Translations under genes and position numbers: made by a program
Part shown: positions 1 to 64,000 of the stretch, one piece after another
Layout: each line of letters starts with the position of its first letter
Position numbering within the stretch: position 1 is the stretch's first letter
Notes under the pieces: generated by a model
The model's database searches: none
Seen by the model: only the letters and a program-made list of their open reading frames with translations
What the model was told of the DNA's origin: nothing
Source of the DNA: Octopus sinensis
Taxonomy: Eukaryota
DNA length: 64,000 nucleotides
Reading direction: 5' to 3'
NCBI RefSeq assembly: GCF_006345805.1
Contig: NC_042997.1
Span: 90,954,001 to 91,018,000, forward strand

Positions 1-650
1 ATTGTTCCACCACGTTACCTAGGGTTGTGAGGGGACTTTGCACCATCCACAGATCTGGTCAGTAGCCCTCAGCAGGTTGTCCCATAGAAACCTAAAGTTG
101 TCTCCAGCATCATGTGATGCTATATTCCCCTCTATTTCGTCAAAAGCTTCAAGTAATGCGTCTCTAAATCTCTGTCCAGTCGCAGAATCTTTAAGTTTTC
201 ACACCCTTCTCCTCCGTGCTGGTCATCTTCAAGGCATCCATTTAGCCCTGATCCTGAAGTTGCTAACTAGTCTATGTTGTGGGGTACATTCTTCGCCTGG
301 GAAGGTTTTGGTATTTATAAGCAGCCATCTCTCCCTTTTTCTGGCAAGGATGTAGTCAATTTGGCTAGTGTGTCTAACAGACTGGTAGTTGACTAGGTGA
401 CTGGCAGGATTCCTGAAGTTAGTATTGCAAACCAGAAGTTAGTATTGCAGAACTCCAGCAGCCTGGTTTCATCTTCATTGCGGGAACCAAAACCGTAGCC
501 TCCATGTACACCATGGAAGCCCCTTGTATGTTGTCCAACATGTCCATTGAAGTCACCAGCCACAAAGAGAAGGTCCCTGTCAATTATCAAGGAGGTAGTC
601 TGCAAGAGGGTGTCATAGAATCGGTCTTTCTGTCCATTAGGTAGCCCTGG
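1..650 (-). mobile_element. RTE-clade LINE fragment, APE endonuclease region, with stops
   Basis: ORF 393-605 contains LFVAGDFNGHVG..GVHGGYGFGSRNED..RLLEFC, a typical RTE endonuclease motif. Confidence 0.85.
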
Positions 651-676
651 CTGAGGGGTATAGGCCGAAATAATGG

Positions 677-706
<30 letters not shown>

Positions 707-713
<7 letters not shown>

Positions 714-1267
714 AATTTACGTAAATAAGGATAAGATCGTTATTTAAATACCGATCTTATCAGGTGGCCAGCATGGGAATAAAAACCTTCAAAGGTAATA
801 ATTATTATTAATATTATAATTTAGGGTATCTAAAATAAACTTTTTTTTGCTAGTTTATTTTGTCTCTTTGTCTTCTCTCCTGATGCTGTATGAACATTTA
901 ATGTGGTTTTAGAGTCAAGTTTTCGCTGCTATTTCCAGCGTGGTGGTATCTCCTAGATTCCCTAAATTTTATATATATATATATTATATATATATATATA
1001 TATGTATATAAATTTACGTAAATAAGGATAAGATCGTTATTTAAATACCGATCTTATCAGGTGGCCAGCATGGGAATAAAAACCTTCAAAGGTAATAATT
1101 ATTATTAATATTATAATTTAGGGTATCTAAAATAAACTTTTTTTTGCTAGTTTATTTTGTCTCTTTGTCTTCTCTCCTGATGCTGTATGAACATTTAATG
1201 TGGTTTTAGAGTCAAGTTTTCGCTGCTATTTCCAGCGTGGTGGTATCTCCTAGATTCCCTAAATTTT
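707..1267. repeat. Two identical 264-bp units (707-970, 1004-1267) separated and flanked by (TA)n
   Basis: Direct comparison shows no differences between the units. Confidence 0.9.
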
Positions 1268-1985
1268 ATATATATATATATATATATAAACACACACACA
1301 CAAGTGCACTAACATATATACATATATGAAAAGGGTTCTTTCAGTTTTTGTCTACTAAATCCACTAAGCTTTGGTCATTCCACATCTACAATAGAAGCTT
1401 GTCCAAGGTGCCACACAGTGAGACTGGTCCTGAGACCCATGTAGTTCAGAAGCAAATTTATCACACAACTATGCCTGACATACAAGGATGAAAGTGAAAC
1501 CAGTTAAAATAACCATAAATGAGAAAACTCATAAAAAGAAATTCTAGCAAAACAACAGTTGATGCTAATTCTGAAATCAAAACTGCCCTATGCTCTAAAT
1601 CTGAGACAATGTAACCAAGTGAAGCAATTGTTTCTGAAATCACACTGAACCCAAGTCTTATCAACAATAAGATTCTGGACATGCACAATATTGAATCATA
1701 TCACTAACTCATCCAGATTCTTAAAACTTATCGAACACAGTAGGTGGTGAATTGGCATTTATTCCGACTCATTGTGTTCTAAGTTCAAATTCTGCCAAGG
1801 TTATCTTAGTCACACATTCTTTCTGAGTTGATAAAATCTACCAAACCAAGGTGGTGAATTAGCAGAACTACAAAAATGTCCAACCAGGTACCTTGCAGTA
1901 CTTGTTCTGGCTGTTCCAACTCCAAATCTCATGGTTTACTTGGGTTTTAGATCTAATTCATCACTTAGTTTATCATTACCATTGG

Positions 1986-2424
1986 ATGCAGGTGTGGCTG
2001 TGTGGTAAGAAGCTTGCTTCCTAACCACATGGTTTTGGGTTCAGTCATACTGCACAACACCTAGGCATGTGTCTTCTGTTATAGCTCCAGGCCAGCCAAA
2101 GCTGTGAGTGAATTTGGAAAACGGAAACTGAAAGCCTGTCATATATACATATAAGCAAGTGTGTGTGTGTGTGTGTGTTTGTGTTTTTCTGTCTCCTTGA
2201 TTTGACGTCATATGATACTTGTAAATGAGTGTCACCATCATGCAGTCTCCTTCATTCCCAATATTCTGTGAAAACATGTCCAGTCATGGGGGAATATTAC
2301 CTTGCTTGAAAACAGGTAAGTGTTGGTGACAGAAAGGGCATCCCGCCATAGGAAATCCACCTCAACAAATTCCATCTAACCCATGAAAGCATGAAGAGAT
2401 GGATGTAAAAACAATGATGACGAT
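1986..2424 (+). mobile_element. tRNA-derived SINE; representative of many copies (e.g. ~29240, ~30985, ~31870, ~42630, ~55490, ~60370)
   Basis: Head GTGGCTGTGTGGTAAGAAGCTTGC...GGGTTCAGTC has A/B-box-like motifs, followed by a conserved body, an internal (GT)n and an (ATG)n-like tail. Recurs throughout the window. Confidence 0.85.
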
Positions 2425-3850
2425 AAAGTACCCTGGTACCTTCAGTGCTTTTAGCAGACTTCACTCTGTTGTAAGCATTCAAATCAGGTCTAAAGTTTAA
2501 GGAAATCTCCCTCCTTCCATCCCAGTAATCTTGGAGAATCTGTAGAGGGTCATGAGCTCATGATGCTGCCTTTCCCACCACCTGACAAAAAGATTGAAAA
2601 GTACAATAATAAACAAAAACTAAAGTGTCCTGAAAATATTAGACATTGCATTTTTTTTAAAGCTAAAGATAACAGAAAACGAAGCCCCAATAAATTATTT
2701 AAAACTTACATTTTCAGGACAACAAATTATATAGCTAATTTTAGTAATATGGCAACTTCTCCCACATTATAAAAACATATAGTCATAAAAGTAGAAGCAT
2801 TGCTTACACCAGATAGTATTTTACTATACAAATCCCCATAGCAGCTAACTTTGGGTTCAATTCAATTACTTTTTCGTGACTAGATAGATACTTTATACCA
2901 CTTGATTTCTTATTTAAGTAATTTTATACAGGGTCTTTCCTGTTAGTATTTGTGTAAAACATTTTTTTGAGAAATGTTTTATTTCTAGTTGATCTTTCCT
3001 GCTATAGTTTAGGACACCATTGTTAAGTTAAATTGACACACCTATATTTAAGTAGGGCAATAGAAACCCATGACATGTTACTGTATTGCTTATGTAAATA
3101 AGACAAACAACAATCCCCATTATACTCAGCTTGATTAATTCTCATGCCTTGAAACACTCACATTCTCACAGTAGTAAACCATGAAGCTTATTTTTTTTCT
3201 GTACAATCAATGTGACCACAGACAAAGAAACAGAAAGAAGAGTGACTATGATTTAAAAAAAAAAAGGCTTGGCTCTATGAATAAAGACTGCTTTGTTACC
3301 ATGTGGCCTCAAGTTTCATCTTATTGTGTGGTATCTTGAGCAAGTGTTTTCTATTGTAGCTGTGTGCATTATGCACGAAACAAGTAGTCAGAAATAGAAT
3401 GGAAGCTCCCCCCCCCCCACCACAATTTAACATTCTAACATTTGGATAATTTTCTCAAATGTAATGCTTCACAACAGAAGAAAGAGTGAGAGAAAGTTGT
3501 GGCGAAAGAGTACAGCAGGGATCGCCACCACCCGCTGCCGGCGCCTCATGGACCTTTAGGTATGTTTTCGCTCAATAAACGCCCAGTCTGGGAATCGAAA
3601 GTATGATCCTACAACCATGAGTGCGGTGCCCTAACCACTGGGCCATTGCACCTCTACATATATATATATATATATATAATAAAATATTAGGGAATAAATC
3701 CAAACTTACAGGGAAAAATCAGATTTAGGATTAAATCCAATTTTATAGTATAAATATATTATATCATATATTAAATTAGAGATAAAACCACTATTAGGCA
3801 AATCAAACAATGAAAAACATAAGCCAATACATAAAATTAATTAATTTATC

Positions 3851-3912
<62 letters not shown>

Positions 3913-4329
3913 ATGTGTGTTTGTTTATATGTGTATGTAGGTGTGCATAAATGTATATACATATCATCATCATCATAATTGTCAGATTGTTTTGAATTAA
4001 TCATGCATTATCTCATGGCTTTGAAATTTTGATGATGTAATTGTATATTTTTAGACTGACACTATAAAATAGGCATGAGAATCCAGATCTGACTGGTTTG
4101 AACATAAAACAGGTAGAATATTTTGGCTGGAAATGACCAGTTTAAATGCTAAAGAGTTAATGTCAGTTGAATAGTTTGACAAGATTCAATGAGCCAGAGG
4201 ACAGTGTTGAACTAATGCTTGCTTTGGCATAGTTCCTATAGCTGGATGTCCTTTCTTATGCAAATCACTTAACAAAATGTATTGGATGTTTTTTTTCTGT
4301 GGCATCAAGTAACTCACTATACAAGAAGC

Positions 4330-5440
4330 CATTGACTGAAAGGGGGTGCTTTGTATTAAGTATGAATGAGACAGGAACAAGTGCCTTGTTGAGGAGATAT
4401 ACAGGTACCCCAGCAGAAAAAAAGGGGGAATGGTGGAGGTGGAGACGAGGTGTCGGGGTATACCTTCAAGGTACAAGGTGGATAAAGAAAGAATAAGGAA
4501 AATTGAGGATGGGTAGGTTTGTGAGTGAGTGAAAGGAGAGTGATAGAGAAATGGACAGGGTTGAATGGTGAACATAGGTGGAGGTATGGTCAATGATGAA
4601 TCTCAGTTTGCGGAAGGTGAAGAAAATAGGAGTGTATCAAAGAAGAGAGGAGTAATAGGAAGCAAAACATAAGTGAGGAAATGGAGAGCAACTGTATAAT
4701 AAAACCATAGATACATGAAAAATGGAGATGATATAAAGTATGTGTGTGAGGGGGAGAGAAAGAAAGAGAGAGAGAATATGCATAGCGATAGAGACAGGCA
4801 CACGGGGTGGATATAGTGAGTGACAAAAAAGTGTGGGATGGCAGATATGAGAGGGTGTTCATTGGAAAACAAAGAGGTATAGGATGATGTTAAGAGTGCA
4901 GGATGAGTGTAAAGGAAAGTGATTCCAAGAAGTATAAATGGTACCACAAAAGAGGAGATAGAATATGTGCCTTCCTGTTCACATATAATTACAGTAGCTG
5001 AGGAAATAGTGCTGTGATTAGGGAGGTGAAGGCTGGATGGGTGTTGCAAAAGTGAATTAATGATATGCTTAATGAGTTTTCTTGAGCACAGCAAGTTGCC
5101 AATTATCCCGGTCCTTTGTCATTTCCACAAGGTTCAACACAACCCGAAGTTGGTCATTACTGATTTGTCTCATGTCTTCCTGGGTCTCCCTCTTCCACAA
5201 GTTCCATCTACCTTTAGCGATCAGCATTTCTTTGTGAAGCTGTCCTCAACCACACACATCACATGATTATACTTGTACAATCTTCCCTTTTACACACTAC
5301 ATCTGATGCCACATATACCCAATTTTTCTCTCAGCATATTTGCAATTAGTTATATATGAACACTGACATTGCACATCCAGCAGAATATGCTAGCTTCATT
5401 TCTTTCTATCTAGCATTGCTGCTCGTGCATAAGCATCATA
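4330..5440 (-). mobile_element. Degraded RTE LINE 3' end plus pyrimidine-rich 3' tail
   Basis: 5060-5300 is the antisense of the GRGRPRKTW-type C-terminus also seen at 8526-8729. The adjacent purine-rich plus strand explains the low-complexity ORFs at 4186-5094. Confidence 0.6.
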
Positions 5441-5725
5441 CAATCTCTGGCATTCATTCTATAGGGAGAGACTTAAACAAACCAAGACTGGATGTCAAGT
5501 GGTGGTGGGGAAACTAAGCACAAAGACACCCTCACTCACACACATGTATATATACAATGCATTCATATAGTTATCATCTACCAAATTCATTGACAAGGCA
5601 TTGATTGACCTGGGGCTACAGTAGTAGACACTTTCCCAAAGTGCCATGCAGTGGGACTGAATCCAAAGCAATGAGATTTCAAAGTGAACTTTTTAACTAC
5701 ACTGCCATGTATGTATATACATAAA

Positions 5726-5788
<63 letters not shown>

Positions 5789-6230
5789 ACACACATACCA
5801 TACATATGTACATGTACACACAAATATGTAAGTATATATACACATACACGTGTGAGTGCATAAGTTTACATTATATGTTCTCCCATCAAAATGTTGAGCA
5901 TTAAATGGTGACTTTTATTAACATCTGTTAACAAACTGTCTGGTTGTTCCATGCTTTCAGAGGGAAGTAGGATTAAAAAAAAAACAATTTGAAAGACAGA
6001 TAAGAGTTAACAAAGAGAAGGGCATCTAGCTGTAAAAGAATGCCTCAATATGTATTCATCTAACTTACATAAGTATGAGAAAGAAAAAAATAATGAACAT
6101 AAAATTGAACAAATAATCATTTTGAAACAGTTATGAACAACCTGTGACCTACAAGATTCTTTGAATGGGCACACATTACTAGTTTCAGCCAGAGGGTTGT
6201 GGCCATGTTGGGGCACTGCCATTAGCTCTG

Positions 6231-6620
6231 CTACACTTTTACTACTTGAAACCTCATCTGATATGTGACATTTGGTGAATGAGGGAGTTTGATGTTGCTG
6301 CCCTCATCTGCATTTCTTGCTGCAAGGTAGGATTCATCTGGAACTCTTGACAGGGGGAGATTCAGTTTTGTTTTGAAGATGCCTACATCCACTCCATGTA
6401 GTTCACTCAGGCTTTTAAAGGGGATATTGAAGGCCCTTGGGATCCAAGCTATTGCAGTATCTAGTCCTGTATCTTGATGGCAATGTTGGGATTTTTGGTA
6501 CAATGCAGTAGCACCCCATTCTGCTATTTGTGTATGAAAAATTACCTTTAATTTTTTTTTTAGTAGTGTGGCCCAGCTTCAATTGAACTTATGTCTCATG
6601 CAACCCACTTCTCAAGAAAG
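6231..6620 (-). mobile_element. CR1-clade LINE 3' fragment
   Basis: ORF 6231-6503 contains PRAFNIPFKSL..LHGVDVGIFKTKLNLPLSRVPDE, resembling the CR1 C-terminal F(K)xxLDxFLxxVPDEP motif. Confidence 0.7.
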
Positions 6621-6732
6621 GTTGCCCAAGCCTGTTCTAAAAGCTTAAAAGAACAAAACAAAAGAAACGAAAAAAAAAACACTTGATTTTTTTTTTTTTT
6701 TGCAACTGAAACGAAAACTTTTGTTCATATTT

Positions 6733-6742
6733 TTTATTTATT
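6733..6742 (-). terminator. Candidate polyadenylation signals of TMEM248 (two overlapping AATAAA), implying a 3'UTR of about 1 kb
   Basis: Plus-strand tttatttatt at 6733-6742 reads as AATAAA twice on the minus strand. Another AATAAA lies at 6972-6977. No transcript data. Confidence 0.35.
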
Positions 6743-7720
6743 TTCTTGATTGATATTTTTCTTCCCCTTAATATAACAATTGTTTAATAATAATAACTTT
6801 GAAATTCAGGTCCAATATGTACAAATATAGAGAGAAAGAAACAGAAAATAGTCAGTCACAGGTGGCATCAGAAATAACCTCAACTGGACAACACCGGACA
6901 AAATGCTTGACAAACAGTGTTGTGGAGGAATTATAGGCTGTTGGGGGTCAGTGAATGGGTGGAGAAGACAGTTTATTAAAATAGGAAGAGAAAGAGAGGG
7001 CGAGAGAGAGGACAAAATAAGATAACAAATAAAAATAACAATGTTGGTAAAGAAATCAAGGAAAAGATGGAGTACAGGTAGGGAAAATCAAATTGGAAAG
7101 TTAATTTGTGTGTTTGTATGGAAGTGGGGAGTAGGTGAGCAGCTGAGGACAGGAAAGCTACAACCAAAAATATAATGGTCTGGTGTAAGTACAAACATAC
7201 TCTAGTGAACATGTCACACTATAGACAGTGCTTTACAGTCACATCAGGCTGGATGCAACATTATGTAGCAACAAAGATAGCAACAACAACAACAATAGTA
7301 GTAGTAGTAGTAGTAGAAGAAGAAGCAGTGATGGTGGTGGGTTGAGGAGAAGGGAAAGGAGAGAATTAAGAAGTTGCATTAATTATCCATGTCCTGCAAG
7401 AGAAATCTGGCTTTTACCATTTAAAACCACTGTTGCCATCAAACACCATCATTGGGTCCTTATCCGGTGATGATGACAACAACAACAACAGTGATGATGT
7501 TAAGAAGTCTCCTCATCAAACCTCAAGTATCCAACACACTACTATTGTCTTGCATGTTAAATCCTTTCCTAGTATTAAGTTCCATATTGCAGCAGGGACA
7601 AGTTCTGGTAATAAGTTGTCAAAGGAGCAAGGAAAGGGGGACGTGGGGAGGGGGAGGTGGAATGTGGAGATTGAAAGACTTGCTGAAGTTGTTCATCTAA
7701 TAGCTGCAAATCTGTGAATA

Positions 7721-7738
7721 TTAGGCTTTGAGAAATAC
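7721..7738 (-). CDS. TMEM248: TMEM248 terminal coding exon (VFLKA*); full protein 310 aa
   Basis: tatttcag|GTA TTT CTC AAA GCC TAA parallels the human EK|VALAEA* ending. Coding exons sum to 933 nt = 310 aa plus stop (human recalled as 314 aa). Confidence 0.8.
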   Translation of the reverse strand, partial: VFLKA

Positions 7739-8039
7739 CTGAAATAGATACAAGAAAGTGCATTAAATATTGAAACATTAAAAAAATAATTTAAGAAAAA
7801 ATATATATATAAGTTAACTATTTCTCCATAGACTGGAACAATGATGAACAGTCTTAATTCATTTTCAAACCTTATTCGATTCTCACCAAGTGTACACACT
7901 ATTTTTTTGGAATGGTGAAGCTAGAAGTGGATAAAGCTGGTAAGAATAAAGTTTCTAAAATGGATAGAAAAATCTAAAAGATTTCTTTGCTCAATAGTAG
8001 AACATGCGTCATTCTTAAAAATGTGGGTTCAGTTTCAAT

Positions 8040-9060
8040 GAGCAACCTTCAATTTTACCTATCCAAAGATTTTTTTTTAAACACAGGTATCACAGGTAAA
8101 TTAACAGATAAAGTTGTCTTTGTATGTGGCAGATGTGCAGGAACAATAAGCACTAAGAGCACACAGGAATTAGATTCTCTCAAGTGCCCAGGAGGCTCTC
8201 TTGAGGTTGTAGATAGTTTCTGGTACGTCAATGACCAAATTAGCAATGGTGGAGGATGCGCTGAAAGCAGTGTTTCTAGAATAAGAATTAGGTGGAGGAA
8301 GTTCAGAGAGATATTACCTCTGTTGGAAACAAAAAGCCTCTCTCTCAGAATGAAAGGTAGACTATATGATGCTTGTGTACAATTAGCTATACTCCATGGA
8401 GTGAGACATGGGCTCTGAATGCTGAAGACATGCATAGACTGGAGAGAAACGAAAGTATTATGCTCTGTTGGATGTGCAACACCAGTGCACATGTATGACA
8501 AAGTGCAAATGTAGTAAAAGAAAAGTTGGGCATAAGAGGAATCAAATGTAGCATGCAAGAGAGAAGACTACGTTGGTTTGGACATGTGATGTATATGAAT
8601 GAGGACAGCGGCATAAAGAAGTGCTTATCACTGAAAGTGGATGATACCCGCAGAAGAGGGAGACCCAGAAAGAAGTGGGATAAAGTGGTGAGGACCGATC
8701 TGAGGATATTGGGCTCACGGAAGAAATGACCATAGACCAAGATATCTGGCAATATGAAGTTCTTGAGAAGACCCATCCACATCAGTAAAACTGAGTTCTA
8801 GAAGCAGTGTAGAAACACTATCACAATGAACCAAACTACGTCTCTACATCCCTTCTCTTCCTCACATTTCTGCTTCATGTACTATGATTACCTCCCACTC
8901 CCTAATCTTGTCCTCTTGGCCTGGTGCCACTGCATCATTGCTCTCTGCTTGCCCCTGACCTGCGCATTCTACCCACATGCCTTGTCTCACTCTATTATTG
9001 CCATCTGCTAGTCCCTGACCTGGGTGTTCCACCCACACGGAACAAGAAACTTTTACCTCA
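8040..9060 (+). mobile_element. RTE LINE 3' fragment in the last TMEM248 intron (antisense to the gene)
   Basis: LEVVDSFWYVNDQISNGGGCAES..RIRIRWRKFREILPLL and ERRLRWFGHV...RRRGRPRKKW motifs, frameshifted. Confidence 0.85.
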
Positions 9061-10302
9061 CCCTACTCCAACAAACCAATTTACATCTCTTCTTTTTCTC
9101 ACATTTCCTTCAACAACATCTCAAACCACAAGTTAAAAAATTACACAAAGTTCAGTGATAAAAAATTCTGCAGTAATTGCTGTATTTTATCACACAAGTT
9201 AAGCACACTAAACTTGTTTTAACCCTTTAGCATTTAAACAGACCATATCTGGCCCAAATATTCTACCTGTTTTATGTTCATACCAGCTAGATCTGGCCCC
9301 TCACACCTACTCTACGTCATTCAAAAAATACTCAATTACATCATCAAAATCTTGAAGCTACAAGATAATGATAATTTAAAACAATCATCATTTAACATCT
9401 GCTGGCATGAGTTGGACAGTTTGAAGAGCTGCCCAGGCCCCATGTTTTGGCATGGTTTCTACAACTGGATGCCCTTCCTAATGCCAAACACTTTACAGAG
9501 TGTACTGGGTGATTTTATGTAGCACCGAATATGAACAAATAAACATTACACTTGACAGAGTAATGCAAATGCTAAAAGATTAAATAACTGAACAGAAACT
9601 GGGGTCACAATAATAAAAGTGTTGATCAGCATCAGAATAAGTTGTCAATCCTTCCTAACATTCATCACATCTCAATTGAAAATGGGAGTTGTTTAAAAAT
9701 AGATGGCATTTTCAGTGAGAAAAAGACTACCGACAGTAAAAAGTACCTTATTGCAGACACAGAAGTTGTAAAGTTAGATTTCAGATGAGGTGAGATGGGA
9801 TCAAGACAGTTGGTGACATGTTGCAGTGCAGTCATGACATCATTTAGATGGTCTTCTCCAGCACAACTTGTGGTCTTTTGTCATCATCTGAGGTCCAACC
9901 TCTTGAGATCAGCTGTTACTATACCTTCCCACTCTTCTTTCATAGTTTTCTGTCACTTACATCACTTGGCACTTTTTGACTCAAATCATCATCCTCCATA
10001 CACATCACATATTTGTACCAGATAAGACTTCTCTAGTACATTACATAAACTCCTCTGATACAGCTTAGAGAACCATAACAAATAGGAGGGGATTAAGAAC
10101 TGAACCCTGATGTACAACAACTACCTGCATATTAAATTCCTCACCAAATTCACTTAATTCTCACCAATTACATTTTAGATGACTGTGAAACCATGAAATC
10201 TTTAAAGTCCCAAGAAATCCGATGGATAATGAGATGAAAATGAAAAAAATTTAATATTAAATTCCCTCAAATCATTGCAATCTTGTTGTTGCCAATACTT
10301 AC

Positions 10303-10437
10303 TTTTTCTTTATACTGCAAGCCTTTACTTTTACTTGGTCGTCCTTTAATAATAGCATAGCAGAAGAGAGTAACGACCATCACAAACAGGAAATAACTGG
10401 TATGCATCAAATGTAGGTTGATAACTGACCGGTCACG
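10303..10437 (-). CDS. TMEM248: TMEM248 coding exon 6 (RDRSVINLHLMHTSYFLFVMVVTLFCYAIIKGRPSKSKGLQYKEK)
   Basis: Near-identical to human DDRSLINLHLMHTSYFLFVMVITMFCYAVIKGRPSK. ttgttag|CGT acceptor and AAA|gtaagt donor; 135 nt. Confidence 0.96.
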
Positions 10438-11171
10438 CTAACAATTTAAAAGAAATTTTAAAAACAGGTCAGATAAAGTGCATAAATAAGAAACAAGAGA
10501 AATACTTTTAATTATAATACAGTTTCTTAAATAATACTAAAAATAATTACTTTGCACAATCCTTATTCACTCATAATAACATTGTGTTGAAAATCCCTTT
10601 TTATATGAAATATAGAAAGGGATTGATTTTCAGTATGATGTCACTATAACATCTAACAATTTGCACCAAACCTTAACTGTCATATTTCCTGCATACAAGT
10701 CAATGCAGTGTGTAGTGTAAACATACAACCATTATCACTATCTTTTGAAATCTTGCTGCATTTCAACATGGAAGTTTTAGTCCTTCAAAGTTGTCTTGGT
10801 ATATAAGTCAATCTACCTTTTTCAACAATAAATTTTGGTCTGAAAAATTCGACTTGTATGCCAGGAAGTATGGTTTACAAACCTCATCCAGTTATTCCTA
10901 TACAACAGTCTTAAAAAAGCTTGTAGATTTTTTGAGCACTATTCATCCTTATAAAAACAAAATAATGGTACAGGTAGCAGAATACTAGACTAGATATTGC
11001 ACTGCATTTCATCCAGTGACTTACATTTCTAACTTCAAAATATGCTAGAATTAATTTTGCTATTTATTTGTCTAGTGATTGATAAAATGTTAGTAACATA
11101 TTATTTCTCCTATCTGTCCCAGCTTTTAATTAAAATAAATCATTACTAGAGGGAAATAAAGTTCAGCATAC

Positions 11172-11337
11172 CAGTGACAGCATCACAGTTAAAGTGGGGT
11201 CAAGATTGTAGCGGACATTGATCAAGGGTTTATTCCGGCACCAGACATAACTGTCAGATAAGACAGTGTTACGACCAATCATGCGAGCATGATATTCAAC
11301 ACCAGTTTCATTCACTCCATAACAGGCACTGGGTTTC
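11172..11337 (-). CDS. TMEM248: TMEM248 coding exon 5 (KPSACYGVNETG...WCRNKPLINVRYNLDPTLTVMLSL)
   Basis: ctcag|G acceptor and CTG|gtatgc donor; 166 nt, phase 2 to 0. Aligns to human PPHC...FWC...LNPKLTVIVP. Confidence 0.92.
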
Positions 11338-11930
11338 CTGAGCATTAAAAAGAAAAATGAAAAATGTCATGAAATGATCAAGTACAAAACTTATATCAAC
11401 ACCTTTTTACTATGTTGCTGTTTCTGTGATTGTTCTGAAATAAGGAAAATAGCTAAAACTTGTGATGAAGAGGCTGGAAAGATGATCATGACAAATGAGA
11501 TTGTAATTAGTGGTAATCAAGAATGGTTGTGAACGATGACAGTCATATGACAGTTGAAATGAAGGTGGTAATACACTGATGGTGACTGATAGTAATGATG
11601 GTCATAAAGATATCAACAAAGTTTAATCAAAGATTAAACTGACATCCAAATATGGATTCCAGTGCATTGTGACATATACACAAATATATACAGAAAAATA
11701 ATACCTTGATAAACACTTAGACAGTCTTACACATCACAGCACAAACACATACATCATTACCTTCAATAACACAATAAATACCATTACATACATGTATACA
11801 TTGAACATTACCTAAAACATACACATTAACCATAACAGTGTGTGTATGTGCACATTCAGATACACGCACATGCACACACACATACATGATAATATCAAAG
11901 AAGATTAAGGCAAACAATCTGAAACTGTAC

Positions 11931-12081
11931 CTTGTAAGCGGGAAGAAATTGGGTGGTGCACTGAACGTCATGCATGTATATATCTTAACACCATTGCACA
12001 CACCATTATTACTGCAGCTGGTTGTGTTCCATTCAAAAGGTAACTCAAATGTTACAAGCATCTCCATATTGCCTGCATCAC
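11931..12081 (-). CDS. TMEM248: TMEM248 coding exon 4 (GDAGNMEMLVTFELPFEWNTTSCSNNGVCNGVKIYTCMTFSAPPNFFPLT|R)
   Basis: tttttag|GT acceptor and AG|gtacag donor; 151 nt, phase 1 to 2. Cys spacing and TCMT..A.P..FP.T match human ITFTLP..W...C...G.C......ACMTLTASPGVFPVT. Confidence 0.93.
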
Positions 12082-12254
12082 CTAAAAACAAAATTTCATC
12101 ATTGCTGTTACATGTGGCTCTTTAAGAAAACATAATCAAATTGAAAGTAAATTTATAATGCCTTTGGAAGCATAAACATCACAATGCCTATTTCCCCATC
12201 ATCTGAATCCACATTGTTTATCCATTACCCATGCTGGTGGTTTGTAAAAGACAC

Positions 12255-12520
12255 CTATGCCCGTGTAGGTGACACATAAAGGGCACCCGTGTTATTGACG
12301 TGTATAGCGCACCCATGCCGCTGACGCGTAAAAGGGCACCCGTGCCACCGACACGTAAAGGGCACCTGTGCCAATGACGCATAAAGGACATCCGTGCTGG
12401 TGGCGTGTAAAGGGCACCCGTGCCGGTGACGTGTAAAGGGCACCTGTACTGGTGACGTGTAAAGGGCACCCGTGCCGGTGACACATAAAAGGCACTTGTG
12501 AGGTGACATGTAAAAGACAG
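12255..12520. repeat. Minisatellite of ~20-24-bp units (GTGCCGGTGACGTGTAAAGGGCACC-like) inside a SINE; related arrays at ~21190-21430 and ~45650-45770
   Basis: Contiguous degenerate tandem units with no unique spacers. Confidence 0.85.
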
Positions 12521-12939
12521 CCAGTATACTCTATGGAGTGGTTGGCATTAGGAAGAGTATCTAGTCAAAAACTGACTGGAGCCTGGTACAGCTCTCCGGC
12601 TCTTCAGTTCCAATCAAATCATCTAATCCATGTCAGCATGGAAAATAGATGCTAAATGATGATGAGGATGATTGAGTAACTGATAAAACCAGCAATGATG
12701 AACAAAGGTTTTGAATTTTTCTAAACTATGTTTGTTTTTTTTTCTGCAGATATATAAATGTGAAAGATAATAAAAATGGCTGGTAACAGGAAAGGAATCT
12801 GTCAGTGGAATACTGTCTCAATAAATTTCTTCAATCCTATGCCACCATGGTAAAAGCAGATATGGTGATGTTGATAAAAACTTCAGCTTGAAAATGTTAG
12901 ATTATATCTAAATTAGTAATATCTGTATATTGTGTAGAT

Positions 12940-13145
12940 TAGTGATTCTCAACTAGGGTCCGTATAAGATTTTGCTGTTCAAAATTTATCGGCAATAATT
13001 TGGTTATACTTGTACAATACACAGAATATTTTAATTTTTTAAACAATTCCTAATAATAATTATAAAAATATAACAGGATTTTTAAACATCCAAGTAAAAT
13101 AGGAATCAAAGGGGTCCATAGATAAAAGAATGGGTGAAAACACTG
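12940..13145. mobile_element. hAT-type MITE
   Basis: Ends (T)AGTGATTCTCAAC...GTGAAAACACTG with a perfect 8-bp TSD GTGTAGAT at 12932-12939 and 13146-13153. Confidence 0.85.
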
Positions 13146-13259
13146 GTGTAGATAAACAATGGCAGGAGCTGTAGCAAGGATGGAACTCATGATCAGTAAT
13201 TTCTATTATTATACTTCTTGTAGTACAGATTTAGTACAGACAAGAGAGATTATACATAC

Positions 13260-13375
13260 CAGAGAGCCCAAGTTGGTAGCCAGGAAGTGTAGTTGTCAGA
13301 TGTGTTAGATTGTGAGGAATACTGAGAAACTCCAATGTTGGGATTATTTCTACTAACATAGATACTGTGACATTT
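13260..13375 (-). CDS. TMEM248: TMEM248 coding exon 3 (V|NVTVSMLVEIIPTLEFLSIPHNLTHLTTTLPGYQLGLS|G)
   Basis: ctttcag|A acceptor and G|gtatgt donor; 116 nt, phase 2 to 1. Aligns to human VNISVSITL...RNVTHLYSTILGHQIGLSG. Not present in the supplied ORF track. Confidence 0.93.
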
Positions 13376-14976
13376 CTGAAAGAGAAAGTGGTACAAGATT
13401 GGTGATGTTTTAGTTCATAGTTTAGATATTACTGTTTTCAGAATAAACATAACAATGCTGCTCTTGCTCTCTCTCTTCTCTCTCTGTGCATGTGTGTGGT
13501 AGGAGAAATAGAGAGGGTCTAGGATTAAACTGTCTAATGCATTCTTCCCTTTTTAAGTAATAGAGCAGGATTTGAGAAATAGATTTGGTTCAGATGTGTT
13601 TAGTGTTAAGAAAATCGTTTTTTATTTCGTATATTTTCATTTGTCTTGCTTATTTTTACATTGTTTTTTTGCTGAGATTTTTCTTGAGAACACATTCTTA
13701 GTGGTAATGGCGATTTGACATCTATGTTTAGCATATAGGCTGTCCACTTGTAGAGGTCAGTCCTTTAAATTTTGTATGTAAAACAATTTTTAATCTTTGT
13801 ATTTTTTTAAAATATGCTAAGCCACTGGTTTTAATTGATTAATATCAATTTCTACCCTTATTTAATTTTAAATTAAGAAAAAAATGTTCTCTAACTGGTA
13901 AATTGACTACTGCAGAGTAGTTTCTGATCTCAGCGCGCTAAAGTGAAGACATTTGAAAGATACACTTAAAATATAATTTGTAGAACATTATACATGCTGG
14001 ATTTCAGTTGAGCATTCTGTATCTAGTTCTGTAAATTATGTTTTGTAAACGACAGACTATGCTGATGATCTTGCAGATGTTTGCGCGTCCATATATGTAA
14101 ATATTAACAAGTGAAACCAATGGTATATAGGTAATCGTTTTTTATTTCGTATATTTTCATTTGTCTTGCTTATTTTTACATTTTGTTTTTTTTGCTGAGA
14201 TTTTTCTTGAGAGCACATTCTTTGTGGTAATGGTAATTTGACATCTATGTTTAGCATATAGGCTGTCCACTTTTAGTGGTTGTGTATGTGTGTGTGTCTC
14301 AAGTTGTAGCTGTAATTCAAAGGGGCCAACCTTGTCATATTCTGTATGAGGCTGAATCTCAATGAGAACTACATTAATGTCATGCATGTCTGTGGAGTAC
14401 TCAGCCATTTGTAAGTTAATTTTATCCTTGTGTGGTAATGAAAAGTGAAATTGACAACCAGTATTTGCTGTGTCTATGTATCTATGTATGAACTGTCTCT
14501 CTCACTTTCTTTCTCTTTCACTTCCTTTGTGTCCCTCCTGTCTTCTGATTTAAAAATGTGTATATTTATCAATGTATCTACTTCTCTTGCGATGTGATAA
14601 ACATTTAAAAACACAAAATGAATGCAATCACCACTCACTGTCTCTTTCATTCTCTCTCTTTCTCTCTCACTCACTCACTTTCACTCTCTTTTACGTCCTC
14701 TCTGAAATACTTAAAAACACAAGACGAACACCATCACCACTCACTGTCTCTTTCACTCTCACTCTCTCTTTTTCTCTTACTTTCTCTCTGTCCTCCTCTC
14801 TCTCGCCTTGCCACTTCATTGAAGTGTGACGCACACAACAGGTACATACAAAAACACAAAGTTAGCGTATTAATATTATTGATGATGATGTAATACAAAT
14901 AAAATTTATTTGATGTACTGTGAAATTGAGAGAGAGAAAGAGACAGGGAGGGCGAGAAGTGTCCAGAAATACTTAC

Positions 14977-15167
14977 ACATAATTTTCTGGGACAATTCCA
15001 GGTGCAGCAGATTCTGTGCTGTTTAGTTCTAGTGTGGAGAGATCTACTGTTGGTGTTGTTGGAACAGCAACTGTGGTGGACTGAGTTCCACTTTGAGAAG
15101 AATCACTCGAGTTATTTAACACACAAAATTCTACATGAGCTAAATTCTCTAAGAACATGTTCCAGTC
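14977..15167 (-). CDS. TMEM248: TMEM248 coding exon 2 (DWNMFLENLAHVEFCVLNNSS...IVPENY)
   Basis: tttttcag|GACTGG acceptor and GT|gtaagt donor; 191 nt, phase 0 to 2. Aligns to human DWNTFLLRFNDLDLCVSEN followed by a Ser/Thr-rich linker. Confidence 0.93.
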
Positions 15168-15445
15168 CTGAAAAAAAGAAAAGACAGATGTAAACTACAT
15201 ATAGACATAAATGTCATACACCATGATGGTGATAAAGATGCTGCTAATGACGAAGCTGATGTCCTATTTGTGAACTATATAATTCTAATTGCCTTGTACT
15301 TGTTGATAAGCTGGTGGTGATATTTTTATTATCAAATTACTATTTCCAGGTAAAGATGTAAATGTGCGATTAAGAAGTTCACTTTACAACTATGTGGTTC
15401 CAAGTCAGATCTTTCTGCTTGAAAGTAGTGTGTCTTTTGCTTTGC

Positions 15446-15473
<28 letters not shown>

Positions 15474-15479
<6 letters not shown>

Positions 15480-16060
15480 GGTGCGGTGGGTAAATTGTCG
15501 CCATTTTATATGTTCAATTTTGCACATGCACATTGTTTATTTTTGATTTTCTTGACTGCACAGGATCAGTTGAGCACTGTCTAAGAAAAACAGCACCATC
15601 GCACAATTCAGTCTGCCAGAAATTTGGAAATGACATGCTGTACTTCTTGGCATTTGCAGCAGACACTCCAATACGAACATTTCAGAGTGATTGGGTGTCA
15701 ATCTGATGACAGTGCAGAGGATTCATAAAGAGTTGGATGAGTTTAATGGTGATTACAAAGGTATGACAGCTCAGAAAATTCACTCTAATCATTCTGATAA
15801 GAAAAGAACGCCTGAATTTGTTGGTGAGATCCAGGCTATGATTGACAACAATTCCTCCAAGTCAATCAGGTCCATTGCCAGGGACATGAGAGTGTCTGAG
15901 TTTCTTATCAGGCAGGTAGTGCATAAAGATATTGATCATTTCTCATACATGATGAGAAAGGACCAATTTTTATTGCAAGTCATCAATGACAAGAGGAAAG
16001 ACAGCACTGCAAATCTTTAGAACAAACTCAAGCATCCCCTCCAACTGAACATGCTTGAAA
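15474..16060 (+). mobile_element. Tc1/mariner-superfamily transposase 5' fragment (HTH region) in a TMEM248 intron
   Basis: ORF 15691-16020 contains TVQRI...RTPEFV..IQAMIDNNSSKSIRSIARDMRVSEFLIRQVVHKDI. Confidence 0.75.
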
Positions 16061-16985
16061 AGTCATAACCCATGAATACTAATTCATAAAATGCTTATGA
16101 TATAAAATCAAACTTTTTTTTACACATACTCTTAGCAATCCCTTATCAAGCTCTCTTGTTATATGTTTAGAATGGTGATAATAAGGCACACAATTATATA
16201 CATAGTTTCAGTAAAGAAATATACTGGTTTCAAATTTTGGCACAATCCAACAGTTTTGGTGAAGGGGGCAAGTCGATTACATCAACCCCAGTGCTCAACT
16301 GATAATTATTTTATCAACCCCAAAAGGAAGAAAGGTAAAGTCAACCTTGGCAAAATATGAACACAGAACATGAATAAAATGTCACTAAACATTTTGCTGA
16401 TGTGCTAATGATTCCACCAGCTAGCCACCTTATAAAAATGTTATATTAGCAGCAAATTAGATGTGTGTTCCAACTGACTTTTAGTTATAAGTATTTTAAT
16501 TAGCTCTTGATAAGGCATGAGCATGACAATACATATTTTCCCAAATCTGAAATGAACAAAGTTGGTCACCCACTGATAAATATCTTAAGTCATAGAAATA
16601 AGTCAAGCTCAATTTGAGATTAGTTATAAAGAAGCATCACAGTACATATTTTCCGAGCTATTTGAAGGTTTATCACTCACTGCAGATAAGGGCTGGCAGC
16701 AGGAATGGCACCTGGCCATAGAAAATCCTCCTCACCAAATTCTGCCCAGCCCAAGTCAAGTTACATTTGAGATTAATTGCACAAGGGGTAAAATTTCTCA
16801 TAGCATCAGATCAACTTTTTCCCACAAGCCAAATATACTTATCCAGATGTTTCAGTGAGTTAGATTTTATTTCAACTATATGAGTGAACAAACAATACTT
16901 ATAACAAGTTATATTGATATCTAGCTAATATTTACAACAAAGACAGGAAAATGAAAGAACCAATACAGAGAAGTGTATATCTTAC

Positions 16986-17141
16986 CTCAGTTATATCAGG
17001 GTTGGTAATTTCTCTAACTTTAATGTAGTAAGCAAGGGTCAGCAAAACTACAGCAAATGAACCCAGACAAATCATAAATATGATAATTGGGGGCCGGCTT
17101 GTGGCAAAGCCTCTCAAGTTCTCATAAATTGGAAATGCCAT
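16986..17141 (-). CDS. TMEM248: TMEM248 coding exon 1 (MAFPIYENLRGFATSRPPIIIFMICLGSFAVVLLTLAYYIKVREITNPDITE)
   Basis: Matches the recalled human N-terminus (ENLKVYISSRPPLVVFMISV...LTLGYFFKIKEIKSPEMAE). Acceptor ttttttcag lies 4 nt upstream of the ATG (exon starts 17145). Donor GAG|gtaaga, phase 0. Confidence 0.95.
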
Positions 17142-17420
17142 TGAGCTGAAAAAAATAAAAAAATAAATAAAAATCCTTTCTACTATAGGCAAAGGGCCTG
17201 AAATTTAGGGGTGAGAGTAAATCAATTACATTAACCCCAGTGCTCAACTAGTACTTATTTTACTGACCCCAAAAGGATGAAAGGCAAAGTCAACCTCGGC
17301 GGAATTTGAACTCAGAATATAGCAGCAAAGTACCGCTAAGCATTTCACCTGGTGTGCTAATGATTCTGCTAGCTCACCACCTTAACAACAACAACAACAA
17401 CAATAATAATAATAATAATA

Positions 17421-18025
17421 AATCAAAAAAAGAAACAAAGAGCATAATTGTAGCAGCCCAAGATCAAGAGTTAAAAATAAACAACTTGATATATGTGAGA
17501 AGGTGTCAGAAAAATGTAGAGCCTGTGGAACTTGGAATGGACAGAATGACCCAGGATGAATATAAAAATGGAGGCATGACAAGGTTGTAAAAGTTTTACA
17601 CTGGAAAACTGGAGTCGGAGAAGTATAAGATTTTGTGGTACTTTCCTATTCAAATGGACAAGAAGTTAGAAAATAGTAGACTGGATATAACAATTATAGA
17701 TAAGGAAAAGAGAAGTTGCTTACTAATCAACCCATCATGGCTGTTTGATTCTGGGATTGTAAAGAAAGAGGAAGAATTTGGAGCATGAGAACAGTAAAGG
17801 TCATGCTTATAATAATTGGTGCATGAAGGAAATTGGAATAGAATATCTGGTAGAGCTCCTACAGAAAGTTTGTCTCTTAGGGACAGCAAGGATTATCAGG
17901 AGGGTTCTGAGCACTTAAAAGATCACTGAAAACTTGTGGATACCTAAACTTACAAGTAGTAACCTGTTAGCCACATAAATCCTACCAGGAATAAGACCAA
18001 ACCTGAGCCAAACCAAAATAATAAT
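17421..18025 (+). mobile_element. R4/Dong-like (restriction-like endonuclease) non-LTR retrotransposon 3' fragment
   Basis: KKETKSIIVAAQDQEL, then across frameshifts EYK..HDKV, ESEKYKILWYFPIQMDKKLENSRLDITIIDK and LQKVCLLGTARIIRRVL. Bounded by (AAC/AAT)n on the left and AATAATAAT on the right. Confidence 0.75.
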
Positions 18026-20815
18026 ATGCAGTACCGAGTACTGGCTCTCATGGCTTCTGATCTTAACTGATTGGAAGTGCTATCATGTATATGTTTTGTC
18101 TTGGTATAAAAGATGGGCTATAGCAAATATTCTGTTCAATACCACAGGTTTGCTTGTCAGTTGTTTGACCATAACCAGTTGAGCATGTTTCTTGGTGGTT
18201 GATGATATGTGCATCTCTGATCATGAGTAGAAGTAGTGGAGGAGTATCAAAGCCATGTGTTGAGAGAAATTGTTTGGAGTTTGAATAATTCCCCTCTGGA
18301 AATATGGGTGTTTCATTCAACATCCTTAAACAACCCTTATTCAGGGACCTTTTGAGCAGGATGGGCTACTGAAGAAAATTCTAACTGGGCCCTACCTGTA
18401 AGGTCATGCAATGTTTATCTTGATATGAGACCACCATGTCACGCACATATGGCTGTGATGCATGTGCCTGGTGTACCCTTATCAGACAGGTAGTCATGAT
18501 GGGTATACTAGGCTTTGTATATTTTACCCCAGTGTCACTTTGATGGCATGCACTGCTCTCACACTCAATAATAATAATAATAAATAATAATAATGGTTTC
18601 AAATTTTGGCACAAGGCCAGTAAGTTGTGAGTGGAGTTAATTGATTACATCAACCCCAGGGCTCAACTGGTACTTTTTTTTTTATCAACCCCGAAAGGAT
18701 GAAAGGCAAAGTCAACCTCAGCGTAATTTGAACTTGGAACTTGACAGATGAAATACTACTAAGTATTTTGCCCAGTGAATAATTTTATAATTAGGTACAA
18801 GGTCTCAAATTTAGAGATTGGTATAATCAATTATATCAATCCCAACACCTGACAAGTAACTTTATTTTATTGAACCCACAAGGATGAAAGGCACAGATAA
18901 ACTTAGCAAGATCTGAACTAAGGAGGTAAAAGGCTATAGCCAAATACTACAGGCATTTTAGTATTCTGTCTGATGCAACAGTAAAAGTGAGGGAGTTGGT
19001 GGTGGTTGTGGCAATAGTGAAAGAGGTTATGTCATACTGCAAAATGTGTTACAAACTAGAGTAAAAATTAGATATAGGTTTTGTATCTGAGATTATTTAT
19101 AGGTATTTAACACCAGCTCTGAACTTGAGTTGCAAAAACATTGAGTATATGACAAAACACAGCATAATTAACAATCAAGAAGAGAAAAATTAGAGATAAA
19201 CTCAAGTAGCTTCCAGCTGAAGGTAAGAGAATTCTAGAATTCGTTTTTCTTTTAAATTTTCACATTTCCATGCTCGTATGGGCTGGGCAGAATCTGTTGA
19301 GGGGAATTTTTTTTGACCAGATGCCCTTTCTATTACCAATCCTCATCTGCTTTCATGTAATGTAACATTTCTCCATGATCAGACTAAATTTCATGGAAGA
19401 TTGGCAATGAAACATGTTTGCATGGCAGCGACACACATTTACAACTACTACACGATGTCAAGGTAAGGAGACAGTAACACACATACACATGATGGGCTTC
19501 TATATGCTTACCAAATCCACTCACAAAGCTTTGGTCAGCCCAAGGCTACAGTAAAAGATATTTGTCCATGGTAACCCAAGACTATGGGGTTAGAAAGCAA
19601 ACATCTAACCACACAAGTATGCCTGTGGTTGTGTGAAAGAGATTTAGATAGGAGGGAAGAGGCTTTGCTGGTGGTGACCATAGATCAAGTACTCGAACAA
19701 AATTGTAACAGAATAGTGGCTGAAATATTAAATGAATCACGAATGCTACAATGAAAAAAACGTCTTCCAGATCATGTTGAAATTCTTTGCTGCAAGCAAA
19801 GACATCAGAAAATTATAATGTGGAACCTGCCTGTAGTTGAAATGAGAATGGATAACTAAGAAGATGTCAAAAGGTATCAATATCTAATGGATTGGCTGCT
19901 AAAACAGACAATCTGATGAACCAATGTAGAAGCCTACATATGGTCATTCAACCAGCTAGAAATAGTAACCAAATCTATAATTACAACCTACAGTCATTAA
20001 CTCTTTTGCTACCTTATTTCTGCTATTTGATTCAATTCATTTTGAAAATAATGAATAATTTAGTGAAATAACTACTATTATTTAGTTGGTTTTTCAGAAC
20101 AAAATTGAAATTTTCAGGCAAGGTACTAATTTAGATCATTTTGAAACGAAGTTTGTATAATAGGAACAAAGGCAATCTTGAGCTGGTTGGTTTCAAAAGG
20201 ATTAAAAGAGCCTATAATTCTGATAAAGCTACCTTTCTATTGCACTTTATTGAAGACAATGCTTCTGAATGGCCTTAGCTGTGTTGTCTAAAACAAATTA
20301 AGGACATGAATATGAGGTTGTGTCAACCCCAGAGTTGCATTTTTTTTTTTTTTTTTTTTTAGCTGAGGCTTAAATTAAACTGCTTAACAAGGCCTGTTTT
20401 CTAGATGTCTTCCCTTGAAATCACAACTGAATCTCTAACATAATGACAGTAGCTGGTTGCAAATACACATGCAGATTTAAACAATTTGAGAATTGTTCAA
20501 CTTTTAAAAACTTATTGAATGTAATTGTTTATTTTTCAAATATATTCATGTGGATTTCTCTCCATACAAGTAATACTGAGTCACAATTTTTCTGTCATTT
20601 TTTCCTTTAGTAAACTAAATAAATATCTTAAACTAAGCTTTATATACTAAATATAAACTATCACACTTGAGATGTACCTGTTATAACACTTTATCTCAAT
20701 TTGAATGTATGTGAAGGTATTTAGAATGCTCAAACTTATTTCTGCAAATATACTAAGCACTGATGGTGATCATAGTTTAATGAATAAGTGTAGGAGTGAG
20801 GTAAATGCACTAAAA

Positions 20816-21152
20816 CTAGTCGGGATCAGTGGGGCCCCATTTAAGCGGCCCTTCAGAAATTGAACCTTCTTACGATACTCCCTGGGAGTTCATGGTTATG
20901 AAATTTATTGTCATTGATCTGATTTGGTCACCAATACCATGTATTTAGTTTAAAATACAGTAAAAATGGGAGGGGGTCAGTGGGTTCCCAATTAGGTGGC
21001 CCTTAAAAAAATAGACTCCCTTAGGACATTCCCTGGGGTTAGGGGAGTCATTGGTTTGAGTTTCATTGTCCTCGCACCAACGATCTTGGAGGAGTTAACG
21101 AACATAAAAACATAACAGACAGAGAAACATCACTCAAAAATTTATAATAGGA
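20816..21152 (-). mobile_element. Non-autonomous Helitron
   Basis: On the minus strand: 5' TC at 21152, 3' CTAG at 20816-20819, inserted between A and T. A GC-rich hairpin (GGGCCCC-ATTTAA-GCGGCCC, 20832-20851) sits 12 nt from the 3' end. Confidence 0.75.
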
Positions 21153-24100
21153 TAATTGAGAAGACCCATCAAGCCAAGTGAAATCATAGTTGTGGCTATT
21201 GCTGGTGTCATGTAAATGGCACCCATGAAACTGTAATTGTGGACATTGCCTGTAGCATGATCTTCAAATGCTGGACCTCATGGAGGTGATGACAAGTAAC
21301 CGAGACCATGGCGATATGTTGTGCTTGAGAAGACTTGCCAAGCCAAGTGAAACCATAGTCCTGGCCATTAACAGTGTCATATAAATGACACCCAAGAAAT
21401 TGTAGTCAAGGGCATAGCTAGTGTCATGTAACTAGATGAATTTATAGATTTCTTTTTAAAAAACAAGTGTGGAGTTGTTTGCTTGGAAGAAGCTTTTTCT
21501 CATTCTATATAAATTTCTTGGTAACATGCAGAAATATTTGTTATAGTAGTAGAAACTTTTACACTTTATTAAAAATTTGGATCTTTATATTTATTATAAA
21601 ATAAAACTCATAAATCCAGGGTCTCATAAAGCAGGTCCTCATAAAGTGAGGTATTACTGTATATGCAGTAGACAAAAACAATGTTTCCAGAACCTGCAAT
21701 TTCCTGGAATACTATAGTCATTTGTCCTCCCACCCCACTTATTTCAACCTGTATCTCTGTGACCTTCCCAAAAGCTTCACCCTACTCACACCTTCCCAAC
21801 ATCCCCCACACACTGCTGCACAACTACACTAACACTACTTAAAGTTATCTAGATACAGGCACCACAGCAACAAATTGAAAGTAACATGAATGAAATATTT
21901 CTCTTCCTATCAGCAACACCAGAAAACAAAGTACAACTTGCTGTCAGTTACATTCAGTAATACACACAGAAGACAAAAATAATAAAACTTTCCATAATAT
22001 ACATAAGACATACTGCAGAAAAAAAAACCCTGAAAAGAAAAAAAAAACGATGTACAAACACTTAGAGCAATCTCATTTAACTACTAGAAAGAAATATTGG
22101 TGTACAAACAGATCCATTGTGGACTGTTGCTATAACTGGGCCTGTAATCTCTCCACAACAAACTACAAAGAACAAAATGCATTATGTATCACCAGTTGTA
22201 CACAAACCATAATGCCATACCACCAACAACGAAAGAACACAAGACCATTTAAATATATAAGTAGTAGTTTGTTGCCATAGGAAACTTTAAACTCCTCTCA
22301 TACAGCACTACTGCAACAGCATCCTAAACCAACCAACCAACCTACCCACCTGCCATTCAGCTCAAATAAGCATAAATAATGCATATACTGTAAATAGAAA
22401 TGCTTGCAGCACTAATACCCTCACTAGCCTCTAACTCTATTGTGCTTGATTATACACTACACTATCAATAATTGCAAAGAGCAGCAACTCCAACAGTATC
22501 CACCTTGCTTACCTTCACTGTGGCCACCACCAGAATCTATGGCTGTGCAAGAATAGACAGAACAGTGTAGAGAGAGCAGTGTAATTAAGACTTGCATGCT
22601 ACATGTTCATATGATTCATTACTGCGTGTTCAAGTGGGCAGTCAGATCCTAGCTAGGTAAGACAAAGTGGAACTGGGAAGACAGATCTGTGATCCCTGTC
22701 TCATCACTCACTGACCTAGAGTTACACAATATAATTGTCAGATCTCACCAAATTGTAACTGCTCGCCTCAGATGCAACACAGTTGTCTGAAGCTTGTTTG
22801 ACAGATTGTGTTATTCTTTGAAATACAGATTCAAAGGGTTAAATGTTTACACAACTGTACCTTTAAGATGGAAAGCAATTTTAAGCTCCATGGAAACTCA
22901 CTACATGTCACCCGCCAACTCATTTTTCTGAAAATGAGTTGGTTGATGTGGTAATCTAATTTGACGATGTAGGTTGAACATCCTTTCACTGGAGGTCAAT
23001 ATTGAAACAACAATAAGTAATGTATCAGTTTAGAGATATTTCAGAAATTACATTAGAAACAAATTCCAGTAATTCTATAGACAATACCTAGCATTAGTAG
23101 AATGCAAGACGGGATGGGGAGGAAGTATTAACTGTGTTGTTAATGAAACTGATGATTAAGACATACTACTGTCCATTAACATTTAAAAGCACAATAGGAT
23201 TTTTTTTTTAGTTCTTCCTATAATGGTGCTGTATACAAAACAGGAATAATATAACCAATAGATTATGATCAGCTTTATCTATCTATCTATCTATCTATCT
23301 ATAGAAAATATAGTGAGAAAGAGAGAGAGAGACACCAACTTACATAAGACACTGACTTGACAAAGCTACAATTAATATGTATGAAGCCTTTGTGAGAAGA
23401 AACAGTAATTGCTTTGCTTTTAAAATCTGAGGATTATTTCCTATACAAAGAAAAGATCCGGCTTATTCCTTAGAGACAGAAATTGAAAAGAAAAATGCAA
23501 GAGAATCTGTAGATGGCATAAGATAGATGTAGTTTCAGCCCCAGCAGAATACTGAAATCATCAATAAAAATCAATAGAATTATCTTTTATGCTTATGTAT
23601 CCATATACTAATACAAAGAGTCTGGTTGCTTTAACTTTCTGAGCCCAAACAGTTGGAACTACTTTAGACTCTGGCAAATATTTTACAACCATCTCATAAT
23701 ATTTTCTATTATGTTTGTATGTAAACCAAATCTTACTTGAATCACAGACAACAGTTTTTTTTTGTTTGTTTTTTTAGAGAGAGAGAGAGAGAAAACATCT
23801 TTAATCATAGATCTGCTCACAGAATTAAAGTGTGGCTATTCAGTAACAACAGGTCTTCTCTGATGCAAACATAATTTAACACTTTAGCATTCAGATTATT
23901 CTGTCAAATGTAATGCTTATTTATTCACATTTTTAGAATGACATTGTAGGGTAGGTTGAATCTGACCAGTTTGAACTGGTGGAATATTTTGGCCTGGTAC
24001 AAATGGTTTAAATCAGGCAGAAACAATTCTGTTTGAGAAGCAGGACACATGAAACAGGACTCATTATCAAGCAGATTGCACTACTAAAAATATTCAAGGC

Positions 24101-24499
24101 AATTTCTTTAAGTGTGCCAAACAGAAAGTCTTGTGGGTTGCATTTATCCATGACAAATTTAAATAATTTTCTTCATTTTTGACTCCCTAATCTAGGACTC
24201 CCTCATCTAGCATCACTCAATTCCAATCCACTCCCTCTTTTCTATTTCACTTTTCTTAGTCATCATCACTATTTAACATCCATTTTCCATGCTGGTATGG
24301 GATGGACAGTTACTCCTTTATTGCAAATCTTCCTCTTTGCTTTTTTAAATACTTATTTTTCTAAATAAGTAAAACTTTGGGAAGATGATACCTTATTAGT
24401 TGCTACATAATCCCATATTCTATTCTCCCTCGGTTTGTAACTTCTACCTCTTCCAACAAGCATGGGGTTTTTGATTTCCAACTGCACAAGGGAGATTGC

Positions 24500-25880
24500 T
24501 CATGTGGTTAGTAGCAGACCCTAGGCTTGGTTTATCTCCTCTTTCATCAAACATTCAATTTATCTTACAAAAATATTGAAATCCCTAAAATAGAACAAGA
24601 AACAATCTCTATACAATTCTCTGTCCTCTACATCAATGAACTCAACACCATTTACCAGCTTCTGCTAATAGATGGTAGATTAAGTCAACAACACCCACTA
24701 TTCATAGTAAACAGCAGCTATATCTTAAGAACCCAATGTCCTAATTCTTTTAAATTCATTTGTTCTCTGAACTTTTCAGATTATCAACAGCTATTTGCCT
24801 ATATCTAGGAATGCATTGAAATCATTGACATGGTCTCAATGCATTCATAAAGATCACCACTTCTCTCTCTCTCCAAAATCATCTTCCAGGATGACTTGCA
24901 TACCTAGAGATAACTTTCCCTGAGGATATCTTCCTAGATGACTTCACTATCACAACTCTTTTAGGATCTTTCATATTGATTCTGTTTTGTACAGAGGCCA
25001 AAATCTTGTCTACCTGGCTAGTCTTACTTGACTCTTTGGTTCACATACACACATAATGAACATGCTTGACTTCTGTTATATCCAAGTTCATCTTTTACTC
25101 AACCCACATAGTCTCTAAAATCATAAAATTGTCTTACATTATATTATCAATGCTTCCTTGATCACATCAACCAACCACATAGCATTCTTTACTAATGAAA
25201 GCTGTGGTACTTCAAATATCCACTCTGTTTACTCCTTCATAACATTTTTCAATTCATGTGCTACTATCTCTAGCATGCCCTAGAGCTCGGTTACACTCCT
25301 AAATTTGCACTCTCTACACATATTCCTATACATACAATACCATCTTTTGCACAGGGATCATTCACATAAACCTAAAAATCTTACATTAGATATATACCAC
25401 TTATATAAATAAAGATCTTGAGAATTCCCTACCACCACCATTATCATGTTATGCCTGCTTTCCATGTTGGCATAGGTTAGACAACAGTCCAAGCAAGTTC
25501 TTATTCATAGTTAATACCCTTCGATATTTTGGTGGGTTTTATTGGATAGGCAAATTCCCCTCATTGCTACTCTATTTTTCATTCCTGTATTTAACAAGAA
25601 AAATGAAAACAAGAATCTCAGAGCAGTGATAGAGGAATAACACCTTTGAATTAATGAATATATAAAACACCAGATGTCCATGCTTCTTTGGAACATGGGG
25701 ACACTCAGGACTCATGGAAATATAACTAGGAGAAGAGGGTTGAGGAAGAAGTTTACAGAGAGAGAAGAAAAATTTCAAAGTTTGTGGAATTCTTCATTGC
25801 TTTCCTGGTTGACAGCTAAGATTTGGAGATTGATAGAGGCAGTAGTAGTGTGTAATGTATCAATGGGAACATGAGAATTA
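24500..25880. mobile_element. Old, heavily degraded LINE fragments (antisense EN-like part ~24500-25400, sense RT-like part ~25540-25880)
   Basis: Only vestigial RTE-like motifs remain (e.g. FIPVFNKK..KNLRA..), with many stops. Confidence 0.35.
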
Positions 25881-26070
25881 TCTGAGACCCTTACATGCCA
25901 AATATCAGTGGTGTATTGGGGCATGAATTCAAGGTGCCAAGGGGCAGAGAATCAGGTCTCATTTGCAAGTTATATGTTTGGCACGGTTTTTATGGGTGGA
26001 TGCTCCTTCTAACATCAGTCACTTTACAAAGTGTACTGAATAGATTTTAGTGTAGCACCAACTAGAAAGA

Positions 26071-26133
<63 letters not shown>

Positions 26134-27967
26134 CTAGTCCTCTTTAACAGAATCAAAATACAATCAACACATATATAAATGAAACACATCTACTACACTA
26201 CACTTTTTTTTCACCAACTTTACAAATGCTACACTTCACAATCTAGTAATCTCTCATGGTGATCACATATCTGTAACATTTAGGTTATAGATACTTTCTA
26301 TAGAATTGTATTTTGTTTTCTACATTCAGAGCTAAAAACTGCTTCACCCTATATCAGCTCCTACTTCTGTATGAGGTACAAGCATGTCTACAACTTACTA
26401 AAGGCAAACTAGTTGTTATATATGAAGATTCTAGACTACATTAAAAAAAAAATTGCCCATCCAACTGATTGGTAAGTTTTCACTCAACCTACTACAACAA
26501 TTGCTTCTCTGAATTAATAAACTTGCAATCACATTCATTCACATGTCACCATTGTGTTGTCCCTGTTGTATTACACCCCTAATTCCCTGTAGTGAACAGT
26601 TTGACAAAAACTAGAAAAAAAACCTCAAACTTCCCAACTTGCCCAAATTTTCCCTTCAGACATTAACCTTTAAAAATTCAAGTTGAAAGTTAACTAACTT
26701 TATTGACTTCATTAATTAATCTATGTGAAAGGTGGCTGGCTGACAAAATCATTACCACAGCAGACAAAATACTTGGCAGCATTTCTTCTGACTTCACATT
26801 CTCAGTTCAAATGTTGCCTTTCACTCCTTTCTTGGTCATTAAAATAAGTACCAGTTGATGTAATCGACAAGCCCCCTCCCCACAAAATTTTAGGCCTTGT
26901 GCCTATATTAGAAAGTAAGAAATGGCAACAATGGCACAGCTTTGTCAACTGTTAAGAGTGTTGGCATACTGGAAATAAAATTTAGGCAATGAATAATGTT
27001 TCTCCTTTGTTTAAAGTACAGTAATACCTCACTTTATGAGGACTCACTTTACAAGCTTTTACAGGTTTTATTTTGTTTACGAGCATTCTCCAGGAAGGAG
27101 TTAACTTGTATATTGAGGCATTCCAGTACACTATATTCACTGAAGTATAACCATTTTTTCTCACTGCATTCTTACCTCAACCCCACCCATATAAAACAAC
27201 CTGTTTTATCAGCCAATCAGCCAATCACAATGTTTTTATCTTTTGCATTTATAGAAGGGCTTAGATCAAGGAATAGAAAACAAAAGAAAAACATACGTAA
27301 TATGAAGCACATGAATCCATTGGCTTTACTTTTGATGACATAACCACCAACAAGCCAATGAGAAAGCCTTTACACACTTGACCTACAAAAAGCAGCAATC
27401 TAATCTCCCTTGAATCATAACAAGTTTTAAAAAATGGCCTCATAGAATAACAAGAGTCTATGATCTGAAGCTCAACAACAGCTTGTTCAAGGCAATGATG
27501 GTACCACTACATGATTGCTCAACTTGCTAGAAATTACAGTTAAATTCCCTCAACACAGTACCATCTTTATTAAAGGACACATTGAAGAATTTTAGAATGT
27601 AATTTTAGATATACAGAAAACATGAATATCATGGCTGCAATGCCTTGATCTCCTCAATTACACCTGACTTGAGACAAACCAACAACAAACACTTAATGCC
27701 ATCTGCTACTATAGTGATGAACACACACACATGCACGCGCCAATATGTCACCAAGGCATAAAACAAACAATATATATTGAATTTTTTTTTAATACAGGCA
27801 AACATTAATAGAAAAAGAAATCAAATATATTCACACCTTTCCCAAAGGCATCAATCATTTGAGTCCTTGATGAATTGAAAATTGAAACCAATGGTAACAA
27901 ACTGTATTTTCTGAAGTAAAATCAAAAGTCCAATATAATTCCTTTATTAATAAGCTGATTAACATAT

Positions 27968-28966
27968 TGTTGTGGTTCAGCTTAAGGACAGAGCTGGTGA
28001 CCTACTTTTGGAATAAAAAGCTACAGCCCTTTGTTTACTGGAAGAGTAATGGCTTTTGGAGGGACCTTTGGCCTTGTGCCGGTCGATTAGGGGTCAGAGA
28101 GATGTGAAGTAGTGAGAAAGACAGAGTAAGGAATCTGAGAGCAGATAGAGAGGATATTAGAGCTAAGAGAGAGATTGAGGGTAGTGATAGAGTAAGAGGT
28201 TTTTGGACAGTCGGTATTCGGTCATCAAAGCGAGCAGTCGTGATTTGGAAGTCAAAGCGAGCAGTTGGAATTTTAGGAGCGAGGATTTGGGAATTCGGGG
28301 CAAGAGTTTGGCAAGTTGGAGCTAGCAGTACTGAGAGAGAGGAACTACAATATGGGACACTGGCTATTCTAATTAGGAATTAAGGTACGTGAATTGTGTA
28401 TTGATATGTGAAGAAAAAGAAGGACAAGGAATTGATGTATTGAACAGTGAAAAGAACAATGTGAATTGTGTACAGTGTTGTGATTTGAACATTGTATAAT
28501 GAACATTGAACTGTTAGGCCTGTAATGTCCTTTGAACTGTATATGACTTGTTGATGTGTTTTGAAATAGAATTGTGTCTTCGACATGTACCTTTGAAATG
28601 CTGATGTATTGAATATGATGTGTTGTTACCGGATGGTTATATTGTTACTTGTATGTTTAAATGCTTTGATCTGTGGTATACCTGTATGATGTATTGAGTT
28701 GTCACGTGCATGTCCTCTTTTAAATGTATCTGAAATGTATTTGATGATATAACAATTGATTGTCATATAAACTAGTGTTAAATGTAAGCCAGTTGTGCCT
28801 TGCCTCTTTGTGTCTCTCTCGGTTGCCTCTGTGCTGCTGCTGCTGTTGTTGTTGTTGTATCTCTCCTCTCTGAGTTTCCGTAGCGAAAATATTCGCTGCA
28901 TCGAATGGGCCCGGGTGTGAGGGATTCCGTAACAGTTCGAATCGGAGGTCCCCCCCCCTCGTAACA
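27968..28966. mobile_element. Solo LTR of an LTR retrotransposon (probably Gypsy-like), 999 bp
   Basis: TGTTG...TAACA termini with a 4-bp TSD ATAT at 27964-27967 and 28967-28970. No coding remnant. Locally CpG-rich. Confidence 0.75.
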
Positions 28967-31447
28967 ATATCATTATTGATATCGTAATGATAGTTAAGAA
29001 GAAAAAATTAGGATTTGATTTTTAAAAATCTGTAATCTGTTGGCATCTTTTCTGATTCCTTTGCAGCCAGTACTTAGCTTGACAGTGAGAAAGTCACTGT
29101 TGACACAGTTTCTGTTTGATATTTAAGACAATAACTAAACAGCTTTAATATTTTCTTTTGTAAACTCTTCTGTCAATATTTTATATAATGAAATGCATTG
29201 CCCTAGACACAGGAATAGCTGTGCAAGTGCAGTTACATAGTGGAAACACTTGCTTCCTAACTATGTGGTTTTCAATTCAGCTTCACCGTACAGCACCTTG
29301 GGTCTTCTACTATAGACCCAGGCCAACCAAAGCTTTCTGAGTGGATTTGGTAGGCAGAAACTGAAAGAAACCATGTGTGAGTGCTTGTGTGCAGCTTTTG
29401 TGTTTATCCCTCACCACCACCACTGGTGTTGATTTGTTTTTGCCTCTGTAACCTGGTGGTTTGGCAAAAGAGACTAATAGAATAAGTACCCGGCTTGATT
29501 TTTTTTCAACTAAACCCTTCACAGCAATGCCTCAGCATAGTCAGAGTCCAATGATTGAAACAAGTAAAAAATTAAAAATAAAGACACATACACAAAGTTC
29601 AAATTTATAGAAAACAAAAGACGAAGACGGGTGAAGGCATAACAAGCAGATGTATTAGTTTTAATGCCTGGGAAGAATAGAAAAGTCTTTGATGTTTCAA
29701 GCCTGCACTCTTCAACCGGAAGGATTGAGAAAGGGGGGAAAAAAATGGAGAGAGAATGAAAAAAACAGAGAGAGAAAAAAAATGTGTAGGGATTAATGGT
29801 TCAGCAAGATGAAATGGGCCACAAACTCACAAAATGGATTTCTTTTAGTTTTCGTCTAAGAAATCCACTCACAAAGCTTAGGTTGGCTCAAGGCTATAGA
29901 AGACACTTGCACAAGGTACCACACAGTGGGACTCTGAACCTGAAAGCAAACTTCTTACCACACAGCCATGCCTGCATGTTCACAAATCTCGTAAAAGTTT
30001 TCAAGATTTAAGTTGGTATCATTAACAAAGTTAATATTGGTTTTAGCAACATAATAATTGGTTTTAATGGCATTATCACAGGTATTTTGGCATACAGTGA
30101 CAGGTGTCACAAAATAGCTCCACCCCAACTAGCTTGGTTTTTCTTGCAAAATCTGATGTATATAATCTTTAATTGTGTAGTGGCAATAGACATATTTCCT
30201 TGTGTGTTTATCTATTCCTTATCGGACTGAGAAGTTCTTCATTCAGCATAGTCTTGTTGTTTGTTTTGTTTTTTGTTTTTTGCTTTTTTTCTCCTCTCTA
30301 ATGCCTTCAGATCACAGTAACATTTACTTTAGTGACATTTCAGCAGTAAGTTAATGTAGCATTCCAAGGGAGTCAAAGGTAGGAGGAAATGAATCTTGTT
30401 TGGTACTTTAAGATGGGAAACTGAAACTATGAAGAAGTAACAAGATTGAAACTCAACAACAGCAAGCTGGTGCTGGCTCAAATATTTCTATCTACAACAA
30501 AATCGTAGATAAAAGTTTTTTGGAGAACTTCTTACAAACAAGTAGAATACAAATAGCAGGGCCACTGTGTACAACATACAGAAGCAAATCCACATGAAGT
30601 GCACATGTTAGTCCTGGATAAATGCTTCCTTCACTATCCTTAGACGATTTCATTCTATTTGAAAGGGAGGGAGGGGAGAGAGAGAGAGAGAGACCTGGAC
30701 CAATGCAGCTGATGAAAGCTAAGCTGTTAAAAGAAAGAATATCTAGACATAATGTATATCACATCTGACATGTGACTGCAACCACATTGCTTTTACACAT
30801 AGTATATAGCCCAATAATCTGTCACACTGCAATCACAGTTTACAGAAAACATTGCACAGGATCTATTATCACCATGTCTCAAGTTAGCATTTCCAGTCTG
30901 AATGGAAGAACTCTTTATAAAGAAACTAATTAACCAATAGATTTTTAAAAGATACACAGATTTGAGAGGGAAATCCACATAAGCACAGACATGGCTGTGT
31001 GGTAAGAAGCTTCCTTCCCAACATGGCATGGGTTTAGGCTCAATCCCACTGCATGGCACCTTGGCCAAGTGGCTTCTATTATAGCCCCAAGTGACCAAAG
31101 CCTCGTGTATGGATTTGGTTGAAAGAAACTCTAAGAAGCCTGCCATATGTGTGCATATATGCCTATATGTTTTTGTGCTTGTTCCCCACCACTACAAGAT
31201 AACCAGTGTTGGTTTGTTTATTCCCATAACTCAGAGGTTAAAAGAGACTAATAGAATAAGTAGCAGGCTTAAAAATAAATACTGGGGTGATTTGCATGAC
31301 TAAACCCTTCAAAGTGTTGTTTTGATGCTTCCCAACCACGCAGTTCCAGGTTCAGTCCCACTGCATAATACCATGGGTAAGTGTCTTCTTGTAACCTGAG
31401 GCTGGTCAAAGCCTTTTGAGTAAATTTGGTAGATGGAATCTGAAAGA

Positions 31448-31722
31448 AACTGTGTGTGTGTGTGTGTGTCCACACCACCGTTGTTTGGCAACTAGTGTGC
31501 TGTGTTGATGTCCCCCATAACTTAGCAGTTCAGCAAATGAGACCGACAGAATACCAGACTTACAAAGAAAAAAAAAGTACTGGGGTCAACTGTGTGTGTG
31601 TCCACACCACCATTGTTTGGCAACTAGTGTGCTGTGTTGATGTCCCCTATAACTTAGCAGTTCAGCAAATGAGACTGATAGAATACCAGACTTACAAAGA
31701 AAAAAAAAAGTACTGGGGTCAA
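31448..31722. repeat. Tandem duplication of a ~135-bp SINE segment
   Basis: Two near-identical copies of (TG)n-TCCACACCAC...GTACTGGGGTCAA; also visible as the duplicated peptide in ORF 31456-31731. Confidence 0.85.
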
Positions 31723-33207
31723 TCCATTTAACTAAAAATTCAAGGTGGTGCCCCAGCATGGCTGCAGTCTGACTGAAGGAAGTAAAAGGATTTCTAAATT
31801 TTTTCTGTGCACTAGAAATTAAGAAAATAGTAAATAAAAAAATGTTTTAAAAGTAAACATTTCATAAGCACAGGCATGGGTGTGTGGTTTAAGAAACTTG
31901 CTGTGCAATCATGTGGTTTTGGGTTGATTCTCACGAAATAGCACCCTGGGCAAGTGTCTTCTACTATAACCCTGGGCCAACCAAAGCCTTATGAGTGAAT
32001 TTGAGAGACAAATGGAAATGTATGGAAGTCTGCTGTGTGCGTGTGCATATATGTGCCCCACCACAGCTTGTCAACCAGCGTTGGTTTCTTTAGATCCCTT
32101 TAACTTAACAGTTTGGAAAAAAGCAACTGATGGAATAAGTATCAGATTTTAAAATAAGTACTGAAATTGATTTATTTGGCTAAACCTTTTAAGGTGGCAT
32201 GGTTGCTATCCAATGATTGAAACTAGTAAAAGGTAAAGGCTTTCAAAATATCCTCCATCAAAAAAAAAAACAAAAAAAACATGTTCATTAACTTATCTAG
32301 GGGATCTGCCTATCTTTTAACATGGTTGAGAAGCAAGCTTCCAATCACACAGCTACAATAATGAAATTTGGCAGGTAGAAGGCTGCATATATTTTTTGTG
32401 GTATTGGTAGAGAGTAATAGTTGATTAGATCAAATTTAATAGTTGACTGCTACTTATTTATCAAACCTGGAAAAATAAAACGTAAAAACTGATGTCTTAT
32501 ACTGACCTCACCAGAAAATGAGACACACCTAAATATTACAATGTATTTTGTTTTGTGTTTGAACAAGTAACATTAATAATGTAACTCAAATTCAGGCAAA
32601 TTTTTTTTATTGCAATAGATGATACTAAAATTTAAATGAAAATATGTCAACGGAAAAGGAAATAATGGAAAGACCAGGAAAATAGAAACAGGATAAATAA
32701 TGACAGATTGGTGAACTTTAATTTACCATCAGAATGAAAAAAATAGGGAGGCTCTGAAAAAAACAGACAACAAAAAAAACTTTTTTGGACAGACAATTTT
32801 AAATATTGGAAACTAAAGAGAGTCCAAGGTAATTTGCATCTGCAAAAATTTTAAAGCTTTGAAGCAATATGTTACTATACACAATATAGTATCCATCATC
32901 GATTAGCTGTTTTTGTTTAGAGGCATAAATAATCTCAGTAATATTCTTTTGCTTTCTCTAATGAATAATAAACTGCAAATTGTAGACACCAAACCACAAC
33001 AAAATAAATATAAACCTCTTGCTACAGTTGAGTGGAAGTACATCCAACTGAAAAAACCTAAATTCACTGAACCACACATGCTAATATATGTTTAAATAAA
33101 AGTTAGAAAAACTGTCACACAACATAGCATTTATGTTTGTAAAATATCAGTGTTTGACGGTGTACAGTTTGTAAAAGATTATATAAGATACTGGACAAGA
33201 TAAAAAG

Positions 33208-33251
<44 letters not shown>

Positions 33252-33411
33252 GAAATTTACAAAAAAACAAATACGAAGACTAGTTTGATGCTCGGGAAAT
33301 GAAGAAAAGTCTTTTATGTTATGAGCCTATGCTCTTCAACAGAAAGGAATAGGAGAAAATAAACAGAGGGAGAATGAAAAAAAACTTGAGGATTTAGCGA
33401 TCAAGCATGGC

Positions 33412-33453
<42 letters not shown>

Positions 33454-33506
33454 ATTGGTGAATTGAAGAAATGGAGCTGAACGCAGATTGAACAGAAATC
33501 GTTTTA

Positions 33507-33595
33507 TTTCATTCTACACGTGTTTCGAAAGGCACAAATTACCAAAATCCGATTGAATAATGGGACCATATTGTGTCTTTCTCTTCAGGAAGAAA
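33507..33595 (-). ncRNA. Type I hammerhead ribozyme, identical inverted copy
   Basis: Exact reverse complement of 34889-34977. Confidence 0.8.
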
Positions 33596-34294
33596 AATCT
33601 CAGCTCCAGCCAGGGAGTACCCACTAGGGGTATAGTTATAAATAGGGGTGTTGTGGTTGACGGTAACAATGGGAGTAGGGTAGAGAGCCCCAATAGCAAC
33701 CCCAGCATCATTTCCCGCAATAGCAGCACCACGGGCACTAGCAATGACAGTACTCTGATAGATAGTGGAGAATCAGGGGTTATTCCTATAGTTAATAGTG
33801 ACGTAGTGGAAAATAGAGTAGTAAGCGGCTGCAGGTCTCGGAACGAATATAGTGACAGGAACGCAGTTCTAATTTCAGAAACTAATCCTAGCAGATTAAG
33901 ATTTACGTCGGCGAACTCCAAGATCAAAAACGCCGTCTACCAATGCAAGGTTTACACGGACTCAGATGTCTTCACTTATGTAGGGGCATCATCCTCAAGA
34001 TTGTCTTTGCGTGTCTCCAATCATTACGCAACTTTTCGGGACGTGAACAAGCGCCAGACCACGGGACTCAGTAAGCTAATATGGCGACTGAAGGATACGA
34101 ACTTAAGCTACAGGCTGGAATGGTCAATTTTGTCGGTGGCCCTCCCATTTGATAGGGGCAGAAGACAGTGCAACCTTTGTGTCTCCGAACTCTTCCATAT
34201 TTTGTTTGCCAGAGGCCGGATGGTAAACGGGCTCTTACAGTCGGCTTTTCGATGCCCCCATTGGCGGCGTTACACTTATCTGGCTTTTAAATAG
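33560..34294 (+). CDS. GIY-YIG endonuclease ORF of a Penelope-like element (244 aa, uninterrupted)
   Basis: AVYQCKV..TYVG (GIY-YIG), LRVSNH (conserved Arg/His), LSKLIWRLK...W, CNLCVSE (Glu), MVN (Asn) and C-terminal CPH. The N-terminal ~115 aa is low complexity, and the ATG lies within the inverted arm. Confidence 0.8.
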   Translation: MGPYCVFLFRKKNLSSSQGVPTRGIVINRGVVVDGNNGSRVESPNSNPSIISRNSSTTGTSNDSTLIDSGESGVIPIVNSDVVENRVVSGCRSRNEYSDRNAVLISETNPSRLRFTSANSKIKNAVYQCKVYTDSDVFTYVGASSSRLSLRVSNHYATFRDVNKRQTTGLSKLIWRLKDTNLSYRLEWSILSVALPFDRGRRQCNLCVSELFHILFARGRMVNGLLQSAFRCPHWRRYTYLAFK

Positions 34295-34888
34295 CGTTTA
34301 TAAATAATACCGGCACCCATAGCCCTTGGTAACAAATTCTGAAATAGCCTTTAAGATATCTACGATTATCCACTGCAAGGGGAATTACTCCTGTAAGACA
34401 AACGGGGCTTGGTTTTTTCACAGCGGGGGGTTTCCTTGACAAGGCAGGCTTAGATGAACACACACACACATAAAACATAATATATATATATTTTTTTCTT
34501 TCTGCCACCCAACGGTTATCACGGCAGTAGCCACTGACAGCCGAACGATCAAACGCACACACGTACACAAAAAATGTTTTCTACCCCTACGCCAACACAC
34601 ACATATATAGAACAGTATACACACACACACGTCTCTAAGTAGATTTTTTCTCGCCCCTTATAAAACATCCAATATTCCTTAAATAGTCAGAACTTTATTC
34701 TCGGTCACTAAGAACATCTATACGCCCTCACCCACATGATTGACCGATGCCTGACCTGTAGAATTCTTCAGCCACCGGTTCTCAGCATACACTGAAAAAC
34801 AGTTTCGCCATGGGCTCTTAGGAGCATGGTTCGATTTGGTTTTTGCTCCGCCTCTGTTCTGTTTTTGTTTCTCTAACGGATTTCCTTT

Positions 34889-34977
34889 TTTCTTCCTGAA
34901 GAGAAAGACACAATATGGTCCCATTATTCAATCGGATTTTGGTAATTTGTGCCTTTCGAAACACGTGTAGAATGAAA
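34889..34977 (+). ncRNA. Type I hammerhead ribozyme (PLE pseudo-LTR)
   Basis: Stem I UUUCUUC/GAAUGAAA with a 1-nt bulge. Core CUGAAGA at 34896-34902. Stem II GAAAGACACAA/UUGUGCCUUUC (10/11 pairs). GAAA at 34958-34961. Palindromic stem III ACACGUGU. Predicted cleavage after GUA at 34969. Confidence 0.8.
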
Positions 34978-35184
34978 TAAAACGATTTCTGTTCAATCTG
35001 CGTTCAGCTCCATTTCTTCAATTCACCAATAATGTTTTAATTTCAATTATCCGCACCAACGCACGGTTGCAACGCCAGATGGTTGTACCTCCAACCGTGC
35101 TGTTTACTGCTGTGATTTTTGCTACTAAGGTATCGGTTAACTTTTGATTAATCTACAACAAGATTATTCATCTTTCTATTTCAC

Positions 35185-35222
<38 letters not shown>

Positions 35223-38200
35223 AGAATATTGATTACAATAAATCAACAAGAGTTCACAATACACTTTATGTTGGCAAGCTGGGAAGTAGCAATAAAAGGC
35301 ATGTTCATTGCCTAAGTAGTAGGATTTGAAACCAAAGACGTTAAATTTAATAGGAAGAAGTTTTGATGGTGGTGGATTTTTCTATCAAGTATTCAACTAG
35401 AGACTGACAAGACACATCCACATAGGTCTCAGAGTAAGAGCTTACAGAGTTATTTCCCTTATTCAGTTACAATCATCTTGATCTAAATGGCTTGAGAAAA
35501 AGTACAGCAAAACAATTGGTTTGATGCACAGAACCTCGTTCCAAAACTGCAATAAAAAACAACAACACACACGCACACACGATCTAATCACAGACAAAAT
35601 ACATATTTATCTGCAACTGACCTGTGTTGATCCGCTAGTAATTTGATTTCTTTCACTTTCAGAAGTGACAAAATGATTCAAAACTAAATGAAAACTAACC
35701 AATAACTACGGAGTACTTCTTTTAATGGTTAAAAAAAAATTACATAACATATACAAGATAGGTAATAACTAAGGATAGTAACTTCAAGATTTGTTTCCAG
35801 CTGAAATGAGTTGCAGTTGAATTAGATGTTTATTTGAATTAGTACAACAGTTTTAACCCTTTCACAATCAATATTTCTAATGAAATACATGAACCGTTAG
35901 TATTTGAGAAGATTTAGTAAAATAACTTTTTCATAAAGCTGGTGCCACATAAAATTATGGAAGATATTAATTTTTATATGAAGATTTGGAAACAAGAAGT
36001 TTTCTATCCCAGAACCAGAGTCAGCCTACGGGGTTGAAGTCAAAAGGATTAACCCAATAGCATTCAGATTATTCTGTCAAATTTAATGCTTATTTATTCA
36101 CATCATCATCATCATCATCATTTAGCGTCCGCTTTCCATGCTAGCATGGGTTGGACGGTTCAACTGGGGTCTGGGAAGCCAGAAGGCTGCATCAGGCCCA
36201 GTCTGATCTGGCAGTGTTTCTATGGCTGGATGCCCTTCCTAACGCCAAACACATTATTTTGAATTTATCATGCATCATCTTACAGCTTTGAAATGTTCAT
36301 GATGTAATTGCTTATGTTTAGAAGGATATTGTAGGGTAGGTGTGAGAGGTTGCATCTCGCTGGTTTAAATGCTAAAGGGTTAATGGGTATTTTTGTTTTT
36401 TGTTTTTCAAAATTAGTATAGAGTGAACAGGTCTGCATTACAGTAAATCAGCATTCATCTTGATCCAGCATCATCTCATCCATGAGGTGCAATATCCTGA
36501 GATCTGTCCTTCACAGTACATTTTACCCAATTCTCATCATTCACAAGTTTGTAGGAAAGGGGCAATTGTACTTGAACTCAATACAAAGTGTGATGAAATG
36601 AAATACTGCAAGGCCTTTGGTCTGGTGCATTGCTTCTGTTACTCAGGTTAAATTACAAATTAAGAATTTTACTACTTTAGTATTTTGCAAATTCCAATAT
36701 CACTTGCAATAATGAAAAAAAAATTACTGAATTAAGAGTAAGCTACACTTAAAACTGAGAAAAAAATTTTATACATTTATAAGTCAAATATTCTAAAAGT
36801 ATGTTTAGGATTAAATCACATAAATTATAGTTCCCTGGAGTTAATGAAGATATTACAGAAATGTGGTCTAGTTGGTAGTGACATTAACACATATGATAAA
36901 AGCCACTGCTAGCCTCTACATCAGCATTTTCCAACCAGGTTTCTCCAGAACACTGGGATTCTATAAGAAATAGTGATATATAGGCTAATTATACACAAAT
37001 TAATTTTTGAGCCATTTTTGTGTTTAATTCTGTATACAAAACTTTATTGTACATGCATAGGATTTTCTGTAAGGTAGAGGGAGATTCTGACCTCAGTAGG
37101 TCATAAGGAGATCCTACATGAAAAATGATATCACAATAGGGAATTGTAGGGAAATTTAGTCTAAGTAAGATCTTGATCAAGACAAAATTTCGTAAATCTT
37201 CTTTGTGATATCCAATAGCTTTAGCATTGGCAAACCTTTCAAAGACAGTTTTATGCTTTATTTAATCACTTTATGAAAGAGAAAGAAAAAAGATTATAAA
37301 GATATTAAATAAGTTTTATGTAGGGGTTCCCTGAGACATGCAATGTATTTCAAGGGTTACTCAAGAAAAAAATCTGAGAAACATCACTTTACATACATGG
37401 ACATTCCACCAGTTAGAAATAGAAGCTTGATCTTCCTCAAATCACTTTATCATCTAAGTACACCTAAACCCCGAAAAAGGTTACAGCTGAAATGCTTTTG
37501 ATTATGTTAATTTGAGGATAAACAATAACAGATTTTTAATATTATTTATATAATAATGTTATATATAACAGTATTTAACAAGTGTTTCATTAAAATACCA
37601 TGCTGAGATGAAATCATTTCTTAAACCTAAAGCAAAAATTTTTTAGGATAAATAGCAGTTAAATTTTCTCAAGAAGAGTGGAAGCTAATTGTCATAAGCT
37701 TAACTGAGATCAACATTCATTATATCTGTCTTAAGAGAACCAAACTGAATAGATATTTAGAATATGTAGTATTTGATTCATACCAAACCTCTCCCTTAAA
37801 AGCTACATATGACTAGGTAATATGTCAGAATATTGAGTGGCATGTTGACAGTTGTGAACATCTTATCATTGGCATTGTGTAGTTTCTATAATCAAACTCA
37901 GGCAAACCCAGTCACCTATCAAGTAAATTGATGACAGAATTAAGGACAGCAGTAAATTTTCACCCTTTTTTTCTTTGCCTTTTTTCATGAAATATAAATG
38001 GGACAGCACCCAGTTTTCTTAATAATGAAATAAGGATTTCTTATATACAAAGCATATGAATTTACACTTTTCTCAAGGGTATTCATATAAGCAATCCAGA
38101 CATAGCTTTATGGTTACGAAGTTCACTTAGTAACTAATTGATTTTCTCAGTGCACAGTACTTGGGACAAGCGTTTCTTACTAGAGCCTTGTAAATGAAAT

Positions 38201-38556
38201 TAGGAAGATGACAACTGCAGAGAAGCACTTCAGAGAGAGCATTCAAGTTTTTAGGTGGTAAGCTTATTTCATTGCTCTACATGCACTTGGGGCCCCTTTA
38301 GTAGAGTCCACTCTGTTTTCCTCTCACCAGTGCCTGAAAAAGGCCATGGTCACTGCCCTTCTGCTTCTGACTAAGCCATTAAAATAAGTAAGGAAAAGCT
38401 TCATCATGAAATCAAATCTGAGATAAAAGCTGGAATACACTAATAGCTTACTTTTATTATACAATACTTGTATTTTACAAGATGAAAATTCCCTGCAGTG
38501 TCACAAGTCTACAAACTTATAAGAGTAGCATATAATTGATTAAATCAAACCATATG

Positions 38557-38775
38557 TGAGGGGTGCTGAAATGTTCCTGGCTGTGGGTAAGAAAAAAAAA
38601 TACAGGAGGATCAGTTAATTATGATTTTAATCAACATATCCCCCTCTCAGATTCACACATTTACTGCAGCAATCTATCAGTTTTTCTAAGCACTGTGAAA
38701 GAACTTGGAAGGTTGAGACTCCAACCAAGTCATTTGTGATACCCTTAAAGCCAGGAACTTTTCAGCATTCCCTCA
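38557..38775. mobile_element. Mariner-derived MITE
   Basis: TIRs TGAGGGGTGCTGAAATGTTCCTGG / CCAGGAACTTTTCAGCATTCCCTCA|TA. Confidence 0.8.
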
Positions 38776-41700
38776 TAGACTAGGTCTTTCCTATTTCTCC
38801 TGTGAAGAGAAATAGGGCAACATGACTCTAGATGGATTTCAAAACAGAAATTAAAGAGGTGGAAGTAAATATTTAAAAAAAATTATCCAGCTAAAAATTT
38901 CAGAGCGCTTTTTCAAAGACTACTTAATTTTATTCCTTATTCACAAAGAAAGAATAAGCTGTTATATCTTTACTTACAAGGCAATACAATCTTACCCAAA
39001 ACTTGTGTCTGAAAGACCTTAATGTTGAAATACAATAATACATTGTTCCTTTGAAAAGATCAGATTTAGCTCATTTTCTCAAAGGTATCAAACAACTATG
39101 CTGCTACAAGGATTAATTCTAAGTTAACAAAATAATCTAAATCTGATATTCAAAGACAGATCAACTGACAAATTCCTTTCCATTTTCATAAATTCGATTA
39201 CTAGGAAAACAAATTAAAATTTCTTAATGCAATGCAGGATAGGCAGAATATATTCTATATAAATAATACGGCAGTGAATAGATGGTGTTGACTTTTTCTC
39301 TTAAGTTGACATTATGGAGTTATTCCCTCCCAGCATCAAACGAAAAAGAACTACACCAAGTCATCCTTCAGCACATACCAGTTTGATTGACATTTATTAT
39401 TTCTCTCATTAGTGGAAATGTTTATAAAATATTTTCAAATGTCTTTAGAATGATTAAGAAGGAAAATAATATTTCATATTGTGTACAACATGACCTGAGA
39501 GGTCAAAATATTTTACTACTGATTAAATGGTCAGGACTTTGAACTTGCTATCAAATACTTTGTGGAGTGGAGTTGATTAGCCTTAGGAAGAATAGCTGAA
39601 ATTACAGAACCATTCAACAAAAACTGTGGACTAGATGAAAACAAACATTAAATTATTTTAGAATTTTATTATGTCTAGTTGATTGAGAGTTTAGATCTTG
39701 AAACGTACAAAGACAAAACTAAAAACAGGCATACTCAACTTACATCATTTTGAGTTATGCTTTATTTTTTAATTTTTTTATAGACCTCAACTTCAGTCGA
39801 TTTTCCCGACATCAGCCTCAACGAATATGTTTAATGGCATAGAAATTCTGTATTAAAACACCTAAAACCCAATACTAAAGTGGAAAATCAAATAAAATAC
39901 ATGCATAAAGATGTACAAACCATTTATTAAAACAGATATAAACTAAAAAAATGTTTTAAAATGATTTTCAGTGTTAAGTTGTATGTCGTGGAACTAATTA
40001 CTGATGCAAGTTGAGGTATACCTACCTGTACCACAGGGTATTTATACCAATACAACAAAATACATGAGCGAGTTGAAAAGTTCATAGGCTGACTGTGAAG
40101 GAGTGATGTTAGAGCTGTGAAATCTTGCATGCATTGATTACAACCCTTCTTATCGCAAAAGTATTAGCACAGAAAGTGAATTGAAATAAGACCATTACCC
40201 AATGGATTGATATCAGTATACTATTTGTATTTAGGTAGTCAGCCAACGACAAAGTTTGAAGTTATTACATAGACACAAAGCCAGAAATTTGAATATGAAA
40301 AACCTGCAGCAGATTTGAACTCATAAGCTATTTTTAAGTAGTGATGGTTCAGTAATTTTCCACTTGGCCAAATCACTTGTACAAATTTACCCACATGTAT
40401 ATATTTTAGTAAACTATGACAGAAAAGGTACAATAGATGAGAGTGTTTATATCAATAGTTTTTACCTTATTAAATAAGAATGCCTTTTCAGAAATATTGA
40501 TGACAATAAAGTTACCTTACTGTAGAGAAGAAACACTATAATTTTTTTTCCATTTCAGGCAATAAGAAAACAAAAAAACATACAATACAGAATACTTCCA
40601 AATTTTGAATTAACAGTTAAAATTTTTGATGGGAATATATTAGACAAATCACAAGTCTCTTCAGGGAGATGGCCCTGCTTGATATGGTAGAAACTCATAA
40701 GTTAGAGGTTTTATGTTGGAAAAAAAAAATGAAGTTCAGTAAAATCAATATCTGGAGGTGAGCTATAAAATAAAATATTTTCATTTGGACAGGGCCCTTT
40801 CATTTTCAAATCAACTACATAATGTAAAACTGGGTAAATTTTACTAATGCTTTCTCAATGTGGCTAATGCAATTAGCAATGAAACAGAAAATGGGGGAAC
40901 TGATCAATCTCATAATGTTTAAGTAATATGTATTAGCAACTTGTACAAGCAACAATTTGTATTAGTCCATTTCCTTTTCTCTCTCTCTCTCTCTTTTTTT
41001 TTTTTTTGCATAATTTAGGAGCTATTAATTCATACTCACAAAGAATACTTTGTTTCATTGGTAAGTAGTGTTTGTTTCTCATCTTCTGTAGTGCAAGACA
41101 TTATTACTTTGTAGAGATGAAATCAATGTGAAAATGTAGTAAAAATGACTTCAATTTCTTGTCCTCAAAGCTTTCTTAAAAACTAACTTCAACGAACTAT
41201 CAAATTACTTCACTTATAAATTATAAAAATCTAGCCAACTAACAATGATGCCTTCTTTAAGATATTAATGACCTGTCACAGATATCATACTATACATATC
41301 AATAGGCAAGAAACAATAATAATTTAAAAAATGGTAACAATTCAAGCAAAATACATTATATATTATTGGGACTTAGGCAGTAACAATTCAAACAAAATAT
41401 ATTTCTAGACTTTGGACATGAAACATCAAACAAACAGTAAAAATGAAATAAATAATACTGAATAAATTACAAATTCACCAGTTTGAATATTTCAAAGTTT
41501 AACAACGTCTTAGTACAATGATTCAACAAACTATGGGAGGCTATTTAGATGTAACCACAGAAATATGATTCCATTAGAACTATTTTATTATAAAACTAAT
41601 AAAATGGATGACCAAGAGCTGGAGCACTAAAATTACATATATTAAAGCTTTACCTCATCTTTAAGAGATGAAATTCATTTTTTTCCCCAAAATTCTCTGC

Positions 41701-42037
41701 ATCTATACTGATCTTGATTAGTTTGATTTCCAATGTCTTATTCTTAGATGTGTCTATAGTACCAGACATAGTTCAAACTGGAAACCTTTATTTATCTTTT
41801 ACTTCAGTCATTGGACAGCAGCCATACTCGGGCATCATCTGGAAGAGTTTTAGTTGAACAAATCAATCCCAAGTTTTATTTTTTTTTAAAGCCTGGTACT
41901 TATTTTATCAGTCTCTCTTGCCAAACTGCGAAGTTTTGGGGATATAACCAAACCAAGAATGGTTGTCATGCAGTGGTATGGGACAACCACAAAACACAGA
42001 CACATACTCCCCCCACACACACACGAGATTTCTTTAA

Positions 42038-42257
42038 CCCTTTTGTTACTAACCCGGCCAAAACCGGCTCTGGCTATGTGGTAAAATGTCTTGTTTTCAT
42101 AAGTTTTGAATTAAAATATTCCACCAAGCCTTAGTCACAATTTACATTCCTAACACTAGCTTAATGATAACTAAGTTATTTTACTAAATTTTTTGTTATA
42201 TTTAAAATAATTGAAAGAAACACAGAGCATCTCAAAATAAATACAGTAATGAAAGGG
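42038..42257. mobile_element. piggyBac-type MITE nested in a SINE
   Basis: TTAA|CCCTTTTGTTACT...CAGTAATGAAAGGG|TTAA: TTAA TSD with short imperfect TIRs. Confidence 0.8.
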
Positions 42258-43724
42258 TTAAGTTCCCATCTACCAAATCCACTCACAAGACTTTGGTTGA
42301 CCTGGGGCAATAGCAGAGGACATTTGCCCAGGGCACTATGCAGTAGGACTGAACCTGGAACCATGTGGTTGAGAAGCAAACTACCTATCACTCAACCACA
42401 CCTACCTAAACTATTTTATCTACACTGACTATTAATATTGTTTAGAATTTAAATATGTCTAGGAACATTGTATTTTAATGCTATTGTTAAGAATTCGTAA
42501 TGCTTCAAAAGCTAAATGGCATAAAAAAATTAAAAAATACTAAACTGAAAATTTAAATGAGAATTTGAAAATTTTTTTACAATTGAACAATGTTGCATTA
42601 TACAAATATATAAATATTTCAATAATGTATTCTTTTATTCCTTCATTTCAGTTGTTTGACTGTGGCCATGCTGGAGCACCGCCTTAGTCGAACAAATCAA
42701 CCCCAAGACTTATTTTTTGTAAGCCTGGTACTTATTCTATCGGTGTCTTTTGCCGAACTGCTAAGTTACGGGGACATAAACACACCAGCATCAGTTGTCA
42801 AGCAATGGTGGGGGGACAAATGCAGACACAAACATATACATACACACATATATGTGATGGGCTTCTTCCAGTCTCCGTCTACTAAATCCACTCACAAGGC
42901 TTTGGTCATCCTGAGGCTATAGTAGAAGACACTTGTCTAAAGTGTCACACTGTGGGACTGAATCTGGAACCATGGGGTCGGGAAGCAAGCTTCTTACCAC
43001 ACAGCCATGTCTGCGCCTCTATGTAAAAAAATTCTTTACATCAAACATCCCTTAAACTTTTATTCCATAGTGATCATAACCTTTTTTTGTAGCCCCTCTC
43101 TCACTGTTATGCCTAGTGTCCCCTTCCCCTCAAGTAGTTACTCTTTCAAGCATCCCACTTAAGTGGCAAATAAAGTATCACGACTAACGTAACATGGAAT
43201 GATAATTTATAAATTTTATTCTAAAAATGGACTGTATAAGATTTTAACTGTGAATTGATAGAAAAATTTATGAAGACAAGAGTTGTTAAATAACTTCATA
43301 CATTGCAAGTTAATGATTTCTTTGTGCCTGATGAGATCTCATATTTTAATAACCACTACTAGTTTTATCATGTATAATATAATTACTGCTATAGGTAAAA
43401 TTTAGTATGTTATCCCACTGCCCCCAAAGTCTAATGCTCCCTTTGATATGCTCAGCAACCCTTGATTTAGGGAAACAGGACAAATCTCTTCAAAGAACAA
43501 TTTATTAATTAGGTAAAATGATTCATATTTCTTCTAAGTGTTGAGATGCAACATTGGCAACGGAACAATAAAAAACTATAAAGGGAGAACCCTGGCATAA
43601 TTTAAGGATTTATTAACTAATTCTAAGTTTTCCATATTGACAGCTTGTGACATGGGTTAATTATATTTAGATGAGATGCATGAGTACATACACACATATA
43701 TATGCATACACACGCACACACTTA

Positions 43725-43916
43725 TGGGGGTGCTGAAAAGTTCCTGGCTTTAAGAGTATTGCGAAAGGCTTGGTTGGAGACCCAACCTTCCAAGTTCTTA
43801 GTAAAACTGAAGGACTGCTGTAATAAGTGTGTGAATCCGAGAGGGAAATATGTTGAATAAAAATCATAATCTTGTATTTTCTTTTATCCATACCCAGGAA
43901 CTTTTCAGCACCCTTG
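43725..43916. mobile_element. Mariner-derived MITE, same family as 38557-38775, opposite orientation
   Basis: TA|TGGGGGTGCTGAAAAGTTCCTGG...CCAGGAACTTTTCAGCACCCTTG|TA; the internal sequence is the reverse complement of the other copy. Confidence 0.8.
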
Positions 43917-44263
43917 TATAAACACAAACACTTGCATACACATCTACACTTATACACAGGTGTATTGCAAATGTGTATATTTAATACATTATAAATGGAA
44001 ACTCAATACTATCAACCACAGGAAAAATATTCAGTGAACACAAACTGAACAAAATTTGTATACTGTGAAGTATGTATGTTTCACAGTAACAGCTGTTATA
44101 TATAGGACACGTCAAAATGATATTTATATTATATGTGAATACAGTGTATGCTATACTGTTATTGACAAAAATATATTACTTTTGGTAAATAAGCTTTGAT
44201 CAGAACATTGCCCAGCAATATATGATGTGTTGTAACAAGTCAGTATCAAATATATGGAAAATA

Positions 44264-45442
44264 TGAGGATGGATTGAAAAGTTCATCAGCTGATTATGAA
44301 AGACTGATGCTAGAGGTGTGAAATTTTTACATGCATTAATTTCAATCCTTCTTATTAACAACTCATTGTTTCTTTACAGGTAAACTGATGTCTGACTATT
44401 CAAAGAAGATTTCAAAAGTAACTAGTAGCAACTTCTCTTGAAAGTGGATAGAATTTGGCTCTGTGGTGTTATCAAGTACCTGCAGGTAAAGGGTTTAACC
44501 CCACAAGAACATTCATGTTGACATGGTTGCTACATTAGAGGATGACACTAAAAGTGCAAAAGTGGGCAGCTGAATTTAGGGAAGGAAAGGAGCCAACATC
44601 TGGACATCCTGCAACTGCCACCACCAAGGAAAACATTGATCATGTTCACCACACAGTGATGGATGACAGGCATTTAACTATAAATCAAATAGTGAAAGGT
44701 ATTTGCATATCCCATGGGAGAGTTGAGAATATTTTGCACAATGAACTTGTCATGATGAAGATTTCTGCTCGGTGGGTGCCACATCTGACACCTGATCAAA
44801 AGTGCTCCAGGCTGATCACACCATGGGAAAATTTGACATTGTTTCAGACAGATCCAACAGGTTTCCTTGAACATTTCCTAATCCAGGATGAATGTTGGGT
44901 CCATCACTTTCAGTCAGAGACAAAGAGACAATCCATGCAATAGAAACACCCTCCTCACCTGCTCCAAAGAAGGACATGGTCATTTCATCTGCAGGGAAGG
45001 TGGTGATCTCAGTTTTTTGGGATGCAAAAGGCATTGTGATTGTTGACTAACTTGAAAAGGCCTACACCATCAATGGAGAGTACTATGCCAACTTGCTGAG
45101 GCAGTTACAAATACCTATCAACACCAAATGCCTAGGAAATCTGATGAAAGGGGTCTTGCTTCATCAGGTCAATGCTCCAGCACACAAGTCTGTTGGTTTC
45201 AATGGCTGCTGAGCATGACTGTGGCTTTGAACTGATTAATCACCCTCCACATCTGACTATTATCTGTTCCCCAATAAGAAAAAACACTTGGCTGGGAACC
45301 AATATCATAGTGATGATGACATGATATCTGCTGTTGATGACTTTTTAGACCAACAGGATGAAAGCTTCTTCACCAATGAGATCCATTTGGTCATATTCCA
45401 TGAGTATCTTGGTCAGCCTATGAACTTTTCAGCCAGCCCTCA
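44264..45442 (+). mobile_element. Near full-length defective mariner transposon
   Basis: TA-flanked TIRs (TGAGGATGGATTGAAAAGTTCAT / ATGAACTTTTCAGCCAGCCCTCA). Transposase motifs ARWVPH, DECWVHH, SAGKVVISVFWDAKGI and LLHQVNAPAH, with stops and frameshifts. Confidence 0.92.
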
Positions 45443-46899
45443 TACATTATGCTGATGCATTTATCAACTACCAGTGTCAAATCAGTTTCTTTTAAAATGC
45501 CATTGTTTGTGACAAACTGCTTGTCAACAACAACAACAACAATAAACTTTGACATGTAAGTTTCTTTATTGCCCACAATAAAGAAAGGTCACTGGCCACA
45601 AATCACATCCAAACATCTTAAGTCAAGCTAAATAAAATTGTAGTTGTGGCCAGTGTTGGTGACACGTGAAAGGCACCAGTGCCAGTGACACGCAAAAGAC
45701 ACCCACGCCGGCGACATGCAAAAGGTGCCGGCGACACGCAAAAGGTACTCATGCCGGCGACATGTAAAGAACACTCAGTACACTGAGAAGTGGTTGGTGT
45801 TAAGAAGGGCATCCAGCCATAGAAACCAAGCCAAGACAGACTGGAACCTGATGCAACTCTCTGCTCCAGTCAAACTGTCTTACCCATGCCAGCATGGAAA
45901 ACAGATGCTAGATGATGATGATAAAATTGTTGAAATTTATGAGTTTAAAGTTCATAGATTATTCAATATTTGAGTGATGTATGAATTGTTAAATTTTTTA
46001 GTCACTAAATTACAAAACAATGTTATATGCATTTTTGAGCCAGACATATATTGTCTCAATGTAGCTAAATATAGAAAAATAAATGTAAATCTTAGTATAC
46101 AACACTGAGATTATGTGATTGCTTAAAATGGGCTGCTAGCCAAATGAGAACAAAGGCCAAGCTTAACATCATGAAGAGCAATGTTTAGAAAGCTTGAGGC
46201 CAGTTTGTGCATCCATATAAGAATTCAGATCAGTTGTGGGCAAACTATGGTCTACAGGACTTACTGAGTAGCATGCCTTAACAAAAATTACCTTGAATTT
46301 TGTTTTAGTAGTGTGGCTCATCTGATGATGAGCCATATTTCATGCAGCCTGTGTCTTGAAAAACGATTGTCAATGCCTAATTTAGATAGATGATTTACTG
46401 GTCAGGAAATTTTAACAATAGTCTATTGTTAAAATCGGTAGAGGGATTCAACATAATAATAAATATATACAAATACAAAACAAGGATTTTAACAGAGTTT
46501 GAAATCATGACTTTGTGATCCTTAGTCCAGTACATATATCCACAATCTAGATATTTTTTTTTCTAATCAAGGCGCAAGGCCCTAAATTTTGGGGGAGTGG
46601 GCCAGTCGATTAGGTTGACCCCAGTATGCAACTGGTACTTATTTAATTGACCCCGAAAGGCGAAGTCAACCTTGGCAGAATTTGAACTCAGAAAGTAAAG
46701 ACAGAAAAGTACCATTTAGCATTTTGCCCAGCATGCTAATGTTTCTGCCAGCTCACCACCATCCACAATCTAGATATTGAAAACGACTGCTGGACACATG
46801 TTCCATTAATTTCCAGTGGGTGTTCACACTTGGAGAAGGAGTAACTTCATGTTTGTTTGTTTAGCCTCAGTTCAGCCTTGACTGAGCAGACCTATGATC

Positions 46900-47320
46900 A
46901 AAAATACTCTAGTCATGAACATCATATATTTCAAATATCTCCTTCGTGTAAAACCACCAATAGAAGAGAATATGACCAAAGATTGCGTGTACTCCAGCAC
47001 ATGCAGCTGTGGTAGGTTATACAAAGACAAAACATGCTGCCTCCTCAAAAAGAAAGTAGACGAACATTGCAAATCTGTGACACGAGGAGCTATTGATAAA
47101 TTGGGTATAGCTGATCATGTATGGAAAAATGGAGACCACCTCCCCCTGTGAGATGAAGTTAAAATAATAGACAGAGAGCATCACTGGAAAATACGAAAAC
47201 TAAAAGCAGCAGCACATATGCCAGGACACAACAACCTCCTAAGCAGACCAAGTGCGGATATGAGCAGCATATGGGAACCGGTATTTAGCAAGGATAGAAA
47301 AATATTAGATGTATAAGCCC
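46900..47320 (+). mobile_element. Degenerate Penelope/Poseidon-type GIY-YIG endonuclease fragment
   Basis: CVYSSTCSCGRLY..KT...KVDEH....GIADHVWKNGDHLPL*DEVKIIDREHHWKIRKLK; a different PLE subtype from the element at 33.4 kb. Confidence 0.75.
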
Positions 47321-47459
47321 TAAAATTCACTCCATAATTACCCACAGGCATATGGCGTAGTGGTTAAGAGCGTGGGCTACCAACCCCAAGATTCCGAGTT
47401 CAATTCCAAGCAGTGACCTGAACAATAACAATAATAATAATAATAATAGTTGAACTTCT

Positions 47460-48270
47460 GAGTGCTTTCACAAATGGAAAAGAAAGAGAAACCAATAGCA
47501 CAATATTTGGATTTCAAAAGGATTCTATGGTCCTATCTTATTATCCGAAGAAAGATTATGTAGTCACACTTATGAGTACAATGCACTCTCAGCCTTCAAT
47601 TGATTCAAAAAGTGCTGAAAAGAAACCAGAAATTATTACATGTTACAACAAATCAAAAGGAGGAGGAGATACCCTAGACAAGATGGTAAGGACATACACT
47701 TGCAAAAGAATGACTTGAAGATAGCCTATGGTTATATTCTACAACATGATTGATATAAGTGCAGTGAATGCTTTCATTGTTGCTAAACAGCTTCACTTGC
47801 AAAGTTTCAAGGATAAAAGAAGACAGTACCTAATTCAGTTAGGAAAGGAACTTGCCGGAGTTAATGCTCAACAAGAATATGACAAATAATCTTCTAGTTC
47901 TGCTAACATTTCTTGGCAAAACAAGAAAAGAAGGCAATCTTCAACCTCAAAAGGAAGATGTTTTTTGTGTGGCCCCAAAAAAGACAGGAAAACTCGTACT
48001 ACATGTAAGAATTGTAATATCCATGTTTGCCAAGAACATTCCAATGCTGTCTGCATTGACTGCCATGAAGAGCTGTAATTCTGTACTTTTGTAGTTTTTT
48101 AAATTTATAATATATTCTGTAAGTTGTATTTTTTAATTAAAATTTTGAGAAACAATAATCCTTCATTCACCTGATAATATATATAATGTAGCTAAGAAAT
48201 AGTGGTAGCTTGAATAAATTTTAAATAAAAGAAAAATATTGGGTCCATTGGACCCAGTTGGTAATTAGTG
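47460..48270 (+). mobile_element. piggyBac transposase 3' fragment
   Basis: KKPEIITCYNKSKGGGDTLDKMVRTYTCKR, PMVIFYNMIDISAVNAFIV, and Cys-rich C-terminus RCFLC..CKNC..VCQEH..CIDC. Subterminal palindrome GGGTCCATTGGACCC at 48241-48255. Confidence 0.88.
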
Positions 48271-49899
48271 ACATACATTTTCTCTAATAGACCAAGGCTT
48301 AAGTAACTATGTAAAGGCTCCCATAATGTCGAGTTGTTCAGAGTAAAAATAGAAGTAAAACAGATTGAAGTCAATGATACTTATACACAGACACACATAT
48401 AATGATATTGACTAATTGATTATTGAATGTGATCATTACGGGAAATTGTATGACACACATTGCAATCCACAAAGATACTATTTAAAAAATATGTGAAAAT
48501 ATGATGTGGTTTGGAAATCAAAGTCATGGTGAGACATAATACTTTAATAGAAAATGAATAGCTGGAACATGTGATAACTACAAGATTGGACTAAACATAA
48601 CCATTGAAACAATGAAATTATTATGGATAAAGAACAAGCCTCTCGGAGTGCAATGACTGTCAAAAAATTATCAGACAAAGTTTGTAGCCAGAGGCTGTGA
48701 AATCACAAATAATCTCACCAGGAAGAAATTCTGCAATAATCAATGGAAAAGGTGTGATCATTAGATAAACTCATTTTAGCAAGTTTGGAGTTAATTGGTT
48801 CTCCATTAAACACAGCCTAAGATTAAAAGTGCTTTCTTCACATTGGAAATAAATAATGTAGGAGGACAATCTCAGTTGTTGGATCAATAAAAAACAACAT
48901 TTAAAAAAGAAACAAGAGATGAACAGAAACATGTAGGATATCAAATAATTAGGTATAAAATCAGACCGCAGAAAACTGAAGTGGGAATCAGGAATATCTT
49001 TAAAAAATGTGTGTGTGTGTGTATTTATGACACACAAGGCAAGAATCTTTTCTATAACTTTGGTGGACTTTGCTTTATGAAGACATCTGTCAAACAGAAA
49101 CTGGGCAGAAACATGTACACACACACACGTGTGTGTGTGTTAGTTTGAGTATAATGATTGCAGAGGCACAGTCATGTAATTAAGAAGTTTATTTCACAAC
49201 CATATGCTTTTGGGTTTAATCTTACTGCATGTTATTTTGGGCAAGTATCTAATAAAGCCTTGTGTTGGCCCATATGAAGGAAATATGTACAGATAAAAAT
49301 CATGTGGAAAGCCCTCAAAAGGACTGTGTTTATATCTAAAAGGCTCAGCTTTGATATACATTGTCACCCTGATGCTACTGAGAAGGGTACATGTGTCTCT
49401 GAAATATGCAGCCAGTATAATTTAATGAGTAGGTAATTCAGTAGATTAAAGAACTTGAAAAGTCATTAAGATTTGATGGAAAATCCAGTAACATTTACTG
49501 GTGTTGAGGTGCATCCATATATCAAGAAGTAATTTAGTAATTTTACAAACAGCACTCAATGAAAAAAGCACTGGTGGCAATTTTTGTGACTAAAACTCTT
49601 GAAGATTCAGAATGTATTTAAAATTATCTGATATTTATGGCACTCTTCTGTACAACTCAGTGTAGGAGCTGAGTTTATTGTAAATTCCACTCGTAATTTT
49701 TATACTGCATTCATGATTAAGGTTATCAGTAAAAACTTGCAGACCTTCCTTTATAATGCCAACCCTTTAACATATTCTTTGCAAGTGGAGGTAATGGAAT
49801 TTCCATTCCACATCTGCATTTTCAGTTGTATTCTAACAGTATCAGCTCCTCATTAGATAAAAATTCTCTATGACACAAGCAGTTCAACCCCATCAATCT

Positions 49900-50760
49900 C
49901 TATGACTCCTTCAAACCTTACATCATTTGCGAGTATTACAAAAGCTTTCCACTATTGATGTGGAAAACTTGTAAAGTTACAGACACAATCCAGTCATATA
50001 TTTTTCCAAGTAGCATTCATAGTTGAGGAATTCACTTTATCCCATGATACAACTATGTTATCCACAGCATCTATCATGTAAAATTTCTTCCAGAAGTTTC
50101 TCCCTGTAGGTTTATCTTCCCTATCAATTGCTTTCAGAAGTTGTTTGTAAGTTTTTCTCAGATAATATGCCTAGAAATCCGCTACCACACTTTGATCCAT
50201 TGGCTGGATCAAAGAAGTTGTATTTTGGGGGAAATATTCTACTCTTACATTAACAGAAAGCTCATTTAAAGTTCACTGAGTTGCTTAATGCATTGTATAA
50301 ATTGAGCAATGCTTTGTTGGAAATATGTTTGGCATTGGGTTTTTTTTTACAGCAGGACAAAAATTACTCTTTGGAAAGGCTCTTAGTAATCCATCAGATG
50401 ATTTTTGGAATTTTGGAATTCTGATGAGGACTTTTCTTCTTGGGGAAAATAATAGTAGTTTCATCAAGATTATATATTTGCTTTGGTGTGTAACCTCCTC
50501 CAGCAATCATGTTCTCAGTATAATTAATAGCAGTCTTTGTATTAGCACTGATAGCTTCATTAATCAATTTCAAGTTTTGCAAATTCAAGTGCTTCTTAAA
50601 CCTTTCAAAACCAGCCTTTATTAATCTGGAAAACATTTTTATTTCTTTCTGAAAATCATCATACAAACTTGGCATTTTTTTTTTATTTATCATAGAACAC
50701 AATGTGTTGAATCTGATCTTTGATCCATACACATCTATGAAAAATAAGGGCCAAGCAGTT
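49900..50760 (-). mobile_element. Tigger/pogo DDE transposase relic
   Basis: GFERFKK..., YTPKQIYNLDET and VEYFPQNTTSLIQPMDQSVV..F motifs, with stops. Confidence 0.85.
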
Positions 50761-52590
50761 AAATTAATTTCTTAAGCACTTGATTTAATATTCTCCCTAT
50801 TGTCATGTATTGTTCCCACATTACAAGCTTTAATGTTTTGGCAATGTGGTTTTGAACTAAGTAGAAAGAGAAAACCAGGGAAGACAGAAAAAAAGCAGTG
50901 AAGGTTGCTCTGAAGATGCTGAATATTACAAAAGAAATGATAAGGCACAGTAACGAATAACAGTATGTATTAGAGCAGGTTTATCTAACTCATGCAAGCA
51001 TAATGGTGATAAATGTATACATGCATAACTTGTTTTGTTTCCTCTGTGAATTTAACAACCAAAATCATGGAAAAAAATTGTTGCTCGGTTCTCTCTAGAA
51101 TTTCTTACTTAACTTTGAATCTCCCCGTAACACTCATTGCTTGCTTTAGCATATACAAAACAAAGTAAATCAGTCTGTTCACTTTTGCCTTCTATTGTAT
51201 AATAATTTTGTAATTTCTTAAAGTACATATTTAAAAAAAAATTAATTCAGTTATTATTCCACCATGTCATATAAGTGTAAAGCAATATCATTAGATATCA
51301 AACTAAAGATTATAAGAGATGCAACATGGAATTTTGTCAGTGAACAGGTCGCAGTCTCAAAGCAACGCAAATATTTTGCCAAATTAAATTTAAATGTTGA
51401 AGTGAATCTAATGGTTTTTGTCTGTTTTTAAATGGCTTATAACCACCTTCCACACTGCAATTGTTAAAGATTATAAACAGATTGGAAAAGAAGTGTTTGT
51501 TGTGACATCACTGTCAAAAAAAACTTAATGAATCAAACATAAAAGTTGCTTGAGGAAAATATTAGGTGCTTGGGTAGTTGATATGCCACAGTATACTTGT
51601 CACCCTACAAAGCCTTACAAAATTTATGTAAGCAGTTGAAACGAAAAGTTGAGTAAATCATTCAACTATATAATTGTTACTTCTCCAGGATAGTTTGAAA
51701 ATTCAAGGAACAATTTAATTTTCATAGCATTCGAATGATATGAGAATTGCAAGTATCATGATAGTCCTCTGAAGCCAAGACAAAACTACCAGTCTTCACT
51801 GGCTGTTGTTTTGCATTTTTTGAATAGAAATGCATATTTTTAAATATGTACATAGAGAACCAGGAAATTCAATCTTGATAGCCTAATAGGCTTACTAAAA
51901 ATAATTGATAGCTTTCATTACCTATGTGAGTTAATCAGCAGTGAGAGAGAGTTGAAGCAAAAGCATAGAAACCTGAATTATAAAATGGCAGAAAATATTT
52001 AGCACAAAGATTTCCATCTGTGTAAGAAGAGCAGATTGTATGACGTTTGTGTGAGAAATGAAATATTGCACAGTAACAAGACATGGGCACTAAACGCAGA
52101 TGTGTAAAAGCTGGAAAGGAACAAAATATGCACACAGCATACACTATGGAGAGAAAGAGAGAGAGACAGACAGAGAATGTGTAATCAGTGTAAAACATCT
52201 TTGAAATTGTTTTCAGATAGAGCATCTTTATAATGCTAGGATAAATCAGTAAAGATGCTTATTGCAATAATCGAGGAGGAATTATTTTTAGGTAAATTTT
52301 AAAGATATTCCTTAAGTGACAATTAAGGGTTTTGTTCATATCTATACACTACTCTAAAATGATGCCAGGAAAGGTATCAAGACCAAGGGCTGCAATACGA
52401 CAATACAAGAAAGACCAAGGGTGTTATGGCCAGTCTATCAGTGCCATTATGTATTGTACACCAGCAGAGCATTGATGATTACTACAATAAAAGTCTTCCC
52501 AATTAAGCACAAGTTCTCCGCTGTCCGACGAACGGGAACGTGAAACTCTGAGCAACATATTTTGTTATATTTCTGCTGCTTTTAAATAAA

Positions 52591-52640
<50 letters not shown>

Positions 52641-52672
52641 CAACTTGTACCTGGTTTTAGTATTTCAGGTCG

Positions 52673-53008
52673 CCTCCTTATGAGAGCTCAAAATCTCTCG
52701 TGGAAGCGCCATCCAACCAAAATGCAAATATATGGGAAACTACCACCTGTGTCATCTCTTGTGAAAGGTAGGAGAGTCCAGTTTGCTGGACATTGTTGTA
52801 GAGCTGAAAAAGAAGTAATTTCTACTCTTCTCCTCTGGAAGCCATCTACTCGCAATACCAGAGGACGCATACTCTCCTACCCTGATGTAATCTCCAGGGA
52901 TACAGGCATCCAGCAACAGGACCTCCGTAATGCTATGATGGACCGTGAGGTCTGGTGTAACATAGTAAATTCCATTGTCTCGACCACGGTCGAACAATGA
53001 TGATGATG
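52673..53008 (+). mobile_element. 5'-truncated RTE-like LINE with a (GAT)n tail and TSD
   Basis: Peptide RRVQFAGHCCR...YPDVISRD..MMDREVW. 11-bp TSD ATTTCAGGTCG at 52662-52672 and 53009-53019. Confidence 0.85.
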
Positions 53009-53439
53009 ATTTCAGGTCGAATGTAATGAATTCGCAGAATTGTTAAAGCACTGCATAAAATACCTTACAATATATGCCGTTATGAATTTTTACTTTACTT
53101 TTCATTCTGCCCAGTTCAATTTAACTTATTACTCCCATGCAACTTATACCTTGTGCCTATGCTCGAAACAAATAGTATTATTTTGGCAGAATCGTTAGAG
53201 CGTCGGAGAAGCGGGGTGTCTTGCGGTATTTGTTCTGGCTCATTACATTCTGAGTTCAAATCATACCAAGGTCAACTTTGCCTGTCATTTCACCGGGATC
53301 GATAAAATTAAAATACATATCCAAGTAATGGGGTCGAAGGTATCGACTAACTCCTCCCTTCAAAAGTTACAGAAACCATTAATATTATTACTTAAAATTT
53401 CTGAAGCCAATTGATGTTTAATATAAAATGATCGAAGCA

Positions 53440-54050
53440 AAACAACGTAAACCGAGTTAGTTTAATACCCACAAAGACAGATGCAGGACATATTATATAT
53501 ATACTCCAAGTGCGAACAGTAAAACAATCGAAAGGAAAATTAAAGATTTCTCTAGATCAGGTTAGTTTCAATTTTATAAAAAGGAAATCGAATGTTGTAA
53601 TAGACAAATCTTTATCCAGGCGCATCTGTTAACGTTTAAATAACAATATCAATATTTTCTGCTGCAACTTAAGGTTAGATAAAATATTCTGTAATTGCTG
53701 TTTTAAAACACAATATCGACTGTCAGGAAACAAACAGCAGGCAAAAATAAAAGTAAACAGTATGATAACTGTGGTAGCAGGGACCTAAAGAATATGTCCA
53801 GCGGACAAATGTGACGTGTTGGTAAGACAGGACATAATCATCAATGACGTAGTGAAGAGATGTTAAATATAATCGTGATAGTAAAGGGACAATGTCGTCA
53901 CAACGTCGCAGAAGCGAGACATGGTGTTATGACAAGTCTAATTGTTACGTAGATAAATAAAACACGAGAAAACGTAATAGCCGGTATTGCTTTCAATCTA
54001 TTTGATAACAGTAAATAAATAAAACACTAAGCAACTCTATCCTCTCGTAT
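53440..54050. promoter_or_regulatory. Candidate promoter region: CpG-preserved, with clustered CRE-like motifs
   Basis: TGACGT at 53812 and 53845, CGTCA at 53896 and TTACGT at 53945, at the edge of the CpG-depleted domain. No transcript evidence. Confidence 0.3.
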
Positions 54051-57000
54051 CAGTAAAAAAAAAAAAAAATTTAAACTGCCAATTTCAGTTTGCTGTATTC
54101 CACGAAATACTACAGTTAAGATTGGTACCTATCCCCTTATTCTATAGCATCAACCTAAACAAGACACTAGTAAATAGCAGGTAACATTCTACTTCGTATG
54201 TGAATTCAACATAAGTTTAACCGTCTTATACAAATATAATTACACCGACACTTGAAGAGGTGATCCATGTTATAAAAATAAATAATTTTATTACAAACAA
54301 CCAATAACAATTATCGTGCATCTAAAACCTGGGTTTGGATGGATCTGTTAATTAATAGTGGGTAGTTTATCGGACAAGACCACTCCGTACAGGAAGATGT
54401 ACTTATGCATCAGACAAGCGATGTATGGATGGAACTCTTTAAAAGGTACGCGAAAGGTTACTTCTAAATTAATTAGGAAATTTTTCTATCACTGTGAATT
54501 TTACATACCAATGTATTTTAAACACCTTTTAACTCATTTAATATTATTATAATCTTGAAATAGAAAAGTACTTAACAGATGTTAAATCTGAAAATTAAAA
54601 AAAAAAAAACGAAAGAGAGCGAGAGAGAAAACTCGACATATAAATAAAACTTTCAAATTGTTTATAAAGCTTTCACTTTTAAAAAATTGATCTATCCTTT
54701 ATGCAATATAAAAGGCAGATTCATTTAACTTTTATTGTGGAAAATTCAAATTCCTTGATCTAAAACTATACTCCCGGATCTACACATTACAACAAAAAAT
54801 TTTGCTGGTTGTAAGAAAATGTTTGAACTGTATTTGTATCTTGTAGTATTAGTTCACAGTGAAGTGTAACAGTTTATCAGGCGATAGCATCAAATTAGAT
54901 CATTAGTTTTCATTTTTAGACTGTAGCTCTTGTTTTACATGCAGCAAAGAAGGGCCTAAAAAGTCACGGTCCTCTATCTTGTACACTCAGGTTTGACACA
55001 TATGCCCATCATATGAATGTAGCTACTCCTTTCCAGCTCAGAGTTGAGCGAGTGGTTGGCAACATTATGCACATTAGGTTATAAAAACCCGGACATAATT
55101 TAGATGGTGATCATGCATATCCAGGTAGCAAATCATGGTAAGTGGATATACAGAACCAGACATTTTAGAATATGACGGAGTTAAGGACCGAATGCGAAAT
55201 TTTATTTTCGGCCATGCTGATTACAAATGAGCACAAATAATTTTTCAATTTTATCATTTTTATTAACATAAAAACTACTGATTACGATTAAGGATTTACA
55301 ACTGCTTTCTAGACAATGGCATTTAGGGAACTAGTCGAACACAGCTTCGAATTAGGAGCAGGTTTGCAGTAGGGAAACTATGTATCACCTGCCTTTGATG
55401 CTGTCATGACATTTCAATCGGCCCGTTAAATGATAATTTTGAAAATTTCAGACAAAAGTAAAATTCCAAAACAAACAATAGGTGCAGGCAGAGCGGTGTA
55501 GTTAAAAATCACACAATTTCGGGTTCAGTCTCATTAGGCGGCACCGTGGGCAAGTGTCCTTGCAGTGGGTTTGGTACACGGAAACTGTGTATCTCTTTGT
55601 CCATTTCATACCGCTTTACAATAGGTGTTGGTTTGTTTACACCCTCGAAACGTAGCGGTTCAGCAAAAGAGACGCACAGAATAAGTACCCAACTTTAAAA
55701 ATAAGTATTGGAGTCAATTTATTTGACTAAAAACCCTTTAAAGCAGTGCTCCTGCATGGCCGCAAACCAATGACTGAAACAAGTGAAAGAAAGAATATTT
55801 GCTACAAGACTAGTGAGCAGACAGCTTTTGGAGTAAGCATAACACTTTCATTTTGCGTTACTCTTAAAAGCCTTTGCCAATTCGACTGTCCAAAAGTCGG
55901 TACGTCTACCGCAATTCGACATTTCTTTCGTGATACATGCATTCATTATTATATTATGTGAACATTCATTAGTTTGCCATCAGCAGTTTAACTGATACAT
56001 ACTTTTCAGAGTTACCTCCCGTCGTTTTTTAATTTTTTTTATTATAAATTCGAATTAGAACCTTCAATACAACCATAGGATCAAACGAAGGGATTTATGA
56101 GGTCATTGAACCTTTAGATATGGTCTTCATATCACATCCTACTGTTTAAAAAAAAAGTCACTCGTATTGACTGGGATGCCGTTGATAACAAGCCTATTTA
56201 ATCAGATCGACTGGGGGGGGGACGACAACACAAACATACAATGCTGAAAATCTTGGGTTTAAATATTGAATAACGAAAGAAGTCTAGCTCTACTTACATT
56301 AGTCTTTAAATTATCAGTTTAAAGTCGAGATTGAATGACTGTATACATCAGGTAAGCGTAATCAAGCGGAGTTTCTGAATAAACAACCGCCCCCATTCGT
56401 AACTTTCCCCCATAATTATATCTGCCTTAATTGAATAGGGAGATCGAAGAGAAATATGAAAAATCATTTGAATTTGGGTATGTCGTTATTCACATTATTA
56501 TCGCACTCTTGTAGCACCAAGTGCAAGAGCAGTGCAACGACAAAACACTCAAATTTATAAAGCCATACATAAATGGATCACTTTCGAAGGTGTGTGGATG
56601 GATACACACACGGGTGTTGCTAAGTAAATAACAATTATATTATCCCACTTAAGTAAATTATTAAAGCTCTAAACTTATGTCTCAAGCACAGACATCAGAC
56701 GTGAAATGTGGAGGGAAAGAATTAATCAATAACCAATCCATCCCAGTACCCCCACCGGTACTTTATTTCATCGACAGCCGAAATGAAAAGCAAATTTTGC
56801 TCCGTGTAAATTATTTAACCTATAAACGAGAATATAACATCATTGAACATTATCTCATAACTTAAATCGTTTATAAATTAGTCGGTATCAAAGACAGGTG
56901 CAGACAACTTCATAGCCTCAACTATGAATGAATGTACGGCAACTTTCATGGATTTGCTTTCTGATATTTTAACAAAACAATAAGATACAGGCAAAATAAT

Positions 57001-57459
57001 GATGTTTTAATATAAAACAAGTGGAGTACATATACACACGTTATGTAACAATTCGGTCTCAATGTTGATTCTTTTTCTGTACTTTTCAACCTTTAACATC
57101 GTTGAAAGGTGCTTTATTTCATAGAGAATTTCCTAATGTTCATAACTGATTTACCGTTACAGACCATTTTTTCTATCTCCGTGAAAACCAGAAAGAAAAC
57201 TACTTACTACGTTAAGCAAATGACAACTCAATCGAAACAGTTAAACATCTTGACATTCTAATAATTTTTGTGGCTAAGATTTTGAGGTATCAAAAAAAAA
57301 TTTAAATAATGTTCATATATTCAAACGTAAGGAGTTAATCAGATGAATGTTAAAGTAAGATGTAAAATAAAAGGAGAGATACAGGCAGAAAGAGAGAGAA
57401 ACAGAATAGAAACCTAATGTCAATATATGAAATTGCACTTACTTGTTTGCTAAGTCTCA

Positions 57460-57700
57460 CGTGTTAATGTAACTTATCCTTGTCCCCATGACAGATACAG
57501 CTTGAAGATGTCAATTAGCGCGTTGCTTATTACAAATGGGTCCCGTTTATAGATGCACTGTACTACCTAATGATTTCAACATGCAGCTATGGTTACAAAC
57601 AACATCGGACTCGATATAACGAGAAAGTTGTGTCAAAAGAGCGGACGCCATTACAATCGACATCAACTCTCGCGTGAAGCTATACCTATCATGTGATATA
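57460..57700 (+). pseudogene. Degraded innexin-like fragment
   Basis: Across frameshifts: NVTY / LVPMTDT / RVAYYKWVPFIDALYYL / LW / NNIGLDITRKL / GRHYNRH, collinear with the innexin CW..NTY.P...YYQWVP..ALLFY.P..W...SG.D region. Confidence 0.5.
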
Positions 57701-58505
57701 TACGAGACTAAGGGCCGACTACAAAATAACGTGCAAAGTGGATAGAATCTCCAAAAGACTCCAAATATTTCATGTAAGTATGTGTTGCCAAAGTTTCACC
57801 ATACTTTAATAGAGGTATTGGCAACCTTTTTTTCGTGAAGAGGTCCGCACTACTAAGCAAAAATTCAAGGTAATTTTTCGTTGGCGTGCCATTCAGAAAG
57901 TTCTACAAGCTGTAGTTTGTTCGTAAAATACCTTAATATAACACGGACACAGTTTTATGTTAAGTGGTGATTTATTATTATTATTTTTGTTAATGTTTTG
58001 AAATGTATCCTAGCATATTTTCCTTTTTAAGGATATATGATAATGTTACGAATTATACTAGAATAAATATTGCACTGTAGAGTTAATATTAAAGGTACTT
58101 TAACTGAAATTGTATTAACATTTCCTGAATGAGAAAATATTGACGTTATTAAATGTTGAAAACTCCTCTTAACCTTTTTGCGAACTAAAGAAATATCAGA
58201 CCTGGTTCTCAAATGGATGACTTGGAAAACCCAGGTGCTGTAAGCATCTAATGGGTTTGTGTATCTGTGAAGCTAAGTTATACGAGTTGCGTTTTTATTT
58301 CCCCCAAAGGATGCTAGTTCTCTTCTAATGCCATCTGAAATAAGAATGAGCGTTACTACTAAACTTTCCCATGTTCCATAAATCTAAAGCTTAGTTTCTC
58401 TAACTTAATTTCACTTTCTCTTTGGAACATTCACTGCAAAGCAAATACTTAAAGCATATGCATTACTGTTTCCCCCCACCCCCTTTTTTTTTAAATTCAC
58501 GTATA

Positions 58506-59164
58506 GGCGCTTCTTTAGAAGCGCACCTCTCCAAGAAATTGACGCTTACTTGTCAAAAAAGTTACGAAAATGAGAAATATATCCAAAATAGATGAAGTAC
58601 GCAAAAAATTAGGAAGATTAATCTATTTTTAAATATTTTATACTTAAAAATAAAATACGGAAACGGCCTCTCGCGAATGTAAACAAGCATGTCGGACGAT
58701 AACTTACTTTTTTATCAGTCAGATATTAATAATACAATCGTCTGCGAATTGTAAGAAGACCGTTTCACAATCTTTTTCTTGAAAGTTAGTTTGTAACTAA
58801 TAAATACTATTATGCCAAATTTTGGGCCTGAACGGGAAATATCACATAAAATGGGCGAAGGTAAAGCGAGTGCACATCACCTAACCCTAACCTGTGTGCG
58901 CAGTAAAAAAATCTGATTAAAAACTATCAAGAATTATTGTCCGGGACCCTCGTATCAATAATATCTTTGACATATTTGTTTATATTTCGCGAGTGCCCTT
59001 TTTCCGTATTTTATTTTTTAGTATAAAATATTTAAAAATAGATGAATCTTCCTAATTTTTTGCATACTTCATTTATTTTGGATATATTCCCCATTTTCAT
59101 AATTTTTTTTTTTTTAGAAATTAGACGTCATTTTCTTGGAGAGGTGCGCTTCTAAAGAAGCACC
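58506..59164. mobile_element. Long-TIR (foldback) MITE, 659 bp
   Basis: Imperfect TIRs of ~190 bp starting GG(C/T)GCTTCTTTAGAAGCGCACCTCTCCAAG. Flanks CACGTATA / CATGTTTA (6/8) resemble a decayed TSD. Confidence 0.8.
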
Positions 59165-62100
59165 CATGTTTATAAAACAAAAAAACCTGAAAGCACTCTT
59201 TTTCTCTTCACAACTGAAACGAACTTCATGTTTATGGCACTAACACCCTTAAAAACGAAACGTTTTCTCCTCCTTTTCGGACCACTATCGCAGATTGCTG
59301 CCATATTTTATCCGATATCACCCAAAAGAATTTTTAAAACTTTAGGGTGTTTGGAAACGATTGATATTCTAACACAGCAAATCGAGGATTTTACTCTGGG
59401 TGGCCTAGTTACTGCTTAAAGATGGTCAAGAGAGAATTAGCAAACGTTGTTTGGTTTCAGGTCAGCTCTCCTCAAGTAGATTATGATCAATGACGTTCCA
59501 GCCGTGACACTTCCACACACTCCCCTTTTTTTTCCAGATCATACATCTAGGACTATATCATCCGATGTAAGACGATAGGATGTGTTTGAAGGAGATTTTT
59601 AGGTTCTAATTCTTGCAGAACCAGCAACTATGTAAAGCAGAGGTTGCCAACTATTTGTGGACCACTGATTTACTGAATATTTTCATGGATCACTTGAGCA
59701 TAAAAGTCGATGAAATTAAATTAAAAAGTTAACCAGTCCAACTGAGCATGAAATTATGCAACATACTGGAAAGCAATTAAAATAAGCAAATGCATGTACA
59801 CATGACAAATCCTAATATTAATCCAGAGACCACTTACTAAGAATTACATTACTAACGCAGAATCTCTTTTGTTGTCTCTTAGCCCTTTGCCTACCAGTGT
59901 ATTACGTGCGATACACTGGGCATATTTCCCAGGCATCCCTATATCTTACATGGTACACATTCCCAATTTTTTCACACACACCATAACTTGGGACTTTTGA
60001 ATGGAAAGCTTTATATCATTCAGAGCATGAAATAAGTGCTAACTAAAAGAAAGTCTGCAAACAAGCATTGATTTTTTGGACAAATTTATGAAAACGTTTG
60101 AGGTAGGAAAAGGGTTAAGCAGATGTTATTGTCAGGAATCTGTTGCAAGTAAATTCATGGACTCAGTGTTTGGCAAATCAACAATGCTAATAATAATAGT
60201 GGTTTCTAACTTTAGCACAAGGCTATACATGAAAAAAAAAATTGTTTTAATCGGCTCTATTACATGAGTTTTAATTTGATGGCCTCTGGAGTGTTGGAAG
60301 GAAAAGTCAACATTAGCTGGAATGTAAAGAATGTACAACAATAAACTAACAAGGTAGACTAACAAATTTCTTTTACTTGTTTCAGTCATTAGACTGTGGC
60401 CATGTTGGGACACTACCTTGAAGAATTTTTAGTCCAATGAATTGGCTCTATAAGCCTGATATTTTATGGGTTTTTTTTTTTTACTGAACTGCTAAGTTAT
60501 GAGGATGTAAATGCGCAAGCACCGTTTTTCAAGCAGTGGTGGGGAGCATGCACACACACACACACCACACACACACACATGACTGGCTTCTTTCAGTTTC
60601 CATGTACCAAATTTACTCAAGGCTATAGTAGAAGATACTTACCCAAGCTGCCACTGAGTGGACTTGAACCCAGAACTATGTGGTTGGGAAGGAAGCTTCC
60701 TGCCACACAACCATGCCTGCTCCTAATCTAGTTTCTTGTATCTTTAGATGGCTCTAAATTTGTAGGAGAGGTGGTTTTTGACTGACTAGATGCCATTATA
60801 CTGACAGTCTTAGCTCATTAACCCTGGAGAGATAATAAAAAAAAATATAGAAAGCTCTGTTGTGAGCTATGTCCACAATATATTGAGACAAATTAAATAC
60901 TATTGGACATTTGACTGGTGATACAATTACTTCATTGCCCTTTTATTTATAATGATTAACAACTTTGATTTGAAGTCATACATGTATAGTATGGAAAGGA
61001 ATATATTATCTCTAGCACTTGACTAGTGCTTTAGTTTATATCTTCCAGAAGATGAAAGCCAATCAACCGTGACAGGATTTGAACTTAAAATCATAGTTAT
61101 AACTATATATTGCCAGGAATTTTATCCACTGGTCAACTGATTTTTGCCAAGTCATTACCATCTTAATAATAATCCTTCCACCTATAGGCACAAGGCCTGA
61201 AATTTCAGGAGGGGGCTAGTTGATTATATTGACCCCAGTGCTCAAGTGGTACTTATTTTATCGAATCCTAAAGGATGAAAGGCAAAGATGACTTTGGCAG
61301 CATTTAAATTTAGGATGTAATGGTTTTAAATTTTGGCACTCATCAATTTTAGGGGTGGGGGTTAAGTCAATTACATTAACACAAAGTTCTCAACTGGTAC
61401 TTATTTTATTGACTTAGAAAGGTTGAAAGGCAAAGTTGACTTTGACAGAATTTGAACTCGGACCATAACATGCCAGAACAAATACTACTAAGCATTTTGT
61501 CCAATGCACCAATAATTCTGCTTTAGGCACAATTCCAGCAATTTTGAGGGGAGGTGGGGTAGATGATAGCATCAAGGTTTTGTTGTTATTAATGCCATGT
61601 ACATAGAAATAGACATATATGTGTGTATTGTAGTATCTAAAGATAGTAAAATAGGGAGGAGACAAAGAAAATTAAGAATATATAAAGTTATGCTGGGAAA
61701 AAAGCACAGAAATATGAAGCAAAATAATAACAACCAAAGAATATGTACAATGAAGAAAAATATTCCAATTAGAAGAACATGACGTTTTCATACACTTTGA
61801 TTAAATAAAAGTAAAAAATTAAGTGAAAATAAATAGGAATGATACCAAATTTATGCCTGTTAACATTTCAGTCTCTCTCTCTATCTACATATATATATAT
61901 ATATATACACACACACAGAGGTTAAGTAACTTACCTGAAGCTCTGGCCCTTGAGTCATTTTGTAACTTCTGCCTATTAAATATATCTGAGTGTGTGTGTG
62001 TGTGTGTGTATTTCTTCAAGTGGTTGTAGCCAGGATACATTGCACAAATCCATGCCAGTTATCTCTTCCCACAATAGTTATGATAGATCCTCAGTTTCAT

Positions 62101-63059
62101 GTTGTGTCTCTCTGCCAGTAACGTCAATGTAACTGAGTGGTCTTTGTTACTTAGGTTGCAGAAGTCTCCGAAACATAACACCCGATACATTGTACTGCTG
62201 AGCATAATAACAACGACCACCAAAGCCTGCTCTACATTGAGCAAAAATTGTAGAGATGGGTGGAATGTGTCCACAAATTCCCTCTTTGGTCTTGTCTTTG
62301 CTCTATGAGATGCTTGGTCTATGTTCCATCATGGTAACATTGAAGCTCCTCCTTCATAATCCAGATTTCTACTCTATAAAGAAGAAAATTCTCAACACAT
62401 TCTCTGAAGAATAGCATAATTGACTTTGAAATATTTGATTACTAGATATATTGAAGTGTTGTACAGACACTAAATACATTTGTGTCTACATACAGATACA
62501 CACACAAACATATATACATACAAACATTTGCATCTATATGCATGTGCACAGAACATGCACACAAGTATGTTTTTATGCATGCATGTATTGTATAACCATG
62601 ATGTTCCAGTATCTGATGAGATGGCTTCCTTTATTTGCATAAATATGTGAACATGCAATTGCACACATTAATGCAAACGCATAATTCCTTGCATACTGAA
62701 ATTAATACTAGTTGAAGAAGGTTGCAAAATGATCTTTATTCTAAAGAAGTTATGTGGTTAAATATATATTCCACTCACAGACTTCCTGATTTTATATAAT
62801 TATATCTACTGCATATGTATACTGCATCAGGTTGCTGATGTGTGCTTACTGATAGCATGCAGACTGTACAATGTTCCATAGTTGGGTCATAGTAAAACAA
62901 ACACCAAATAAATAAATGGGTGGTAGAACCAAACAACCATGTAGCAATGTCATGTTTTAGAAATTCTGGATTAGTATCTGGCATTCTCTGAGACCACTAG
63001 GAGTGGTGAAACACACCTTAGCATTTATAGAAGCATTCTACATCAGAAATGTAATTGGC

Positions 63060-63370
63060 TAGACAATTTCCAAATGCTGCTGTGCAGCTTCTTTACTAAA
63101 AGGGCCAAGATCATGGCCATCAACCAGGATCCAGAGCAGCTTGCTATACAATTCCATGGGATCAAACTAACTCTGGTTGACAAGTTCAAGTATCTGGGTT
63201 TCATTGTCGATCAAATATCAGACTTCAGCCAGGAATTCAGCTCTGAAGCCATTTAATACAATATGGAGAGACTGTACCTTCAACAAAGGCATGAAGCTAA
63301 ATTTTTTAAAAAACTAATCTCATCAGTAGTGTTGTATGAGTGTGATGCATGGACCCCAGAGGATGGTGGA
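63060..63370 (+). mobile_element. Degraded LINE RT C-terminal fragment
   Basis: KRAKIMAIN...GIKLTLVDKFKYLG motif in ORF 63074-63256. Confidence 0.65.
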
Positions 63371-64000
63371 CACCAAGTTCATTTCTGAATATACTGATTG
63401 CTCATGGAAACTTGGCAATCAAAGATTTAACAGTTGACTTTAAAGATCAGATCCACTCCAATCTGTATTGTCCAAAAAATTCAACCAATTGATCTTATTA
63501 GAATTATCTCCCTTGATTTTAGATTTTGAACTAGATTTGGATAACAAAGTTTTTCAATTAACTATGACGCCTGAGATTTTGTGTGCAAAATATTCCCTTG
63601 AGGTATTTTTCTTGTCAATCTTGTAATATTTATAAGAAGCACACCATATTCCATTTATTCCTGAATATCTTGATCATTCTTATCTTGCCGAATGAACAGA
63701 GCATACTTTATTGAGGAGGTTTAATAGGATGGAAATATGTCTTGCTCTCACTAGTTAGCTTTAAAGACATAATCCATTCTAATCTGCATTGTCTACATTG
63801 TCCAAAACTTTACATTGACTGATCATATTAGAGTTATCTCTCGTTTGTTTGTTTTTTGTTTTTAAATTTCCTTTCTACTTATCTCTTGGATTATCTCGAT
63901 TGAAAATTTTGCAATACAATATACCAGCAGTCCCCAACAGTCCTTGCACCACGGACCAGTTTCATGCAAAACAATTTTCCCAAGGACTAGGGGATTACGC

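What the first reader, a model, noticed from the sequence alone, without database searches (positions are those of the whole stretch)
33445..35190. Very young hammerhead-armed GIY-YIG element inserted in (TA)n: a compact endonuclease-plus-ribozyme module with no RT
Seen: an uninterrupted GIY-YIG ORF with the expected Tyr, Arg, His, Glu and Asn positions plus CxxC/CxH. It lies between two 100% identical 153-bp inverted arms, each containing a full hammerhead. The unit sits between (TA)n tracts and keeps its CpGs in a CpG-poor neighbourhood. Established: PLEs encode GIY-YIG endonucleases, carry hammerheads in their pseudo-LTRs and often have an inverted pLTR at truncated 5' ends. Inference: this is a recent insertion of a microsatellite-targeting PLE lineage, either a 5'-truncated copy or a dedicated EN-only non-autonomous family mobilised in trans.
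Basis: partly seen in the sequence, partly recalled or inferred. Interest (0 to 1): 0.85.

Follow-up and report, generated by a model that had tools for sequence, protein, structure and literature searches.

The report
Truncated octopus Penelope-like retrotransposon copy
This is a recent, 5'-truncated insertion of a known kind of retrotransposon (a Hydra-clade Penelope-like element) into a (TA)n microsatellite of what is probably an octopus genome; it has the inverted arm, hammerhead ribozymes and one-sided tail typical of that group and is not a new endonuclease-only element.

Summary
There are two 153-nt inverted arms at 100% identity. A 244-aa open frame ends in a GIY-YIG-type domain with every expected residue. 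The element lies in (TA)n at both ends. Its CpG observed/expected ratio is 0.87, against 0.19 in the flanks. Rfam finds no hammerhead and Pfam no GIY-YIG in the ORF. An explicit hammerhead descriptor hits only the two arms, and homologous copies in Octopus sinensis keep the structure through six compensatory pairs. The protein family is large. Its long members, including a 600-aa open frame in Argonauta hians, carry this domain at the C-terminus of a reverse transcriptase. The features match the published Hydra clade of Penelope-like elements. The window ORF aligns without gaps to the last 204 residues of an O. sinensis RT-EN frame, and its ATG lies inside the inverted arm. The copy is therefore 5'-truncated; nothing points to a dedicated EN-only module. 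The layout (inverted arm, truncated body, direct arm, tail, all within (TA)n) recurs twice in Argonauta. It fits published in vitro evidence for priming on both target strands from two internal start sites. One small new point: this octopus lineage has lost the CxCX5C linker cysteines yet still sits in (TA)n.

The parts
33415..33446 (.). Left half of the (TA)n target microsatellite, (TA)16
   Evidence: Tandem Repeats Finder. The flanks joined give one uninterrupted TA tract apart from a single extra T at the join.
33445..33597 (-). Inverted arm: reverse-complement copy of element positions 34887-35039, flush with the left (TA)n. The outermost TA is shared with the tract.
   Evidence: 153 nt, 100% complementary.
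33509..33594 (-). Hammerhead ribozyme motif in the inverted arm (mirror of 34890-34975)
   Evidence: Descriptor hit on the minus strand; sequence identical to the right-arm motif.
33560..34294 (+). 244-aa open reading frame. Codons 1-13 come from the antisense of the arm, so the ATG is fortuitous; the rest is element-derived.
   Evidence: Residues 41-244 are 57% identical, without gaps, to L001 frame residues 174-377 (E 2e-86). Residues 14-40 have no demonstrable homolog.
33598..35039 (+). Direct, 5'-truncated body of the element: end of the Asn/Ser-rich linker, EN domain, 3' untranslated region and direct arm
   Evidence: tblastn with RT-EN relatives matches only the EN part in the window, whereas RT segments lie upstream in L001 and L007/L008.
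33857..33922 (+). Pre-EN linker segment (aa 100-121, NAVLISETNPSRLRFTSANSKI). It occupies the place of the CxCX5C zinc-finger-like linker of other Hydra-clade elements but has no cysteines.
   Evidence: Alignments A1 and A2. R112, F115, S117, S120 and K121 are invariant among the five octopus-lineage sequences.
33923..34291 (+). GIY-YIG-type endonuclease domain of the Hydra-clade kind: Y127, Y140-x-G142, R151, H155, C204xxC207, E210, N223, C232xH234, and no CCHH between GIY and YIG
   Evidence: The description matches PMC8557442 section 11.
34295..34886 (+). 3' untranslated region between the stop codon and the direct arm. It contains CA-rich stretches and is poorly conserved against the O. 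sinensis relative.
   Evidence: The stop-to-hammerhead spacing (about 600 nt) is like that in L001, in L010 and in the L013 minus-strand copy.
34887..35039 (+). Direct arm, the pLTR-like 3' block that is duplicated in inverted orientation at the 5' end
   Evidence: 75-77% identical to L001 7410-7698 together with the tail.
34890..34975 (+). Type I hammerhead. Helix I 34890-34895/34970-34975. Core CUGAAGA 34896-34902. Helix II 34903-34913/34947-34957, enclosing a 33-nt insert. GAAA 34958-34961. Helix III is 2 bp with the palindromic loop ACGU. Predicted cleavage is after GUA, between 34969 and 34970.
   Evidence: The architecture matches metazoan PLE hammerheads (PMC4209133).
35040..35189 (+). 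One-sided 150-nt tail between the direct arm and the right (TA)n. It is absent from the inverted arm.
   Evidence: Conserved in L001 with long invariant blocks. A one-sided tail is a PLE signature (PMC8557442; PMC11167929). The same layout occurs twice in Argonauta L013.
35191..35220 (.). Right half of the (TA)n target microsatellite, (TA)15

Best explanation
The 1,743-bp unit (33447-35189) is a single, recent insertion of a Penelope-like retrotransposon of the Hydra clade into a (TA)n microsatellite. The host genome is most likely an octopod.

It consists of two cDNA copies of the same element RNA joined head to head:
- a very short inverted copy (153 nt, ending at a proximal 3' site);
- a longer direct copy (1,592 nt). 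This one is 5'-truncated inside the Asn/Ser-rich linker that separates the reverse transcriptase from the C-terminal GIY-YIG endonuclease, and it ends at a distal 3' site 150 nt further on (the tail).

Proposed mechanism, inferred by analogy with the anole Poseidon element studied in vitro:
1. The element's endonuclease, made by an autonomous copy elsewhere, nicks both strands of the (TA)n target.
2. Each 3' end primes reverse transcription on element RNA, one at the distal start site and the other at the proximal start site.
3. Both cDNAs stop short of the RNA 5' end and are joined. This gives perfect inverted arms, a truncated body and a tail at one end only.

The hammerhead in each arm is the normal 3'/pLTR ribozyme of the element. 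It has a 2-bp helix III with a palindromic loop, so it is of the type thought to cleave only as a dimer in multimeric transcripts.

The 244-aa ORF is the C-terminal remnant of the RT-EN polyprotein frame. It happens to be fused in frame to an ATG in the antisense of the arm. There is no sign that it is a functional unit of its own.

Shown here: the anatomy, the homology, the hammerhead covariation, the (TA)n association, the youth of the copy, and the recurrence of the layout in relatives. Inferred: the order of nicking and priming, and mobilisation by proteins supplied in trans.
For: Anatomy.

Youth: arms 100% identical over 153 nt including 5 CpGs each, an intact frame, and CpG o/e 0.87 against 0.19 in the flanks.

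Protein family: 2,440 representative clusters at E<=1e-3. Long members carry the domain at the C-terminus after RT-like motifs (DKT, YRDD) and a CxCX5C linker.

Match to the published Hydra-clade description (PMC8557442 section 11): no CCHH, CxxC and CxH flanking E and N, hammerheads, length under 3 kb, (TA)n targets.

Truncation:
- The window holds only the EN part, while L001 and L007/L008 hold colinear RT segments upstream.
- The L001 377-aa frame includes the RT-EN connector.
- Gap-free alignment of window aa 41-244 to L001 aa 174-377.
- Argonauta L013 has a 600-aa open RT-EN frame.

Hammerhead.

Architecture recurs in Argonauta L013:
- (TA)n, 197-nt inverted arm at 100%, RT-EN body, direct arm, about 155-nt tail, (TA)n.
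- (TA)n, 146-nt arm with hammerhead, 36 nt, 146-nt arm with hammerhead, 405-nt tail, (TA)n.

(TA)n association: tracts of at least 6 units cover 0.6% of the window. Even so, both junctions of the window copy, of the L001 copy and of the two arm-bearing Argonauta L013 units lie in (TA)n. So do the 3' end of the L010 plus-strand copy and the 3' side of the L010 minus-strand copy.

Constraint: dN/dS 0.12 between the window and L001. The non-coding arm plus tail is 75-77% identical, against 58-68% for the coding DNA.

Mechanism: the anole PLE protein cleaves and extends both strands. Reverse transcription starts at two internal sites, and the stretch between them is the genomic tail (PMC11167929). 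Inverted 5'-truncated copies and one-sided tails are stated PLE features (PMC8557442).
Against: - No second copy from the window's own genome could be examined. The RT-bearing relatives are other families or species: 57% amino-acid identity to the O. sinensis copy and about 35% to Argonauta.
- The L001 RT part is itself degraded and 5'-truncated. No intact full-length autonomous element of the cysteine-less octopus lineage was found (one search found nothing).
- The 82 nt between the arm junction and ORF residue 41 have no demonstrable homolog, so the exact truncation point is not proven.
- The tail is 150 nt here (155 and 405 nt in Argonauta), against 30-40 nt in published PLEs.
- The dual-strand priming model comes from a Penelope/Poseidon-clade element in vitro, not from a Hydra-clade element.
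- Curated models (Rfam, Pfam) do not recognise either the ribozyme or the nuclease in the window sequence itself.
Confidence: 0.85

Rival explanations
1. A dedicated, non-autonomous EN-only family. The unit (arm, EN ORF, arm, tail) would be the full-length form of an element that encodes only the endonuclease and borrows a reverse transcriptase from autonomous PLEs.
For: The ORF is intact, has a start codon and keeps every catalytic residue. No RT sequence occurs anywhere in the 64-kb window. The first 27 element-derived codons have no demonstrable homolog in the RT-EN frame of the relative. No full-length element of this lineage was recovered.
Against: The start codon and first 13 codons are the antisense of the hammerhead arm, and the same peptide opens the mirror ORF in the other arm. 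The rest of the ORF is colinear and gap-free with the C-terminal 204 residues of a longer RT-EN frame. An intact frame is expected anyway in an insertion this young. Relatives with the same arm/tail layout differ in where the body starts: inside the RT in Argonauta, and almost no body in the 146-nt pair. That is the signature of random 5' truncation, not of a fixed family structure.
Confidence: 0.07
2. A class II (cut-and-paste) transposon with 153-bp terminal inverted repeats and a TA target-site duplication, carrying a GIY-YIG nuclease as cargo or as its transposase.
For: Perfect inverted repeats and TA at both outer junctions.
Against: The right repeat is not terminal: 150 nt of conserved element sequence lie between it and the (TA)n. 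The homologous O. sinensis copy has no left arm at all. The arms carry a strand-specific ribozyme conserved by covariation. The nuclease is homologous to the C-terminal domain of RT-bearing proteins. No transposase-like ORF is present.
Confidence: 0.02
3. The inverted left arm is an assembly artefact (a chimeric or fold-back join), and the real locus is a plain 5'-truncated insertion.
For: The arms are 100% identical. The PLE literature itself warns that such structures cause assembly problems (PMC8557442).
Against: The same arrangement is a documented PLE feature. It recurs twice in an independent assembly of another octopod, once with 99% rather than 100% identity, i.e. with a real substitution. 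The arm ends precisely at the (TA)n.
Confidence: 0.05

Closest known systems
Hydra clade of Penelope-like elements (Craig, Yushenova, Rodriguez, Arkhipova 2021, PMC8557442)
   Same: The GIY-YIG EN lacks the CCHH cysteines between GIY and YIG. CxxC and CxH flank the catalytic E and N. The EN sits C-terminal to the RT in relatives. There is a hammerhead in the 3' repeat. Insertion is into (TA)n. The element is short. Aquatic invertebrate hosts include molluscs. An inverted 5' copy and a one-sided tail are present, as in PLEs generally.
   Different: This copy has no RT because it is 5'-truncated. In the window copy and its Octopus and Logan relatives the CxCX5C linker has lost all its cysteines, although the Argonauta relative keeps them. 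Helix II of the hammerhead carries a 33-nt insert, so Rfam models miss it. The tail is 150 nt rather than 30-40.
Poseidon element of Anolis carolinensis (PAc), the only PLE reconstituted in vitro (Frangieh et al. 2024, PMC11167929)
   Same: It supplies the mechanism that fits the anatomy: nicking and extension of both target strands, two internal start sites for reverse transcription, and a tail equal to the stretch between them.
   Different: It belongs to a different PLE clade (Penelope/Poseidon, with a CCHH-type EN). Its tail is short, its hammerhead overlaps the ORF start, and microsatellite targeting is not described in that paper (the word does not occur in its text).
Metazoan PLE hammerheads (Cervera and de la Pena 2014, PMC4209133)
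   Same: A type I motif in the flanking repeats. Helix III is 1-2 bp capped by a small palindromic loop, which implies activity as a dimer. Helix II is longer than usual. The G10.1-C11.1 pair is present.
   Different: Helix II is much longer (11 bp plus a 33-nt insert, 55 nt between the core halves). Cleavage was not tested.
Animal retrozymes (non-autonomous hammerhead elements derived from PLE pLTRs; PMC7229834, bioRxiv 10.64898/2026.07.22.740005)
   Same: PLE-derived hammerhead repeats mobilised in trans.
   Different: Retrozymes are non-coding direct tandem repeats that give circular RNAs. Here the two hammerheads are on opposite strands and flank a coding remnant.
5' inversions of human L1 by twin priming (from my own knowledge; not checked in the paper library)
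   Same: A second priming event on the other target strand yields an inverted 5' segment joined to a truncated direct 3' segment.
   Different: In L1 the inverted and direct segments are normally adjacent, non-overlapping parts of the RNA. Here the inverted segment duplicates part of the 3' region, as is usual for PLEs.

Membership tests
Penelope-like elements, Hydra clade | EN lacks the CCHH motif (no two cysteines between GIY and YIG) | tested here: met
   Only one Cys (C129) lies between Y127 and Y140. Relatives are the same. Criterion from PMC8557442 section 11.
Penelope-like elements, Hydra clade | [quoted passage not shown] | tested here: met
   C204xxC207, E210, N223, C232xH234, R151 and H155 are all near-invariant columns of a 54-sequence alignment and are all present in the window ORF.
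Penelope-like elements, Hydra clade | EN is the C-terminal domain of a single ORF that also encodes the reverse transcriptase (DKT motif, divergent RT4) | tested here: inconclusive
   The window copy has no RT. Homologous frames in relatives continue into an RT: L001 connector and thumb, P0031 with DKT and YRDD, and the Argonauta 600-aa open frame with motifs A-C. Pfam RVT_1 does not hit these RTs. No copy from the window's own genome was available.
Penelope-like elements, Hydra clade | Linker with a CxCX5C zinc-finger-like motif upstream of the EN | tested here: not met
   The window ORF, P0001 and P0002 (O. sinensis), and P0003 and P0004 (Logan contigs) have a conserved cysteine-free segment in its place. 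The motif is present in Argonauta P0027, P0031, P0012 and most other relatives. I treat this as a lineage variant and not as grounds for exclusion.
Penelope-like elements, Hydra clade | Hammerhead ribozyme in the 3' / pseudo-LTR region | tested here: met
   Descriptor hit in both arms only, 0.045 expected by chance. Six compensatory pairs and an invariant core across the window, L001 and L010/L011. Rfam covariance models do not detect it.
Penelope-like elements, Hydra clade | Insertion into (TA)n | tested here: met
   Both junctions of the window copy lie in (TA)n. So do both junctions of L001 and of the two arm-bearing units in L013. The 3' ends of the two L010 copies also reach (TA)n. (TA)n covers 0.6% of the window.
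Penelope-like elements (general) | Inverted 5'-truncated copy at the 5' end and an extension (tail) at one end only | tested here: met
   153-nt inverted arm and 150-nt one-sided tail. Feature as described in PMC8557442 and PMC11167929.
GIY-YIG nuclease superfamily (Pfam PF01541) | Significant match to the curated family model, or a GIY-YIG fold | tested here: inconclusive
   The window ORF gives no Pfam hit even at E<=10. 14 of 54 relatives hit PF01541 (best E 8.3e-5). A profile search of PDB sequences found nothing. The AF2 model (pLDDT 90) has GIY-YIG nucleases among its top Foldseek hits, but only at E 0.13-1.6 and TM 0.36-0.56.
Rfam hammerhead families (Rfam release 15, all 4,227 models scanned) | Score at or above the gathering threshold of a hammerhead covariance model | tested here: not met
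   No hit at gathering threshold in the window and none at E<=10 in 33300-35300. The likely reason is the 55-nt helix II region and the 2-bp helix III.
Class II TIR transposons with a TA target-site duplication | Inverted repeats at both termini and a transposase | tested here: not met
   The right repeat lies 150 nt inside the element end. There is no transposase ORF. The homolog L001 has no left repeat.
Animal retrozymes | Non-coding direct tandem repeats, each with a hammerhead on the same strand | tested here: not met
   The two hammerheads are on opposite strands and enclose a coding remnant.

The most novel reading that the evidence does not exclude
The octopus sub-lineage to which this copy belongs has replaced all four cysteines of the CxCX5C linker with a conserved cysteine-free segment. 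It is still found inside (TA)n at every end examined. If so, the zinc-finger-like linker that Craig et al. 2021 proposed as the determinant of microsatellite targeting is not required for it. The specificity would then reside elsewhere: in the EN core with its CxxC/CxH pair, in the cysteine-free segment, or in microhomology between the (TA)n 3' end and UA-rich start sites on the RNA. A still less likely reading is that the arm-supplied ATG lets this truncated copy express a free (TA)n-nicking endonuclease.
Probability: 0.3. Interest if true: 0.45.

Novelty: new member of a known kind. Interest (0 to 1): 0.25.

Why it matters
On its own this is routine repeat annotation: one more truncated PLE copy in a cephalopod genome.

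Three things give it modest value.
- Curated RNA and protein models (Rfam, Pfam) miss both hallmark parts of Hydra-clade PLEs. Such copies get mis-annotated as host genes. NCBI names the O. sinensis relative a "probable serine/threonine-protein kinase dyrk1".
- The very young head-to-head copies with one-sided tails, here and in Argonauta, are clean genomic footprints of the dual-strand, two-start-site reverse transcription seen so far only in vitro for an anole element. They extend that signature to another PLE clade, with much longer tails.
- The cysteine-less linker lineage gives a natural test of what directs PLEs to (TA)n.

Tried and rejected
Searches that found nothing:
- Rfam at gathering threshold and at E<=10: no hammerhead.
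- Pfam, NCBIfam and PDB sequence search with the ORF: nothing meaningful.
- PDB profile search with a 54-sequence alignment: nothing.
- Word-seeded homolog search with the ORF: nothing. With a five-sequence alignment it returned only four close relatives. With the RT-thumb fragment of L001 it returned nothing. No intact full-length element of the cysteine-less lineage was therefore recovered.
- Pfam on the RT-bearing relatives: no RVT_1 hit. Their RT nature rests on motifs and on the published description.
- Supplementary files of Craig et al. 2021 are not held, so no direct comparison with their Hydra consensus sequences was possible.

Analyses of limited value:
- Minimum-free-energy folding of the window hammerhead alone is not better than shuffles (z -0.53), although the L001 homolog is (z -3.87). 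Thermodynamics alone would not have supported the motif.
- BLASTP of ORF residues 14-40 against the L001 linker is not significant.
- The tail's consensus fold has only 2 compensatory pairs from 2 sequences, too few to claim a structure.

Readings considered and rejected: a TIR DNA transposon, a retrozyme, and a host gene.
Full report
OBSERVATION

- Two arms, 33445-33597 and 34887-35039, are 153 nt long and 100% complementary.
- An ORF of 244 aa runs from 33560 to 34294 on the + strand. It is the longest ORF in all 64 kb.
- (TA)16 lies at 33415-33446 and (TA)15 at 35191-35220. The flanks joined give essentially one TA tract.
- CpG observed/expected is 0.87 in the element, against 0.19 in each 10-kb flank and 0.31 for the window.

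- The ORF is not strictly between the arms. Its ATG and first 13 codons are inside the left arm, and the mirror ORF on the minus strand of the right arm opens with the same peptide.
- The right arm is not terminal. A 150-nt stretch (35040-35189) separates it from the (TA)n.

THE HAMMERHEAD

Rfam gives nothing, either at gathering thresholds over the window or at E<=10 over 33300-35300.

Read by hand, the + strand of the right arm has:
- helix I, 6 bp with one mismatch;
- the core CUGAAGA;
- an 11-bp helix II that opens with the G10.1-C11.1 pair and encloses a 33-nt insert;
- GAAA;
- a 2-bp helix III with the palindromic loop ACGU;
- the cleavage triplet GUA.

A descriptor written for this finds only the two arms in both strands of the window. 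Two hundred dinucleotide shuffles give 0.045 hits on average.

Independent support comes from homologous 3' regions in Octopus sinensis (L001, L010/L011). The core is invariant. 91.9% of cells pair, against at most 53% when partners are slid. Six pairs change on both sides. The helix III palindrome changes from CACGUG to CAUAUG in L001.

This is the architecture described for metazoan PLE hammerheads: a short helix III with a palindromic loop, a long helix II, and presumed action as dimers (PMC4209133). Folding energy alone is unremarkable for the window copy (z -0.53). Cleavage is untested.

THE PROTEIN

Pfam, NCBIfam and PDB sequence searches do not recognise the ORF, and a word-seeded search found no homolog. 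An exhaustive HMMER search found 2,440 representative clusters at E<=1e-3.

Most are short ORFs. The long ones (P0031, P0027, P0037, P0047) carry the same domain at the C-terminus. It is preceded by RT-like motifs (DKT...YRDD...), a conserved connector (IWYNPPY...) and a CxCX5C motif.

The near-invariant columns are Y, YxG, R, H, CxxC, E, N and CxH, and the window ORF has them all.

Evidence that the domain is GIY-YIG is consistent but weak:
- 14 of 54 members hit PF01541 (best E 8.3e-5), and no other family recurs.
- A pLDDT-90 model has T4 EndoII, Hpy188I and I-TevI among its best PDB matches, at E 0.13-1.6.

WHICH FAMILY

Craig et al. 2021 (PMC8557442 section 11) define the Hydra clade of PLEs by:
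- a C-terminal EN without the CCHH motif;
- a CxCX5C linker;
- possible CxxC and CxH motifs flanking E and N;
- a DKT motif in place of DKG;
- canonical hammerheads;
- a length under 3 kb;
- insertion into (TA)n;
- hosts in Cnidaria, Mollusca, Echinodermata, Arthropoda and Hemichordata.

The window element meets all of these that a truncated copy can show, except the linker cysteines.

The closest relatives are from O. sinensis (P0001 and P0002). An RT-bearing relative is from Argonauta hians (P0027). The window is therefore most likely from an octopod. That is an inference; the source was not identified.

TRUNCATED COPY OR EN-ONLY FAMILY

tblastn with RT-EN relatives matches only the EN part in the window. 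In L001 it finds colinear RT-thumb and connector segments upstream, and in L007/L008 it finds RT motif segments.

L001 has a 377-aa frame with connector, Asn/Ser-rich linker and EN. A thumb fragment precedes it in another frame. Window residues 41-244 align without a gap to residues 174-377 of that frame (57% identity, E 2e-86).

In Argonauta, one open 600-aa frame runs through RT motifs A-C, thumb, connector, linker and EN.

Together with the arm-derived ATG, this makes the window ORF the C-terminal remnant of an RT-EN polyprotein frame.

Caveats:
- The relatives are other families or species.
- L001 is itself degraded.
- The 82 nt between the arm junction and residue 41 have no demonstrable homolog.
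- No intact autonomous element of this sub-lineage was found.

THE LAYOUT AND HOW IT AROSE

The tail is part of the element. Arm plus tail is 75-77% identical to L001 7410-7698. That is more conserved than the coding DNA (58-68%), whose dN/dS is 0.12 with saturated dS. The 3' block is therefore constrained in cis.

L010 ends in (TA)n close to the position of the window's arm end, without a tail. Two alternative 3' ends therefore exist.

The full layout recurs twice in Argonauta L013.
- (TA)n, a 197-nt inverted arm 100% identical to the 3' region, an RT-EN body, the direct arm, about 155 nt of tail, (TA)n.
- (TA)n, a 146-nt arm with a hammerhead, 36 nt, a 146-nt arm with a hammerhead, 405 nt of tail, (TA)n, with arms 99% complementary.

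PLE papers describe inverted 5'-truncated copies and a tail at one end only (PMC8557442). Frangieh et al. 2024 (PMC11167929) showed in vitro that an anole PLE protein nicks and extends both target strands. They also showed that reverse transcription starts at two internal RNA sites, and that the tail is the stretch between them.

The window element is what that predicts:
- one cDNA from the distal site (35189 back to 33598);
- one from the proximal site on the other strand (the equivalent of 35039 back to 34887);
- the two joined head to head.

In the Argonauta RT-EN copy the proximal site is an internal TATATAT. This suggests, as an inference, that the (TA)n 3' end can prime there by microhomology.

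The hammerhead's role in transposition is unknown. In the anole system it was dispensable in vitro.

AGE

There are no differences in 2 x 153 nt that include five CpGs per arm, in a genome with strong CpG depletion. The frame is intact and the CpGs are retained. The insertion is recent. An absolute date would need a mutation rate I do not have.

RIVALS

- An EN-only family is not excluded but has nothing in its favour beyond the absence of an RT in this copy.
- A TIR DNA transposon is contradicted by the internal position of the right arm, the armless homolog, the strand-specific ribozyme and the RT-linked homologs.
- An assembly artefact for the left arm cannot be tested here. It is made less likely by the recurrence of the layout in another assembly, once with a substitution between the arms.

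NOVELTY

This is a new member of a known kind. PLEs are already catalogued as putatively active in Octopus vulgaris (PMC13282606).

The one feature that departs from the published clade description is the loss of all linker cysteines in the octopus sub-lineage, while the (TA)n association is kept. That bears on the proposal that the linker directs microsatellite targeting.

Noticed in passing
window 678-1288: A 256-bp unit occurs twice at 100% identity (714-969 and 1011-1266). Each copy is bounded by (TA)n (678-706, 970-1003, 1267-1288). It has no hammerhead core and no ORF. It may be another (TA)n-associated non-autonomous element inserted twice, or a very recent tandem duplication.
   Followed up: partly
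window 33211-33446: A 166-bp segment (33249-33414) lies between two (TA)n tracts immediately left of the element. Part of it is 72% similar to 29660-29765. The local TA tract may have been hit by insertions more than once.
   Followed up: partly
window 53000-58000: A block with CpG observed/expected close to 1.0-1.15 in a window averaging 0.31. Just upstream, the ORF at 52593-53000 (135 aa) looks, from my own reading, like the C-terminal end of a LINE ORF2. This may be another young repeat or a CpG island.
   Followed up: no
window 12260-12514 and 45661-45777: GC-rich, CpG-containing 26-bp tandem repeats with a related unit (CCCGTGCCGGTGACGCGTAAAGGGCA and GCCGGCGACACGCAAAAGG...) occur at two distant places. 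They are probably the internal array of a dispersed repeat family.
   Followed up: no
L001 6001-7316 (Octopus sinensis CM016860.1): NCBI names the gene model over this PLE remnant "probable serine/threonine-protein kinase dyrk1". The name presumably comes from the Asn-rich linker, and it looks like a mis-annotation of a transposon fragment.
   Followed up: partly
window 34887-35189 versus L001 7410-7698: The non-coding arm plus tail is more conserved between the two families (75-77%) than the coding DNA (58-68%). It has long invariant blocks such as TGTGATTTTTGCTAC and CAACCGTGCT, and a possible stem CACGG...CCGTG. This suggests a cis-acting RNA element for the reverse transcriptase.
   Followed up: partly
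window 33600-33608 and 35003-35011 (mirror 33473-33481): The first bases of the direct body just inside the arm junction (TCAGCTCCA) repeat a 9-mer that also occurs in the arm. This could be chance, or a trace of template switching at the head-to-head joint.
   Followed up: no
L013 (Argonauta hians BAAFZT010000061.1) 600-7800: At least four Hydra-clade PLE pieces from different families lie within 7 kb around (TA)n-rich DNA. They include a minus-strand EN ORF (3815-3432) with a hammerhead about 585 nt past its stop. The arm of the RT-EN copy (7393-7589) shows no hammerhead core.
   Followed up: partly
L010/L011 (Octopus sinensis): Two records, an unplaced scaffold and a chromosome, carry the same 10.8-kb region at 99.8% identity. 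They are probably haplotigs or an assembly duplicate.
   Followed up: no
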